A stretch of DNA of 32,453 nucleotides from assembly GCA_035762505.1 (NCBI GenBank), contig DASTOO010000146.1:1-32453 (forward strand), read 5' to 3'. Positions 1 to 32,453 of the stretch are shown piece by piece. The notes beneath the pieces are model-generated. The model was not told the origin of the DNA and did not search any database. It was given only the letters and a program-made list of their open reading frames with translations. The stretch comes from Candidatus Krumholzibacteriia bacterium. Lineage in GTDB: Bacteria; Krumholzibacteriota; Krumholzibacteriia; WVZY01; JAKEHA01. Numbering within the stretch: the stretch's first letter is position 1; each line of letters begins with the position of its first letter. Both the position numbers and the translations under genes were made by a program.

Positions 1-685
1 TCACCGTGTCGCCGCGGAACGCCTGTACGCCCGTCAGCATCTCGTAGAGCACGCAACCGAACGCGAACACGTCGCTGCGCTTGTCGACGCTCTTGCCGCG
101 CGCCTGCTCGGGGCTCATGTATGCCGCCGTCCCCAGGATCACGCCCGCCCCCGTCGGCGAGCTCGCCAGGACCGTCGGGGACTGCGACAAGCGCGGGTCC
201 CGTCCTTCATCGGACTCGAGCGCCTTCGCCAGGCCGAAGTCGAGCACCTTCACCCGCCCCTCCGGCGTCAGCTTGATGTTCGCCGGCTTCAGGTCGCGGT
301 GCACGATCCCCTGCTCGTGCGCGTACTCCAGCGCCTCCGCGATGTCCCGCGCGATCGGGAGGGCTTCCTCCACCGGGATCGGTCCCTGCGCGATCCGCGC
401 CGACAGGTCCTCCCCGTGCACCAGCTCCAGAACCAGGAACCGCTTCCCCTCCGCCTGCTCCAGCCCGTAGATCGCCGCGATATTCGGATGGTTCAGCGCC
501 GCCAGGAGGCGCGCCTCGCGCTCGAAGCGCCCCAGGCGCTCCGGATCATCGGCGAACGCGGGTGGCAGGAGTTTCAGCGCCACGTCGCGCCCGAGGCGCG
601 TGTCCCGCGCGCGGAACACTTCGCCCATTCCGCCCGCGCCGATCTGCTCGATGATCTCGTAGTTGCCGAGTTTTTTGGTATCCAT
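1..685 (-). CDS. Ser/Thr protein kinase, N-terminal catalytic domain; partial (C-terminus lies beyond base 1)
   Basis: Own reverse-strand translation from ATG (685-683): MDTKKLGNYEIIEQIGAGGMGEVFRARD..DVALK..HRDLKPANIKL..DFGLA..GTAAYMSPEQ. The frame stays open to base 1. Not in the supplied ORF track because it has no in-window stop. Confidence 0.9.
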   Translation of the reverse strand, partial: MDTKKLGNYEIIEQIGAGGMGEVFRARDTRLGRDVALKLLPPAFADDPERLGRFEREARLLAALNHPNIAAIYGLEQAEGKRFLVLELVHGEDLSARIAQGPIPVEEALPIARDIAEALEYAHEQGIVHRDLKPANIKLTPEGRVKVLDFGLAKALESDEGRDPRLSQSPTVLASSPTGAGVILGTAAYMSPEQARGKSVDKRSDVFAFGCVLYEMLTGVQAFRGDTV

Positions 686-760
686 GGAATGTCGTGCCGG
701 GATTGGTTGAGAGGTGTCGTTCATGCGGGAATCGCGGCAGTATATCGCAAGGCCCGGCGC

Positions 761-798
761 GGCGAAAGCGAAAGCGGGCTCCCCGCAGGGAGCCCGCT
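761..798 (-). terminator. Rho-independent terminator candidate after the HYR-repeat gene
   Basis: 11-bp perfect stem (773-783 pairs with 788-798) with a 4-nt loop. On the minus strand it is followed by TTCGCTTTCGCC (761-772). It lies 29 nt after the stop at 828-830. Confidence 0.55.
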
Positions 799-827
799 TC
801 GTCCCTTGAACCGGAACCGCCGGCCCG

Positions 828-3800
828 CTACTTCAGCAGCACGATCTTGCGGGTCTCACTGTACGACCCCGCGATCATCCGCACGAAGTACACCCCCGAC
901 GTCGCCGGCCGCCCCGCGTCGTCCGCACCGTTCCACACCGCCTGGTACCCACCCGCCGGCTGCGAGTCGTCCACCAGCCGCCGCACCAGCGATCCCCGAA
1001 CGTCGTAGATCGCGATCCGCACCTGCTCCGACTTGAGCAGCGTGTACGCCACCGTCGTCTGCGGGTTGAACGGATTCGGGTGGATCGACGACAAAGCCGT
1101 CGCCTTCGGAGCGTCCGTCACTTCCGGAACGTCCAGCGGCGGCGTGATGTCGAGCCACACGCCCGGCATCTCCACCGGTGTGCCCAGCGCGAAGATGTTG
1201 CCCACCAGGTAGTCCACGCCCGAGCGCGTCGTGTAGTGGATCCCCAGAGGCCCGTCCCCGCGCTCCCGCGTCAGGCTCGAACCCGACTCGCTCAGATCCA
1301 GCGACGTACTCGCGCCCACCAGAACGTCTACCGCCTCCGTCCGGTAGAACAACGCCAGGTCCACATGCCCGTCCGCGTTCACGTCCACCACCCGCGTCTC
1401 CGCCGGCCGGATCACTCCCGCCGTGTTGCCAAGATAGATCCGCGACGTCTCCAGCTCGGCCGCGTCCACCGCGTCCGTCGTTGGGATGACCACCGCGAAC
1501 GTCTCCGACGCCCCCGTGAACGTCTTCCCGTCCAGGCTGAACCCCGTCGACGCCAGTGCCGCACTCCCCTGGTCGTGCGGCACCCGCACGCACACCGTGT
1601 CGTACGCCACGTTCCCCGACATGTCCATCGCCTGGTAGTAGATCGTGTACTTCCGCCCGTCCTCCCCACCCATCCGCTCCGAGCGCAGCTCGATGCACTC
1701 GTCGGCCGTGCCCAACACGTCGCCCTGGATGTCATCGGTCGTGTGGCCGTCGCCCAGGTCGTTCTCCGGCTCGTCCGACACCGCACCGAACAGAACCCAC
1801 GTGGGATCCGGGTCGCAGATGTCCGTCACCGTCACCGTGGCACACACCGTCGCCAGCTTGTGGTTCGGCGGCCACAGAACGTCCCGGTCCAGCACCACGT
1901 CGATCTCCGGCGGCGTCGTGTCCTCCACCGTCACCGTCGCCGTGCACTCCGTCGTGAGCCCCGCGTCGTCCGTCGCCGTGAACGTCACCGTCGTCTCCCC
2001 CAGCGGGAAGCAATCCGGCGCGTCGTTGGTGATCGCCACGTCGTCGTCGCACACATCCGTCGCCGACACGCCGTCAAAGAACGGAATGAGCAGCGTGTCA
2101 TCCTCCGCCACCCCGCAGTGGCTCGAGCACTCCACCACAATGTCGGCCGGGCACACGATGACGGGGGGGGTGGTGTCGACGATCGTCACGTCGGCCGTGC
2201 ACTGGTCGGAACCCCCGAGCTCGTCCGTCGCGGTGAACGTGACGGTCGTGGTGCCCTCGTCGAAGAAGGACGGGGCATCGTGCGTGATCGTGATCGTGCC
2301 GCAACCGCCCGACGCCGAAGCGCCGGCGAGAAACGCCACGATGGCCGGATCGGTGGCCGGCGTCCCGCCGTGCTGCGAGCACTCGACCGAGATATCCCCC
2401 GGGCAGGTGATCGCAACCGCGGCCGGCGCATTGGCCTCGCGCCCGAACCACGTGAAGTGCGGCTCGGCGGCGGCGCCGCCTCCGCCTCCGCGCAGAACAT
2501 GCGCGCTCGCCACCCAGGTGTGGCCGAAGGGATCGTTGCGCCGCGCCGTGTAGTAATCGCCCCACCTGTTGTTGTCCGGGCCGTCATCGCCCTGCGATAC
2601 GAAGTAGCTCTCGAGCGGAGCGATCACATCCCCGTTGTAGTCGTCGGCCAGCCACGCGGACACCGACGGATACGGCACCGAATTGCCGCCGCCGCCGAGG
2701 CCGATCACGCCGCCGAGGTCCCCGTTGTCGTTGGGGTGGACGGCCGGGTACGCCCAGGCGAAGTCGTCGTTCCAGATCTGGCCCTGGTCGGCCAGGCCCA
2801 GGCCGCCCTCGTTGAATACCGCATAGCGCACGTTCGGCCAGGCGAACCCGTCGCCCTGGGCGGAGCCCCACATGAAGCCGACGCGGCCGGCCGCGACCCA
2901 CGCGGTGAGGATGTCGTTGAAGTCGCGCGCCACCCAGTCCGTGCCGTCCGGACTCGGCGCCGAGGAACCGGTGAAGTACTGATCGACGTCACGGTCGACG
3001 GAGGCGAGCGCGCCCGCCTCGGTCCAGCTGAAGATGCGCAGCGTGTTGTCGTCCACCTGCGTGCCGACGTACATCGTGCCCGCCGCTCCGTGCGTGCAGC
3101 GGACGTTGGCCAGCGAGGAGGCGAAGCTCGCGCCCGAGGCCGTCGCCGCGTTGGCGAGGTCGTCCAGGTCGAGCCGGATCACGCGCGCGCGGTCGCCGGT
3201 CGTGCTGCCCGTCCCGAAGTTCGTCGTGATGTACAGGAAATTGTCGCTGGCCGACAGGTCGGGGAAATCGAAGTTGTTGCTGGTCGCGTAACCCAGATCC
3301 TGCGGAGAGATGTCATACCACCACCAGTCGGCGAGGTTGGTGGTCGGGTTGTCGGAGATTGCGAGACGCACGATGTTGTTGTTGCTGCCGTCGCGCGTGT
3401 ACTGCAGGTACCAGCAGAAGATCCCGCGGCTGGGCTCGTAGTACACCACCTGGTCGCAACAGAATCCGCCGGCGGCGGTTGGAAAGAACGTGGCGGGATT
3501 CACGAACGTGAAGGTCTGGCCGCCATCGTTGGATATCGAACCATACCAGTTGCCGGTGTACACGACGTTGCTGCACGACATTCCGAGACTCGGCTCGTTG
3601 GTCGACGAGGTCGAGTTGTTGGTGAAGACGTCGGTCATCGTCGTGGTCCGGAAGAACGTGAAGTCCCCCGGCGCGCGCATCGTGCCCGGCGCCGCCGGCA
3701 GGTCCGCGCGCGCGGTCGTTTGCGGTGAGCGGTACAGCACGCCACCCGCGGTCGGGTCCTTCGCCAGCGTGTAGCGCGCCCGTCGCTCCTGGTAGAGGAC

Positions 3801-3983
3801 ATCGATGGCCTTCTCCCGTTGCTCGACCTCGTAGGGGGTGAGCTCGGGAGACGCCTGGATCACCGGCTGCACCGGCGCGCGCTGTGGTTTCAGTGTAAAC
3901 GTTTCCACCGCGAGCGCGGGTGCGGCCATGATCGCCAGACAGATGATACATACTGCGATCGACGGGTAATGCCTCGTTCTCAT
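828..3983 (-). CDS. Large secreted protein: signal peptide, beta-propeller-like (BNR/sialidase-like, tentative) region, two HYR domains, FG-GAP/VCBS-like segment, C-terminal FlgD-Ig/T9SS-type sorting domain
   Basis: Track ORF 828..4211. I place the start at ATG 3983-3981 (MRTRHYPSIAVCIICLAIMAAPALA, a signal peptide), preceded by AAGGAG 8 nt upstream. Motifs seen: SNDGGQTF, repeated C..TTVTFTATD..G...C.A.VT..DTTPP, VDVNADGHVD, and C-terminal PNPFNPQTTVAY...VYFVRM...RKIVLLK. Confidence 0.85.
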   Translation of the reverse strand: MRTRHYPSIAVCIICLAIMAAPALAVETFTLKPQRAPVQPVIQASPELTPYEVEQREKAIDVLYQERRARYTLAKDPTAGGVLYRSPQTTARADLPAAPGTMRAPGDFTFFRTTTMTDVFTNNSTSSTNEPSLGMSCSNVVYTGNWYGSISNDGGQTFTFVNPATFFPTAAGGFCCDQVVYYEPSRGIFCWYLQYTRDGSNNNIVRLAISDNPTTNLADWWWYDISPQDLGYATSNNFDFPDLSASDNFLYITTNFGTGSTTGDRARVIRLDLDDLANAATASGASFASSLANVRCTHGAAGTMYVGTQVDDNTLRIFSWTEAGALASVDRDVDQYFTGSSAPSPDGTDWVARDFNDILTAWVAAGRVGFMWGSAQGDGFAWPNVRYAVFNEGGLGLADQGQIWNDDFAWAYPAVHPNDNGDLGGVIGLGGGGNSVPYPSVSAWLADDYNGDVIAPLESYFVSQGDDGPDNNRWGDYYTARRNDPFGHTWVASAHVLRGGGGGAAAEPHFTWFGREANAPAAVAITCPGDISVECSQHGGTPATDPAIVAFLAGASASGGCGTITITHDAPSFFDEGTTTVTFTATDELGGSDQCTADVTIVDTTPPVIVCPADIVVECSSHCGVAEDDTLLIPFFDGVSATDVCDDDVAITNDAPDCFPLGETTVTFTATDDAGLTTECTATVTVEDTTPPEIDVVLDRDVLWPPNHKLATVCATVTVTDICDPDPTWVLFGAVSDEPENDLGDGHTTDDIQGDVLGTADECIELRSERMGGEDGRKYTIYYQAMDMSGNVAYDTVCVRVPHDQGSAALASTGFSLDGKTFTGASETFAVVIPTTDAVDAAELETSRIYLGNTAGVIRPAETRVVDVNADGHVDLALFYRTEAVDVLVGASTSLDLSESGSSLTRERGDGPLGIHYTTRSGVDYLVGNIFALGTPVEMPGVWLDITPPLDVPEVTDAPKATALSSIHPNPFNPQTTVAYTLLKSEQVRIAIYDVRGSLVRRLVDDSQPAGGYQAVWNGADDAGRPATSGVYFVRMIAGSYSETRKIVLLK
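1905..2413 (-). repeat. Two tandem HYR (hyalin-repeat) domain units inside the secreted protein gene
   Basis: Unit 1 reads ITCPGDISVEC...TTVTFTATDELGGSDQCTADVTIVDTTPPVI. Unit 2 reads VCPADIVVECS...TTVTFTATDDAGLTTECTATVTVEDTTPPEI. Matching DNA segments (cgtccgtcgc[c/g]gtgaacgt[c/g]ac[c/g]gtcgt) recur about 260 bp apart. Boundaries are approximate. Confidence 0.6.
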
Positions 3984-4219
3984 AGTAGACACTCCTTGCC
4001 ACCCGCACACATGCACGGGCTGTGAATGTCGACGCCGAGGCTCGGCTGGTTCGGGCCGTGGGGGCGTCGTACCGTGAATCTGGTACTTCTTGAGGAACTC
4101 GACCGAGGGGTCCCGCTCGGGGGCGAGCAAACTGCCTCGCGGGAAAAGGGGGACGACTCGCTCGCGGGCCGCACGCCGACACCCGCGGACGGGGAGGGTG
4201 GCGAGGCCCACGATCGGGA

Positions 4220-4248
4220 ATTCTACTCCTCCCGCGCGCGCCGTTCAA
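4220..4248 (-). promoter_or_regulatory. Sigma-70-type promoter candidate for the HYR-repeat gene
   Basis: Minus strand reads TTGAAC (4248-4243), a 17-nt spacer, then TAGAAT (4225-4220). This would give a ~230-nt leader to the ATG at 3983. Confidence 0.35.
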
Positions 4249-4294
4249 CGTTTGTGTTGACGTTCCACGTACAATTGGATTCATTGGAGGACGA

Positions 4295-4825
4295 ATGAAG
4301 CAGCGCACGGCGGGCATCATCGTCTTCCTGGTCGTGGCGGGGATCGTGGCGGGCATCGCCTGGCAACGGCGCGAGTCGCCGGCGTCGCGCCAGGATCGCA
4401 TGGTGCGCGCGTTCATCGCCATCCTCCCCGACAGCCTCCCCTCCGAGCACCGGCTCGAGATCCAGCAGCTGTTCCACCTGTTCTACCAGCGCGCCGGCCG
4501 CGGCGAGGTGCCGAAGGAGGACGTGGAGCGCATCACCAGCGAGCTCGTGCGCCACACCGAGCGGGGCCGCATCACCGCGACGGATCTCGTGCACTTCATG
4601 GCCGACGTCGGCTACACCACCTACAAGGGCGACCCGCGCTACAACCTGTCGGACAAGTCGGTGGACCATCCCATCCTGAATCCGGAATCGGCGATGTACC
4701 CGCTCCGCTTCGACTCGACCCAGTACGACTCGGCGTTTTGGGCGGACTTCGAGAAGTGGAAGAAGGAACATCCGGAGCTGACGGATTCGATGTACCCGAA
4801 TGAAATGCGGCAGGAGCCACGGTAG
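4295..4825 (+). CDS. Hypothetical membrane-anchored protein (single N-terminal TM helix)
   Basis: Track ORF with balanced, non-artefactual composition. N-terminal IIVFLVVAGIVAGIAW segment. GGAGG lies 5 nt upstream of the ATG. I recognise no family. Confidence 0.7.
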   Translation: MKQRTAGIIVFLVVAGIVAGIAWQRRESPASRQDRMVRAFIAILPDSLPSEHRLEIQQLFHLFYQRAGRGEVPKEDVERITSELVRHTERGRITATDLVHFMADVGYTTYKGDPRYNLSDKSVDHPILNPESAMYPLRFDSTQYDSAFWADFEKWKKEHPELTDSMYPNEMRQEPR

Positions 4826-4845
4826 GCCGAACCGGACGCGCGCCC

Positions 4846-5799
4846 CTACGGCTTCCTGGCCCAGATCAGCGTCTTCTCCCCCTTGCGGGTTGCGTTGAGG
4901 ATTCCGTTCAGCACGGCCTTGGACCATCGCAGAGCCGGGTTGGCCTCCACCCGGTCGCGCAGATCCTGCGCATCGGAGAGCCGGATGTTGCCCGGCAGGT
5001 TGGGCTTTCCACCTGCATCGAACCTGCCCCTGCCCCGGAGACGCGACTTCCACGTATTGATGACGGTGCCCGGCAGGATCGTCCGCGTCTCCATGCGAAT
5101 CACCTCAAAACCCTGATCGACGAGGAATCGTTCGAGGCGGCGCGCCGTGAACAGCAAGGTGTGCCCGCGGTAGTAACCGCGCCAGTCCATGCCGATGAGG
5201 TCGCGGGTCAGGCACGCGGCATTGGGCGTGGTCAGGAAGATGATCCCGCCGCTCTTCAGAACCTCGCGGGACCGCTGCACGAAACTCGCGGGATCGTACA
5301 GGTGTTCGATCGTTTCCATGCTGGCGACGAGGTCCATCGACCCGGGCGCAACGGAAACCTCTTCGAACGACCCGCACATCGTTGCGATTCCGAGCGACTG
5401 GCCGATGTGATCGCAGGCGGCGCGGTTGATTTCGACGCCCAGCACGTCCCAGCCCCTTTCCCGCGCGGCGAGCAGGAACTGCCCGTTGCCGAAACCGACC
5501 TCCACCATTCGTCTTCCCGCGCCCATCCGGGTCTCGATGTAATCCAGGATCTCATGATAGCGGGCGGTCGTCCGGGGGTGCATCGCCCCGGACCTGGCCA
5601 GGTAGCCGGCGTCGTACATGCCCCCGGCCTCCAGCGCGCCGCGCGGCTCCCAGAGCGCGGATCCGATCACGAGGCCGCAGGCTTCGCAGATGAAGTAGGT
5701 CTGGTCGAGCTTCTCCCCGAGGCGCTTCAGCCGGGTGGACCGGCAGAGTAAGCAGGGTTTTTCGTTCATGGTCGGCAGGAGGCGTCCCGACCGTTCCAT
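4846..5799 (-). CDS. Class I SAM-dependent methyltransferase with N-terminal CxxC...CxxC zinc-ribbon
   Basis: CLLCRS..FICEACG, then the SAM motif I MVEVGFGNGQF and WDVLGVEIN. Alternative start at MNEKP (ATG 5769). Confidence 0.85.
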   Translation of the reverse strand: MERSGRLLPTMNEKPCLLCRSTRLKRLGEKLDQTYFICEACGLVIGSALWEPRGALEAGGMYDAGYLARSGAMHPRTTARYHEILDYIETRMGAGRRMVEVGFGNGQFLLAARERGWDVLGVEINRAACDHIGQSLGIATMCGSFEEVSVAPGSMDLVASMETIEHLYDPASFVQRSREVLKSGGIIFLTTPNAACLTRDLIGMDWRGYYRGHTLLFTARRLERFLVDQGFEVIRMETRTILPGTVINTWKSRLRGRGRFDAGGKPNLPGNIRLSDAQDLRDRVEANPALRWSKAVLNGILNATRKGEKTLIWARKP

Positions 5800-5834
5800 T
5801 AGATCGAATCGAGGGGGTCCTGTCGACGCCGATC

Positions 5835-6518
5835 TTAGCGCTCGCGTGGCGACGGGGCGTCGCCGTTCAGCACCAGGCGCTTCAGCACCTCGCGCTCGAC
5901 GTCGCGGAAGTTCCGGAACTCGACGTGCGCGATGTCCTTCTGCCGGCAGTGCGCGAGCAGATCACCCTTGGCGAACACGAGGTCGGCGCTCTCGCACGGG
6001 CAGCGGTCGGACAGTCCATCGCCCACGTACACGATGAAATAGCCTTCCTCGCGGTAGCGCAGCAGATGATGGGTCTTGCAGCAGCCGCAGTCGGTGCACT
6101 CGAGCAGATTATACCAGGGGAACGCGACGCGCATCTTCTGCCCCTCGAGGCGCAGTTGATTGGCGAAGAACTCGATCTCGCCGAGCCCGTTGCGGATCAG
6201 GATCTGCTCGATGTAGTAATCGAGTCCGTCGCTCAGGACGACGACTTCGATCCCGCGCTGGCGCGCGAAGTCATGGAAGTCCTTGAAGTAGGGATCGAGC
6301 GGGCGGGCGTTGACGAACTTCTGGAGCTCCTCGGCGCAGCACTGCGCGAGCGAGGCCTCCTGCTCCAGACACTCCCGCGAGGATATCTCCCCGCGCTGCC
6401 ACTTCGACACCACCGCGGCCGCGTCGCCGTTCGCGGCAAAAGTGCGGAACAGCAGGTTGCCCACGTCATCCTGGGCAACCGTGCCGTCGAAATCGCATAG
6501 GACGGCGATCTTGCGCAT
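5835..6518 (-). CDS. HAD-IB family phosphatase, MtnX-like
   Basis: MRKIAVLCDFDGT (DxDGT nucleophile motif), VVLSDG, ECTDCGCCK (resembles the B. subtilis MtnX C..CGCCK segment), VGDGLSD. The track ORF starts 3 codons earlier at GTG 6527. ATG 6518 has GGTGAG upstream. Confidence 0.85.
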   Translation of the reverse strand: MRKIAVLCDFDGTVAQDDVGNLLFRTFAANGDAAAVVSKWQRGEISSRECLEQEASLAQCCAEELQKFVNARPLDPYFKDFHDFARQRGIEVVVLSDGLDYYIEQILIRNGLGEIEFFANQLRLEGQKMRVAFPWYNLLECTDCGCCKTHHLLRYREEGYFIVYVGDGLSDRCPCESADLVFAKGDLLAHCRQKDIAHVEFRNFRDVEREVLKRLVLNGDAPSPRER

Positions 6519-6550
6519 TTCACTCACCAGGGAACGGGCCGCGCCCGGCG

Positions 6551-8212
6551 CTAGCGCGTGACCGCGGCCTTCTTGACGCTCTTCTCCTGCTCCGCGAAGC
6601 GGAACAGATCCTTGAGCGTCGGGTTCTTTTCGATCATCTTGAGCGCATCCTGGACCTCGGGGTCGTGATCCAGCACCACGCGGTACATCGCCTTGCGACC
6701 GAACTTGGTGTTGACGGCCTCGCGCGCGACCATGGTGCGGATGTAGTCCACGTTCTCCTCGGTCAGCTCTTCCTTCTTGTACTCGAATTTCTTCGTGTCG
6801 AGGAACTTGTAGAAGTCGTTCAGGATGCCGTCCGTCGCGCGGAAATTCTCCGTGATCTCGTGGTTCTTGAGATAGTCCACCGCGAACGAGAACCCCAGCC
6901 CGTCGCGCTCCAGGCGGCGCATGAGGTCCGTGTACTCGCGCGGCTCGTACTCGATGTCGGGCGTGATGCCGCCGCCGCCGTACACGATGCGCCCGCTCGA
7001 CGTGTAGTAGACCGGCTTCTCCTTGGCCTCGCGCAGCTCCTTGACCTCCGACGTGGTCGCGTCGGAGTTGAGGGTCACGTCGTCCACGTCCATGCCGCCG
7101 TCGTTCATGGCGGTGACGTCCTGACCGTCTCCGTGTTCGCGCTCGTCCTTGTGGATGCTACGGCCGGACGGCGTGTAGTACTTGGCCGTGGTGAGCTTCA
7201 CCGCTTCCGTTTCCGAGAGCTGGAACACCGTCTGGACGGTGCCCTTGCCGAAGGACGTCTGCCCCACCACCAGCGCCTGATCCCAGTCCTGCATGGCGCC
7301 GGCGAAGATCTCCGACGCGCTCGCGCTGTTGCCGTTCACCATCACGACGATCGGATAGCCGCCGTGGACATGACGGTTGGTCGAGTAGTACTTGCGGTTC
7401 GAATTCGAGAGGCGGCCCTTGGTGTAGACGAGCAGCTTGTCCTTGTCGAGGAACAGCTCGCTCACCTCGGTGGCCGACTGCAGCAGGCCGCCCGGATTGG
7501 AGCGGAAGTCCAGCACCAGCGCCCGCATGCCCTTGCCCTCGAGGTCGACGAGCGCATCTTCCATCTCCTGCGCCGTCTTCTTGGCGAAGTTCGACACGCG
7601 CATGTAGCCCACGCCTTCCTGGAGCATGCTGTGGTAGGGCACGCTGGAGACGTTGATGACCTCGCGCGTCAGCACGTATTCGATCGCGTCGGCCTGGCCG
7701 GGACGGCTGACCTTGAAGCGCACCTTCGAGCCCGGCTCGCCGCGCAGGAAGCCCACCGCCTTGTCGACGGCCCAGCCCTCGGTGGGCTGGCCCTCGATCT
7801 CCACGATCTGGTCGCCGCCGCGGATGCCCGCGCGCTCCGCCGGCGTGCCGTCGATGGGCGACATCACCGTGGGAAAGTTGTCGCGGAATGAAATGAGAAT
7901 GCCGAGCCCGCCGAACTCGCCCCGCGTGCTCACCATCAGGTCCTCGTACTCGAGGTCCGCGAGGTACTGGCTGTGCGGGTCGAGCTCGCTCAGCATGCCC
8001 TCGATGGCCTTTTCGATCAGCTTGTGGGTATCGACCTCGTCGACGTAGTTCTGCGAAACCTTCTCGAGGATCCTCGTGAAGATCTCGAGGTCGTGGTAAA
8101 CGTCCGTTTTCTGGTCCCTGGTCTTGCTCTGGCCGAAGGAACCGAAGGCGACGACCGATACGGCGAGGAAGGCAACGGCTATGATGATGTGACGTGGGGT
8201 GAAGCGCTTCAC
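6551..8212 (-). CDS. ctpA: S41 family C-terminal processing peptidase with PDZ domain
   Basis: PDZ segment GGLGILI..SPIDGTPAERAGIRGGDQIVEIEG. Catalytic region LDFRSNPGGLL, NGNSASASEIFAGA, GQTSFGKGTVQ. N-terminal TM/signal anchor. GTG start with AGGAGG 7 nt upstream. Confidence 0.9.
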   Translation of the reverse strand: MKRFTPRHIIIAVAFLAVSVVAFGSFGQSKTRDQKTDVYHDLEIFTRILEKVSQNYVDEVDTHKLIEKAIEGMLSELDPHSQYLADLEYEDLMVSTRGEFGGLGILISFRDNFPTVMSPIDGTPAERAGIRGGDQIVEIEGQPTEGWAVDKAVGFLRGEPGSKVRFKVSRPGQADAIEYVLTREVINVSSVPYHSMLQEGVGYMRVSNFAKKTAQEMEDALVDLEGKGMRALVLDFRSNPGGLLQSATEVSELFLDKDKLLVYTKGRLSNSNRKYYSTNRHVHGGYPIVVMVNGNSASASEIFAGAMQDWDQALVVGQTSFGKGTVQTVFQLSETEAVKLTTAKYYTPSGRSIHKDEREHGDGQDVTAMNDGGMDVDDVTLNSDATTSEVKELREAKEKPVYYTSSGRIVYGGGGITPDIEYEPREYTDLMRRLERDGLGFSFAVDYLKNHEITENFRATDGILNDFYKFLDTKKFEYKKEELTEENVDYIRTMVAREAVNTKFGRKAMYRVVLDHDPEVQDALKMIEKNPTLKDLFRFAEQEKSVKKAAVTR

Positions 8213-8358
8213 GGATGAGCCTCCTAAGCTCGGGCGACCTGCCGTCTAAACGGCGTCTTTTCCGGCAGTTGCAACATACATTCCATTTTCCCCGCGCTCG
8301 GGTCGCGGCGGCGCACCCTATGCACGCGCCCGGCCCCCCAACCCGCCTAAGCGGGCGA

Positions 8359-8387
8359 AATATAAATGAATCGCCACAGGGCGGCAA
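8359..8387 (-). promoter_or_regulatory. Sigma-70-type promoter candidate for the S41 protease operon
   Basis: Minus strand reads TTGCCG (8387-8382), a 17-nt spacer, then TATATT (8364-8359), inside a locally AT-rich island of the divergent ctp/tmk spacer. Confidence 0.4.
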
Positions 8388-8459
8388 CCGGACCTTTTCC
8401 GGGGCGCCGGTGCCTGCTAGACTCGGCGCGTCGCCCGCCCCCGGGCGGGATCACCCACC

Positions 8460-9092
8460 ATGCCGCGGGAAGCTCGCTTTATCGTGTTCGAAGGCCTGGA
8501 CGGCGCCGGTACCACCACCCAGGCCGCCAAGCTCCAGGCATTGTTTACGCGCAAGGGCGCCCCGAGTTTCCTCACGAACGAGCCAACTTCCGATCCCATC
8601 GGCACATTCATCCGTCGCCTCCTCACCGGAACGGAGCGCGCCGCGGACGGCTCGCCGTACCGGCCCAGCGAAAAGGTGATGGGGCTGCTGTTCGGCGCCG
8701 ACCGGCTCGCCCACTCGGCAGTGATCGAGTCCCGCCGGCACGCGGGCGAGCACGTGGTGTGCGACCGCTACGTATTCTCGTCGATGGCCTATCAGACGCT
8801 CGACCCGGCCATCCGCGCGGAATGGGTCATCGACGTCAACCAGGGGTGCGCCGTTCCCGACGTGACCCTGTTCCTCGCGGCACCCGTGGACGTGTGCCTC
8901 GCGCGCGTGGCCGCCCGCCGCGGTGACACGACGATCTACGAGAACCGGGCGCACCTGGAGACGATCGCGCGCAATTACGAGAAGCTGCAGCGGCAGTACG
9001 AGGCGAGTTTCGGGACGGTGGTTCGGATCGACGGGACGATGAGCGTGGACGACGTGCACGACGCGGTCGTCACCGCGATCGGGGTCGACTGA
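8460..9092 (+). CDS. tmk: dTMP (thymidylate) kinase
   Basis: FIVFEGLDGAGTTTQ P-loop, DRYVFSSMAYQ, and a length typical of Tmk. Confidence 0.9.
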   Translation: MPREARFIVFEGLDGAGTTTQAAKLQALFTRKGAPSFLTNEPTSDPIGTFIRRLLTGTERAADGSPYRPSEKVMGLLFGADRLAHSAVIESRRHAGEHVVCDRYVFSSMAYQTLDPAIRAEWVIDVNQGCAVPDVTLFLAAPVDVCLARVAARRGDTTIYENRAHLETIARNYEKLQRQYEASFGTVVRIDGTMSVDDVHDAVVTAIGVD

Positions 9093-9093
9093 A

Positions 9094-9735
9094 TCAGCGC
9101 GGCGCGCGTGGCGCCGACGCGCGGTGGACGTGGCGCACGCGCTGCACGACGGTGAAGAGCGACGTCGCCGCGAGCAGGATCATGACGGCCATGAGGAAAC
9201 GGTACCCCGCGATCAGGCCCAGCGCCAGGAGCGCGATCCGTTCGGGCCGCTCCATCACCCCCACCTTGCACTCGACCCCGATCCCCTCGGCGCGCGCGCG
9301 CGCATAACTCGTCAGCACGGAACCCATCAGCGCGAGCAGGATGACGATCGGCTCCCAGTTGGCGTATCCGTTGGCGCGCCCCACCACGTAGAGCAGAATC
9401 CCGCCGAAGTAGACGAACTCGCCCACGCGATCGAGGGTGGAATCGATGAAAGCGCCGAAGGGCGACGCCTTGCCCGTGCGGCGCGCGAGGTCACCGTCCA
9501 GAACGTCGCACAGACCCGCGATCAGCAGGAACACCCCGCCGCCCAGCAGCGAGCCGCGCGCCACCACCACCGCACCCCAGACGCTGAACGCCACGCCGAA
9601 CAGGCTCACCAGGAGGGGTGCGACGCCGAACGCCGCGAGCAACGCGACGATCGGATCGAGGGCTTTGCGCGCGCTCGCCTGCAGGGCGCGCTTGTCCATT
9701 CGGGGGGGAGCGGTGTTCATCCGTGTTTCCTGCAT
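9094..9735 (-). CDS. CDP-alcohol phosphatidyltransferase family protein (PgsA / PIP-synthase-like)
   Basis: Signature DVLDGDLARRTGKASPFGAFIDSTLDRVGE (D-G-x2-A-R-x8-G-x3-D-x3-D) and multiple TM helices. Later ATG starts at 9720 or 9699 are possible. Confidence 0.85.
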   Translation of the reverse strand: MQETRMNTAPPRMDKRALQASARKALDPIVALLAAFGVAPLLVSLFGVAFSVWGAVVVARGSLLGGGVFLLIAGLCDVLDGDLARRTGKASPFGAFIDSTLDRVGEFVYFGGILLYVVGRANGYANWEPIVILLALMGSVLTSYARARAEGIGVECKVGVMERPERIALLALGLIAGYRFLMAVMILLAATSLFTVVQRVRHVHRASAPRAPR

Positions 9736-9786
9736 GTCGCGCCCGTCCGCGTCGCGCGGGACGCTATCACCGGGCGTTCGCCACCG

Positions 9787-10539
9787 TCAAGCGCCGGGGA
9801 CTTCCCCGTCGCCCGGCGCCGCGCGCTCGCGGCCGCGCTTGCGCCAGCCGAGTCCCTTCACCACCAGGACGAACTCGCCGCGCTCCTGGCGCGGGCCGAG
9901 TCGGTCGCGCACCTCGGCGGCGGTGCCGCGCACGACCTCCTCGTGCAGTTTGGTGAGCTCGCGCGCCACCGCGATCTCGCGCTCCGGAAAGCGCGCCGCG
10001 ATCCTCTCGAGCACCTTGCGGAACTGGTGCGGGGAGACGTAGAACACCGTGGCGCGCGGTTCTTCCGCGAGCGCCTCGATGACCGCGGCCAGCTCGCCCG
10101 GCTTGCGCGGCGTGAAGCCGACGAACACGAACGACTCGCACGGAAACCCCGAGAGCACGAGCGCGGGCAGGACGGCGTTGGCGCCGGGCGCCATCGTCAC
10201 GTTGACGCCGGCCGCGAGCGCGGCGCGCACCAGGTAGAAGCCCGGATCGGAGATGCCGGGCGTGCCCGCGTCGGTGATGAGCGCCATGTTGGCGCCGCCC
10301 TTCAGGCGTTCGACCAGGTCGGGTGTCACGCGGGCCTCGTTGTGGTCGTGGTAGGACTGGAGCGGCGTCGCGATGCCGAGGTGAACGAGGAGCCGGCGCG
10401 AGTGGCGCGTGTCCTCGGCCAGGATCAAGTCCACGCTCTTGAGGATCTCGATCGCGCGCAGCGTGATGTCGCCCAGGTTGCCGATGGGCGTTGCCACGAG
10501 GGTGAGGGTTCCGGGGTTCGACATGGGATCAGCCATCAC
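9787..10539 (-). CDS. rsmI: 16S rRNA (cytidine1402-2'-O)-methyltransferase
   Basis: LTLVATPIGNLGDITLRAIEILKSVDLILAEDTRHSRRLL and DAGTPGISDPG, typical of RsmI tetrapyrrole-methylase-fold proteins. Confidence 0.9.
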   Translation of the reverse strand: MMADPMSNPGTLTLVATPIGNLGDITLRAIEILKSVDLILAEDTRHSRRLLVHLGIATPLQSYHDHNEARVTPDLVERLKGGANMALITDAGTPGISDPGFYLVRAALAAGVNVTMAPGANAVLPALVLSGFPCESFVFVGFTPRKPGELAAVIEALAEEPRATVFYVSPHQFRKVLERIAARFPEREIAVARELTKLHEEVVRGTAAEVRDRLGPRQERGEFVLVVKGLGWRKRGRERAAPGDGEVPGA

Positions 10540-10581
10540 GGTTGGGTGCGACCGCCTCGCGGGCGGCGATCCGCCGCCGTC

Positions 10582-11607
10582 TCAGCGGCGCGCGACGGCG
10601 AGGAGCGCCTCGCCCGCGCGCTCCACGTCGGCCGCCGACACGTCGAGGTGCGTCACCATACGCACCCGGCCGGCGCCGAACGGCACCGCGAGCACGTCCT
10701 TCTCGCGGAGCTTCGCGAGGAGCGCCTCCACCGTCCAGGCCTTCGGGTCGACGCGGAACACGACGATGTTGGTCTCCACCGGGAAGTCGAGCGACAGGCC
10801 CGGCACCCGCACGATGAAGGACTCCAGCCGTTTCGCGTTCGCGTGGTCGTCGCAGAGACGCGCGACGTGGTGGTCGAGCGCATGCAGCGCCGCGGCCGCC
10901 AGGATCCCCGCCTGGCGCATGCCGCCGCCCAGGCGTTTGCGCAGCCGGCGCGCGCGCCCGACGACGTCGCGGCGCGAGACCAGAATCGAGCCCACCGGCG
11001 CGCCGAGGCCCTTCGAAAAGCACATGCTCAGCGTGTCGGCGCAGGCAGCGTAGTCGGCGATCGACACGCCGGTCGCGACGTGCGCGTTCCACAGCCTCGC
11101 GCCGTCCAGGTGCACGCCGATCCCATGCCCTTCGGCGAGCGCCTTCACGCGTTTCATCTCCGCGAAGGGGTAGATGCGCCCGCCCACGCGGTTGTGGGTG
11201 TTTTCCATCGCGATGACGCGCGTGCCGGGCGTGTGGAGCGATTCCACCTTTATATGAGGTTCGATCGTCTCCGCGGTCAGGACACCGCGCTCCCCGTCCA
11301 GCGCGTTGAGCTGGAGCCCATGCAGCGCCGCGGCCGACGACACCTCGTAGTTCATGATGTGGCACTGGCGGTCGAGGATCACCTCGTCGCCGGGGCCGGT
11401 GGTGGAGGCGAGACCGAGGAAGTTCCCCATCGTGCCCGACGGGACGAAGAGCGCCGCCTCCTTCCCGCACAGCTTCGCCACGCGCTCCTCGAGCGCGATG
11501 ACAGTGGGGTCGTCGCCGAACACGTCGTCGCCCACCGGCGCGTCGGCGATGGCGCGGCGCATGGCCGCGGTCGGGCGGGTGACGGTGTCGCTGCGCAGGT
11601 CTATCAT
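10582..11607 (-). CDS. ltaE: Low-specificity L-threonine aldolase (PLP-dependent)
   Basis: MIDLRSDTVTRPT..MRRAIADAPVGDDVFGDDPT..FVPSGTMGN..HLDGARLWNA..FSKGLGAPVGS (PLP lysine context). Confidence 0.85.
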   Translation of the reverse strand: MIDLRSDTVTRPTAAMRRAIADAPVGDDVFGDDPTVIALEERVAKLCGKEAALFVPSGTMGNFLGLASTTGPGDEVILDRQCHIMNYEVSSAAALHGLQLNALDGERGVLTAETIEPHIKVESLHTPGTRVIAMENTHNRVGGRIYPFAEMKRVKALAEGHGIGVHLDGARLWNAHVATGVSIADYAACADTLSMCFSKGLGAPVGSILVSRRDVVGRARRLRKRLGGGMRQAGILAAAALHALDHHVARLCDDHANAKRLESFIVRVPGLSLDFPVETNIVVFRVDPKAWTVEALLAKLREKDVLAVPFGAGRVRMVTHLDVSAADVERAGEALLAVARR

Positions 11608-11651
11608 TTTGAGTGTGCTTTCCGCCGTCGCGGGAGAAGCATGAAGCCCGA

Positions 11652-11670
11652 CACCGCCCGGCGGGCGGTG
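11652..11670 (-). terminator. Short GC hairpin downstream of the HU/IHF gene (weak terminator candidate)
   Basis: CACCGCCC / GGGCGGTG 8-bp stem with a 3-nt loop, 32 nt after the hup-like stop. The downstream U-tract is poor. Confidence 0.3.
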
Positions 11671-11701
11671 CCGTTCTCATTCATGCGGAGGGATTGAAAC
11701 G

Positions 11702-11980
11702 CTACGCGTTGGCGACGAGATCCTTGAGTTCCTTCGACACCTTGAACACGGGCACCTTGCGGTCCGGAACCGGCACGGCGTCGCCGGTGCGCGGATTACG
11801 CGCCATGCGCGACTTGCGCTGCTTGACCTTGAACGTCCCGAAGCCACGGATCTCGTAATGCTTGCCCTCGGCGAGGGCCTTCGAGATGGACTCGAGGAAC
11901 ATGTCCATCGCCGTCGCGACGTCCTTCTTGGTGAGACCCGTCTTGCTGGCGATGTCTTCTACGATTTCGGCTTTGGTCAT
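11702..11980 (-). CDS. HU/IHF family nucleoid-associated DNA-binding protein
   Basis: MTKAEIVEDIASKTGLTKKDV...EIRGFGTFKVKQRKSRMARNPRTGDAVPVPDRKVPVFK. AGGAGG lies 8 nt upstream of the ATG. Confidence 0.9.
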   Translation of the reverse strand: MTKAEIVEDIASKTGLTKKDVATAMDMFLESISKALAEGKHYEIRGFGTFKVKQRKSRMARNPRTGDAVPVPDRKVPVFKVSKELKDLVANA

Positions 11981-12415
11981 CGGGCGAGCCTCCTAGTCTT
12001 GAATTTGCCCGCGGGGGGCGAAACCGTTGCCGGCCATATTGCCCCATAACTCGTGACAGGTCAAGGGGTTTTTGGCGGCGTCTCCGAAACGCAACGCCCC
12101 GCCTCATTGTGAGAGGCGGCGCACGGTGCGACGCGCCACCATGGGGATGATCCGGGACGTTCGCGCGCCGGGCAGCCCTCCTGCGTTTCCGCGGAAGACG
12201 AGGCACGGGAGAGAAAGCGGCGTCCTCATGCGGCCGTACGCGCATTGGTACGTCAGTTGCTGAACGAAGCAACCGTGCTGCGGGGTAGTCGCCGCACAAG
12301 CATCTGTTGTACGTAGTTCACCGCACTGCCCCGCAGCCATGAGCAATCGCAAGCAAGCAGGAGACGCGATCGGATGACCGCACCGTGTCGCGCCCAGATT
12401 GAGGAGGCACTCATC

Positions 12416-12850
12416 ATGGCGTTTCGCAAGCACATTACGCTCGCGTTCGCGCTGCTCGCCCTGACCGCGATGCTCGCCGGCTGCGCCGATGAAACCGTCG
12501 CACCGGTCGAGCAGAACGAAGCGCCGGTGCTGGCGCCGACGAACGTGCAGGCCGAGATCGTGAACGGCGGCGACATCCGCGTCAGTTGGACTCCAAGCTC
12601 CCAGGCGAACGTGCGTGGTTACAACGTGTATCGTTTCGATCGCGAGAACAGCGCGATCGCGCGTCTCAATCCCGACGTGATCGGGGAAGCGTCCTACACG
12701 GACGGCGGGGCGGCATTCGCCCGCGAGTACGAGTACCGCGTGACCTCGGTCAGCACCAAGAACGCGGAGAGCAACTACGCGGCGGTCGTGATCACGAACC
12801 GCACGCCCGTCCCCAATCGCAGGGGACAGGATCCCGACGAGCAGAACTAG
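12416..12850 (+). CDS. Lipoprotein with a fibronectin type III-like domain
   Basis: Start moved to ATG 12416 (GGAGG about 9 nt upstream): MAFRKHITLAFALLALTAMLAGC (lipobox LAGC). FN3-like segment: PTNVQAEIV..IRVSWTPS..VRGYNVYR..EYEYRVTSV. Confidence 0.75.
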   Translation: MAFRKHITLAFALLALTAMLAGCADETVAPVEQNEAPVLAPTNVQAEIVNGGDIRVSWTPSSQANVRGYNVYRFDRENSAIARLNPDVIGEASYTDGGAAFAREYEYRVTSVSTKNAESNYAAVVITNRTPVPNRRGQDPDEQN

Positions 12851-12880
12851 TCGCTCCCTCGGGTGTACGCAGCAGGGAAC

Positions 12881-12909
12881 CCTCCCGGTGATCCGGGGGG
12901 TTTTCTCTT
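12881..12909 (+). terminator. Rho-independent terminator after the lipoprotein gene
   Basis: 8-bp stem (12881-12888 pairs with 12893-12900, one G-U), loop TGAT, followed by TTTTCTCTT (12901-12909). It sits between convergent genes. Confidence 0.55.
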
Positions 12910-12917
12910 CCCGGCCC

Positions 12918-13601
12918 TCAGATCGCGCGCAGCACGACCATCACCAGCGCATGGTACCCCGCGACCGCAAGCGAGAGCGGCGGCCCGATGATGCGCCAGA
13001 GAATCCCGCTCCACAGGAGCGCGATCAGAACCAGGAACCCCCAGCGCCCCACCGAGGCCAGTGCCTCGCGCGGACCGGGAGGAAGGTAGCGCATCAGGAT
13101 CCAGTGGCCGTCGAGCGGCGGAATCGGAAGCAGGTTGAAGATGGCCAGCACGCAGTTGACCGTGATCAGGCTGTAGCAGAGCGTGTTGAAGAAGAGGAAC
13201 GAGCGCTCGCCGTTCTCGGCGAGGCCCGGCACGTACTTGAACGCGACCCCCACGACGATCCACAGGAGTGCCGCCGCCAGGGCGAGCAGGAAGTTGCTCG
13301 CCGGTCCGGCCGCGGCGACGTAGGCGTTGTGCACCACGGGATTGCGGAGGTTGGCGGGGTTGACCGGAACCGGCTTCGCCCAGCCGAGAAACGGAACGCC
13401 GGAGACGAACGCCGCGATCGGCAGCAAGAGGCTCCCGATGGGGTCGATGTGCGGAATCGGATTCATGGTGATGCGCCCGAGGTCGCGCGCAGTGGAGTCA
13501 CCGAAACGCTCCGCCGCCAGCCCGTGCGCATTCTCGTGCACGACCACCGAGAAGATGAAGGCCACCAGGCTCACCGCCGCGGTCAGGATATCAGGTGTCA
13601 T
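12918..13601 (-). CDS. Site-2 protease family (peptidase M50) membrane metalloprotease
   Basis: MTPDILTAAV..VVVHENAHGL (HExxH) and NLLPIPPLDG. The ATG (13601-13599) overlaps the queE TGA (ATGA). The upstream part of track ORF 12918..14285 is off-frame overlap with queE. Confidence 0.85.
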   Translation of the reverse strand: MTPDILTAAVSLVAFIFSVVVHENAHGLAAERFGDSTARDLGRITMNPIPHIDPIGSLLLPIAAFVSGVPFLGWAKPVPVNPANLRNPVVHNAYVAAAGPASNFLLALAAALLWIVVGVAFKYVPGLAENGERSFLFFNTLCYSLITVNCVLAIFNLLPIPPLDGHWILMRYLPPGPREALASVGRWGFLVLIALLWSGILWRIIGPPLSLAVAGYHALVMVVLRAI

Positions 13602-14428
13602 CGGATGTGCAGCACCTTGTGGGTTTGGGGAATGATGCGGACCGTGTTCAGCCTCCGCGCGGCCGATCGCGCGCCGGCGTCGACGAGGTCGAGCAGCGTC
13701 CGCGCCGTCTCGGCCGTGGCGCCGCGGCCGAAGAGCGTGCCGCTCTCGGGCTGGAGGATCAGCGGAATGCCGCGGTCGAACTCCGCAACCAGTTCCGCCG
13801 CGCGCTCGATCTCCGCCACCGTCCCCTTCAGGTCCACCACCACCTTGACGAACACGACCCGCGCCGGGTCGCGGTGGTCGCGGATCGTCTCCAGAAAGCC
13901 GCGGTGGTCGTCCCAGTGCTCTACGCCGGTGGCGGACGGGAGTTTCACGTCCATCGCGATGACGTCGACGTGATCGATCACGGACCGCAGCGCCTCGCCG
14001 TGCAGACCCGCGGTCTCCAGGTGGATGCGCAGCCCGCGCGCGCGCAGCTCGCGCGCCAACGCGGCGACGAACTCGGGCTGCTCGAGCGGCTCGCCGCCGG
14101 TGATGCTCACGTTCGTCACGGCTTGTGCGCCCGCAAAGGCGGTTACGTCCGCGACTACGTCGTCCAGGTTCACGGGATTCGGCCGCCACGACTTCTTCCC
14201 GTTCCCGTCGTCGGTGTGGGTCACGAAGCGCGGCGTTTGCACCTTGCTGTACACGGTGTCGCACCAGGAGCACGTGGCGACGCACCCCGCGGTGCGCACG
14301 AACACCTGGCGCTCGCCCACGAAGAGTCCTTCGCCCTGGAGTGAGCAGAACATCTCCGAGAGGTACCCGGTGAGTCGGGTTCGGGCGGTGCGCGCGTGGT
14401 TCGTCACGTCTTCCTTCGTTTCTGCCAT
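13598..14428 (-). CDS. queE: 7-carboxy-7-deazaguanine synthase (radical SAM)
   Basis: EMFCSLQGEGLFVGERQVFVRTAGCVATCSWCDT (QueE-type radical-SAM cluster motif) and ITGGEPL. Start MAETKED at ATG 14428-14426, which shares one base with the upstream TAA (TAATG). Confidence 0.9.
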   Translation of the reverse strand: MAETKEDVTNHARTARTRLTGYLSEMFCSLQGEGLFVGERQVFVRTAGCVATCSWCDTVYSKVQTPRFVTHTDDGNGKKSWRPNPVNLDDVVADVTAFAGAQAVTNVSITGGEPLEQPEFVAALARELRARGLRIHLETAGLHGEALRSVIDHVDVIAMDVKLPSATGVEHWDDHRGFLETIRDHRDPARVVFVKVVVDLKGTVAEIERAAELVAEFDRGIPLILQPESGTLFGRGATAETARTLLDLVDAGARSAARRLNTVRIIPQTHKVLHIR

Positions 14429-14979
14429 TAGAGGACCGTCCGCACCTTTGTCTCCGCGTGCGCGATGGAGGCGAGCTCGCGCGCGTAACGCGCCAGCAAC
14501 TCCGTCTGCACGCTTACTGCGTCGAGCTTCAGCTCGTCCAGGCCCACCGCCGGGACGGGGGCGCCGGTGGGGTCGACGTTGATGCCCAGGTGGATGAGGC
14601 TGCCGCGCGGACAGGGCGCCGCAATGGACACCGTGAGCTTGCGGCCCTCGCAGTACAGGTCGTCGCCGTCGCGCCGCACGCGAGGCGTTCCGAGCACCTC
14701 CGCGAGGATGCAGACCAGGAGGCGCTGGCGCAGCACCGCCTGCGCGAGCCGGCAGCCGCGGTGCTCGGCGATCACGTGCGCCATCGAGGCCGCCCGGATA
14801 AAGGCGCCGGCGCGCGCGTCGTCGAGGTCGACCAGGTGCTCGTTGGGCACCTCGCACGGCCCGACGAAAGCCGCCGCCGCGTCGCCCGCGAGGCCGGTCC
14901 GGGCCGCGACCCAGCCGCTGCGGAGCTCGAGGCCGGTGTACGGCACGACGCCGTCGAGAATGCGAAAAGCGAAGTTCAC
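14428..14979 (-). CDS. Conserved hypothetical protein (183 aa) embedded in the preQ0 operon; possibly DUF366/COG2029-like (unverified recollection)
   Basis: The in-frame C-terminal part of track ORF 14428..15912 has real-protein composition (VNFAFRILDGVVPYTGLELRSG...SLIHLGINVD...ELLARYARELASIAHAE). The GTG start (14979-14977) overlaps the queC TGA (GTGA). Confidence 0.7.
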   Translation of the reverse strand: MNFAFRILDGVVPYTGLELRSGWVAARTGLAGDAAAAFVGPCEVPNEHLVDLDDARAGAFIRAASMAHVIAEHRGCRLAQAVLRQRLLVCILAEVLGTPRVRRDGDDLYCEGRKLTVSIAAPCPRGSLIHLGINVDPTGAPVPAVGLDELKLDAVSVQTELLARYARELASIAHAETKVRTVL

Positions 14980-15638
14980 GCGGAGAACTCGATGACGGGG
15001 CGTTCTTCGGCCGGCAGCGACTCCAGCGCCGCGCGCAGGCGCGCGCACGACGCGCACTCGCCGCACATGCGCTCGCCGCCGCGGTAGCAGCTCCACACGA
15101 TCGACAGCGGCGCCTTCAACTGCAGCCCGAGGCGGATGATCTCGCGCTTCGCGAGGTCGATGGTGAAGCTCTCCACCCGCACCGCGTTGCGCGTGGACAA
15201 CTCCAGCGCCGCATTGACGCGCGACACGTACTCGCCGCTGTTGTCGGGAAACTCCTCCGCCTCTTCCCGGTTGAATCCCGTCACGACCGTGTCGCAGCCG
15301 CGGCCCTCGGCGTACGCGGCGGCGATATTCACGAACACGCCGTTGCGGTTCGGGATCCACACGTCGTCCAGGGTGCGCAGCGGTGCCCCGTCGTCGCCGG
15401 TGCTCTGCATGCCCGCGGGCGAGAGCGCCTCCAGCCAGCGGATGTCGACGTCGGCGAACGGGATTCCATAGTAGTTCGCGGCACTCATCGCGGACACGCG
15501 CTCGCTCACGCGCGCGCGCTGTCCATAGTCGAAGAAGAGCACGAGCCGCACGTCGCGTTCGCGCGCGGCGCGGGCGAGCGAGACGAGCGAGTCGAGCCCG
15601 CCGCTCACGAGCGCGATGCTCTGCAGGCGCCGCGTCAT
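14976..15638 (-). CDS. queC: 7-cyano-7-deazaguanine (preQ0) synthase
   Basis: SIALVSGGLDS (PP-loop SGGxDS), IPNRNG, and the C-terminal zinc-binding CYRGGERMCGECASCARL. The ATG (15638-15636) overlaps the queD TGA (ATGA). Confidence 0.9.
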   Translation of the reverse strand: MTRRLQSIALVSGGLDSLVSLARAARERDVRLVLFFDYGQRARVSERVSAMSAANYYGIPFADVDIRWLEALSPAGMQSTGDDGAPLRTLDDVWIPNRNGVFVNIAAAYAEGRGCDTVVTGFNREEAEEFPDNSGEYVSRVNAALELSTRNAVRVESFTIDLAKREIIRLGLQLKAPLSIVWSCYRGGERMCGECASCARLRAALESLPAEERPVIEFSA

Positions 15639-16018
15639 CGCTCGGCGTAGGCCGCGCAGGCTTCGGGGCCTTCCCAGACCTCGACGCGGGCAAGCCGTCC
15701 GTTCGGGCCGGGCTGGTGGCGCTCGCGGAGAATCGTGAACACCTCGCGCGCCAGGTTCTCCGCGGTGGGAGGCAGGCGATCGAAGGGGGCGATGTCGTTG
15801 AGGTGCCGGTGGTCGAACCGGTCGTGCACCTCGCGCCCCAGAAGCGCCTTGAGGTCGCGGAAGTTGGCGCCCATCCCGTGCTGGTCGAGACCGTGGAACT
15901 CCCAGAACGCACGCACGGTCCAGGTGTGGCCGTGCAGCCGGTCGCACGGCGGGCAACCGGGCAGGACGTGCGACGACGCCAGCCGGCACTGGACGGACAG
16001 GGTAAAGATTCCAGTCAC
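15635..16018 (-). CDS. queD: 6-carboxy-5,6,7,8-tetrahydropterin synthase (PTPS family)
   Basis: 127 aa with SSHVLPG...CDRLHGHTW (Cys/His zinc-catalytic motif) and DHRHLND. GTG start. Confidence 0.9.
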   Translation of the reverse strand: MTGIFTLSVQCRLASSHVLPGCPPCDRLHGHTWTVRAFWEFHGLDQHGMGANFRDLKALLGREVHDRFDHRHLNDIAPFDRLPPTAENLAREVFTILRERHQPGPNGRLARVEVWEGPEACAAYAER

Positions 16019-16315
16019 GATGAACGCTGTCGAGGTGGTGTGCGGGGTCGACCGACGGCGGTTCGCCGACGCACTATAGATGATGGCCGAGCGTCACCCC
16101 GTCCCGCGACGGGATCCGCCCCACATTCGCAACTATTTGAAAGGAATGATACTTGAGCCCCGGCGCGCGCGCAACGGCTCCCGCGCCGGCGCGTGCAAAT
16201 TGCAGCCGGCCCCGCAGGCGCGGGGCCCCGCGGCGCCGGAGGAACCGCGTATCTATCCTGCTTCACCGCAAGTGGTTATGCCGCACGACCCCGATCCCTC
16301 CCCGATCGGCCGCTC

Positions 16316-16330
16316 TGGTATGCGATTCGC
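16316..16330 (+). promoter_or_regulatory. Weak sigma-54-like -24/-12 element upstream of the 751-aa gene
   Basis: TGGTATGCGATTCGC has GG (16317-18) and GC (16329-30) at the canonical GG-N10-GC spacing. It matches TGGCAC-N5-TTGC at 7 of 10 specified bases and ends 42 nt before ATG 16372. Confidence 0.3.
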
Positions 16331-16371
16331 TTAAGCCACTCTGCGCCGTGTGCGCGACCGGTCGACGACAC

Positions 16372-18627
16372 ATGAACGAGAAAGCAGCATCCGCCCAGCA
16401 GAAGGCCCTCCAGGAGCGCAAGCGCGGCCAGCATGCCAAGGCCGTGAAGCGTCTGGAGCAGGCCATTCTTGCGTTTCCCGACGAGCTGGACCTCCACCTC
16501 GACGCGATCGACGCGTGTCTCGAGGGCGGCGAGGTGGCGCACGCGACCCAGTTTCTCAAGACCGTCCAGGACAGGTTCACCAAGGACAGGGAGCGCATCG
16601 CCGCGTTCGTGCGCGACAAGCTCGTCGCGGTCCACGACCCGGCGCTCGCGCGCTTCGTGGTGGAGAATTCGATCAAGCTGCGCGATCTCGTGACGGCGCT
16701 GGATCATCTGGACCGGGTTCCCGAGCACACCGTCCGCGACCTGCTCGCGCGCACGCGCACCAAGAAGCAGTCCCTCAAGTCGGCGAGCCACGGCGGCTAT
16801 GCGCTGCGCGGCGAGCTCCTGACCAATGAGCTCATGGCAGCGCTCCTGTCGATCCGGCTCGGCAACATGAAGGAGGCCATGACGGCCATCGTCCAGATCC
16901 TCGACGAGAAGCCCGTCGAACAGGCCATCCTGACGCCGTTCCTGGCCTCGCTCGAAGGCCGTCACTCCAAATCCGGCCGGGTTCGCTTCGCGCACGCCTG
17001 CGCGCAGTGCGCGTCGGGCGGGGAGTTGGAGGGCATCGGGCGTTTCGTCGAGGCCGCCCGCCTGGAGCCGCCGGTCGCGACCCTGTGCGCCGACCGCCTG
17101 CGGGTTCTGCGCGAAACCAGCAAGGCGCGCACCCGCGCGGAGCGCGCGCTCGCCGAGGTCTGCCTGATCAAAGGTGATGTGGACGAGGCCGCCGCGGTGT
17201 TGCGTGATTATCTCGCCGGCGTGGAGGACGCCGGGCGCGAGGTGTTGATGCTCGTGCGGCCGTACATCGATCCGGCCAACGGCGTCAACGCGTGCACGTG
17301 GCTGGCACTCGACGCGGCGCTGACGTTGGAGCAGTCCAACGCGGCGCTGGAGATCCTGCGCCCGCTCCACCAGCGTGCCGGGAGCAGCGACGCCCTGCTG
17401 GACTGGCTCGAGACCCGCTCGCGCGACGGGGTCCTGACCCCGGAGATCAGGGTGCTTCACGCCACGCTCGCCATCGAACGGAAGAAGTACGAACGTGCCG
17501 CCGAGATCCTGCAGGGCGTGTGTGCGACCGCCCCGCAGGAAGTGCCGGCGGTGCTCGCCCTGCTCGATCCGCACCGCACCGCGGACAGGCGGCTCGACGC
17601 GCTCTGCCGCGAGTACGCGGCATCGGACGCCGGCGCCGGGACCGGCGCCAGTGCCGCCGACGGGGACGGCGACGGCTTCCAGACCTTCGACAGCAGCGGA
17701 TTCGAGCTGGCGTCTTCGGCGCCGAAGCCGGCGCCGAAGGCCGCGCCCCGGGCTGCCCCGGCTTCACCGTCGCCCGCACCGCAGAAGCCCCTGGCGTTCA
17801 CGGCCGCGACGCCGGGCGCTGCGCCGAGGAAGTTCATGGAGACGCGCGAGATCTCCTTCGACGACGAAGACGTCGTCGCGGCCGGGTCCGTCGAGCCAGT
17901 GGCCCTCCCCGAGACCCCGGCGCCAACGGACGACGACTCGGGATTCGAGCTCAGCGACGGTCCCTCCGTGACGTCGCGACCCCCGCTGTCTGCGGCCGCG
18001 CCCGAGAGCACCCCGGCCACGCCGCCGATCACCGAGGCGCACGTGGCCAACGTCGCCCGGCAGCTGTACACGGCGGGCGCCGCCGCGTTCTTCCATGTCG
18101 ACCGCGAGGACACGCAGGCGGCCGCAGCGCCGGAGCCGAGCGCCCCGGAGGAACCGCCGCTGCCGGACACGTTCGAAGGGCTGATCGGCTGGTACCGCGA
18201 GGGCCGCCTGGACGGGGAGCGCGTGATCGCGCTCATGGAGACGGCGGCGGAAGAGGGCCGCGTCGCCGAGTTGCGCGAGCTGCTCGCGTACGAGCCGCGC
18301 AACGACGCGGAAGATTTTGCCCGGCGTTACTTCGAGGCCGAGCACCTGATACTGTGCAACCGTCCCCTGCCCGCGATGAAGATCCTCGCGCGTCTCGACG
18401 CTCCCGGGCTCTCCGACGAGCAGAGACGCCGCGTGTGGTTCAAGCTCGCGGTCTGTCAGCGCGCGGTCCGCGATTTCGCGGCCGCCCACGAGACATTGAC
18501 ACGTCTGGCGGAGGCCTATCCCGAGCGGGAAGAATATGCCCGCCTGGCGCGCACGAACTTCGAGCAGCACCTGAGCGAGCAGAGCCAGGAGACGATCGTG
18601 CTCGAAAAGACCGGCTCGCTCGACTGA
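16372..18627 (+). CDS. Hypothetical 751-aa protein: helical/TPR-like N- and C-terminal regions flanking an acidic, Pro/Ala-rich low-complexity linker
   Basis: Track ORF 16153..18627. I start it at the first ATG (16372, MNEKAASAQQKALQ) because the upstream 73 codons are Arg/Pro-rich. No strong RBS. No family recognised. Confidence 0.7.
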   Translation: MNEKAASAQQKALQERKRGQHAKAVKRLEQAILAFPDELDLHLDAIDACLEGGEVAHATQFLKTVQDRFTKDRERIAAFVRDKLVAVHDPALARFVVENSIKLRDLVTALDHLDRVPEHTVRDLLARTRTKKQSLKSASHGGYALRGELLTNELMAALLSIRLGNMKEAMTAIVQILDEKPVEQAILTPFLASLEGRHSKSGRVRFAHACAQCASGGELEGIGRFVEAARLEPPVATLCADRLRVLRETSKARTRAERALAEVCLIKGDVDEAAAVLRDYLAGVEDAGREVLMLVRPYIDPANGVNACTWLALDAALTLEQSNAALEILRPLHQRAGSSDALLDWLETRSRDGVLTPEIRVLHATLAIERKKYERAAEILQGVCATAPQEVPAVLALLDPHRTADRRLDALCREYAASDAGAGTGASAADGDGDGFQTFDSSGFELASSAPKPAPKAAPRAAPASPSPAPQKPLAFTAATPGAAPRKFMETREISFDDEDVVAAGSVEPVALPETPAPTDDDSGFELSDGPSVTSRPPLSAAAPESTPATPPITEAHVANVARQLYTAGAAAFFHVDREDTQAAAAPEPSAPEEPPLPDTFEGLIGWYREGRLDGERVIALMETAAEEGRVAELRELLAYEPRNDAEDFARRYFEAEHLILCNRPLPAMKILARLDAPGLSDEQRRRVWFKLAVCQRAVRDFAAAHETLTRLAEAYPEREEYARLARTNFEQHLSEQSQETIVLEKTGSLD

Positions 18628-18650
18628 CTCGCGTCCGCGCCGGTCCGCCC

Positions 18651-18666
18651 CGGCACGGACTATGCT
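18651..18666 (+). promoter_or_regulatory. Sigma-54-type -24/-12 promoter candidate upstream of the Cys-motif/coiled-coil/TPR gene
   Basis: CGGCACGGACTATGCT has GGCACG identical to the -24 consensus core and ATGCT versus TTGCW at -12, with correct spacing (GG 18652-53, GC 18664-65). It lies 97 nt upstream of ATG 18762. Confidence 0.4.
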
Positions 18667-18761
18667 AGGCATTTCCGGGAATCATCCGACGTTATCGCCA
18701 CCCGCGACGACGCTTCCAGAAATTAGCCGTCGATTCGTCCTGAGGTTCAAGGAGACTTATC

Positions 18762-20114
18762 ATGAAGATCTGCCCGTTCATGTCGCACATGCTGGGAGCC
18801 GAGGGAAACGTCCTCGAGATCGACTCGCCCGCGCCGCGCGCGGCGGGTGACGTCGTCGTTCTCGGCTACGACGAAGGAGAATCCGGCGGCGTCAAGACGG
18901 AGCGCAGGCCGGCGCGGGCGACGACGAAGGCGAGAAACGAAGCGACCGCCACCGCGTCGCACCTCTACTGCCTGCGCGACACCTGCCGGTTCTACCGGAC
19001 CAAGGACGGCGAGTGCACGTTCGACTCCATCCTGGAGAGCGTCAGCCAGCAGTCGAAGGCCGTCGCCGAGCTGAGCGCGGGCGCCGACCGCGACAAGAAG
19101 GACGCCACCGCGGCCACGGTAACCCGCGAGCTGGACAAGTTCTGGAAGTTCCAGACCAAGAGCGTCACGGAGCTGATCTCGAGCTTCGGCGACTCCGAGA
19201 AACGGCAGACGGAGTCTTTCTCGAAGCTGGTTTCCGACGTGGAGAAGCGCATCATCGCGTTCATGGACGAAGAGGACAATCGTGACGAGCGCATGAACAC
19301 GATCCGCGACGGCGTAGCCGAGATCAAGGACACGATCGACGCGCGCAACGACGGCTTCGAGACCCTCACCACGACCGTTTCCGACCTCGTGATGTCCTTC
19401 GAGGACAACCTCAAGGAGATCCGCACCCACTGGCAGTCGCTGGCAAAGCGGCTCGACGCGCTCGAAGGCGCGGCCGCGAAGATGAACACCACGGACGGCG
19501 GCGCGGCTCTGGAGAAGGTGTCCGCGAAGATCGAAGCGGTGGACGCAAACGTCGCGCGCACCGTCGAGAACCTCGATCGCATGGAGCGCAACTGGGGCGA
19601 GCTGATGGAGGTCGTCAAGAGCTCCAAGAAGAAGAGCGACGACCCGGGCGCGCAGAACCGCCGTCGCGAGGCGATGAAGTTCAACAACCTCGGCGTGACG
19701 AGCTTCCACAACGGCGACCTCGCGCTCGCCCGCGACCAGTTCCTGGAAGCGGTCAACCGCGACGACACCTTCGCCGAGTGCTACAACAACCTCGGGCTCG
19801 TGTACACCGAGCAGGGAGAATCGCAGCTCGCCGCCGACGCCTTTACGCGTGCGATCCAGATCAACCCCGAGCTGCACGCGGCATACAACAACCTCGGCTA
19901 CGTGTACTACAAGCAGGGCGAGTACGATCGTGCGATCGAGATGTACAACGAGGCTCTGGCGCGCAGCTCCAACAACAGCTCGGCGTACACGAACCTGGGC
20001 AACGCATGGTTCAAGCTCGGCGACCGCAAGCAGGCGCGCAAGGCGTGGGAGCGGGCCATCGAGCTCGATCCCGCCAACGAGACGGCGCTGCGCAGCCTCA
20101 AGAACCTGGGCTGA
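18762..20114 (+). CDS. Hypothetical protein: N-terminal Cys motif, long coiled-coil, C-terminal TPR repeats
   Basis: AAGGAG 7 nt upstream of the ATG. MKICPFMSH...YCLRDTCRFYRTKDGEC. Heptad-like charged central region. Four to five TPRs (AECYNNLGLVYTEQGE.., AAYNNLGYVYYKQGEYDRAIEMY.., SAYTNLGNAWFKLGD..). Confidence 0.85.
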   Translation: MKICPFMSHMLGAEGNVLEIDSPAPRAAGDVVVLGYDEGESGGVKTERRPARATTKARNEATATASHLYCLRDTCRFYRTKDGECTFDSILESVSQQSKAVAELSAGADRDKKDATAATVTRELDKFWKFQTKSVTELISSFGDSEKRQTESFSKLVSDVEKRIIAFMDEEDNRDERMNTIRDGVAEIKDTIDARNDGFETLTTTVSDLVMSFEDNLKEIRTHWQSLAKRLDALEGAAAKMNTTDGGAALEKVSAKIEAVDANVARTVENLDRMERNWGELMEVVKSSKKKSDDPGAQNRRREAMKFNNLGVTSFHNGDLALARDQFLEAVNRDDTFAECYNNLGLVYTEQGESQLAADAFTRAIQINPELHAAYNNLGYVYYKQGEYDRAIEMYNEALARSSNNSSAYTNLGNAWFKLGDRKQARKAWERAIELDPANETALRSLKNLG

Positions 20115-20137
20115 ACGCCGGACCGGCCGGGTCCGCT

Positions 20138-20185
20138 CCGAAAAGCAGAATCCCCGTAGCAGCGACGTGTCGCTGGTACGGGGAT
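20138..20185 (-). terminator. Rho-independent terminator for the cold-shock gene (possibly bidirectional)
   Basis: 17-bp stem with one mismatch (20150-20166 pairs with 20169-20185). On the minus strand it is followed by TCTGCTTTTCGG (20149-20138). It lies between the convergent stops at 20114 and 20218. Confidence 0.55.
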
Positions 20186-20217
20186 CCGCGTTCCTAGCAG
20201 AACAACGAGTCTCTAAA

Positions 20218-20463
20218 CTAGGCGGCCTCCATGCTCGGCGCCGCGTCCTGTCCGCGCTTCTGACTGCGCAGGACGCCCTTCGCCTGAGGACCCTTCGGAC
20301 TATCCATCAACTCGTACTCGACGACCTCTCCCTCCGCCAGCGTGCGGTAGCCGTCCTCGCGAATCTCGGAGTAGTGAACGAAGATGTCTTTCCCGTTGTC
20401 ACCGAGAATGAAACCGTAACCCTTGTTTTCGTTGAACCACTTTACTTTACCAGTTATCCGCAA
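20218..20463 (-). CDS. cspA: CspA-family cold-shock protein with a short C-terminal extension
   Basis: [17 protein letters not shown] (RNP1) and DIFVHYSEI (RNP2). I favour the TTG start at 20463-20461 (AAAGGGGGA about 8 nt upstream). The track ORF begins at GTG 20496, which has no RBS. Confidence 0.85.
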
Positions 20464-20585
20464 GCTTCCGGTCCCCCTTTCAAAAGCAAAACCCACCGCG
20501 CATGGCTGCCCGGTGGATTCCCCTGGTTTCCGTTCAGATGTTGGCTGCGAACACGTGCTCTAATCCTTGGCGTGAGGACTGGCGG

Positions 20586-20615
20586 ATTATAGCACGGCGG
20601 CTCCACGCGCGTCAA
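20586..20615 (-). promoter_or_regulatory. Strong sigma-70-type promoter with extended -10 for the cold-shock gene
   Basis: Minus strand reads TTGACG (20615-20610), an 18-nt spacer ending in TGc, then a perfect TATAAT (20591-20586). The predicted leader is about 115 nt to the TTG start. Confidence 0.6.
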
Positions 20616-20819
20616 GCGACGACGCGACCTTCTGGGCCTGCGGACGCCATCTTCCACCCTTGCTGGAAACGGAAAGCAACTGCCGGGAAGCGCTCACGGA
20701 CGCGCCGGTGTCGTTGCATTCCGCGATCTTCACCTTTCCGCGCCGGCCCCGCGTGCGCGCCCGGCCGCGACCGCACGCGCACTTCGCCCCCCGGCCCGCG
20801 CCGCCGGGGCGCAGTGCGG

Positions 20820-20834
20820 TGGCATGGAACTTGC
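20820..20834 (+). promoter_or_regulatory. Near-consensus sigma-54 (-24/-12) promoter upstream of the FHA/phosphatase/kinase operon
   Basis: TGGCATGGAACTTGC versus the consensus TGGCAC-N5-TTGC. The only deviation is C to T at base 6. GG at 20821-22, GC at 20833-34. It ends 59 nt upstream of the RBS-supported GTG 20893. Confidence 0.6.
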
Positions 20835-20892
20835 CCTTTCTTGTTCGCTGACAAGGTGTTTCCCGATCGGTCCGGACGAGGAAGGTCACCGC

Positions 20893-22272
20893 GTGAAGAT
20901 CACGATTCCACATACGAAGCAAATCGGCGAGAGCGGCGAGGTCACCCGGGCCACGCTCAACGATCTCATGCGCGCCACCATCGACGCGAGCACGGCGAAG
21001 CCCTGCGTCCTCGAGATCTACGACAGCCTCAGCCAGCGCTTTCTCTTCGTGCGTGAGCGTCAGATCTATGCGGCGGCGGAGCTGAACGGCGGTGCGTTCG
21101 CCGCCACGTCGATCCGCGACTTCCTCCTCGGCGCGACCAACATGAGCTTTCCCCGCGCCACGTGGTACGAACTCAACACCAAGATCATCCACTCCGTCCT
21201 GGTGGTGGCGCAGAAGAAGCCCGCGTTGCGCGTCATGACGTCGCTCGTCGACCTGGATGAGCTGCTCGACCGCATCGAGAAGGAAGGCAAGAGCTGCATC
21301 GTCGCGGCGACGCGCGAGGACTTCCTCGCCATGCTCCGCTACGAGAAGGGCAAGACGGCGGCGTTCTGCTGGGAGCAGTCCATCACCGCGCCGCGCGAGG
21401 CGTCGTTCCGCGAGGACTTTCTCATCAAGGTCTACTCGAACGCGGCCGAGCGCCCCATGAACGTCAGCCTGTACGAGGACTTCCTCGTCTCCTACGCGCC
21501 GGACGCCAAGAACCTCCCCGAGAGCTTCAACGGGCGCTTCGCCGACGTATTCCTCTCCAAGCCGCCGGTCGTGATCCTGCGCTTCAAGGACCGCGAAATC
21601 GGGCGCTGGGAGATGGACCGGCCGCGCCTGCGCATCGGCCGCACCCCGGACAACGACATCGTGATCGACAACCTCGGCGTCTCGCGCCTGCACGCGGTCA
21701 TCGAGGAAGAGAAGGGCGCGTACTCGGTCCGCGACTGCGACAGCCTGAACGGCACCGTGGTCAACGGCGAGCGCACCCCCCACCAGACGCTGCAGGACGG
21801 CGACGAGATCTCCATCGGCAAGCACACGATCGTGTTCCGCGTGCCCAGCGGCCACGCGATACCGGAGCCGGAGACGATCGCCGGCTTCGACCAGACGATG
21901 ATCATCTCGCGCAGCTCCGTGTCGCACACCAACAAGACGCAGGAGGCGCCGGCCATGCAGGCCCGGGCGTCCGCCCCGACGCGCGAGCGGACCCCGCGCC
22001 TCGTCATCCACACCGATTACGGCGACCGCGTGGTCGAGATCGCCGACGAGGCGGTCACCATCGGTCGCGACGAGGACGCGGATGTGCGGGTGAACGGCAT
22101 GTTCGTCGCTTCCCGGCACGCCGAGATCACGCGGGAGAACGGCCGCGTGGTGCTGCGCCGCGTGGGCGGGATGCGCGCGGTCAAGGTGCGCGGCCGGTCG
22201 GTCAAGGAAGTGGAGCTCAAGGACAACGACGAGATCCAGATCGCGAGCGAGTTGTTCGTATTTCACGAGTAG
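20893..22272 (+). CDS. Dual FHA-domain protein with an uncharacterised ~230-aa N-terminal domain
   Basis: GTG 20893 has GAGGAAGG 7-8 nt upstream. The track ATG at 20824 lies inside the sigma-54 motif. FHA1: LRIGRTPDNDIVIDNLGVSRLHAVI..NGTVVNGER..ISIGKHTIVF. FHA2: VTIGRDEDADVRVNGMFVASRHAEI..DEIQIASELFVF. Confidence 0.85.
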   Translation: MKITIPHTKQIGESGEVTRATLNDLMRATIDASTAKPCVLEIYDSLSQRFLFVRERQIYAAAELNGGAFAATSIRDFLLGATNMSFPRATWYELNTKIIHSVLVVAQKKPALRVMTSLVDLDELLDRIEKEGKSCIVAATREDFLAMLRYEKGKTAAFCWEQSITAPREASFREDFLIKVYSNAAERPMNVSLYEDFLVSYAPDAKNLPESFNGRFADVFLSKPPVVILRFKDREIGRWEMDRPRLRIGRTPDNDIVIDNLGVSRLHAVIEEEKGAYSVRDCDSLNGTVVNGERTPHQTLQDGDEISIGKHTIVFRVPSGHAIPEPETIAGFDQTMIISRSSVSHTNKTQEAPAMQARASAPTRERTPRLVIHTDYGDRVVEIADEAVTIGRDEDADVRVNGMFVASRHAEITRENGRVVLRRVGGMRAVKVRGRSVKEVELKDNDEIQIASELFVFHE

Positions 22273-22288
22273 AGCGTGGAGGCACCGA

Positions 22289-23020
22289 ATGCGCTACGTC
22301 CTGATGTCAGACATCCACGGGAACCTTGAAGCTCTGCAGGCCGCGCTCGAGGCGGCGCGCCGCTTCGAGCCATACCACCTCATGTGTCTCGGCGACTTCG
22401 TGGGATACGGCGCGGATCCCGAGCCGTGCATCGAGCTGGCCGGCGACAAGGCGAACCTCATGCTCGCCGGCAACCACGACCTGGCGGTATCGGGGATCAT
22501 CTCCACCGACGACTTCAATACCATCGCGCGGGAGTCCATCGACTGGACGCGCGAGCAGCTCACCGCGGAGGATCGCGAGCTGCTCTCGAACCTTCCGCTC
22601 CAGTACATCGACGGCGACTACTGCTACACGCACGCCTCCCCCATCGACCCGATCCGGTTCATGTACATCCGGACTCTCGAGGACGTGGCGGAGGTGTTCG
22701 CGAGCATCGGCCAACGCTTCTGCTTCGTGGGGCATACGCACCTGCCGGTGCTGGTGGCGATGAACACCCGCCAGGGCCGCATGGAGGTCGTGCGCGACGC
22801 GCGCATCACCGTCGCGGACCACTGCCGCTACTTCGTCAACGTGGGCTCCATCGGACAGCCGCGCGACTCCAACCCGGACGCGTGCCTGGTCGTCCTGGAC
22901 GAGGAGGCCGGCTCGCTGGAGTTCATCCGCGTCCCCTACGACGTCTCCAAGTCGCAGGGAAAGATTCTGTCCAACGGTCTTCCGTCCTATCTGGCGGAGC
23001 GTCTCGTGCTGGCGAGGTAG
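22289..23020 (+). CDS. Metallophosphoesterase (calcineurin-like; probable Ser/Thr phosphoprotein phosphatase by context)
   Basis: MRYVLMSDIHGN, CLGDFVGYG, AGNHD, VGHTH, NVGSIGQPRD motifs. GGAGG 7 nt upstream of the ATG. Confidence 0.85.
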   Translation: MRYVLMSDIHGNLEALQAALEAARRFEPYHLMCLGDFVGYGADPEPCIELAGDKANLMLAGNHDLAVSGIISTDDFNTIARESIDWTREQLTAEDRELLSNLPLQYIDGDYCYTHASPIDPIRFMYIRTLEDVAEVFASIGQRFCFVGHTHLPVLVAMNTRQGRMEVVRDARITVADHCRYFVNVGSIGQPRDSNPDACLVVLDEEAGSLEFIRVPYDVSKSQGKILSNGLPSYLAERLVLAR

Positions 23021-23038
23021 TGCGTAGGGGGTGCGGCA

Positions 23039-24874
23039 GTGACTGACGGACTGAACTACAAGATCATTCAAACCGTCGCGTCCGGCGGGACGGCGGTGCT
23101 CTACAAGGCCATCCAGCTCTCACTGGACCGGGTGGTGGCCATCAAGCGCCTCCACCAGCACCTCACCACCGACGACAACTTCACGCGCCGTTTCGTGCTG
23201 GAAGCCAGGGCGGCCGCGTCGCTCGACCACGAGAACATCGTCCGCGTGATCGACTTCGGCGTCGAGAAGGACTGCTACCAGATGGTGATGGAGTTCATCG
23301 AGGGCGAGAGCCTGCGCGATGTGCTCGAGCGCTGGCGGCCCATCAACCCCGAAATCGCCCTCGCCCTCACGCACCAGGTCTGCCGCGGGCTCGAACACGC
23401 GCACGCCAAGGGCATCGTCCACCGCGACATCAAGCCGGGCAACGTGATGCTCACCAAGACGGGCGGCGTGAAAATCGCCGATTTCGGCCTCGCCAAGTTG
23501 ACGCAGGGCAGCTCGATGCACACGGCCGTGGACACGATCCTCGGGACGCCGCTCTACATGTCGCCCGAACAGGCCTTCGGCGAGAGCGTCGATCAGCGCA
23601 GCGACCTCTTCTCGCTCGGAACGATGCTGTATGAGCTCCTCACGGGGAAGCAGCCGTTCGCGAGCGAGAACTACATGGGCGTCATCCAGAACATCCTCAA
23701 GAAGGAGATCCCCGGCATCCGCGAGCTCAACCCCGCGGTGCCGCTGGCGGCGGAGGAGATCACGGCCAAGGCGCTCGCGCGCAATCGCGAGGAGCGCTTC
23801 CAGTCGGCACGCGCGTTCCGCGAGTCCATCGAGCAGGCGCTGGGCCTCGAGGGCCTGAACCGCGCGCTCGCGGCGATTCCGATGCTGCTCGACCGCAACA
23901 GTCTTTCGCGCGGGCTGTCGCTCGCCCCCACCCCGATGGCGCAAACCGGCATCAACCCGCGCAAGTCGCGCAGTTCCGCCATGGCCCGCCGGAAGTCGAA
24001 ACGACCGGTGTGGACCACGGTGAGCCTGTTGGCGGCGGTGGCCTGCGCCGCGGTGGCGTACTTCCAGTTCGGCCCCGGCACGATCCCGGGGCTGACGGCG
24101 GACGCGCCGGTCACCGGCCGCGTCCAGAATTCCGTCATGGGTGACGAATGGAGCGCCGACCTGTTCGGCGCCGCCGACATCCCGAAGGCGCCGGCGAGTG
24201 CGGCGGACACGGGCGCGACTGCACGGCCCGACACGGCGGCGGCGCGCGGGCCCGCACCCGTGGCGGGCGACACCGCGGGGAACCCGGCGCCGGCCATGCC
24301 GTGGGTCGACCCTTCCGCGAAGCCGCAGGAAAAGCCCAACGAGCAACCGGTCAACCCGGCTCCGGCCGAGGTTGCCTCCGAGCCCGCGCCAAAGCCCACG
24401 GAGGCGACGCCCGCCAGGACGCAGACCGAGGAGCCGGAACGCTTTCGCGAGGGCTACCTGCTCGTGGACGTGGAACCGTCGGGGCAGGTGTACGTGAACG
24501 GGGTCTACCGGGGACTCGCCAACCCGACGCTGCGGCTCACCCTCAACGCCGGGTTGCACTCCGTCGAGTGCCGCAGCGACAAGTTCGAGCCGTACGCGGA
24601 ATCGTTGCGCATCACCGCCGGAGAAACGTCGAAGCGGACGGTGATTCTCAAGAAGCTCAAGGGAATCATCAGCCTCGCCACGACGGAAGGAGCCGAGTTG
24701 TACATCGACGGCGCGCTCATCGGCGTCACGCCCATCATGCGCCCCATCGAAGTCGACGCGGGGACGCACACGCTCACCATCAAGAAGGAGAACCACTTCA
24801 CGTGGTCATCCGAGGTGACCGTCGAGCCGAACGTCACCCTGCCGCTCCGCATCACGCTGAGCCCGCGCTACTAG
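23039..24874 (+). CDS. Receptor-type Ser/Thr protein kinase: kinase domain, TM helix, Pro/Ala-rich linker, two PEGA domains
   Basis: VAIKRL, HRDIKPGNVML, DFGLAKL, GTPLYMSPEQ. TM segment VWTTVSLLAAVACAAVAYF. C-terminal YLLVDVEPSGQVYVNG.. and ELYIDGALIGVTP.. (PEGA-like). GTG start. Confidence 0.9.
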   Translation: MTDGLNYKIIQTVASGGTAVLYKAIQLSLDRVVAIKRLHQHLTTDDNFTRRFVLEARAAASLDHENIVRVIDFGVEKDCYQMVMEFIEGESLRDVLERWRPINPEIALALTHQVCRGLEHAHAKGIVHRDIKPGNVMLTKTGGVKIADFGLAKLTQGSSMHTAVDTILGTPLYMSPEQAFGESVDQRSDLFSLGTMLYELLTGKQPFASENYMGVIQNILKKEIPGIRELNPAVPLAAEEITAKALARNREERFQSARAFRESIEQALGLEGLNRALAAIPMLLDRNSLSRGLSLAPTPMAQTGINPRKSRSSAMARRKSKRPVWTTVSLLAAVACAAVAYFQFGPGTIPGLTADAPVTGRVQNSVMGDEWSADLFGAADIPKAPASAADTGATARPDTAAARGPAPVAGDTAGNPAPAMPWVDPSAKPQEKPNEQPVNPAPAEVASEPAPKPTEATPARTQTEEPERFREGYLLVDVEPSGQVYVNGVYRGLANPTLRLTLNAGLHSVECRSDKFEPYAESLRITAGETSKRTVILKKLKGIISLATTEGAELYIDGALIGVTPIMRPIEVDAGTHTLTIKKENHFTWSSEVTVEPNVTLPLRITLSPRY

Positions 24875-25983
24875 CCCGTCGCACGCGCATCCAGGAGCCG
24901 CGCCGCTTCCGCCACCACCTCGTCCGCGCCGAGCGACAGCAGCCGCCCCCCCGGCGACCGCACGATATGCAGCCCCTCGCAGCGCGGCGCCCATCGAAAG
25001 GGGTCGGTCGGGCCGAACACCGCCAGCACCCGCGCCTGCGCGGCGGCCGCGACGTGCATCACCCCGGTGTCATTGCACAGCACGAGGTCCGCCCGCCGCA
25101 GGAGCGCCGCCACGTCCAGGATGGGCCGGCCACGGAACACGGTACCCTTGACACTGCAGGCGGACTGAAACGCGCCCACCGACGCGGCGTCGGCGGGGCC
25201 TTCGATCACCGCGAGGGTCACGTCGCGCTCACTTGCCAGGTCGTCCACCACCCGCGCCCATCGCTCCGGCGGCCAGATGTTCTCCGCCTTGCCCGCGCCG
25301 GGGTGCACCGCGAGGCGCACCGTTCCGTCCTTCCAGCACGCGGCCGCCGCATCCTCCGCCCAGCGTTCGCTCCCGGGGCCGGGCACGAGCAGCGGCGCGA
25401 TATCGGCGGTCGTGATGCCGACCGCGCGCAGCGGGTGGAGGTTGTGCTCCGCCTCGTTCATGGTTGCGAGCTCGGTGTCCGAGGGGAGCGGCAGCGTCAG
25501 GTTGAGGTAGCTGCCGGTGAGGGATTCGCCCACGCGCGCCGACGTGGAGCCGATGCGCACGCGCGCGCCCGAGAGGACGGCGAGAACGACGCTGGTGAAG
25601 GAGAACGACACCGTGTGCAGCACGATGGCAAGGTCGAAGCGGCGGGCGCGCAGCTTCCGGACCAGCCCGGGCGAGCGGGCCGGGCTCTTCTTGTCGTACG
25701 TGTAGATGTCGTCCACGTACGGACTGTTGGCAAGGACACCGCGGTTCAGCGTCGACGAGACGACGCCGATGCGGGCGGACGGGAAGGTTTCACGGATGGC
25801 GCGGAAGGCCGGGATCGCGAGCATCATGTCGCCCATCTGGTTGTGCTGGCGAATGACGAGGATGCGCTCGAAGCGCATCGCGCGAAACTGCTCCGCCGTG
25901 ATGGGCCGCGCGCGCAACGCGCGTCCGACGCCGGCCATGAGCGCGCGTTTCCCGGAGCGTTCGAGCGTCTTCACGCGTCCCAT
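24871..25983 (-). CDS. Glycosyltransferase family 9 (heptosyltransferase-like)
   Basis: ILVIRQHNQMGDMMLAIPAFRAI and LVLCNDTGVMHVAAA..VLAVFGPTDP. Start moved to ATG 25983 (MGRVKT), 4 nt after the rsgA stop, rather than the overlapping 26049. Confidence 0.85.
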   Translation of the reverse strand: MGRVKTLERSGKRALMAGVGRALRARPITAEQFRAMRFERILVIRQHNQMGDMMLAIPAFRAIRETFPSARIGVVSSTLNRGVLANSPYVDDIYTYDKKSPARSPGLVRKLRARRFDLAIVLHTVSFSFTSVVLAVLSGARVRIGSTSARVGESLTGSYLNLTLPLPSDTELATMNEAEHNLHPLRAVGITTADIAPLLVPGPGSERWAEDAAAACWKDGTVRLAVHPGAGKAENIWPPERWARVVDDLASERDVTLAVIEGPADAASVGAFQSACSVKGTVFRGRPILDVAALLRRADLVLCNDTGVMHVAAAAQARVLAVFGPTDPFRWAPRCEGLHIVRSPGGRLLSLGADEVVAEAARLLDARATG

Positions 25984-25987
25984 GCGC

Positions 25988-26929
25988 TCACCACTGCTTG
26001 TTGGCCGCGCGCTCGCGCAGATCGCGCACGATCTCGACATAGCTCGCAAAGCGCGCCGCGTCGATCGCTCCCGTCTCCACCGCCGCCTTCACCGCGCAGG
26101 ACGGTTCGTGGGTGTGGCTGCAGGGGTCGAAGCGGCAGCGCGTCTCCATGCGCACGATCTCCGGGAAGCACTCCGCGACGCCGTCCGGGTCGTCCCCGGG
26201 AAACTGGAAGGTCTGCATGCCCGGCGTGTCGGCGAGAAAGCCTTTGCGGAAGGGAAAGAGCTGCGAATACGCCGTGGTGTGCCGGCCACGGCCGGTCCGC
26301 TCGCCCACCTCGCGCACGTCCAGGTCGAGTGCGGGGTCCAGGCGGTTGAGGAGGGAGCTCTTCCCCACGCCCGACTCGCCGACGAAGGCGTAGACCCCCT
26401 GCCCGACGAGCGCCGCCAGCGCGTCCACGCCGCTGCCGCTGGCCGCGCAGGTCTCGAACACGTCGTAGCCCGCGCCCTCGTAGACCGAACGGAATGCCGC
26501 CACCTCGCCCTTTCCCCCCATGTCGGTCTTGTTGAGCACGACGACCGCGGGCGCATGGCCCCATTCGGCGGCGGCGAGTATGCGGTTGAGAAACTCGGGG
26601 TGCGGCGGGGGCTCGCCGAGCGACGCCACCACGAAGAGCCGCTCCACGTTCGCGACGATGAGCCGGCTCCCGCGGCCCCTGTCCGCGTGGCGCGAGAGCC
26701 ACGACGCGCGCGGGAGCACCTTCTCCAGCGCAACGCTCCCCGACGGCTCGCGCCGGACCTCCACCCGGTCGCCGGCCACCACCTGCAGGGATTTTTCCTT
26801 CACCCGGAAGCGGCCCCGGAGCGAGCAGGCGACCACGGTCGCCCCGATCCGGACCCAGACATCCCCTCCGGTCACCCGGATGACGAGGGCATTTTCGACG
26901 CGATCTTGCATGGAATCGTCGCTGCTCAT
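25988..26929 (-). CDS. rsgA: Ribosome small-subunit-dependent GTPase A
   Basis: Circularly permuted GTPase motifs VLNKTDM, then GESGVGKSSLLN and DTPGMQ. C-terminal zinc knuckle CRFDPCSHTHEPSC. The start at ATG 26929 (MSSDDS) is tentative; 26911 and 27001 are alternatives. Confidence 0.85.
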   Translation of the reverse strand: MSSDDSMQDRVENALVIRVTGGDVWVRIGATVVACSLRGRFRVKEKSLQVVAGDRVEVRREPSGSVALEKVLPRASWLSRHADRGRGSRLIVANVERLFVVASLGEPPPHPEFLNRILAAAEWGHAPAVVVLNKTDMGGKGEVAAFRSVYEGAGYDVFETCAASGSGVDALAALVGQGVYAFVGESGVGKSSLLNRLDPALDLDVREVGERTGRGRHTTAYSQLFPFRKGFLADTPGMQTFQFPGDDPDGVAECFPEIVRMETRCRFDPCSHTHEPSCAVKAAVETGAIDAARFASYVEIVRDLRERAANKQW

Positions 26930-26960
26930 GCGGGTGGCCGCCCGGCTCGCAGAATTGGTA

Positions 26961-26989
26961 TTGAGGATAAGCCGCGAATCTGGTAATTT
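26961..26989 (+). promoter_or_regulatory. Promoter candidate for the PtsN-like / zinc-ribbon gene pair
   Basis: TTGAGG (26961-66), a 17-nt spacer ending in TGg, then TAATTT (26984-89). The same bases can also be read as a weak sigma-54 element, TGGTAATTTCCAAGC (26981-95, GG-N10-GC). Confidence 0.35.
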
Positions 26990-27029
26990 CCAAGCGTTCA
27001 TTCACTTGGCGTCCGCCGACGCCCGATCC

Positions 27030-27512
27030 ATGGCCACACCAGTGATGACGTCCCAAGAGCTCGCTTCATACTTCAGAGACCCTCTTTGCATCTTCGACCT
27101 GAAGGCGACGACCAAGCGCGACGCGCTGGCCGAGCTGGTCGAAGCGGTGTGCGCCGATCGTGACATCCGGGACCGTGGCCTGATTCTCGAAATGCTGCTC
27201 AACCGCGAAAGCCTGGGCAGCACCGCCATCGGCAAAGGCGTCGCGTTTCCGCACGGCCGCACGCTCGCGGTGCGCGAGCTCTCCATCGCCTTCGGGCGCT
27301 CCGTTTCCGGCGTCGACTTCGATTCCATCGACAAGCAGCCGACACACGTGTTCTTCCTCATCATCGCCCCCCCGCAGGACCGCGATAATCTGTACCTGCA
27401 GGTTCTCGGCCGCGTCGTCGACCTCATCAAGGACGATGCCGCGCGCGGGCGCATCATGGGCGCATCGAGCGTCGGAGAACTGAAATCCATCGTCGAAGGG
27501 CAGGGCTTGTGA
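27030..27512 (+). CDS. ptsN: PTS EIIA type-2 domain protein (PtsN / EIIA-Ntr-like)
   Basis: In-frame C-terminal part of track ORF 26520..27512, starting at ATG 27030. LNRESLGSTAIGKGVAFPHGR (phospho-His context) and HVFFLIIAP. About 160 aa, typical of a stand-alone EIIA-Ntr. Confidence 0.8.
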   Translation: MATPVMTSQELASYFRDPLCIFDLKATTKRDALAELVEAVCADRDIRDRGLILEMLLNRESLGSTAIGKGVAFPHGRTLAVRELSIAFGRSVSGVDFDSIDKQPTHVFFLIIAPPQDRDNLYLQVLGRVVDLIKDDAARGRIMGASSVGELKSIVEGQGL

Positions 27513-27868
27513 GCGATCTTCCGGCAAAAAAGCAGGACCAGGCGCGACTCCTGGTCGCACTACAGGACATCGACCACATGATCAAGGAAGCGGAGGACAC
27601 CAAGACCTCCGCGAAGTTTCAGGAAATGGGCTTTCCGCTCGACGGAATCCTCGAGTTGAAGAAGGCCCGCGAAGAAATCGCCGCAAACGTCAAACCCCAG
27701 CTCCTCAACCGGTATCAGCGCGTCTCGAAGAACTACGAACGCTCGGTCGTTCCCGTGGTCGGCGAGTTGTGCACGGGCTGCTTCGCCAAGGTGCCGACGT
27801 CCTTCCGCTACGAGAAGAACGCCGTCGTGGCCTGCGAGAACTGCGGCCGCATTCTCTACTTCACGTAG
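27509..27868 (+). CDS. Short C4 zinc-ribbon protein of the DUF164/COG1579 (HP0958-like) type
   Basis: The GTG start overlaps the ptsN-like TGA (GTGA). Coiled-coil-like N-terminus, then VVPVVGELCTGCFAKVP....VVACENCGRILYF, matching the C..C...C..CGRILY ending I associate with this family. Confidence 0.8.
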   Translation: MSDLPAKKQDQARLLVALQDIDHMIKEAEDTKTSAKFQEMGFPLDGILELKKAREEIAANVKPQLLNRYQRVSKNYERSVVPVVGELCTGCFAKVPTSFRYEKNAVVACENCGRILYFT

Positions 27869-27907
27869 TCTCTCACTATACGTGTGGCCGCGCGGCAGTT
27901 GTCCGTG

Positions 27908-28008
27908 GCAGCGGTGTGCGGTCTGCGCAACGTCCTCGCGTGAACGACGAAGTGGCCGGCAAGTCCCAGCATTTGCTGCGGATTGTTGCTCAGACCGCAC
28001 ACCGCTGC
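27908..28008. repeat. Long inverted repeat forming a ~100-nt hairpin (function unknown; ncRNA or regulatory candidate)
   Basis: 18-bp perfect inverted repeat: GCAGCGGTGTGCGGTCTG (27908-27925) pairs with CAGACCGCACACCGCTGC (27991-28008). After one mismatch it extends by 5-6 more pairs (27927-32 with 27984-89). Confidence 0.6.
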
Positions 28009-28129
28009 TCCCGGGCGCCGTTCCGCGCGGGTGGCGGTCAGCGGGCGCCCGTGCGGGCGAGCCATTTATCGCGAAGGCGGAAACTGGCGAGACCGCGACG
28101 GGCTGCTGACCGACAGGACCCGCGCGGCA

Positions 28130-28169
28130 ATCAACCCGGCTGGTAGAGTGAAACGTGATCAACCGGGCT
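28130..28169 (+). promoter_or_regulatory. Direct repeat pair abutting the -35 of the EBP promoter (operator candidate)
   Basis: ATCAACCCGGCT (28130-41) and ATCAACCGGGCT (28158-69) share 11 of 12 bases and start 28 nt apart. The second copy ends at the first T of the TTGCTT -35 hexamer. Confidence 0.3.
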
Positions 28170-28196
28170 TGCTTTTCGGCCGTACTCTGGTAAAAT
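28169..28196 (+). promoter_or_regulatory. Sigma-70-type promoter with extended -10 for the enhancer-binding protein gene
   Basis: TTGCTT (28169-74), a 16-nt spacer ending in TGg, then TAAAAT (28191-96), in the only AT-rich patch of the spacer. The leader to ATG 28277 is about 70 nt. Confidence 0.5.
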
Positions 28197-28276
28197 AATT
28201 TTACTTTTCGTCCGCAAGGTATTGTTTCTTGCCCGTCTTGCCCGCTTGCCGGGGCCATACGGACGTGGGAGCGGCC

Positions 28277-31200
28277 ATGGAGTCTTCCGTTCGAACCTTC
28301 CGTCGCAATCTCGAGCCCATCGAGGAGGAGCGGGTTGCGGGCGCCTGGCGCGTGGCCGGGCACGTCGACCTGGTCAGCGAGCGCAGGTTCCTCGTGGCCT
28401 GGGCGGCGACCGACGCCGCCGGAAGAACCGACGCGAACGTGCTCACCTTTCGGTGTGACGCCGCCATGGCGATCGCGCCGGATGCTTGTCTCCCCGCGCT
28501 CGACATCACCACCGGCAATGGCCGCGCCGAGATTCTCACCTCCTTCGCCCGGCGGCTGGATGACAACGAGTGGTCGAACGGTGACATCGAGCGCGCGCTG
28601 CTCTCCCTGATCGATACCCTGGATCGCCTAGACGCCCACGCGTTCCACGCCGTGCATCTCAACGCCGATCTCGTCGGGCTCGACGAGACGAGTGCGCTCG
28701 TCGTTTTCCCGGCCGCGTACGCGTTTCCGCCGGATGCCGCCGACCCGGCGCGCGCCGGGCTGGATGCGAGGGCGATCTCACGCGCGGCGCATGTGCATAC
28801 CCTCGCGAGCGTGGCGAAGACGCTGGCGCCGCACGCCACGGGCGCGTTCGCGGACCGGCTGCGCAGGCTCGTCGCCGCCATCGCGGCGGGCTCGGTCGCG
28901 GGCGCGGCCCAGGCACGAACGTTACTCGCCGCCGAGACGAACGCCGCCCCGACCCCGGCGGCGCCCGCGCGCAAGCGGGACGACATCCCTTTCGACACGG
29001 CCGGCGCCCTGCGCGCGATCGCGGAGTCGAAGCCGGTGGAGGTCGCGGGACCCGCCGGCAGCGGCCGCACGGCCGTGCTCGAACGCTTCGCTGCGGAAGC
29101 ACGGCGAGCCGGCATCGACCCGCACTGGCTGGACGAGTGGGAGATCCCGGGCACCCCGCGCAAGCGCGGCGCCGGCCGCGAGGCGGGGCGCGGTACGGTG
29201 TGGATCGTCGACGACGCGGACGAGCGCCCGCTCCTGCATGCGTTCGTGCTGGACCACGCCGCCGAACTGGAGCGGCGGCCCGGCGCGGGGCTCGTGATCG
29301 CCACGCGGTCCGACGACCGGCCCAGCGCCTTCATGGCGCTCCTGCGCTCGCGCAGCCCGCACGGCGTGTTCACCGCGACTCTCCCGCCCGCGCGCAGCGA
29401 CGACCCGCGCGCCGCCGCGCTGGACACGCTGGAACCGGACGCGCGCCAGGCGCTCGAGCTGGTCGCGGTGGCCGATTGTCCGCTGCCCATCGACGTGGTG
29501 CTCTCGGTGTATCCGGGCACGGACCGGGCGGTGCACCGGCACATCTTCGCCCTGGCCGGCGCCGACCTCGTCGCCATCGAGTCGCGTCGTCTCGCCGCCG
29601 GCAGCGCGACCCTCCTCGTCTCCGTTCCCAGCGCGTCGCTGCGCCGCCTGATCCGCGACCGCATTCCGGAATCGCGCCGGCGCAACCTGCACCGCACCAT
29701 CGCGCGCATCGCCGACGAACGCGGCTCGTTCGCCCCCATGTTCGTTTACCAGCATCTCCTGGGCGCCGGCGAAGGACGCGACGCCGCTGCGCGCGCGGCG
29801 GCCTTCGTCCGCGAGGCGACGCGCCCGCAGCGCGCGCCATTCATCGAGAGCATCGTGCGCGACGTGATCGAGAGCGGCCTCGACCGCAGCCTCGCCTACG
29901 GCGACCGCATGACGCTCCTCGTCCGCGTCGGCGACGATCTGCTCGCCCGCGGCAGGCAGAAGGAGGCCGAAGCGCTCCTCGTCCGCGCCCGCGCCATCCG
30001 CGCCAGCGGCGACGACGTCCGCGCCAAAGCCCCGCTCGCGGGCGAGGCGATGCGGCTCCTGGCCGACGCGTGGGCCGCGCGCGGGCAGCTGCGCGAGGCG
30101 CTCGAGCTGCTCGAGGATACGCGCGAGGATATTGCGCCCTACCTGAGTCTCGCGGAGCAGGCCCGGCTGCTGAACGACATCGGCTGGTTCCAGTACCGCC
30201 TCGGCGACTATTCGAGTTGCGTGGACTCGTGCAAGTTCACGATCAACACGCTGAACCCGAACGAACACCCGCTGGTGGTCGCCCAGGCGCTGAACCTGAT
30301 GGGCGTCATCGCCTTCAACACGAGCCGTTACGACGAGGCGGTTTCTTACTACGAGCAGAGCGCGTTCCTGCGCGAGCGCGAGAAAGACCTCAACGCGCTC
30401 GCCGGCTCCTACAACAACCTGGCGCTGGCGTACCAGTCCAAGGGCGAATACGACAAGGCGCTCGGCTATCTCCACAAGAGCATCGAGATCAAGAGCCGCC
30501 AGAACAACGAAGCGGGCATCGCGGGCGGCTACCTGAACCTCGCGTTCCTCTACCTGGAGGTGCACAACTTCGACGAGGCGGAGCGGCGTTGCCGCGAGAG
30601 CCTGCGCATCAGCTCCGAGCTGGGACTCGCGCAGCTCATCGCCGAGAACCTCAACACCCTCGGCGACATCGTGTTCGCGCGCGGCCGCCTGGACGACGCC
30701 GAGCGCTACTACCGCGATTCCCTCGGCAACGCGCGGCGGCTTTCCACCGTGAACGAGGAGATGGGCGCGCAGAAGCGCCTCGCCAAGCTGTACATCCGCA
30801 AGGGCCGTCCCGAGGACGCGCGTGCCGCCATCGACGAGGCCTCGCGTCTCGCCGCCCAGATCGGATCGAAGTACGAGCAGGCGCAGACCGAGGAGATCTA
30901 CGGCGACCTGAGCGTCTCGGAGGGCGTGCACGGCGCGGCACTGGATCATTTCGAGAAGGCCGCGACGGCGTACGCGACCCTCTCCAAGCTCCGCCTCGCG
31001 GCGGCGTCCCTGGCCAAGGCGGGGATCGCGCACGCGAAGAACAGCAACCCGCTCGACGCGAAACGATACCTGGACCGCGCGCAGGACCTCATGAAGTCGC
31101 AGATCGGTCACGAGATTCCCGAAGAGATCGTGACCCTGCAGCAGACTCTGCGCGAGAGCCCGCTGCCCACCGCGGTGTCGGGCACGGCGTCGCAGAAGCT

Positions 31201-32453
31201 CATGTACGCGTTCAACGAGCTTTCCTCCCTCTCCGACTACGCCGACGACAAGGGCGCGTTCTTCCGCCGCATCATCGAGGTCTTCCAGAGCCTGCTCGGC
31301 GCCGCGCAATGCACGCTCGCGTTGCGGACCGAGGACGGCTTCGTGGGGTTGAACGCCGCCGGCGAGGAGCAGCCCATCGCGGACCCGATCATGCAGGGGG
31401 TGTTCGCGCGCGCCCTGCAGCTGGGCATGGTCATGCACTGCGGCTCACCGGAGATCAAGGACATCCTCGCGCGCGGACCGAAACCCGACCCGGCCATCCG
31501 GCTCGTGATCGTGCCGATGAAGTCGATGGGAAAGGAACTGGGGTGCATGCTCCTCACCGTGCCGCCCGCGTCGGTTCCCGCGACGCGGGAGGACGTGGAC
31601 TTCATCACCTGCATCGGACGGCACGTGGCCGGCGGTCTGCGGCTGAGCCTCCACTTCGACGAGCGTTCGAGCACCGAGCAGCGTTTCGAGCGCGACCTCG
31701 ACGGCCTCGTGTCGCCGGCCGCGGACGCGAACCGTTTCCAGACGCTCATCGGGCGCGACGAGTCCATGAAGAAGGTCTTCCGCGTGATCGACAAGATCAA
31801 GGACATGGACACGGGCATTCTCATCTTCGGGGAGAGCGGCACCGGCAAGACGGAGATCGCGCGCACCATTCACAACACGAGCCTGCGGCGGCGTCACGTG
31901 TTTCAGTCGATCCACTGCGCGGAGATCCCGACCAGTCTCCTCGAGAGCGAGCTCTTCGGCCACGAGCGCGGCGCTTTCACCGGCGCGGTGCAGCGCAAGC
32001 TCGGCCGCTGCGAGATCGCGGACGGCGGCACCGTGTTCCTGGACGACGTCAACGTGATGCCGCTGGACACGCAGGCGAAGCTCCTCCACTACCTGGAGAA
32101 CAAGAGCTTCACGCGCCTGGGGGGCACGCAGAAGATCACGACCGACGTGCGCCTCATCGCGGCCAGCAACGAGGACCTCGAGCGGCTGGTGAAGGAGAAC
32201 CGCTTCCGCGAGGACCTCTACTACCGGCTGAAGGTCAACCAGATCGAGCTGCCGCCGCTGCGGGATCGCCAGGACGACATGATCCTGATCGCCCAGGAGT
32301 TCATCAAGAAGCGCTGTCACCAGCAGGAGAAGCCGTTGAAGCGGCTCTCCTCGGAGACGATCAAGCTGTTCCAGAAATACCGCTGGCCGGGGAACGTGCG
32401 CGAGCTGCAGAACGTGCTCGAACAAATCGTGCTCCTGTGCGACGATGACATCG
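28277..32453 (+). CDS. Giant sigma-54-dependent transcriptional activator (EBP): N-terminal unknown/kinase-like region, P-loop NTPase (STAND-like), TPR array, GAF-like domain, sigma-54 AAA+ domain; partial (3' end beyond window)
   Basis: Own translation. ATG 28277 has GGGAG 5 nt upstream. The frame is open from 28199 to the window end and is absent from the ORF track. [10 protein letters not shown] and VWIVDDADE; TPRs ([27 protein letters not shown]..); then [45 protein letters not shown]. Confidence 0.9.

Follow-up and report, generated by a model that had tools for sequence, protein, structure and literature searches.

Within the 32,453-nucleotide stretch of DNA analysed here (hereafter the window, with a G+C content of 67.4%) lies an operon of three genes encoding an FHA-domain protein, a calcineurin-like metallophosphoesterase and a Hanks-type Ser/Thr kinase (Table 1), the second gene starting 16 nt past the stop codon of the first and the third 18 nt past that of the second. 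Wherever a locus extends over the three genes their synteny is maintained, and an identity as low as 35% still goes with an intact larger cluster TPR – csp – FHA – phosphoesterase – kinase.

The FHA protein consists of a conserved, uncharacterised N-terminal region of ~240 amino acids followed by two FHA domains; the former matches no Pfam family at E ≤ 1 and no PDB sequence, and its single-sequence AlphaFold model has a pLDDT of 33, which is too low for use. The start of this gene at GTG 20893, proposed in the original prediction because of a ribosome-binding site, is borne out by the orthologues, that align from residue 1 and whose similarity begins at the GTG/TTG start, and in close relatives (A/G)A(A/G)GG is kept 7–9 nt ahead of the start codon. 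The product of the second gene, which had been called a phosphatase, is a phosphoesterase of the Metallophos/Metallophos_2 (YfcE-like) kind, whereas its activity as a protein phosphatase is presumed from context only, since every NCBIfam match is under its cut-off. The kinase contains the HRDIKPGN and DFG motifs, a single predicted transmembrane segment (approximately residues 322–342) and two C-terminal PEGA domains.

A spacer of 426 nt separates the FHA gene from a divergent csp gene (~20218–20466, minus strand; CSD domain, E 2e-25), whose strong sigma-70-type promoter bounds the FHA regulatory region on its left side. To the right of the operon are found a convergent heptosyltransferase gene, rsgA, a PTS-EIIA(Ntr)-like gene and a zinc-ribbon gene and, finally, the gene of a giant EBP that runs past the window end. 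A minus-strand ORF at 27560–28363 was rejected as a gene, being the shadow of the plus-strand zinc-ribbon gene (27509–27868), and a 24-nt inverted repeat at 27908–28008 was found to be window-specific, its matches to miRNA hairpins being spurious.

Table 1. Features of the locus, with positions in the window
Feature	Position	Strand	Evidence or remark
P1, sigma-54-type element CGGCACGGACTATGCT	18651..18666	+	Conserved, close clade
TPR/coiled-coil gene	18762–20114		Downstream of P1
csp promoter TTGACG-N18-(TG)TATAAT, sigma-70 type	20586..20615	-	11/12 matches
Box A TTGCATTCCGCGA, core TTGCA, candidate activator (EBP) site	20714..20726	+	Spacing conservation
Inverted repeat GTGCGCG...CGCGCAC	20753..20782	.	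In window, not kept in orthologues
Box B, weakly conserved GC-rich block	20764..20779	.	Close-clade alignment columns only
Wider block GTGGCATGGAACTTGCCC-TTTCTyGTT-CGCyGACAA	20817..20856	+	Alignment of 12 close loci
P2, sigma-54-type -24/-12 promoter element TGGCATGGAACTTGCC	20820..20835	+	Sequence read and 35/35 orthologous loci; GG 20821–22 = -25/-24, GC 20833–34 = -13/-12
Ribosome-binding site GAGGAAGG of FHA gene	20878..20885	+	Precedes GTG 20893
FHA gene, 459 aa	20893..22272	+	Pfam FHA E 3e-33, 2 stretches
Metallophosphoesterase gene, calcineurin-like, 243 aa	22289..23020	+	Pfam Metallophos_2 6e-14, Metallophos 1.5e-13
Hanks-type Ser/Thr kinase gene, 611 aa	23039..24874	+	Pfam Pkinase 1e-51, PEGA 1e-18 (2 stretches)
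Giant EBP gene, >1390 aa, runs past window end	28277..32452	+	Sigma54_activat Pfam E 6e-63

Sequence and conservation of the P2 element

The sequence TGGCATGGAACTTGC, present at 20820–20834 in the spacer between the csp and FHA genes, coincides with TGGCAC-N5-TTGC at 9 of the 10 specified bases; a direct reading of the letters gives tggcatggaacttgc, with GG and GC exactly 10 nt apart, in agreement with both the match and the GG-N10-GC spacing that had been originally reported. The location of the motif in the spacer is likewise correct, whereas its distance from GTG 20893, given as 59 nt, was counted as 58 nt. The G at 20826 (position -20) agrees with the last letter of the longer consensus TGGCACG, the complete form of which, as reportedly described by Barrios and colleagues in 1999, is TGGCACG-N4-TTGCW; at position -11 the window has C instead of the usual A/T, a preference that is a weakly informative position of the consensus and does not represent a defining base. 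The use of the sigma-54 promoter consensus has been discussed (PMC3162934).

In the window there are two matches having at most one mismatch, as against 1.98 ± 1.37 in shuffled sequences, so that the P2 match alone is no better than chance and the case rests on its position and on the comparison across loci. Both matches are correctly oriented and have a gene start not more than ~115 nt downstream, and the number of such placements expected by chance, as estimated from the shuffle rate and roughly 27 genes, is ~0.1; as evidence against chance this difference is suggestive at best.

The window has its closest relatives in MAGs that carry the label Candidatus Krumholzibacteriia or Latescibacterota/Latescibacteria. 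A scan of a genome collection with the FHA protein yielded 17 loci having a full-length orthologue (53–78% identity) together with its upstream region, and a scan of metagenomes with the alignment of the orthologues yielded 17 further loci, with identities reaching down to 34–35% and a locus G+C of 51–65%; with the window, the set compared comprises 35 loci, in which the identity of the FHA protein ranges from 34 to 78% and the locus G+C from 51 to 67%.

The pattern [T/C]GGC[A/G][T/C]-N5-TTGC is present in all 35 loci, 60–84 nt before the start codon. Among the 30 distinct sites G-25, G-24, C-23, T-15, T-14, G-13 and C-12 are invariant, and T-26 and A-22 are each found in 29; position -21 is T in 27 sites, as opposed to the C of the consensus, and position -11 is C in 25 and G in the other five. 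The 5-nt spacer of P2 varies (GGAAC, AGAAT, AGAAA, ATTTC, TCTTT, TTTTC, CGATT, CGGTT), and the mean pairwise identity, which is 0.86 in P2, is between 0.2 and 0.5 in sliding windows of the flanks. In the most distant loci of the genome scan (L014, L015, L016 and L018), P2 is identical to that of the window at 14–15 of 16 positions, while the identity of the flanks is 30–37% upstream and 32–38% downstream, and in at least eight sequence groups the flanks are no longer alignable, yet P2 is still kept. Invariance of the -24/-12 bases accompanied by freedom of spacer and flanks is the conservation pattern of a sigma-54 site.

In the close clade conservation is more extensive, and the wider block listed in Table 1 takes in, besides the promoter, the stretch predicted to melt and about the first 10 bases of the predicted transcript; its extension from -12 to about +10 (TTTCTyGTT-CGCyGACAA, to 20856) could represent either promoter-proximal sequence or an operator. 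That conservation marks promoters in this lineage is indicated by the fact that the sigma-70 promoter of csp was also recovered as a conserved element, both its hexamers being kept in 17 of 17 aligned loci.

Upstream elements and the P1 site

Further upstream in the spacer, the close-clade alignment contains the sequence cgTTGCATTCCGCGA (20711–20726), here called Box A, whose core TTGCA was located in 25 of the 35 loci: in 23 of them it precedes T-26 by 104–108 nt, and in L010 and L032 by 115 nt, longer by roughly one turn of the helix. In all the 200-nt upstream regions taken together, TTGCA occurs just three more times. Box A, which precedes the predicted transcription start by ~131 nt, is lacking or can no longer be recognised in the other 10 loci and displays no evident dyad; many EBP sites are inverted repeats. 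Its position and fixed phasing would fit an activator site, for which Box A appears to be a better candidate than the inverted repeat GTGCGCG...CGCGCAC to which this role had been originally attributed. The latter does exist in the window, with 15-nt arms that are 80% complementary, but it is not conserved in the orthologues, and the 70 nt that precede -24, folded for 18 loci, gave no consistent hairpin (z-scores between -2.1 and +2.3, with -1.16 in the window); as a candidate activator site it was accordingly rejected. The right arm of this repeat is overlapped by Box B, which in relatives is CGCGtCCnGACGCc, a palindromic GCGTC..GACGC, and is degenerate in the window; in distant clades Box B was not found.

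The other sigma-54-type element, P1, is located between two TPR genes, 96–111 nt upstream of ATG 18762. In 14 close-clade loci its GGCAC[GA][GA]A..nnTGCT is invariant, while the distance between the preceding stop codon and P1 varies from ~2 to 70 nt; P1 is missing where the two TPR genes abut, and the distant clades have neither the spacer nor the site. The bases common to P1 and P2 are the sigma-54-critical ones only, and the circumstance that the two elements share nothing else than the bases read by sigma-54 argues for this factor and against a site-specific repressor. An upstream box shared by P1 and P2 was considered and rejected, there being no TTGCA upstream of P1, where the region is coding.

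Competing explanations of P2

If the window is considered by itself, GGCA...TGCC constitutes a 4+4 inverted repeat and GGAACTT equals the RpoE-type -35 consensus, so that P2 might either serve a dimeric transcription factor as its operator (GGCA-N7-TGCC) or be an ECF -35 box (GGAAC), lying over an unrecognised promoter; an operator would also be in keeping with the conservation, in the close clade, of TTTCTCGTT-CGCCGACAA just past -12. Elsewhere, however, GGAAC is swapped for AGAAT, ATTTC, TCTTT, TTTTC, CGATT or CGGTT, GGC and TTGC remaining invariant, and the palindrome is broken without compensation by TTGCG in 5 of the 30 sites and by GGCG in L012/13, and it does not include T-26, T-15 and T-14, which are invariant. 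Furthermore, P1 shares the sigma-54 bases only, and no conserved -10 element is found at ECF or sigma-70 spacing. An operator or an ECF box is, for these reasons, improbable. Slightly lower still do we rate a 5'-leader RNA element, either a hairpin or a protein-binding site, belonging to a transcript that starts further upstream: GGCA and UGCC could indeed pair as a 4-bp hairpin, in which the A-to-G change of L012/13 would keep a G-U pair, but a 4-bp stem with a 7-nt loop would be marginally stable and would leave the invariant TT at -15/-14 unpaired. RNAalifold predicts 0 pairs in the leader, Rfam returned nothing for it at the gathering threshold nor at E ≤ 1, and nothing promoter-like is conserved upstream save the TTGCA box, which has no accompanying -10 element.

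The least probable of the explanations, to the point of being hardly tenable, is that P2 is a chance match in GC-rich DNA or that it belongs to a coding sequence translated from ATG 20824. The former could be surmised from the number of one-mismatch matches, which in the window (2) equals that expected (1.98), and the latter from the ORF 20824–22272, which is open in the window. Nevertheless, a pattern whose chance frequency, calculated from base composition, is ~1.4e-5 per position is conserved in 35 of 35 loci amid unalignable flanks, and in no more than 6 of these 35 loci does ATG 20824 open an uninterrupted frame into the gene, while several of the 35 have in-frame stops between motif and start codon; the differences in the distance separating motif and start codon are not multiples of three, and it is from the GTG/TTG start onwards that the protein is conserved. 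The non-coding nature of the motif, which the original prediction had made dependent on the lack of translation from ATG 20824, is thus upheld by the comparison of the 35 loci.

The reading that we favour, and regard as very probably correct, is that a sigma-54 (RpoN) promoter has its -24/-12 recognition element at 20820–20835 and transcribes the FHA/metallophosphoesterase/kinase operon. A promoter of this type in front of the FHA/phosphatase/PEGA-kinase operon had been predicted from the window alone and is now strongly supported by phylogenetic footprinting, with the element present in 35 of 35 loci; at the sequence level P2 displays all the properties of a sigma-54 promoter save the weak preference for A/T at -11. 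With the canonical -24/-12 promoters, such as glnAp2, nifH and pspA, P2 has in common the GG-N10-GC arrangement, the maintenance of TGGCA(T/C)G and TTGC with a free spacer, the distance of ~60–85 nt to the start codon, the occurrence of a conserved element ~100 nt upstream, the presence nearby of an EBP gene with GAFTGA and the fact that no sigma-70 promoter was found. Unlike these promoters, P2 has C/G at -11 (TTGCC/TTGCG) and mostly T at -21, and its upstream box has no obvious dyad.

Proposed mechanism, candidate activator and known systems

By analogy with the sigma-54 promoters that have been studied, the RNA polymerase containing sigma-54 would bind GG (-25/-24) and TTGC (-15 to -12), giving rise to a stable closed complex incapable of opening unaided. 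Upstream, an AAA+ EBP would then assemble, the best candidate for its site being the TTGCA box at 20714–20726, ~106 nt away, and would touch sigma-54 via DNA looping and its GAFTGA loop, with ATP hydrolysis opening the promoter. Transcription is expected to start at ~20846 (C-12 + 12), yielding a leader of ~47 nt, and, if the general sigma-54 mechanism applies, the kinase/phosphatase/FHA module would remain off as long as no activator is switched on. Since no plus-strand sigma-70-like promoter was found in 20100–21100, it is probably through sigma-54 control alone that the operon is transcribed. As to the sigma factor itself, a tblastn search with E. coli RpoN gave no match in the window or in 103 loci; rpoN (K03092) is annotated once in Krumholzibacteriota bin 3.1 (PMC10936416, Table S2c).

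The presence of an EBP 7.4 kb away, as originally noted, is confirmed by a gene that starts at ATG 28277 and whose product has an intact GESGTGKT (Walker A) and an intact ERGAFTGA; to our knowledge, EBPs of the GAFTGA type act only through sigma-54. Besides the sigma-54 AAA+ domain that holds these motifs, the protein has a weak GAF match and, towards its N-terminus, weak matches to AAA_16/STAND and to TPR repeats. The gene has a promoter of its own, TTGnnn-N16-TGGTAAAAT at 28169–28196, that is of sigma-70 type and is kept in 6 of 6 loci, so that the EBP is probably made independently of sigma-54. The block of ~13 kb going from queD (PTPS-family, 15635–16018) to the EBP, which includes housekeeping genes, retains its gene order in every locus reaching it; because the synteny of the block is general and the EBP has its own sigma-70-type promoter, the proximity of the EBP to the operon is weak evidence. 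That the giant TPR/GAF-type EBP is the cognate activator of P2, as its proximity would suggest, is consequently a tentative assignment, to which we give somewhat less than an even chance, and the “closed loop” envisaged in the original prediction deserves less credit than this, the feedback onto the EBP being a conjecture.

RpoN is known to control, together with VasH, Sfa2 or FleQ, T6SS clusters that also encode PpkA, PppA and Fha (PMC10482370). As in these clusters, the putative sigma-54 promoter lies above genes for a Hanks-type kinase, a phosphatase and an FHA protein; unlike the T6SS PpkA-PppA-Fha set, in which the phosphatase is a PP2C, the locus has a metallophosphoesterase, and the signalling cassette constitutes the whole operon, where in T6SS clusters it is accessory to the secretion genes. 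No T6SS families were found among the window genes, and the FHA protein scores 65 bits against TIGR03354 VI_FHA (TagH/Fha), whose cut-off is 120 bits. The other system to be compared is that of Myxococcus xanthus, where FHA-domain EBPs are said, following Jelsbak and colleagues in 2005, to couple sigma-54 transcription to Ser/Thr kinases. Here too, sigma-54/EBP transcription and eukaryote-like kinase/FHA signalling would be combined in one neighbourhood, but whereas in Myxococcus the kinase acts on an FHA-bearing EBP, no FHA domain is detectable on the EBP of this locus over the residues inside the window, even at E ≤ 1 for the N-terminal 624 amino acids, and the direction that finds support is from sigma-54 to the kinase operon. 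The locus belongs to neither the T6SS nor the Myxococcus type, since it has no T6SS genes, a metallophosphoesterase rather than a PP2C and an EBP with no detectable FHA domain; both systems are nonetheless precedents for the coupling of sigma-54 to kinase/phosphatase/FHA genes.

The host belongs to an uncultured FCB-group lineage, for which we know of no cultured representative and of no sigma-54 promoter that has been studied. P2 offers this lineage, which lacks studied promoters, a well-supported candidate sigma-54 promoter and a 30-site frequency matrix, and the rules of sigma-54 recognition appear, from the aligned sites, to hold in it. The knowledge of how sigma-54 promoters work is left unchanged, P2 being an ordinary kind of regulatory element; what it would place under a predicted all-or-none activator control is a complete eukaryote-like kinase/phosphoesterase/FHA cassette, and the maintenance of this arrangement down to 34–35% FHA identity suggests that the cassette serves a conditional programme and not a housekeeping one. 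P2, the TTGCA box and the nearby EBP provide, in addition, a handle for heterologous reporter experiments.

A broader scheme can be envisaged, which at present we consider unlikely, in which P2, joined by P1 in some members of the clade, and the giant EBP would form a lineage-wide circuit, the kinase/phosphoesterase/FHA module and the TPR/coiled-coil protein being silent until the EBP fires and the kinase or the FHA protein feeding back on the EBP. If true, this would amount to a sigma-54-gated Ser/Thr phosphosignalling switch operating across Krumholzibacteriia/Latescibacterota, perhaps for a cell-envelope or developmental programme. Two minor observations would be loosely compatible with such a circuit: the N-terminal domain of the FHA protein is without a recognised family, and position -11, which is C/G in P2 and T in P1, could mean that the two elements have different RpoN/EBP specificities.

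Sigma-54-type elements and their surroundings

In all P2 sites, i.e., the sigma-54-type elements preceding the FHA/metallophosphoesterase/Ser/Thr kinase operon, position −11 (20835 in the window) is C or G, whereas P1, the second such element, has T at this position (18666); in Rhodobacter, −11 is where promoters are discriminated by RpoN paralogues (PMC3162934). P1 is unchanged in the 14 close-clade orthologous loci compared and is not present in the loci whose two TPR genes abut. A further candidate, read from the window sequence alone, lies in the spacer following the divergent HU gene, 113 nt before the ATG (12374) of a gene for a small fn3-domain protein, and has T at −23 as opposed to the C that is invariant at −23 in P2.

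The block running from −11 to ~+10 of P2 shows conservation within the close clade, which does not extend to distant clades, and forms no conserved RNA structure; the constraint acting on it could be that of an operator or of the initial transcribed region. Upstream of P2, the distance between Box A (the TTGCA box considered a candidate activator site) and −24 is 115 nt in L010 and L032, compared with ~106 nt elsewhere, and in the same two loci −24 is separated from the FHA start codon by 83 nt instead of ~72 nt, so that both distances are lengthened by 9–11 nt, each corresponding to about one helical turn. Box A is missing in a more distant pair of loci, L033 and L034, which have in common an inverted repeat (CCGCAT-N4-ATGCG) located just upstream of −24, ~30–45 nt before the motif; judging from these sequences, a different activator site could be in use there.

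Features of the window and their positions
Feature	Position	Strand	Remarks
Second Ser/Thr kinase gene and 1127-aa gene	2-4211	-	kinase gene cut by window start
TGGTACGTCAGTTGCT	12246-12261	+	candidate sigma-54 site; extended consensus at 11/12 positions
P1, CGGCACGGACTATGCT	18651-18666	+	sigma-54-type element upstream of TPR/coiled-coil gene 18762-20114
csp promoter, TTGACG-N18-TG-TATAAT	20586-20615	-	kept in 17/17 aligned loci
CCTTTCTyGTT-CGCyGACAA	20835-20856	+	−11 to ~+10 of P2; conserved in close clade
FHA protein N-terminal ~240 aa	20893-21612	+	
PtsN-like EIIA gene and 119-aa zinc-ribbon gene	27045-27868	+	Zn_ribbon_9, CdsZ-like
24-nt inverted repeat	27908-27931 / 27985-28008		96% complementary; 53-nt loop
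EBP promoter, TTGnnn-N16-TGGTAAAAT	28169-28196	+	kept in 6/6 loci
EBP gene	28277->32452	+	product >1390 aa, unusually large

The csp promoter

Since the promoter of csp, the divergent cold-shock gene, is conserved in every aligned locus, the sequences indicate that this lineage, despite being a member of the FCB group, uses canonical sigma-70 hexamers and not Bacteroidota-type −33/−7 motifs.

The candidate activator gene and its neighbors

The product of the EBP gene, a candidate sigma-54 activator, begins with ~240 residues without assigned domain. Next comes a weak STAND/AAA_16-like region, and after it TPR repeats, a weak match to GAF and the sigma-54 AAA+ domain. The 400-nt gap preceding the gene contains the 24-nt inverted repeat, which was not found in the orthologous gaps and may represent a small insertion; its Rfam matches were all to miRNA hairpins and spurious. 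The EIIA(Ntr)-like gene adjoins the EBP gene and not rpoN, and overlaps the zinc-ribbon gene by 4 nt (GTGA). A minus-strand ORF (27560–28363) appearing in the mechanical listing was rejected as a gene, being a shadow of the plus-strand zinc-ribbon gene.

The FHA protein and the second kinase gene

The N-terminal region of the FHA protein is well conserved clade-wide, with many invariant residues, and has no counterpart among Pfam or NCBIfam families or PDB sequences; its single-sequence AlphaFold model (pLDDT 33) is unusable. At the window start, the second Ser/Thr kinase gene lies directly downstream of the 1127-aa gene, whose product contains HYR, FlgD-Ig and type IX secretion C-terminal sorting domains.

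Follow-up and report, generated by a model that had tools for sequence, protein, structure and literature searches.

We asked whether three neighboring genes at the end of a 32,453-nt stretch of DNA from a Candidatus Krumholzibacteriia bacterium (the window) form a single sigma-54 module. The first-pass annotation had placed three sigma-54-linked families side by side, namely a type 2 EIIA protein, a DUF164 zinc-ribbon protein, and a giant EBP, and all three assignments proved correct. The features discussed below are collected in the table.

Table. Positions of features in the window, with residue numbers for domains of the EBP.
Feature	Position (nt)	Strand	Details
Candidate sigma-54-type promoter TGGCATGGAACTTGC	20820-20834	+	58 nt 5' of FHA gene; candidate EBP target
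FHA-phosphatase-kinase operon	20893-24874	+	Pfam matches; start codons set against L007
FHA protein	20893-22272	+	
Metallophosphatase	22289-23020	+	
Ser/Thr kinase with PEGA domain	23039-24874	+	
Putative sigma-70-type promoter of EIIA/zinc-ribbon operon	26961-26989	+	-35 TTGAGG 26961-26966; -10 TAATTT 26984-26989
PtsN-like stand-alone EIIA, 155 aa	27045-27512	+	Phosphorylatable His in GVAFPHGR
GTGA overlap	27509-27512	+	GTG start of zinc-ribbon gene, TGA stop of EIIA gene; direct sequence reading
Mini-DUF164 (COG1579), 119 aa	27509-27868	+	Short helical hairpin and C4 zinc ribbon (C88, C91, C109, C112)
280-nt strongly structured insert, strain-specific	27869-28150	.	Separates zinc-ribbon gene from EBP promoter region
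Putative EBP promoter region	28169-28204	+	TTGCTT 28169-28174, 16-nt spacer, TAAAAT 28191-28196
Perfect palindrome GTAAAATAATTTTAC	28190-28204	+	Overlaps EBP promoter region
Giant sigma-54 EBP	28277-32453	+	1392 aa visible; cut by window end
EBP degenerate P-loop GPAGSGRT	29048-29071		aa 258-265
EBP TPR	29906-30859		aa 544-861
EBP weak GAF	31256-31630		aa 994-1118
EBP sigma-54 AAA+	31745-32245		aa 1157-1323

The 119-aa protein, which ends in ...CTGC...CENCGRILYFT, had been read as a DUF164-type protein of about half the usual length that has lost most of its coiled coil, and this description held. Profile HMM searches match the EIIA and the EBP to PF00359 and PF00158, respectively; the small protein scores 27.0 bits against Pfam PF02591, just below the gathering cutoff of 29.1. 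Alignment by hhalign with 16 full-length DUF164 proteins gave a probability of 99.8% (E 5e-29) and paired residues 45-119 with full-length residues 158-236. A profile of the short family searched against PDB sequences returned CT398 (E 1e-8) and HP0958 (E 3e-6) as the top two matches, and the top four Foldseek matches were CT398, HP0958, and two MSMEG_4306 entries. The annotation had named a failure to match DUF164/COG1579 models as refuting, and these matches go against such a failure. The protein, hereafter mini-DUF164, keeps the hairpin base and the C4 zinc ribbon together with two helix motifs, LxxLQxxDxxI at the N-terminal start of helix 1 and PxLLxRYxR, with which helix 2 ends; about 125 residues are missing from the coiled-coil hairpin. 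The halved length and the Pfam score slightly under its cutoff might instead indicate a decaying, truncated remnant of a full-length DUF164 gene that lies beside the EIIA and EBP genes by chance, but conservation refutes this reading, to which we assign next to no probability. The ORF is not a chance one, because its GC3 is 0.83, it has 195 homologs (the 120 listed span 96-127 aa), and 36 columns are invariant in an alignment of 29 of these; in addition, the short form comprises about 100 clusters at 50% identity, and it is consistently adjacent or fused to EIIA, as detailed below. Mini-DUF164 is a genuine, conserved short member of DUF164/COG1579.

The stand-alone EIIA carries the GVAFPHGR motif that the annotation had noted and matches PF00359 (PTS_EIIA_2) with E 9.4e-26 and 91 bits, relative to a cutoff of 27 bits. 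Its closest solved structures are four PtsN proteins from Neisseria, Burkholderia, and E. coli (E 3e-15 to 7e-13), with EIIA-Mtl at 5e-5, and its homologs are labeled 'Ntr-type' by JGI. It does not reach the NCBIfam PtsN equivalog cutoffs (65.7 vs 138.7 bits and 56.5 vs 221). Conservation of the motif RE..ST..G.G.A.PH is 90% or higher across 66 EIIAs, paired or fused. When six related loci are aligned, the true start falls on the ATG at 27045; the start previously given, 26961, is the position of the -35 box of the putative EIIA promoter. Six loci share the conserved block TTGAG-ATA...TCTG-TA-TTTTCCA, and their remaining intergenic sequence is not conserved (alignment A4). With a 17-nt spacer that ends in TGG, this block likely acts as a sigma-70-type promoter for the EIIA and zinc-ribbon genes.

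EIIA and mini-DUF164 are a fixed evolutionary unit across several candidate phyla that have been little studied. In 90 of 90 loci, the EIIA gene lies directly upstream of the mini-DUF164 gene on the same strand; these comprise 10 metagenome loci and 80 GTDB species loci, the latter being the best 80 of at least 513, found with the zinc-ribbon protein as the query. The GTDB loci are labeled Krumholzibacteriota, Latescibacterota, Eisenbacteria, Gemmatimonadota, KSB1, Calditrichota, Zixibacteria, and others. Between the EIIA stop and the mini-DUF164 start, 84 of 84 loci have a gap of -32 to +13 nt; the genes overlap by 4 nt in 25 loci and by 1 nt in 12, and the sequence confirms the GTGA coupling proposed for the window. 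The flanks vary by lineage: a divergent rsgA (31 loci) or ManC with an unknown 86-aa gene (20 loci) lies upstream, and the EBP, an aminotransferase, or a ClpX-like gene lies downstream. Natural EIIA/mini-DUF164 fusions form six protein clusters (P0260, P0271-P0275), which carry a GFGKGIAIPH motif and a CxxC...CxxCGKILY ribbon, and one fusion gene is monocistronic with no EBP near. An AlphaFold2 model of a fusion has a pLDDT of 91.8 and a pTM of 0.69, which is no more than suggestive of an interaction. We regard the two genes as a unit because they are always adjacent, remain coupled despite changing flanks, and are fused in some lineages. We found no paper linking the EIIA and DUF164 families. 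The rpoN-operon setting that the annotation gave for ptsN does not apply to the pair, as neither rpoN nor HPr occurs within 10 kb of it in any of 92 loci; rpoN is also missing from the window, as had been stated. No EI, secretion, or flagellar genes lie near the pair at any locus, and hpf and rapZ-like genes were not found near it.

The very large gene seen about 400 bp downstream is likewise confirmed: its ATG lies 408 nt past the zinc-ribbon stop, GESGTGKT and GAFTGA are encoded at 31829 and 31970, and the protein matches PF00158 in Pfam with E 5.8e-63. The same MESSVRTF start opens the EBP of a relative with 94% identity in the zinc-ribbon protein. Orthologs are 1470-1577 aa long and end in an HTH_8 domain, as seen in the L007 ortholog. 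The N-terminal domain (approximately aa 1-250) has no Pfam match and is weakly kinase-like (hhalign against a Ser/Thr kinase alignment, 31% probability, E 5e-4); HRD and DFG motifs are absent from these 250 residues. In the sub-lineage of the window, the Walker A motif has lost its lysine and reads GSGRT. The TPR region matches MalT-like PF17874 (E 1.5e-14), and the EBP also has weak AAA_16/nSTAND matches. Pfam searches found no PRD or EIIA domain in the EBP.

Upstream of the EBP gene, the block containing palindrome GTAAAATAATTTTAC is the main invariant feature in an alignment of eight loci (A9). The palindrome occurs once per locus beside the EBP start in 25 of 26 EBP-clade loci (the exception is L037), 29-93 nt 5' of the start where the gene was called, and is present as a single copy in the window. 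It is kept even at loci with an EBP N-terminus of only 13-17% identity. The TTGCTT/TAAAAT region and the palindrome together may constitute the EBP promoter or operator.

Recurrence of the trio in related genomes, which the annotation had offered as a check, holds within one Krumholzibacteria clade (about 25 loci) and fails beyond it: of the 80 GTDB species loci, about 60 have no EBP next to the pair, and these include other Krumholzibacteriota. One could view EIIA, the zinc-ribbon protein, and the EBP as a three-part module in which the pair tunes how much sigma-54 is available or controls the EBP directly. The common gene order within the clade is consistent with this, as are the breadth of that clade, in which identities go down to 44% for the zinc-ribbon protein and to 13-17% for the EBP N-terminus, and the gap of only 90-180 nt between pair and EBP in relatives. 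Transcripts of the zinc-ribbon gene may run on into the EBP gene, since no terminator was found between them, and Firmicutes are known to control sigma-54 activators of the LevR type through the PTS. However, the EBP-adjacent loci share synteny over the entire 20 kb from FHA to NIF3, and the adjacency of the EBP is therefore no independent evidence. The EBP has an invariant putative promoter and palindrome of its own, one fusion gene has no EBP nearby, and in the window the 280-nt insert separates the EBP from the pair. We consider a three-part module unlikely; the EBP is outside the conserved core module and is a neighbor of the pair in one Krumholzibacteria clade only. What survives of the proposed sigma-54 module is the tight link between EIIA and the zinc-ribbon protein (constant adjacency, coupling, six fusions), whereas the EBP is separate, with a putative promoter and palindrome of its own.

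The insert is itself not part of the module. It is missing in relatives whose zinc-ribbon protein is 90-94% identical, contains a 24-nt inverted repeat, and shows folding z scores of -6.05 (+ strand) and -6.44 (- strand). It has no Rfam match, and a search for further copies found none.

A candidate target of the EBP lies approximately 7 kb upstream, 5' of the FHA gene. When 440 nt of intergenic sequence from nine loci are aligned (A3), no multi-base block other than TGGCAT-N5-TTGCCC is invariant. This sigma-54-type promoter is present in nearly all EBP-clade loci extending that far, and in most EBP-clade loci it is the sole match (≤1 mismatch) near the EBP. The FHA-phosphatase-kinase operon is probably sigma-54-dependent, and we infer that its conserved promoter is the most plausible target of the EBP. 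We detected no enhancer site connecting the EBP to the FHA promoter.

On balance, we lean toward the region being two separate units, an EIIA/mini-DUF164 operon that would act on the transcription machinery and an independent giant EBP. From its own sigma-70-type promoter, the two-gene operon would supply a PtsN-like EIIA with an intact phosphorylatable His and the coupled mini-DUF164, and the two proteins may form a 1:1 complex. A regulatory PTS would set the phosphorylation of EIIA, and this state could be relayed to the docking partner of the zinc-ribbon base. By homology, that partner might belong to the transcription machinery, as the RNA polymerase beta-prime subunit or sigma-54, with EIIA possibly serving as the effector head in place of the coiled-coil tip that is missing. 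The EBP (~1480 aa; kinase-like domain, P-loop, TPR, GAF, sigma-54 AAA+, HTH) would be transcribed from its own conserved promoter/palindrome. Only homology suggests that the pair acts on sigma-54 or RNA polymerase. HP0958 shields RpoN from turnover (PMC3372290), and AlphaFold3 models of ML1638 and CT398 in a 2026 preprint place the zinc ribbon on the beta-prime shelf and jaw and the coiled-coil tip at the sigma site, contacting sigma-54 (bioRxiv 10.64898/2026.07.15.738315). This modeled sigma-54 contact is the part deleted in mini-DUF164, which retains the zinc-ribbon base; the sigma-54 link that the annotation drew from HP0958 is not supported beyond homology.

HP0958 and CT398 also bind mRNA and secretion/flagellar export proteins, and DUF164 proteins are also found in Actinobacteria, a group that generally has no sigma-54; therefore, the target of the pair could be something else. 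A possible, if rather doubtful, alternative is a real complex that works outside transcription initiation, on RNA, the ribosome, or a secretion/export ATPase complex, or a zinc ribbon that regulates or sequesters EIIA. This would echo the reported mRNA-binding and FliH/CdsL-binding activities of HP0958 and CT398, and the absence of the tip modeled to touch sigma-54 is in keeping with it. The divergent upstream gene rsgA encodes a ribosome-assembly GTPase, but its adjacency is restricted to some lineages. The JGI family name is 'predicted nucleic acid-binding Zn-ribbon protein', and reviews call the DUF164 mechanism 'mysterious' and tie it to flagellin synthesis and type III secretion (PMC8469502), yet the loci lack secretion and flagellar genes, and the retained zinc-ribbon base is the part modeled to anchor on beta-prime.

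Set against known systems, the C-terminal 75 residues of mini-DUF164 are homologous to HP0958/FlgZ of H. pylori, CT398/CdsZ of C. trachomatis, and MSMEG_4306/ML1638 of mycobacteria. Both groups share the PxLLxRYxR helix end, the CxxC...CxxCGRILY ribbon, and the N-terminal LxxLQxxDxxI. The known proteins are approximately 235-255 aa long, compared to 119 aa here, and mini-DUF164 scores far under the NCBIfam CdsZ equivalog cutoff (35 vs 275 bits). Nearly all DUF164 members consist of a coiled coil and DUF164 with no further domain (PMC3372290), whereas mini-DUF164 is always paired with or fused to EIIA, a pairing not reported for the family. Unlike in the classical DUF164 arrangement, mini-DUF164 does not follow NIF3, which here comes after the EBP, in the EBP clade only.

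Like PtsN/EIIA-Ntr of the proteobacterial rpoN operon, the EIIA is a stand-alone type 2 protein with a conserved phosphorylatable His. DUF164 is apparently absent from Alpha-, Beta-, and Gammaproteobacteria, so Proteobacteria with PtsN generally lack a zinc-ribbon partner (PMC3372290). In contrast to PtsN of the rpoN operon, the EIIA here has no rpoN neighbor and has the zinc-ribbon protein as its fixed partner. The EBP resembles MalT-/PknK-like kinase/STAND P-loop/TPR regulators fused to an NtrC-type sigma-54 AAA+ module, although its N-terminal region is only weakly kinase-like, without HRD/DFG, and its Walker A lysine is replaced. LevR-type sigma-54 activators of Firmicutes contain PRD and EIIA/EIIB-like domains, such that the PTS-receiving domains are inside the EBP itself. 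Unlike LevR, the EBP here has no PRD or EIIA domain, and the EIIA stands as a protein of its own, linked to a DUF164 relative and not to the EBP; the LevR type is a conceptual parallel, in which PTS phosphorylation state is passed to sigma-54-dependent transcription.

In 90 of 90 loci (the best 80 of at least 513, together with 10 metagenome loci), a zinc-ribbon gene has a PtsN-like EIIA gene directly upstream and in the same orientation. The 80 loci come from a scan that covered a single genome for each GTDB species with patterns from the zinc-ribbon family and yielded at least 513 confirmed loci; they are the closest ones and were found through the zinc-ribbon protein. Labels among them include Krumholzibacteriota, Latescibacterota, Eisenbacteria, Gemmatimonadota, KSB1, Calditrichota, Zixibacteria, and Zhuqueibacter, the taxon labels on many genome records being automatic. 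The nearest relatives of the window, which has a G+C content of 67%, are metagenome-assembled genomes labeled Candidatus Krumholzibacteria. Whole-window Pfam annotation returned housekeeping and signaling genes, and an Rfam scan of the whole window at the gathering threshold returned no match.

Features of the window discussed in the text, in order of position
Feature	Position	Strand
Sigma-54-like element TGGTACGTCAGTTGC	12246-12260	+
Small fn3-domain protein (ORF)	12317-12850	
Sigma-54-type promoter TGGCATGGAACTTGC	20820-20834	+
FHA protein	20893-22272	+
Metallophosphatase	22289-23020	+
Ser/Thr kinase with PEGA domain	23039-24874	+
GT9 glycosyltransferase	24871-26049	-
RsgA	25988-26929	-
EIIA	27045-27512	+
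GTGA overlap	27509-27512	
Zinc-ribbon protein	27509-27868	+
280-nt insert	27869-28150	
Inverted repeat of the insert	27908-27931 / 27985-28008	
Palindrome GTAAAATAATTTTAC	28190-28204	
Giant EBP	28277 to window end	+
Walker A of the EBP P-loop	29048-29071	
GESGTGKT of the EBP	31829	
GAFTGA of the EBP	31970	

The zinc-ribbon protein, whose 119 residues and C-terminal CTGC...CENCGRILYFT are read directly from the sequence, belongs to the DUF164/COG1579 family, as the first-pass annotation had proposed. Aligned by hhalign with 16 full-length DUF164 proteins, it matches with a probability of 99.8% (E 5e-29), with residues 45-119 placed on 158-236. A profile built from 29 homologues (A1) and run against all PDB chains returned CT398 (E 1e-8) and HP0958 (E 3e-6) as its top two matches. 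Alone, the window protein scores 27.0 bits against PF02591, just below the cut-off of 29.1, and most of its homologues carry a precomputed PF02591 match. With the NCBIfam CdsZ equivalog (NF047363), it reaches 35.2 bits against a cut-off of 275 and covers only model positions 159-232 of 251. C88, C91, C109, and C112, which make up two CxxC pairs, are invariant in 29 zinc-ribbon sequences.

Full-length DUF164 proteins of about 235-255 aa are built around a long antiparallel coiled-coil hairpin, whereas the window protein lacks this long hairpin, and the earlier estimate of roughly half the usual length is borne out. An AlphaFold2 model of the protein (pLDDT 73) contains only helices 6-39 and 46-75, followed by the zinc ribbon. 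Its best Foldseek matches in the PDB are 4ilo (E 7e-5) and 3na7 (7e-4), then 5y05 and 5y06, representing CT398, HP0958, and MSMEG_4306; at 0.33-0.35 of the query the TM-scores are low, which reflects the difference in size as well as a model confidence that is only moderate. The LxxLQxxDxxI spacing of the DUF164 family is kept in the N-terminal helix. Homology, model, and motif spacing together make this mini-DUF164 protein look like a DUF164 protein from which the middle of the hairpin, ~125 residues, is gone and the zinc-ribbon-proximal base is retained. A truncated pseudogene or decayed remnant would likewise be short. We rejected this reading because the ORF is conserved, with 195 homologues (96-127 aa among the 120 listed), 36 invariant columns in an alignment of 29 of them, and a GC3 of 0.83. 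In an exhaustive HMM search, members of the short family measured 110-125 aa versus 222-274 aa for full-length matches; the short form made up ~100 clusters at 50% identity, and full-length proteins appeared only from E ~1e-12.

The EIIA partner is a type-2 protein, as first annotated. It matches PTS_EIIA_2 (PF00359; E 9.4e-26) with 91 bits, above the cut-off of 27, over residues 18-155 of a 160-aa query starting at 27030. Its GVAFPHGR aligns with GVAIPHGR of PtsN structures, and the PH pair of the active site shows at least 90% conservation across 66 paired or fused EIIAs. Among solved structures, four PtsN proteins match best (E 3e-15 to 7e-13), with EIIA-Mtl at 5e-5, and JGI labels its homologues "Ntr-type" or "nitrogen regulatory IIA". 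Against the PtsN equivalogs the protein falls below the cut-offs (TIGR01419, 65.7 versus 138.7 bits; NF008145, 56.5 versus 221). Only the start of the gene had to be moved: position 26961, initially taken as its beginning, belongs to the -35 box of the operon promoter, and the true start is the ATG at 27045.

PtsN, or EIIA-Ntr, is phosphorylated by EI-Ntr/NPr and has no sugar transport role. Its gene lies in or beside the rpoN operon with an NPr/HPr partner near, whereas neither was found with the window EIIA. The first-pass annotation had noted that rpoN itself was missing, and indeed the window contains no ORF with an RpoN box, and its Pfam annotation lacks rpoN, HPr, and EI. Searches for RpoN-box ORFs and approximate HPr queries were negative for the window and for 92 loci including flanks of up to 10 kb, and EI was likewise absent near the pair in those loci. 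Clustering of neighbor genes together with Pfam annotation gave only housekeeping genes beside the pair. The protein is best called "PtsN-like", because it scores under the NCBIfam PtsN equivalog cut-offs and lies outside any rpoN operon.

The two genes are closely coupled. The distance from EIIA stop to zinc-ribbon start ranges from -32 to +13 nt in 84 of 84 loci, with a 4-nt overlap in 25 and a 1-nt overlap in 12; in the window, as originally read, the EIIA gene ends and the zinc-ribbon gene begins within one GTGA. The flanks of the pair vary by lineage: upstream stands a divergent rsgA (31 loci) or ManC with an unknown protein of ~86 aa (20 loci), and downstream a giant sigma-54 enhancer-binding protein (EBP), a convergent aminotransferase, a ClpX-like ATPase, or another gene. 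The exhaustive search also recovered natural EIIA/zinc-ribbon fusions of 270-276 aa (protein cluster P0260 and five related clusters), with GFGKGIAIPH in the N-terminal part and CxxC...CxxCGKILY in the C-terminal part. One of the fusion genes is a single-gene unit next to an ECF sigma operon. An AlphaFold2 model of a natural fusion has a pLDDT of 91.8 and a pTM of 0.69. Constant adjacency through rearrangements, translational coupling, and these "Rosetta stone" fusions argue that EIIA and mini-DUF164 would form a physical complex, and the pair is likely to be a physical and functional unit. A full-text search for literature linking DUF164, COG1579, or PF02591 with EIIA or PtsN found no paper, and this widely conserved pair is previously undescribed.

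A sigma-70-type promoter, TTGAGG-17-TAATTT with an upstream TG, is kept ahead of the operon. This promoter and that of the EBP were taken from phylogenetic footprints instead of a consensus scan; the scan of 26800-28500 found no consensus sigma-70 promoter and no plus-strand terminator.

The ~86-aa protein found upstream in some lineages has no Pfam match and carries the motif (V/L)RYEKGDFxGG (L051:9252-9512, L060:9265-9543, L082:9230-9490, and 17 other loci). Its gene follows a ManC-like gene and immediately precedes EIIA in the same orientation, in loci of which several are labeled KSB1 or Calditrichota, and it may be a third operon member in those lineages. Five further EIIA proteins of ~270 aa (P0279, P0281, P0286, P0294, and P0302) were considered as pair fusions and set aside, as their C-terminal domain is of another kind and lacks a zinc ribbon. 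They represent a second type of EIIA fusion, one of them labeled Cloacimonadota, and in these phyla EIIA-Ntr-like proteins appear to have a tendency to fuse with partner domains.

The large gene downstream of the pair was correctly recognized as an EBP from its GESGTGKT and GAFTGA motifs (PF00158, E 5.8e-63), and it runs past the window end. Its start, an ATG, is shared as MESSVRTF with a relative whose zinc-ribbon protein is 94% identical. From N- to C-terminus, the protein comprises an N-terminal domain of ~250 aa, a STAND/AAA_16-like P-loop, MalT-like TPR repeats, a weak GAF domain, and the sigma-54 AAA+ domain (PF00158, 212 bits, residues 1157-1323). A C-terminal HTH_8 domain was detected in a close orthologue of the EBP at locus L007 (E 7.8e-5; 22.8 bits versus a cut-off of 22); the window copy ends earlier. 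The N-terminal 290 aa of the L007 EBP are 63% identical to the window EBP. The N-terminal ~250 aa have no Pfam match, and PDB sequence searches matched TPR repeats only. With a kinase alignment, hhalign gives a weak but topologically sensible match on the catalytic core (31% probability, E 5e-4), and we call the domain a pseudokinase only tentatively because of that probability. At the P-loop, the Walker A motif (residues 258-265) reads GPAGSGRT in the window and its closest relatives (L007 and L011), and deeper relatives have GxGKS/T. This replacement of the Walker A lysine suggests that nucleotide hydrolysis by the P-loop has been lost in the sub-lineage of the window's EBP.

We then weighed whether the EBP belongs with the pair, since EIIA, zinc-ribbon protein, and EBP had initially been read as a three-gene sigma-54 module. 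That module has only partial support. The adjacency itself stands: the giant EBP directly follows the zinc-ribbon gene in ~25 loci of one Krumholzibacteria clade (L001-L021, L025, L028, L033, L036, and L037). However, this is not independent evidence, because synteny in that clade extends over the whole 20-kb block, from FHA to NIF3, and among the best 80 of at least 513 loci the EBP is not beside the pair in other Krumholzibacteriota or in any other phylum examined. The EBP also has its own conserved element, TTGCTT-16-TAAAAT, overlapping the perfect 15-bp palindrome GTAAAATAATTTTAC. This palindrome is AT-rich in a 67% G+C genome, overlaps the -10 box, and is present in a single copy in the window. 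It occurs once per locus at the EBP start in 25 of 26 EBP-clade loci (the exception being L037), 29-93 nt upstream of the start where the gene was called, and is kept even where the EBP N-terminus is merely 13-17% identical. GTAAAATAATTTTAC is a candidate operator, possibly an autoregulatory one. The EBP is thus a clade-specific neighbor with its own control region, and direct control of the window's EBP by the pair is improbable.

A classical NIF3-DUF164 operon offers another reading of the neighborhood. NIF3 is the classical neighbor of full-length DUF164 genes (PMC8469502, PMC3372290), and in the EBP clade a NIF3/DUF34 gene directly follows the EBP (e.g., L007:14945-15709). We rejected such an operon here: NIF3 is near the zinc-ribbon gene only in this clade, and there downstream of the EBP. 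Given the classical adjacency, the order zinc-ribbon/EBP/NIF3 may instead be a relic of DUF164-NIF3 linkage with the EBP in between.

In the window, a structured 280-nt insert between the zinc-ribbon stop and the EBP promoter parts the two units; it is missing in relatives with 90-94% identical zinc-ribbon proteins. It contains a 24-nt inverted repeat, 96% complementary and nested in a second one, and its RNA fold z-scores are -6.05 on the plus strand and -6.44 on the minus strand. Nothing in Rfam matches the insert, and neither the window nor the loci carry it a second time. In a metagenome scan, one 18-nt arm used as query brought up 48 single-arm matches, which blastn showed to be chance matches of 19-22 nt. 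The insert may represent either a structured RNA or an inserted MITE-like element.

As a target for the EBP, the operon encoding the FHA protein, metallophosphatase, and Ser/Thr kinase stands out. The sigma-54-type promoter TGGCATGGAACTTGC lies 58 nt upstream of it, and in a 440-nt intergenic alignment of nine loci TGGCAT-N5-TTGCCC is the only invariant multi-base block. This promoter is present in nearly all EBP-clade loci reaching that far, and in most of them the ~10 kb around the EBP contain no other site that has one mismatch or none. Such conservation argues that the operon is probably sigma-54-dependent and would be, at ~7 kb, the most plausible EBP target; an enhancer site was not found. 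The bulk count of sigma-54 sites is meaningless, since TGGCAC-N5-TTGC with at most two mismatches was observed 17 times versus 29 expected, two of the sites having one mismatch. These results correct the first reading: the EBP is lineage-specific, and its likely target is the putatively sigma-54-driven FHA-phosphatase-kinase operon.

Other promoter elements were seen in the same comparisons. The nine-locus alignment contains a conserved minus-strand sigma-70 promoter, CTTGAC ... TATAAT, directed toward a divergent cold-shock gene annotated in related loci. Another sigma-54-like element, TGGTACGTCAGTTGC, precedes the small fn3-domain protein by 57 nt. Similar proteins of ~145-190 aa with a hydrophobic N-terminal segment (neighbor cluster 8; e.g., L024, L026, L035, and L076) also have TGGCAC-N5-TTGC upstream, which suggests that the fn3-type small protein is a conserved member of the sigma-54 regulon. 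In the clade without the EBP, a strong TGGCAC-N5-TTGC drives a small protein (85-125 aa) whose N-terminal segment is hydrophobic and which has no Pfam match (neighbor cluster 23; L072:8105-8408, L055:8058-8489, L032:4001-4438, and similar loci). The cluster 23 gene is ~1.4-1.9 kb upstream of EIIA, with rsgA between.

HP0958 and CT398 have been shown to bind and stabilize RpoN or to bind the sigma-54 holoenzyme. HP0958 shields RpoN from turnover and requires its zinc ribbon to do so (PMC3372290). COG1579 is the commonest neighbor of NIF3, and a 2021 review called the mechanism of DUF164 proteins "mysterious" (PMC8469502). Two old puzzles meet in the pair described here, namely the genetic tie between ptsN and rpoN and the role of DUF164/COG1579 zinc-ribbon proteins. 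By analogy, the pair might act on RNA polymerase or sigma-54, a doubtful proposition at present. Slightly less probable still is the fuller version, in which mini-DUF164 in FCB-group candidate phyla would dock EIIA on RNA polymerase/sigma-54, as a complex or a fusion, and phosphorylation within a regulatory PTS would directly gate sigma-54-dependent or general transcription. If true, this would give a physical basis for the long-noted, unexplained ptsN-rpoN association and open a first way into the mechanism of the DUF164 family. With the pair at no fewer than 513 GTDB species loci across several poorly studied phyla, it would then be a widespread regulatory device. The pair is a defined two-protein system whose members can be tested for mutual binding and for contacts with sigma-54 and RNA polymerase.

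A possible mechanism can be drawn from AF3 models in a 2026 preprint, which place the zinc ribbon of ML1638/CT398 on the RNA polymerase beta-prime shelf and jaw, and the DUF164 coiled-coil tip at the sigma site (bioRxiv 10.64898/2026.07.15.738315). Mini-DUF164 would have kept the RNA polymerase anchor and lost the tip, EIIA would stand in for the missing coiled-coil tip, and the phosphorylation state of the regulatory PTS could thereby be conveyed to the transcription machinery through EIIA and mini-DUF164. The tip, modeled as the sigma-54 contact, is the part that mini-DUF164 lacks.

Follow-up and report, generated by a model that had tools for sequence, protein, structure and literature searches.

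What is the densely structured DNA between a C4 zinc-ribbon gene and a sigma-54 activator gene in a Candidatus Krumholzibacteriia genome? The stretch under study covers positions 27869-28168 of the window, which is the whole piece of 32,453 nucleotides that was analysed, and begins directly after the stop codon of the zinc-ribbon gene. This gene (27509..27868 on the + strand in the ORF list) codes for 119 amino acids and ends with TAG at 27866-27868. The activator (EBP) gene is very large and has its ATG at 28277. A sequence-only reading had proposed an independent structured RNA on either strand, an RNA derived from the 3' end of the ptsN/zinc-ribbon operon or an enhancer-like protein-binding region. 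The present analysis favours a different answer: with a probability of about 0.75, two unrelated non-autonomous hairpin repeats of the REP/REPIN/MITE kind, here called A and B, were inserted at this site in this lineage only.

Structure of the spacer

The pairings first noticed by eye were recovered. The inverted repeat connects 27908-27931 with 27985-28008 over 24 nt with 96% complementarity. The outer of the two nested helices pairs CCGCGCGGGT (28023-28032) with ACCCGCGCGG (28118-28127) at 10/10 positions, and the inner one pairs 28032-28042 with 28105-28115 (11 nt, 91%). The palindrome CCGCGCGG is present three times, at 27888, 28023 and 28120. Folded as RNA, the + strand of the 300 nt reaches a minimum free energy of -167.5 kcal/mol, versus -137.7 +/- 5.5 kcal/mol for 200 dinucleotide shuffles, none of which folded as well (z -5.43). 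The z-score of the minus strand was -6.26. The comparison with shuffled controls, a check suggested in the sequence-only reading, thus found the stretch far more stable on both strands, and its structure is real, beyond chance. The fold of the whole stretch is closed by a pairing of 27887-27895 with 28120-28128.

The stretch is non-coding, as had been proposed. The ORFs crossing it had no Pfam match, and one of them runs antisense to the zinc-ribbon gene. Rfam 15 gave no match at gathering score in the whole window. For the stretch itself, a search at E <= 10 gave only generic long-hairpin matches to plant miRNA precursor models, far below threshold, in agreement with the earlier failure to recognise a known RNA family. 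The sequence-only reading was also right in not taking the stretch for the activator gene's leader.

Two dispersed repeats at one site

The source genome, a 2.9-Mb MAG of 478 contigs and 87% completeness, was searched for further copies. Positions 28014-28128 recur on three other contigs (C292, C415 and C296) at 92-97% identity, and weaker or fragmentary copies lie on about a dozen further contigs, several of them at contig ends. Positions 27886-28009 recur on C263 and C133 with approximately 78% identity. Because each unit occurs elsewhere in the genome alone and between unrelated flanks, the block consists of two elements. BLAST, nhmmer and covariance models together located B on at least 15 other contigs and A on four others of this genome.

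Comparison with relatives points to an insertion. Zinc-ribbon orthologues with 75-90% amino acid identity were found in 14 Krumholzibacteriia/'Latescibacteria' MAGs, and in 12 of the 14 orthologous loci read the same activator gene follows the zinc-ribbon gene. From the zinc-ribbon stop codon to a promoter-like block, 10 of the 14 spacers measure only about 20-65 nt, versus 300 nt here; the conservation in homologous spacers to be expected of a locus-specific RNA is missing. The extra DNA, about 260 nt, corresponds to the two adjacent dispersed repeats and starts 18 nt past the stop codon. Covariance models of A and B had no match in any of 18 orthologous loci from related Candidatus Krumholzibacteriia. 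An assembly chimera does not explain the join, because synteny is conserved on both sides. Two relatives carry other, unrelated GC-rich hairpins in the same spacer, which suggests that the spot just past the stop codon is a favoured landing place.

No direct repeat that could be a target-site duplication flanked any of about 40 copies, and the exact empty site is undefinable in the strongly diverged intergenic DNA of the relatives. Mobility is deduced from presence or absence and from patchy distribution instead of being seen directly, because neither a target duplication nor a precise empty-site junction can be defined.

The insertion left the promoter-like block of the activator gene intact. 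This block (28169..28200, + strand, recognised by conservation) begins about 39 nt 3' of the insertion and consists of a -35-like TTGCTT (28169-74), a 16-nt spacer and an extended -10 element, TGgTAAAAT (28188-96). The arrangement CTTG..TTTC-N-TCTGGTAAAATAATTTTAC precedes the activator gene in 12 of 14 orthologous loci. A sigma-70 scan leaves 28169-28200 uncalled because the -35 element matches at only 3/6 positions; conservation and the extended -10 element suggest a promoter function. Between the insertion and this block lies a residual spacer (28131..28168, + strand) with a small local hairpin, the last of the fold. Direct repeats ATCAACCCGGCT (28130-41) and ATCAACCGGGCT (28158-69) surround GGTAGAGTGAAACGTG here, and the relatives read have no alignable counterpart of 28131-28168.

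Element A

Element A is an imperfect hairpin of 107 nt (27905-28011, + strand, covariance model R1). Its outer stem is the inverted repeat 27908-27931 / 27985-28008. The stem leads to two inner motifs conserved between copies, CGTCCTCGCG at 27931-27940 and CTGCGGATTG at 27976-27985, which enclose a centre (27941-27975) that differs between copies. Model R1 scored 118.7 bits on the + strand versus 49.2 bits on the - strand. It found five copies in the source genome, and six other genomes of the genus have one or a few each. Among the 17 genomes of the genus, 7 carry the motif pair CGTCCTCGCR-N18-48-CTGCGGATTG; the 191 other genomes of the phylum lack it, and so does the reversed control. A is a hairpin repeat family confined to this genus. 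Global pattern matches outside Krumholzibacteriia were rejected as chance, with flanks that are not complementary.

The stem of A is maintained by compensatory changes in 24 of 33 pairs; the outer stem has changed almost wholly and is still paired. In the model-fitted alignment, which includes some reverse-strand rows, 89.9% of cells pair versus 30-50% with a slid partner, and none of 500 shuffles reached the observed value. A count in gapless register gave 65.8% paired, a figure too crude owing to bulges, and the model-fitted count was used. The ten copies of genome G004 have nearly identical arms and inner motifs. Their centres, about 22-27 nt long, vary in sequence, yet the length between the motifs stays constant to within 1-2 nt. 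The centre was considered as a guide or as captured neighbouring DNA. Twenty centres were compared by BLAST with their own flanks and the whole genome and gave only chance-level 12-15-mers; the 17/22 similarity of the centre at this locus to 27817-27838 is taken as chance because the 20 centres match nothing beyond chance. A longer autonomous A element left no sign: the 3' motif CTGCGGATTG occurs 14 times versus about 6 expected, and 5 of the 14 are known copies.

A 5' extension, GGCCGCGCGGCAGTTGTCCGTG (27886..27907, + strand), is shared with the C263 copy, for which the BLAST alignment spans A positions 1-124 at 78%. It contributes to the closing stem of the global fold, carries the first CCGCGCGG, and its positions 27887-27906 can pair with 28109-28128 at the 3' end of B (75% complementary). 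By eye, the extension resembles the inverted right arm of B. On contig C3, a copy of A (1831-1937) adjoins a partial inverted B arm (1795-1826). A ribosomal-protein operon contains one A-like copy, between rpsN and rpsH.

Element B

Element B is a hairpin of about 110 nt in three tiers (28020-28130, + strand; 112.4 bits with covariance model R2). Stem 1 pairs 28023-28032 with 28118-28127, and stem 2 pairs 28035-43 with 28104-12. An invariant asymmetric internal loop lies within CGGGTGGC (28028-35) and GACAGGACCCG (28112-22). The upper part has a GGC bulge, a GCCCG/CGGGC helix and an apical hairpin at about 28056-28088. According to the alignments, B starts with GTTCCGCGCGG, or with N-CGGGTGGC in other lineages, and terminates with ...CCCGCGCGGCC. 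The invariant motifs are partly unpaired: GGGTGGC on the 5' side and GACAGGACCC on the 3' side, plus GGGCGCCC and GGGCTG. The arms of both elements form terminal inverted repeats, asymmetric, of 10 + 9 bp in B and 24 bp in A. The predicted hairpins of A and B each have -72 kcal/mol.

The source genome has eight model matches to B, and nhmmer extends this to about 17 copies and fragments. A short form of about 55 nt without the apical module was found on two contigs (C194 and C180). Model R2 matched 24 of 36 genomes in the order, distributed over 12 of 17 genera, with at least 29 matches in a closed genome (G001) and 26 and 22 in two others (G015 and G033). It had no match in 5 of the 17 genomes of the source genus. 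Tandem copies exist in relatives (G006, contig C52). Almost all copies in the order are intergenic, mostly about 0-60 nt from a stop codon, and sense to the upstream gene at about 3:1, a tally based on gene calls from a crude GC3 filter.

Covariation was assessed on 26 copies of B from four genomes. Compensatory changes affect 14 of 31 pairs, and 96.7% of cells pair versus 30-40% when the partner is slid. Double changes occupy 95 cells versus 30 in shuffles, with none of 500 shuffles reaching the observed value; copies within one genome are related, and these counts are not independent events. The covariation sits among paralogous copies across genomes, which identifies a dispersed repeat family. 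It is strong among these dispersed copies; the orthologous spacers hold neither element.

B-type elements in other phyla

B is not restricted to this phylum. The exact pattern CGGGTGGC-N50-80-GACAGGACCCG was found at 120 loci or more from many phyla in a species-representative collection. The matches listed include Solirubrobacterales/Thermoleophilia (most), Acidobacteriota, Nitrospira, Planctomycetales, Chloroflexia, proteobacterial MAGs, Omnitrophota and CPR bacteria. In a hairpin test, 113 of 134 pattern matches had at least 6/8 pairs immediately inside the motifs, and 73 had 8/8. Viral contigs served as an empirical null, with 1 of 8 pattern matches at 6/8 pairs or better. Four genomes from other phyla contained 7-17 exact copies each, and the reversed controls none. 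Model R2, built only from Krumholzibacteriia copies, gave 40-51 bits on copies from Acidobacteriota, Nitrospira, Conexibacter, Microgenomates and Solirubrobacterales.

The constant feature of the superfamily is the asymmetric internal loop in a GC helix, 5' CGGG-UGG-C ... G-ACAGGA-CCCG 3'. The apical parts vary by lineage while this loop at the foot stays constant. The Solirubrobacterales form presumably has a terminal gcgggtcctgtcgc. In loci of low G+C content, the element itself stays at 66-72% G+C. At a Microgenomates (CPR) locus with 36% G+C, a B-type element starts 2 nt past a stop codon. Other members lie within long ORFs, namely L134 (415 codons, 38% G+C) and L190 (801 codons). Rfam had no match on 23 superfamily loci (18 + 5) from other phyla, a BLAST search for carriage by plasmids or phages gave no match, and no paper was found in the literature on the B motif or on such repeats in these taxa.

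The folded strand and the search for a partner

Mismatches indicate which form of B is selected. Among 115 distinct hairpins, the eight foot-proximal pairs of stem 2 contain 87 G·T and 11 A·C mismatches; since subfamilies have common ancestors, these counts do not represent independent events. A duplex or cruciform would treat both strands alike, so that the form under selection is one particular strand in its folded state, whether RNA or single-stranded DNA. Conserved G·U pairs were also seen in the B alignment (columns 25:88 and 53:62). An RNA function would likewise agree with the sense bias and the G·U-type asymmetry.

The Y1 transposase of REPINs, RAYT (Y1_Tnp, PF01797), was absent from all 17 genomes of the genus, while control genomes gave the expected signal. 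Within the order, 2 of 36 genomes encode PF01797, both without B. It was also absent from four B carriers of other phyla, three of them closed chromosomes, and altogether from every B-bearing genome tested, including four closed chromosomes. None of the 36 genomes of the order encodes the PD-(D/E)XK family PF13366. Paired copies enclose ordinary metabolic and housekeeping genes with no candidate partner, and no neighbour gene recurs across 80 loci. A limited, non-exhaustive search did not find a longer autonomous element with the same ends and a transposase.

The invariant loop of B may be the docking site of a trans-acting protein. Such a factor would copy or maintain the elements on single-stranded nucleic acid. 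Tentatively, and at odds clearly below even, B may be a strand-specific hairpin superfamily of at least eight bacterial phyla, without a description that we could find, serviced by a putative RAYT-independent protein acting on single-stranded DNA or RNA. If true, B would represent a second 'REPIN-like' system, independent of the first and with an enzyme of its own. Neisseria offers a precedent for the kind of partner envisaged. Its NTS repeats number in the hundreds and are recognised as single-stranded DNA by the small GIY-YIG nuclease Ssn (PMC11893778). For B this is an analogy only, and no partner gene was identified here.

Comparison with known repeats

The closest known kind for both elements is REP/REPIN, with BIME-like clustering. 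REPINs of Pseudomonas and Enterobacteria combine conserved arms with a spacer whose sequence varies while length and pairing are preserved (Bertels & Rainey 2011, PMC3116915). Like them, A and B are short, intergenic, multi-copy hairpin repeats with compensatory changes, a less conserved central spacer and no evident target duplication; for B, populations persist across the whole order. Unlike REPINs, the B-bearing genomes tested lack RAYT, and the alignments of B show no 5' tetranucleotide of the GTAG type at the foot of the hairpin. REP sequences are lineage-specific, whereas the asymmetric internal loop of B is common to several phyla. The abutting of different repeat units recalls the BIMEs of E. 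coli. The units here differ from those of BIMEs in size (about 110 nt versus about 35 nt) and are unrelated in sequence, and no IHF or gyrase motifs were identified.

MITEs and similar repeats, such as Correia in Neisseria, ERIC in Enterobacteria and RUP/BOX in Streptococcus, share with A and B the absence of genes, a size of about 100-150 nt and inverted arms. They too lie close to the ends of genes, are frequently co-transcribed with them and vary in presence from one relative to another. Neither a target-site duplication nor a parent insertion sequence was found here, in contrast to these repeats, and the arms of B are unequal in every copy, with UGG on one side and ACAGGA on the other. Rickettsia palindromic elements (RPE) resemble the B superfamily in the members from other phyla that lie inside long ORFs. 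They differ from A and B, whose copies are intergenic in this genome and genus, and there is no sequence relation.

Other candidates were rejected. The R''/R' boxes of integron attC sites (RYYYAAC ... GTTRRRY) are not at the ends, and the copies are scattered singly on different contigs. No intrinsic terminator was called on the + strand between 27400 and 28400, and no T-run follows A (CCCGGGCGCC) or B (AATCAACCC). Resemblance to K-turns, attC, CsrA sites and SRP-Alu was considered, and the consensus positions do not fit.

Alternative explanations

A and B could be functional multi-copy RNA modules of 3' untranslated and intergenic regions, kept for their function and not as selfish DNA. They would act as terminators without a U-tract, as stabilisers of 3' ends, or as protein docking sites or sponges through the ACAGGA / UGG loop of B or GCGGAUUGU of A. 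Strand-specific folding with 87 G·T versus 11 A·C mismatches and conserved G·U pairs in B agrees with this, although single-stranded DNA hairpins also tolerate G·T. The sense score of model R1 (118.7 versus 49.2 bits), the unpaired motifs conserved across phyla, the A-like copy between rpsN and rpsH and the position of copies just past stop codons, about 3:1 in sense, point in the same direction. However, about one quarter of the copies are antisense to the only gene able to transcribe them, and the hairpins here have no U-tract. The distribution is patchy within the genus, with B missing from 5 and A from 10 of 17 genomes; copy numbers range from 0 to at least 29, some copies in other phyla lie within ORFs, and the orthologous genes of relatives manage without the elements. 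Functional modules are thus an unlikely explanation, which still deserves some weight.

The dsDNA and single-RNA readings are far less probable. The block might regulate the activator promoter as a protein-binding region of double-stranded DNA, be it an enhancer-like site, a cruciform or a site for nucleoid proteins. It is close to the conserved promoter-like block 28169-28200 and holds the palindromic CCGCGCGG sites, and REP/BIME clusters of E. coli bind IHF and gyrase. In relatives, however, the promoter block is present with no insertion beside it, the same elements adjoin unrelated genes elsewhere, and the strong asymmetry of G·T over A·C argues for single-strand folding. An enhancer-like region belonging to this neighbourhood, as had been considered, is very unlikely where the spacers of relatives lack A and B. 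The least probable reading takes the 290 nt as one independent, locus-specific non-coding RNA, on either strand, of the ptsN / zinc-ribbon / activator neighbourhood. The very stable global fold (z -5.4 and -6.3) of a non-coding stretch speaks for it. Against it, the stretch splits cleanly into two units that occur alone between different flanks, neither unit is in the same spacer of 18 relatives that keep the flanking genes, and Rfam has no match. The independent RNA of the sequence-only reading has to be given up, with A and B models matching none of the orthologous loci.

The insertion of two repeats remains the preferred reading. A and B would lie side by side as a small BIME-like mosaic cluster between the zinc-ribbon stop codon and the activator promoter, and at this locus they would be passengers. 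They are probably transcribed along with the ptsN/zinc-ribbon mRNA, as a hairpin tail at its 3' end. Such a tail could block read-through or protect the 3' end. The RNA on the 3' end of the ptsN/zinc-ribbon transcript that had been suggested is possible in this form, as a passive consequence of the insertion.

Implications

The part most worth attention is the cross-phylum superfamily without RAYT; at this locus, A and B would be ordinary repeat insertions rather than a regulatory RNA. No regulatory RNA is conserved in the ptsN / zinc-ribbon / activator neighbourhood, and the structured block would be a recent passenger. To our knowledge, a RAYT transposase accompanies all the REP/REPIN-type repeats that are understood so far. 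The same asymmetric loop, from Krumholzibacteriota to Actinomycetota, Nitrospirota and CPR bacteria with 36% G+C, with no RAYT in the carriers tested, points to an unrecognised partner or mobilisation route. The exact B motif makes such a partner searchable by phylogenetic profiling. The elements also have practical consequences. They can be mistaken for non-coding RNA genes, and in other phyla they can be translated inside proteins. They also break MAG assemblies, as seen from the several copies at contig ends.

Putative promoter and apparent insertion site of the activator spacer

The giant sigma-54 activator gene appears to be under a sigma-70-type promoter, because a block with a weak -35 and an extended -10, CTTG..TTTC-N-TCTGGTAAAATAATTTTAC, is kept 5' of the gene in 12 of 14 relatives. 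In the window, this promoter-like block covers 28169-28200, where the consensus scan did not call it. In the orthologous loci of the relatives (L041-L054), it lies ~30-70 nt past the zinc-ribbon stop codon. The spacer just past this stop codon seems to be a repeated insertion site.

The orthologous spacers of two relatives (L054:1857-2110 and L051:1857-1965) hold different GC-rich hairpin inserts in the same spacer. The L054 insert has CGGGTGGC and a variant 3' motif and gave no score with R2, the covariance model of element B built from Krumholzibacteriia copies. In loci L049 (genome G011) and L052 (genome G007), a gene other than the activator follows the zinc-ribbon gene. The synteny is broken there, and the linkage of ptsN/zinc-ribbon genes to the activator is therefore not universal within the genus.

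Arrangement of elements A and B

A second A-B junction is present in the genome of the window (G000:C3:1795-1937), with a relative orientation that differs from the one in the window. Element A (1831-1937, minus strand) adjoins a partial B left arm (1795-1826, plus strand). B copies also form head-to-tail tandem pairs in two genomes (G006:C52:783-1010 and G028:C112:3438-3611), ~8 nt apart or with a 4-nt overlap. Partial B copies in the genome of the window retained the 3' arm in ~6 cases (contigs C392, C359, C147, C220, C437 and C99) and the 5' arm in ~3 (C396, C61 and C3). This excess of 3' arms could result from 5' truncation on insertion or from asymmetric deletion. At locus L152, a solo GACAGGACCCGTTTTC is located directly 3' of a full element.

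Strand counts were tallied by hand for the closed 3.2-Mb chromosome of the relative G001, covering the 26 listed of 29 R2 matches: 20 B copies are on the minus strand versus 6 on the plus strand. Between 0 and 1.93 Mb, 16 of the 17 tallied copies are on the minus strand. A weaker A-like hairpin of 30 bits (L066:547-646, on contig C132 of genome G009) is located between the ribosomal protein genes rpsN and rpsH in sense orientation, within the expected spc operon transcript.

Superfamily members in other hosts

The members of the superfamily, B-type hairpins with an invariant asymmetric loop, have 66-72% G+C even in low-G+C hosts; one is present in a Microgenomates locus of 36% G+C (L194:5034-5116). 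Two members are located on the sense strand within long open reading frames, one of 415 codons (L134:2837-2924) and one of 801 codons (L190:1272-1368).

Follow-up and report, generated by a model that had tools for sequence, protein, structure and literature searches.

Several described systems resemble parts of the protein reported here. A 2025 review brings together 'CP1' bacterial Ser/Thr (pseudo)kinases, all of whose pseudokinases are tied to a COG3899 ATPase and often also to 'FhlA'/PAS domains (PMC12599244). Database proteins of this type (P0094-P0099; 1931-2236 aa) have the order (pseudo)kinase-AAA_16/COG3899-GAF/PAS-sigma-54. Their kinase domain is often catalytically degraded, yet it is recognised by Pfam (Pkinase E 5e-28; AAA_16 E 1e-49), and they keep HKD...KPAN and the canonical P-loop GYSGIGKS, with PAS domains and without a TPR_12 array. 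Another example is the activation model for STAND regulators drawn from MalT and PH0952, in which autoinhibition by sensor and arm is followed by multimerisation (PMC6468293, PMC4381067). MalT/LAL proteins and the archaeal PH0952 (6MFV) combine a NOD with a Lys P-loop, a winged helix, an arm and a TPR sensor with a transcription output; in MalT/LAL proteins this is a terminal LuxR-type HTH acting with sigma-70 polymerase. The joining of a Hanks kinase to a STAND ATPase and TPRs has its textbook case in PknK of Mycobacterium tuberculosis. Enhancer-binding proteins (EBPs) of the NifA/Nlh1/FhlA type are much shorter (500-700 aa), and a GAF domain is their sole or main input. Finally, in the mycobacterial flippase MviN (MurJ) the pseudokinase domain is a substrate of PknB and, once phosphorylated, a binding site for the FHA protein FhaA.

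The window (the whole analysed stretch of 32,453 nt, from a Candidatus Krumholzibacteriia bacterium) ends within a gene of which 1392 codons are open without a stop, continuing past the window edge. Its ATG is preceded by GGGAG, and the orthologues share its MESS[VI]R start. Full-length orthologues are of 1466-1485 aa and end in ..LLGITKPTLYxRLRGY..; the window copy thus lacks about 80-95 codons at the 3' end, the Fis-type HTH among them. The gene encodes a sigma-54 EBP of about 1470-1485 aa, with a NifA-like GAF-AAA+(GAFTGA)-Fis-HTH cassette as output, in which the usual input (receiver) domain is replaced by a dead kinase fold, a STAND ATPase with an Arg P-loop, eight TPRs and a GAF domain. 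The domain order was shown to be pseudokinase, NOD, winged helix, arm, eight TPRs, GAF, AAA+ and HTH. All the features that the first-pass annotation had placed in this gene were recovered, none of them displaced by more than 2 nt (Table 1).

Table 1. Features of the activator gene and its neighbourhood (positions in the window)
Feature	Position	Strand	Basis or remark
Second kinase gene, truncated	17-664	-	
Sigma-54-type -24/-12 element TGGCATGGAACTTGC	20820..20834	+	One mismatch to TGGCAC-N5-TTGC
FHA/phosphatase/Hanks-kinase operon	20893..24874	+	Order kept beside orthologues and distant family members
Double-FHA protein gene	20893-22272	+	Pfam; GTG start at 20893, from tblastn
Metallophosphoesterase gene	22289-23020	+	Pfam
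Hanks Ser/Thr kinase with PEGA domains	23039-24874	+	Pfam
PTS EIIA_2 (PtsN-like) gene and small Zn-ribbon gene (27509-27868), upstream	27030..27868	+	Pfam; start-codon positions give 27030 as a guess for the EIIA start
Pseudokinase-STAND-TPR-GAF-sigma54 activator gene	28277..32453	+	5' end complete, 3' end cut by window edge
Pseudokinase domain, residues 1-220	28277..28936	+	AF2, Foldseek, hhalign
Degenerate catalytic loop (residues 121-132) and FPAAYA (144-149) at the DFG place	28637..28723	+	hhalign
NOD of STAND type, residues ~241-368, five-stranded P-loop core	28997..29380	+	AF2, Foldseek
NOD Walker A GPAGSGRT, residues 258-265, Arg264 at expected Lys	29048..29071	+	Translation
NOD Walker B, residues 308-316	29198..29224	+	D312 and D313 invariant among orthologues
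Short helical domain and winged-helix domain, residues ~378-461	29408..29659	+	Model secondary structure with beta-hairpin wing; hhalign
Helical 'arm', residues ~465-621	29669..30139	+	Model helices; TPR-like Pfam matches
Invariant NLHRTIARI helix in arm	29684-29710	+	H472 invariant in 16/16 family sequences
Eight tandem TPR units, residues 623-942	30143..31102	+	Exact 40-residue register
GAF domain, residues ~978-1133	31208..31675	+	Family profile against PDB
Sigma-54 interaction AAA+ domain and lid	31745..32449	+	Sigma54_activat E 5.8e-63; AAA_lid_14 E 6.6e-20
AAA+ Walker A GESGTGKT	31829-31852	+	
AAA+ GAFTGA	31970-31987	+	
AAA+ Walker B FLDDV	32033-32050	+	
AAA+ FREDLYYRL	32204-32230	+	
AAA+ GNVREL	32390-32407	+	

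The first 600 residues or so were submitted to structure prediction, and both a kinase fold (residues 1-220) and a STAND NTPase fold (241-620) were recovered, in AF2 models built on shallow alignments of 16-24 sequences. The model of residues 1-220 (pLDDT 87.2, pTM 0.81) is a protein-kinase fold with a shortened C-lobe. Its Foldseek search against PDB returned at least 1806 matches at E<=1e-3 (TMq ~0.5), all kinase domains among the 50 matches listed, and hhalign relates the region to Hanks kinases (E 1.1e-4). A Pfam search of these residues gave no match. The kinase-like reading of the N-terminus, graded weak in the first-pass annotation, is therefore well supported by the model and its structural matches; the stretch in question (residues 117-149) lies inside the modelled fold. 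The missing catalytic residues are equally apparent: in the hhalign alignment the window protein has H127 for the HRD Asp, N129 for the catalytic-loop Lys, L132 for the Asn, P145 for the DFG Asp and A41 for the beta3 Lys. In fact, none of the canonical elements (Gly-rich loop, beta3 Lys, HRD Asp, catalytic-loop Asn, DFG Asp) is present and their substitutes differ among orthologues, although an LPxAY motif at the DFG position is strongly conserved family-wide. A kinase fold devoid of any catalytic residue was thus shown throughout the whole family and, all catalytic motifs being lost, residues 1-220 are a pseudokinase.

For residues 241-620 the model (pLDDT 88.5) contains a STAND NOD, a winged helix and an arm. 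The top Foldseek match is the STAND-TPR structure 6MFV (E 3e-7, TMq 0.46, residues 236-640), followed for the NOD region by Avs5, ORC/Cdc6, NLRC4 and Avs4 in that order. Pfam matches of the NOD in the window protein are weak and below thresholds (nSTAND_NTPase5, AAA_16), whereas a distant family member, P0012, exceeds them with nSTAND3 (30 bits, cut-off 27.2) and AAA_22 (36.2, cut-off 27). The TPR array is recognised by Pfam as TPR_12 (E 3.9e-30) and TPR_MalT (54 bits, cut-off 45), and the roughly eight TPR-like repeats of the earlier description turn out to be eight exact 40-residue units, presumed to form a sensor or partner-binding domain. With the STAND matches of Foldseek and the TPR_MalT score, the proposal of a STAND/LAL-like scaffold fused to an EBP devoid of a receiver is supported.

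The Arg of the NOD Walker A is real. The motif had been placed at 29046-29072, slightly wider than in Table 1, and the position given for Walker B was exact. The substitution is not an isolated variant: in the P-loop alignment of homologues, GSGR[TS] is fixed throughout the clade of the window protein, and among 25 aligned close cluster representatives the residue is Arg in 20 and Lys in five. The Lys looks ancestral. It has also been lost in P0012, P0013, P0018, P0030 and P0044, the losses taking several forms (Arg, Asn or complete degeneration). On the other hand, the Gly and Thr/Ser of Walker A and the rest of the GxxxxG-[TS] loop remain conserved.

More than 1150 residues precede the AAA+ domain, as had been claimed, since Sigma54_activat begins at residue 1157. 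The GAF domain scores below the Pfam cut-off in the window protein (E 0.0027, 18.7 bits), but the family profile matches the solved GAF domains of DevS (6.2e-6), Aquifex Nlh1 (5.5e-5) and the sigma54-regulator 3K2N (3.2e-4), and in P0030 both GAF and GAF_3 are above cut-off, which confirms the GAF-like region noted earlier. Alignment with the NifA model begins at residue 1037, inside the GAF domain, and runs through the lid. The best PDB matches of the AAA+ domain are NtrC-family proteins, FleQ, NifA and PspF, and the regions conserved in EBPs as arginine finger and sensor II are present, with the arginines of FREDLYYRL and with GNVREL. In Walker B (FLDDV) Asp replaces the catalytic Glu, so the ATPase rate of the output domain is uncertain. 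The HTH beyond the window edge was detected in family members as HTH_8 (Fis-type).

When these modules are set against the known systems, the C-terminal ~500 residues match the NifA/Nlh1/FhlA-type EBPs, in which a GAFTGA AAA+ domain comes immediately after the GAF domain and is itself followed by a Fis-type HTH; the window protein differs in some 960 extra residues before the GAF domain and in a Walker B with DD instead of DE. It shares with P0094-P0099 the order kinase fold, STAND ATPase with winged helix and helical region, GAF, sigma-54 AAA+ and HTH. However, its kinase fold is invisible to Pfam, motif-less and short in the C-lobe, and its NOD is compact, below Pfam thresholds and followed by the eight 40-residue TPRs. 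Profile similarity to the CP1-type proteins is weak in the winged helix (hhalign E 1.4e-4), and the kinase-domain profiles of the two groups gave no significant match. MalT/LAL proteins and PH0952 share the NOD, winged helix, arm and TPR sensor and lack an N-terminal kinase fold, a GAF domain and a second ATPase. The only matches of the N-terminal profile outside the family are the Hanks kinase-STAND-TPR proteins P0045, P0046, P0048 and P0050, which likewise place a kinase fold at the N-terminus, ahead of a STAND ATPase and helical repeats. They lack the GAF-AAA+-HTH cassette, and their output is presumed to be the kinase. P0045, P0046 and P0048 are active-looking Hanks kinases that keep HRD, KPxN and DFG (P0045 and P0046 also the Gly-rich loop and beta3 Lys; P0048 is N-terminally cut), whereas P0050 has HGD for HRD, DLG for DFG and, like the window protein, an Arg P-loop (GPEQSGRR). 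The best explanation is that the 960-residue input module descends from the widespread proteins that join a Hanks kinase, a STAND ATPase and a helical-repeat sensor. Like MviN, the window protein has a bacterial dead kinase fold with three degraded catalytic motifs; MviN is a membrane flippase and not a transcription factor, and the likeness drawn is that of fold and lost motifs. The family is rare (47 representatives among 1.84 billion), and what the first-pass annotation called an unusual EBP architecture stands as a conserved variant, but related (pseudo)kinase-AAA_16-GAF/PAS-sigma54 proteins are found in databases and their class appears in the 2025 review.

Several explanations of the N-terminal module were weighed. 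That the gene is a mis-assembled or frameshift-fused artefact or a decaying pseudogene is barely credible: frameshifts do occur on some related contigs (L001, L004, L008), those of L001 scattered in the manner of assembly errors, but an uninterrupted frame of 1466-1552 aa recurs across several lineages, in dozens of independent assemblies, with conserved domain order and locus, and these conservation data refute the artefact. An atypical active enzyme, with relocated residues or a SelO-like AMPylase activity, is very improbable. Residues D31, E35, R59, R83 and E85 and the LPxAY motif are conserved in the kinase-like domain, and SelO and SidJ offer a precedent of bacterial 'pseudokinases' with new activities (PMC12599244); against this, all canonical catalytic residues are absent with variable replacements, the C-lobe is truncated and the alignments show no evident Lys/Asp pair at another place.

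A MalT-like cycle with sigma-54 output, run by a working NTPase through exchange of ADP for ATP and hydrolysis, is somewhat less improbable, as Walker B and all other parts of the P-loop (GxxxxG-[TS]) are intact and Lys-bearing sister lineages share architecture and locus, so function appears preserved across the K/R change. However, Walker A Lys-to-Arg changes normally abolish or strongly lower hydrolysis in P-loop NTPases and inactivate STAND proteins (Apaf-1 and NLRs are examples), and the Asn or degenerate loops of other family members argue that hydrolysis is dispensable. Rather unlikely, though ahead of these, is an inert scaffold that binds no nucleotide, in which the TPRs only tether partners and a small ligand of the GAF domain controls the AAA+ ring as in NifA, NorR and FhlA. 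The repeated loss of the Walker A Lys fits this, as do a GAF domain like that of NifA-like activators and the evolution of pseudokinase and NOD, the fastest in the protein (39-64% identity between orthologues, against 88-94% for the AAA+ domain; the TPR array shows 78-90%); moreover, the window protein lacks the His of the FxH motif found after the wing of AAA_16-type winged helices, so its pocket may be degenerate throughout. Yet an empty pocket would not need the conserved Walker B DD, Walker A Gly and Thr/Ser, and H472, the fixed residue over 20 cluster representatives is Arg and not a random one, and both folds are kept with high model confidence at family identities of 12-30% (pseudokinase) and 19-28% (NOD-WHD).

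We therefore consider it fairly probable that a STAND/pseudokinase input controls the sigma-54 AAA+ output, with an Arg NOD that binds nucleotide and hydrolyses it poorly or not at all and a pseudokinase that serves for docking or accepts phosphate. As in MalT, the TPR sensor and arm would keep the NOD closed, and the binding of a ligand or of a partner protein would open it; opening would let the N-terminal module self-associate, which would gather the AAA+ domains or lift GAF-mediated repression, and the resulting hexamer on enhancer DNA would remodel sigma-54 RNA polymerase. The geometric coupling to the AAA+ ring is not obvious, because STAND oligomers are not usually hexamers. The Arg P-loop with retained Walker B Asp-Asp and Walker A Thr suggests a NOD that may still bind nucleotide with poor or no hydrolysis, binding being assumed by analogy with mutants of other P-loop proteins; its role would then be that of a scaffold, or of a switch that is slow or locked, and not that of a cycling ATPase. 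The dead kinase domain would sit at the STAND effector position, most likely offering the Hanks kinase, FHA protein and phosphatase encoded beside it a surface for docking or for accepting phosphate. The adjoining genes recall MviN/PknB/FhaA, and a comparable interaction is hypothesised.

The two kinases and the FHA protein reported earlier in the window are indeed there, and the locus is conserved. EIIA_2 and Zn-ribbon genes lie immediately upstream of the activator in L003, L015 and L016 (EIIA_2 only in L001), and synteny persists even at 21-28% N-terminal identity. In L002, three inserted, unrelated genes separate the activator from the EIIA_2/Zn-ribbon genes and from the kinase cluster, an arrangement that speaks against the activator-operon link. 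The -24/-12 element TGGCATGGAACTTGC ends 58 nt upstream of the FHA gene GTG and recurs at the equivalent place in all six loci that cover the region, although the surrounding DNA is poorly conserved. A second sigma-54 activator was sought in the window and the fetched loci and none was found. We infer that this promoter is a candidate target of the activator, although a conserved core-genome block alone would yield equal proximity and co-conservation. Deep synteny and the conserved FHA-operon promoter raise only the plausibility of the earlier suggestion that the activator may read out Ser/Thr phosphorylation. The activator is real and conserved and carries a known, as yet uncharacterised (pseudo)kinase-STAND-sigma54 architecture in a more degenerate form; the FHA-operon promoter would be its most obvious candidate target, and such control would close a feedback loop.

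The first 220 residues of the activator are, according to structure prediction, a dead kinase fold. An AlphaFold2 model of residues 1–220, built on a 24-sequence family alignment (pLDDT 87.2, pTM 0.81), gives a kinase N-lobe followed by alphaE, the region of the catalytic loop, a pair of short strands and finally three helices. With this model, Foldseek returned at least 1806 matches in the PDB at E<=1e-3 (best E 1.6e-7, 8–14% identity), and 50 out of 50 among the matches listed are protein-kinase domains (probability 1.00, TMq 0.39–0.54). The profile alignment to Hanks kinases, the window's own included, is modest yet collinear (hhalign E 1.1e-4, probability 57%), and maps A41 to the beta3 Lys, H127 to the Asp of HRD, L132 to the catalytic Asn and P145 to the Asp of DFG. 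The first-pass annotation had described a kinase-like N-terminus devoid of catalytic residues, and both halves of that description stand: the fold is recovered by the model and by Foldseek, and the catalytic motifs have been lost. On the same residues no Pfam model was matched, Pkinase being absent even at E<=10, and a kinase fold missed by Pfam has probably also been missed by profile-based surveys of bacterial pseudokinases. More distant members of the family start with SRYxVxxxLG, which recalls kinase subdomain I. In addition, every non-family protein reached by the N-terminal profile combines a Hanks kinase domain that is still recognisable with STAND-TPR, which points to descent from that architecture.

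Residues 236–640 are modelled as a STAND module (pLDDT 88.5, pTM 0.84): its P-loop core has five strands, and a helical bundle, a hairpin-bearing winged helix and helical repeats complete it. The top PDB hit is PH0952, a MalT-like STAND-TPR protein (6MFV; E 3e-7, TMq 0.46 over 493 columns), followed by Avs5 (1.6e-5), ORC/Cdc6, NLRC4 (3e-3) and Avs4, in agreement with the STAND/LAL-like NTPase initially proposed from the sequence. Curated STAND models stay below cut-off in the window protein (nSTAND_NTPase5 17.6–18.5 bits, cut-off 34; AAA_16 17.9, cut-off 32.6); in the distant relative P0012, two other models exceed theirs (nSTAND3 30.0 versus 27.2; AAA_22 36.2 versus 27). The Walker B motif of this nucleotide-binding oligomerisation domain (NOD), VWIVDD, fits hhhhD[DE], and the orthologues keep both D312 and D313 without exception. 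A RecA/KaiC-like ATPase was also considered, from the likeness of a segment ending in ...WLDEWE to VEIYGPESSGKT...FIDAE; the sequence search of the PDB with the N-terminal profile gave RecA P-loop matches alone, of about 11 bits per repeat. This reading was dropped because the structure model matches STAND, ORC and NLR proteins instead. In Pfam, NCBIfam and PADLOC, residues 1–960 obtained TPR matches alone, and no defence system or curated family was matched.

The Walker A motif of the NOD departs from the GxxxxGK[ST] consensus by Arg264, sister clades having GxxxSGKT. Among the 25 close representatives that cover the region, GxxxxGR[TS] is found in 20 and GxxxxGK[TS] in five, and in a rough neighbour-joining tree Lys is ancestral and Arg has been fixed in the window's clade. 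The same Lys has been changed elsewhere, to Arg separately in the related proteins P0012 and P0013 and to Asn in P0030, and the motif is degenerate in P0018 and P0044. It had been asked at first inspection whether GSGRT was an isolated variant; from the alignments, the Lys-to-Arg substitution is a conserved lineage feature. In P-loop proteins this substitution usually keeps some nucleotide binding and cripples hydrolysis, and by analogy the NOD with Arg264 would partly keep nucleotide binding and be crippled in hydrolysis. After Walker B (29210–29224), proteins with the Arg P-loop mostly have DDxxER or DDxxDR, and those with the Lys P-loop mostly DDxxAR. A strict covariation of P-loop Arg/Lys with Glu/Ala four residues past Walker B was discarded, since the close relative P0089 (Lys, DDGNER) breaks it; the association is a tendency rather than a rule.

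The output module has the motifs of a sigma-54 activator: a Walker A GESGTGKT (residues 1185–1192) that fits GxxGxGK[ST], a GAFTGA loop, the contact to sigma-54 (residues 1232–1237), the arginines of FREDLYYRL, and GNVREL. The alignment of the NifA model to the activator begins at residue 1037. Identity among orthologues is 88–94% in the AAA+ domain versus 39–64% in the N-terminus. In the AAA+ Walker B, VFLDDV (32033–32050, residues 1253–1258), Asp replaces the catalytic Glu of hhhhDE; three distinct solved enhancer-binding proteins (EBPs) of the alignments have FLDEV or FLDEI, and DD is present in 24 of 24 close relatives with a readable motif. Each of the two ATPase modules thus has a catalytic residue conservatively replaced, by Arg264 in the NOD and by the second Asp of FLDDV in the AAA+ domain. 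Elsewhere in the family, this Walker B reads NE in the clade of P0030, P0036 and P0040, and DE in P0044. The HTH region lies beyond the window; HTH_8 is above cut-off in P0018, P0030 and P0044, and the orthologues end in a Fis-type HTH (..NKxxAAxLLGITKPTLYxRLRGY..), so that the relatives show the C-terminus that the first-pass annotation could not see.

The frame of the activator runs on the forward strand from 28277 through 1392 codons without a stop and leaves the window; its start ATG is preceded by GGGAG, and the N-terminus MESS[VI]R is common to all relatives. Each element listed at first inspection (ORF, Walker motifs, TPRs, GAF, AAA+ domain and neighbours) was found in the sequence, the "about eight" TPR-like repeats being exactly eight units in register (see table). 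Species-representative genomes hold 11 loci, all in uncultured Krumholzibacteria or "Latescibacteria" MAGs, and five of them have unbroken genes of 1470–1485 aa with the Fis-type HTH at the end. The whole-protein search added about 24 cluster representatives (62–80% identity, 1466–1485 aa). An exhaustive HMM search with 524 N-terminal positions against 1.84 billion representatives gave 47 proteins at E<=1e-3, the longer of which (1477–1552 aa) have the same plan of TPR, GAF, Sigma54_activat and HTH_8. The word-indexed protein search finds the family when the query includes the conserved AAA+ and TPR stretches: residues 1–620 retrieved four partial relatives, and the GAF profile one fragment. 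In three of the orthologous loci (L001, at 12000–12900, L004 and L008) frameshifts or a premature stop interrupt the gene; these breaks look like assembly errors, and because of them gene callers report two products, a "TPR protein" and a distinct "sigma-54 regulator". That the activator gene is itself an assembly artefact was rejected, in view of intact genes of the same architecture in other genomes.

The activator belongs to a block of about 13 genes kept in order (window 16153–32453; L001, L015, L016): TPR, TPR, CSD (−), FHA, metallophosphoesterase, kinase/PEGA, GT9 (−), RsgA (−), EIIA_2, Zn-ribbon, activator, NIF3 and TPR_19. This order is maintained despite an N-terminal identity of just 21–28% between activators of family members, and one genome has three genes inserted in the block. 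The PtsN-like EIIA gene is located just 5' of the activator, with the Zn-ribbon gene between them in the gene order. The two kinases and the FHA protein noticed at first were all recovered, together with the metallophosphoesterase. Upstream of the double-FHA gene there is a sigma-54-type −24/−12 element, TGGCATGGAAnTTGC, present in six of the six loci that include the region (the window, L001 2786, L013 2779, L014 2754, L016 2661 and, as CGGCACAGAACTTGC, L015 around 2962), where it stands out as conserved within divergent intergenic DNA; CCCTTT follows it directly in five loci, L016 excepted. Neither the window nor any locus compared holds a second sigma-54 AAA+ gene beside the activator, so that, together with the conserved element, the FHA promoter is a reasonable candidate target. 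Further upstream, the block TTGCATTCCGCGA may be a candidate binding site of the activator; it does not read clearly as an inverted repeat, and L015 and L016 have loosely similar TTGC...GCGA strings alone. The canonical sigma-70 promoter that faces the divergent CSD gene is conserved in L001, L013, L014, L015 and L016. No RNA genes turned up in the window with Rfam and tRNA scans.

Features of the window and of the activator protein
Feature	Position	Strand	Details
Second Hanks-type kinase, cut by left edge	17–664	−	42% identical to the kinase at 23039–24874
HU/IHF-family gene	11702–11980	−	Just upstream, other strand
Second sigma-54-like site TGGTACGTCAGTTGC	12246–12260	+	128 nt upstream of lipoprotein-like ORF; region covered by the window alone among the loci compared
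Lipoprotein-like ORF	12374–12850	+	Signal peptide with LAGC lipobox; sequence
Sigma-70 promoter TTGACG-N17-TATAAT	20585–20616	−	Toward divergent CSD gene; sequence
Conserved block TTGCATTCCGCGA	20715–20726		About 105 nt upstream of −24 element; four closest loci
Sigma-54-type −24/−12 element TGGCATGGAAnTTGC	20820–20834	+	72–80 nt (first base) before FHA start codon
Double-FHA gene	20893–22272	+	Within window
Metallophosphoesterase gene	22289–23020	+	Within window
Hanks kinase with PEGA domains	23039–24874	+	Within window
NOD Walker A GPAGSGRT	residues 258–265, nt 29048–29071	+	Sequence
NOD Walker B VWIVDDADE	residues 308–316, nt 29198–29224	+	Sequence
TPR array	from residue ~625	+	Pfam; includes TPR_MalT above cut-off
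Eight TPR units	residues 623–942, nt 30143–31102	+	Exact 40-residue register; sequence
Sigma54_activat	residues 1157–1323	+	Pfam, E 5.8e-63, 212 bits, full-length model match
AAA+ lid	residues 1329–1391	+	Pfam

The model of STAND activation followed here is that of MalT and PH0952 (PMC6468293, PMC4381067). By this analogy, the NOD would be kept shut by the TPR sensor and the arm as long as no partner or ligand is bound; binding would allow the N-terminal module to self-associate, and either assembly of the AAA+ ring would be promoted or GAF repression relieved. The pseudokinase occupies the effector position of STAND proteins and may be a docking site for the kinase or the FHA protein encoded nearby. 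A precedent is the mycobacterial MviN pseudokinase, which docks a kinase or an FHA protein. In its full form, the proposal is that the Hanks kinase, phosphatase and FHA protein encoded alongside would have the dead kinase domain as their receiver; that the Arg-P-loop STAND module would be a nucleotide-locked, non-cycling oligomerisation template on which the AAA+ ring assembles; and that the activator would drive the sigma-54 promoter of the FHA/phosphatase/kinase operon, in an autoregulatory circuit. Such a Ser/Thr-phosphorylation-to-sigma-54 pathway, with dead-kinase receiver, locked STAND template and autoregulation of the kinase-operon promoter, is put forward tentatively, and is rather unlikely to be correct in all its parts.

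Three rival explanations were weighed. The kinase-like domain could be an atypical active enzyme, and LPxAY at the DFG site is indeed family-wide; this is the exception to catalytic positions whose substitutes differ between orthologues, in a domain without GxGxxG. The NOD could still be cycling despite its Arg P-loop: Asp-Asp of Walker B is still conserved, as are Gly and Thr/Ser of the P-loop, and it is the analogy with other P-loop proteins that argues for crippled hydrolysis. A His of the helix that follows the winged helix, H472, is conserved too. Finally, the N-terminal part could be a fully inert scaffold, with the GAF domain as the real sensor. The GAF-like region of the first-pass annotation is real by profile: the single sequence is sub-threshold in Pfam (18.7 bits, cut-off 22.4), and the family-region profile matches solved GAF domains (DevS 6.2e-6, the NifA-like Nlh1 5.5e-5, 3K2N 3.2e-4). 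Orthologue identity is 78–90% in the TPR array versus 39–52% in the pseudokinase, 41–64% in the NOD and 51–82% in the GAF domain, and this better conservation of the array suggests a conserved TPR binding partner or ligand.

The architecture was called unusual at the outset, which is only partly so. The whole-protein search also returned Pkinase-AAA_16-GAF-PAS-Sigma54_activat proteins of 1931–2236 aa; the kinase domains of these Pkinase-AAA_16-sigma54 proteins keep HKD/KPAN, have GFG for DFG and lack the beta3 Lys, and their P-loops are canonical. According to a 2025 review, every bacterial pseudokinase of the "CP1" type is joined to a COG3899 ATPase, frequently with "FhlA" or PAS, and nothing is known about their function (PMC12599244). 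These proteins and the review indicate that the general scheme, in which a kinase fold, a STAND ATPase and a sensor precede a transcription output, had already been catalogued. What distinguishes the window family is the complete loss of motifs in a shortened kinase fold invisible to sequence models, a compact NOD with Arg, and a TPR_12 sensor array. The CP1 family is analogous in architecture: the winged helix of the activator gives a weak profile match to the Pkinase-AAA_16 proteins (E 1.4e-4), whereas the profiles of the kinase domains do not match (probability 1%). MalT and the LAL regulators have a LuxR-type HTH and activate with sigma-70, in contrast to the sigma-54 AAA+ domain and Fis-type HTH of the activator orthologues, and the NCBIfam MalT model aligns to the TPR region alone, at 12.7 bits versus a cut-off of 537. 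Literature searches on STAND with sigma-54, Pkinase with Sigma54_activat, and myxobacterial kinase-EBP fusions found nothing specific.

Members of the family are currently annotated as "TPR repeat protein", "hypothetical" or "NtrC family response regulator". The value of the family lies mainly in two aspects. One is a natural experiment on the Walker A lysine in STAND signalling, provided by sister clades with Lys or Arg and otherwise identical architecture and locus; the other is a concrete candidate kinase-to-sigma-54 circuit, formed by the kinase/FHA/phosphatase operon, its sigma-54 promoter and the activator. If the mechanism holds, a STAND oligomerisation switch would be coupled, within one polypeptide, to another oligomerisation machine of the AAA+ type, and dead kinase folds and natural Lys-to-Arg P-loops would be re-used by bacteria as scaffolds for regulation. 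A similar mode of action is found in pseudokinases of eukaryotes and in "sensor" NLRs whose P-loops are dispensable. If the whole pathway is true, the autoregulatory circuit would replace, in Krumholzibacteria-like bacteria, the His-Asp input of classical NtrC-type regulators.
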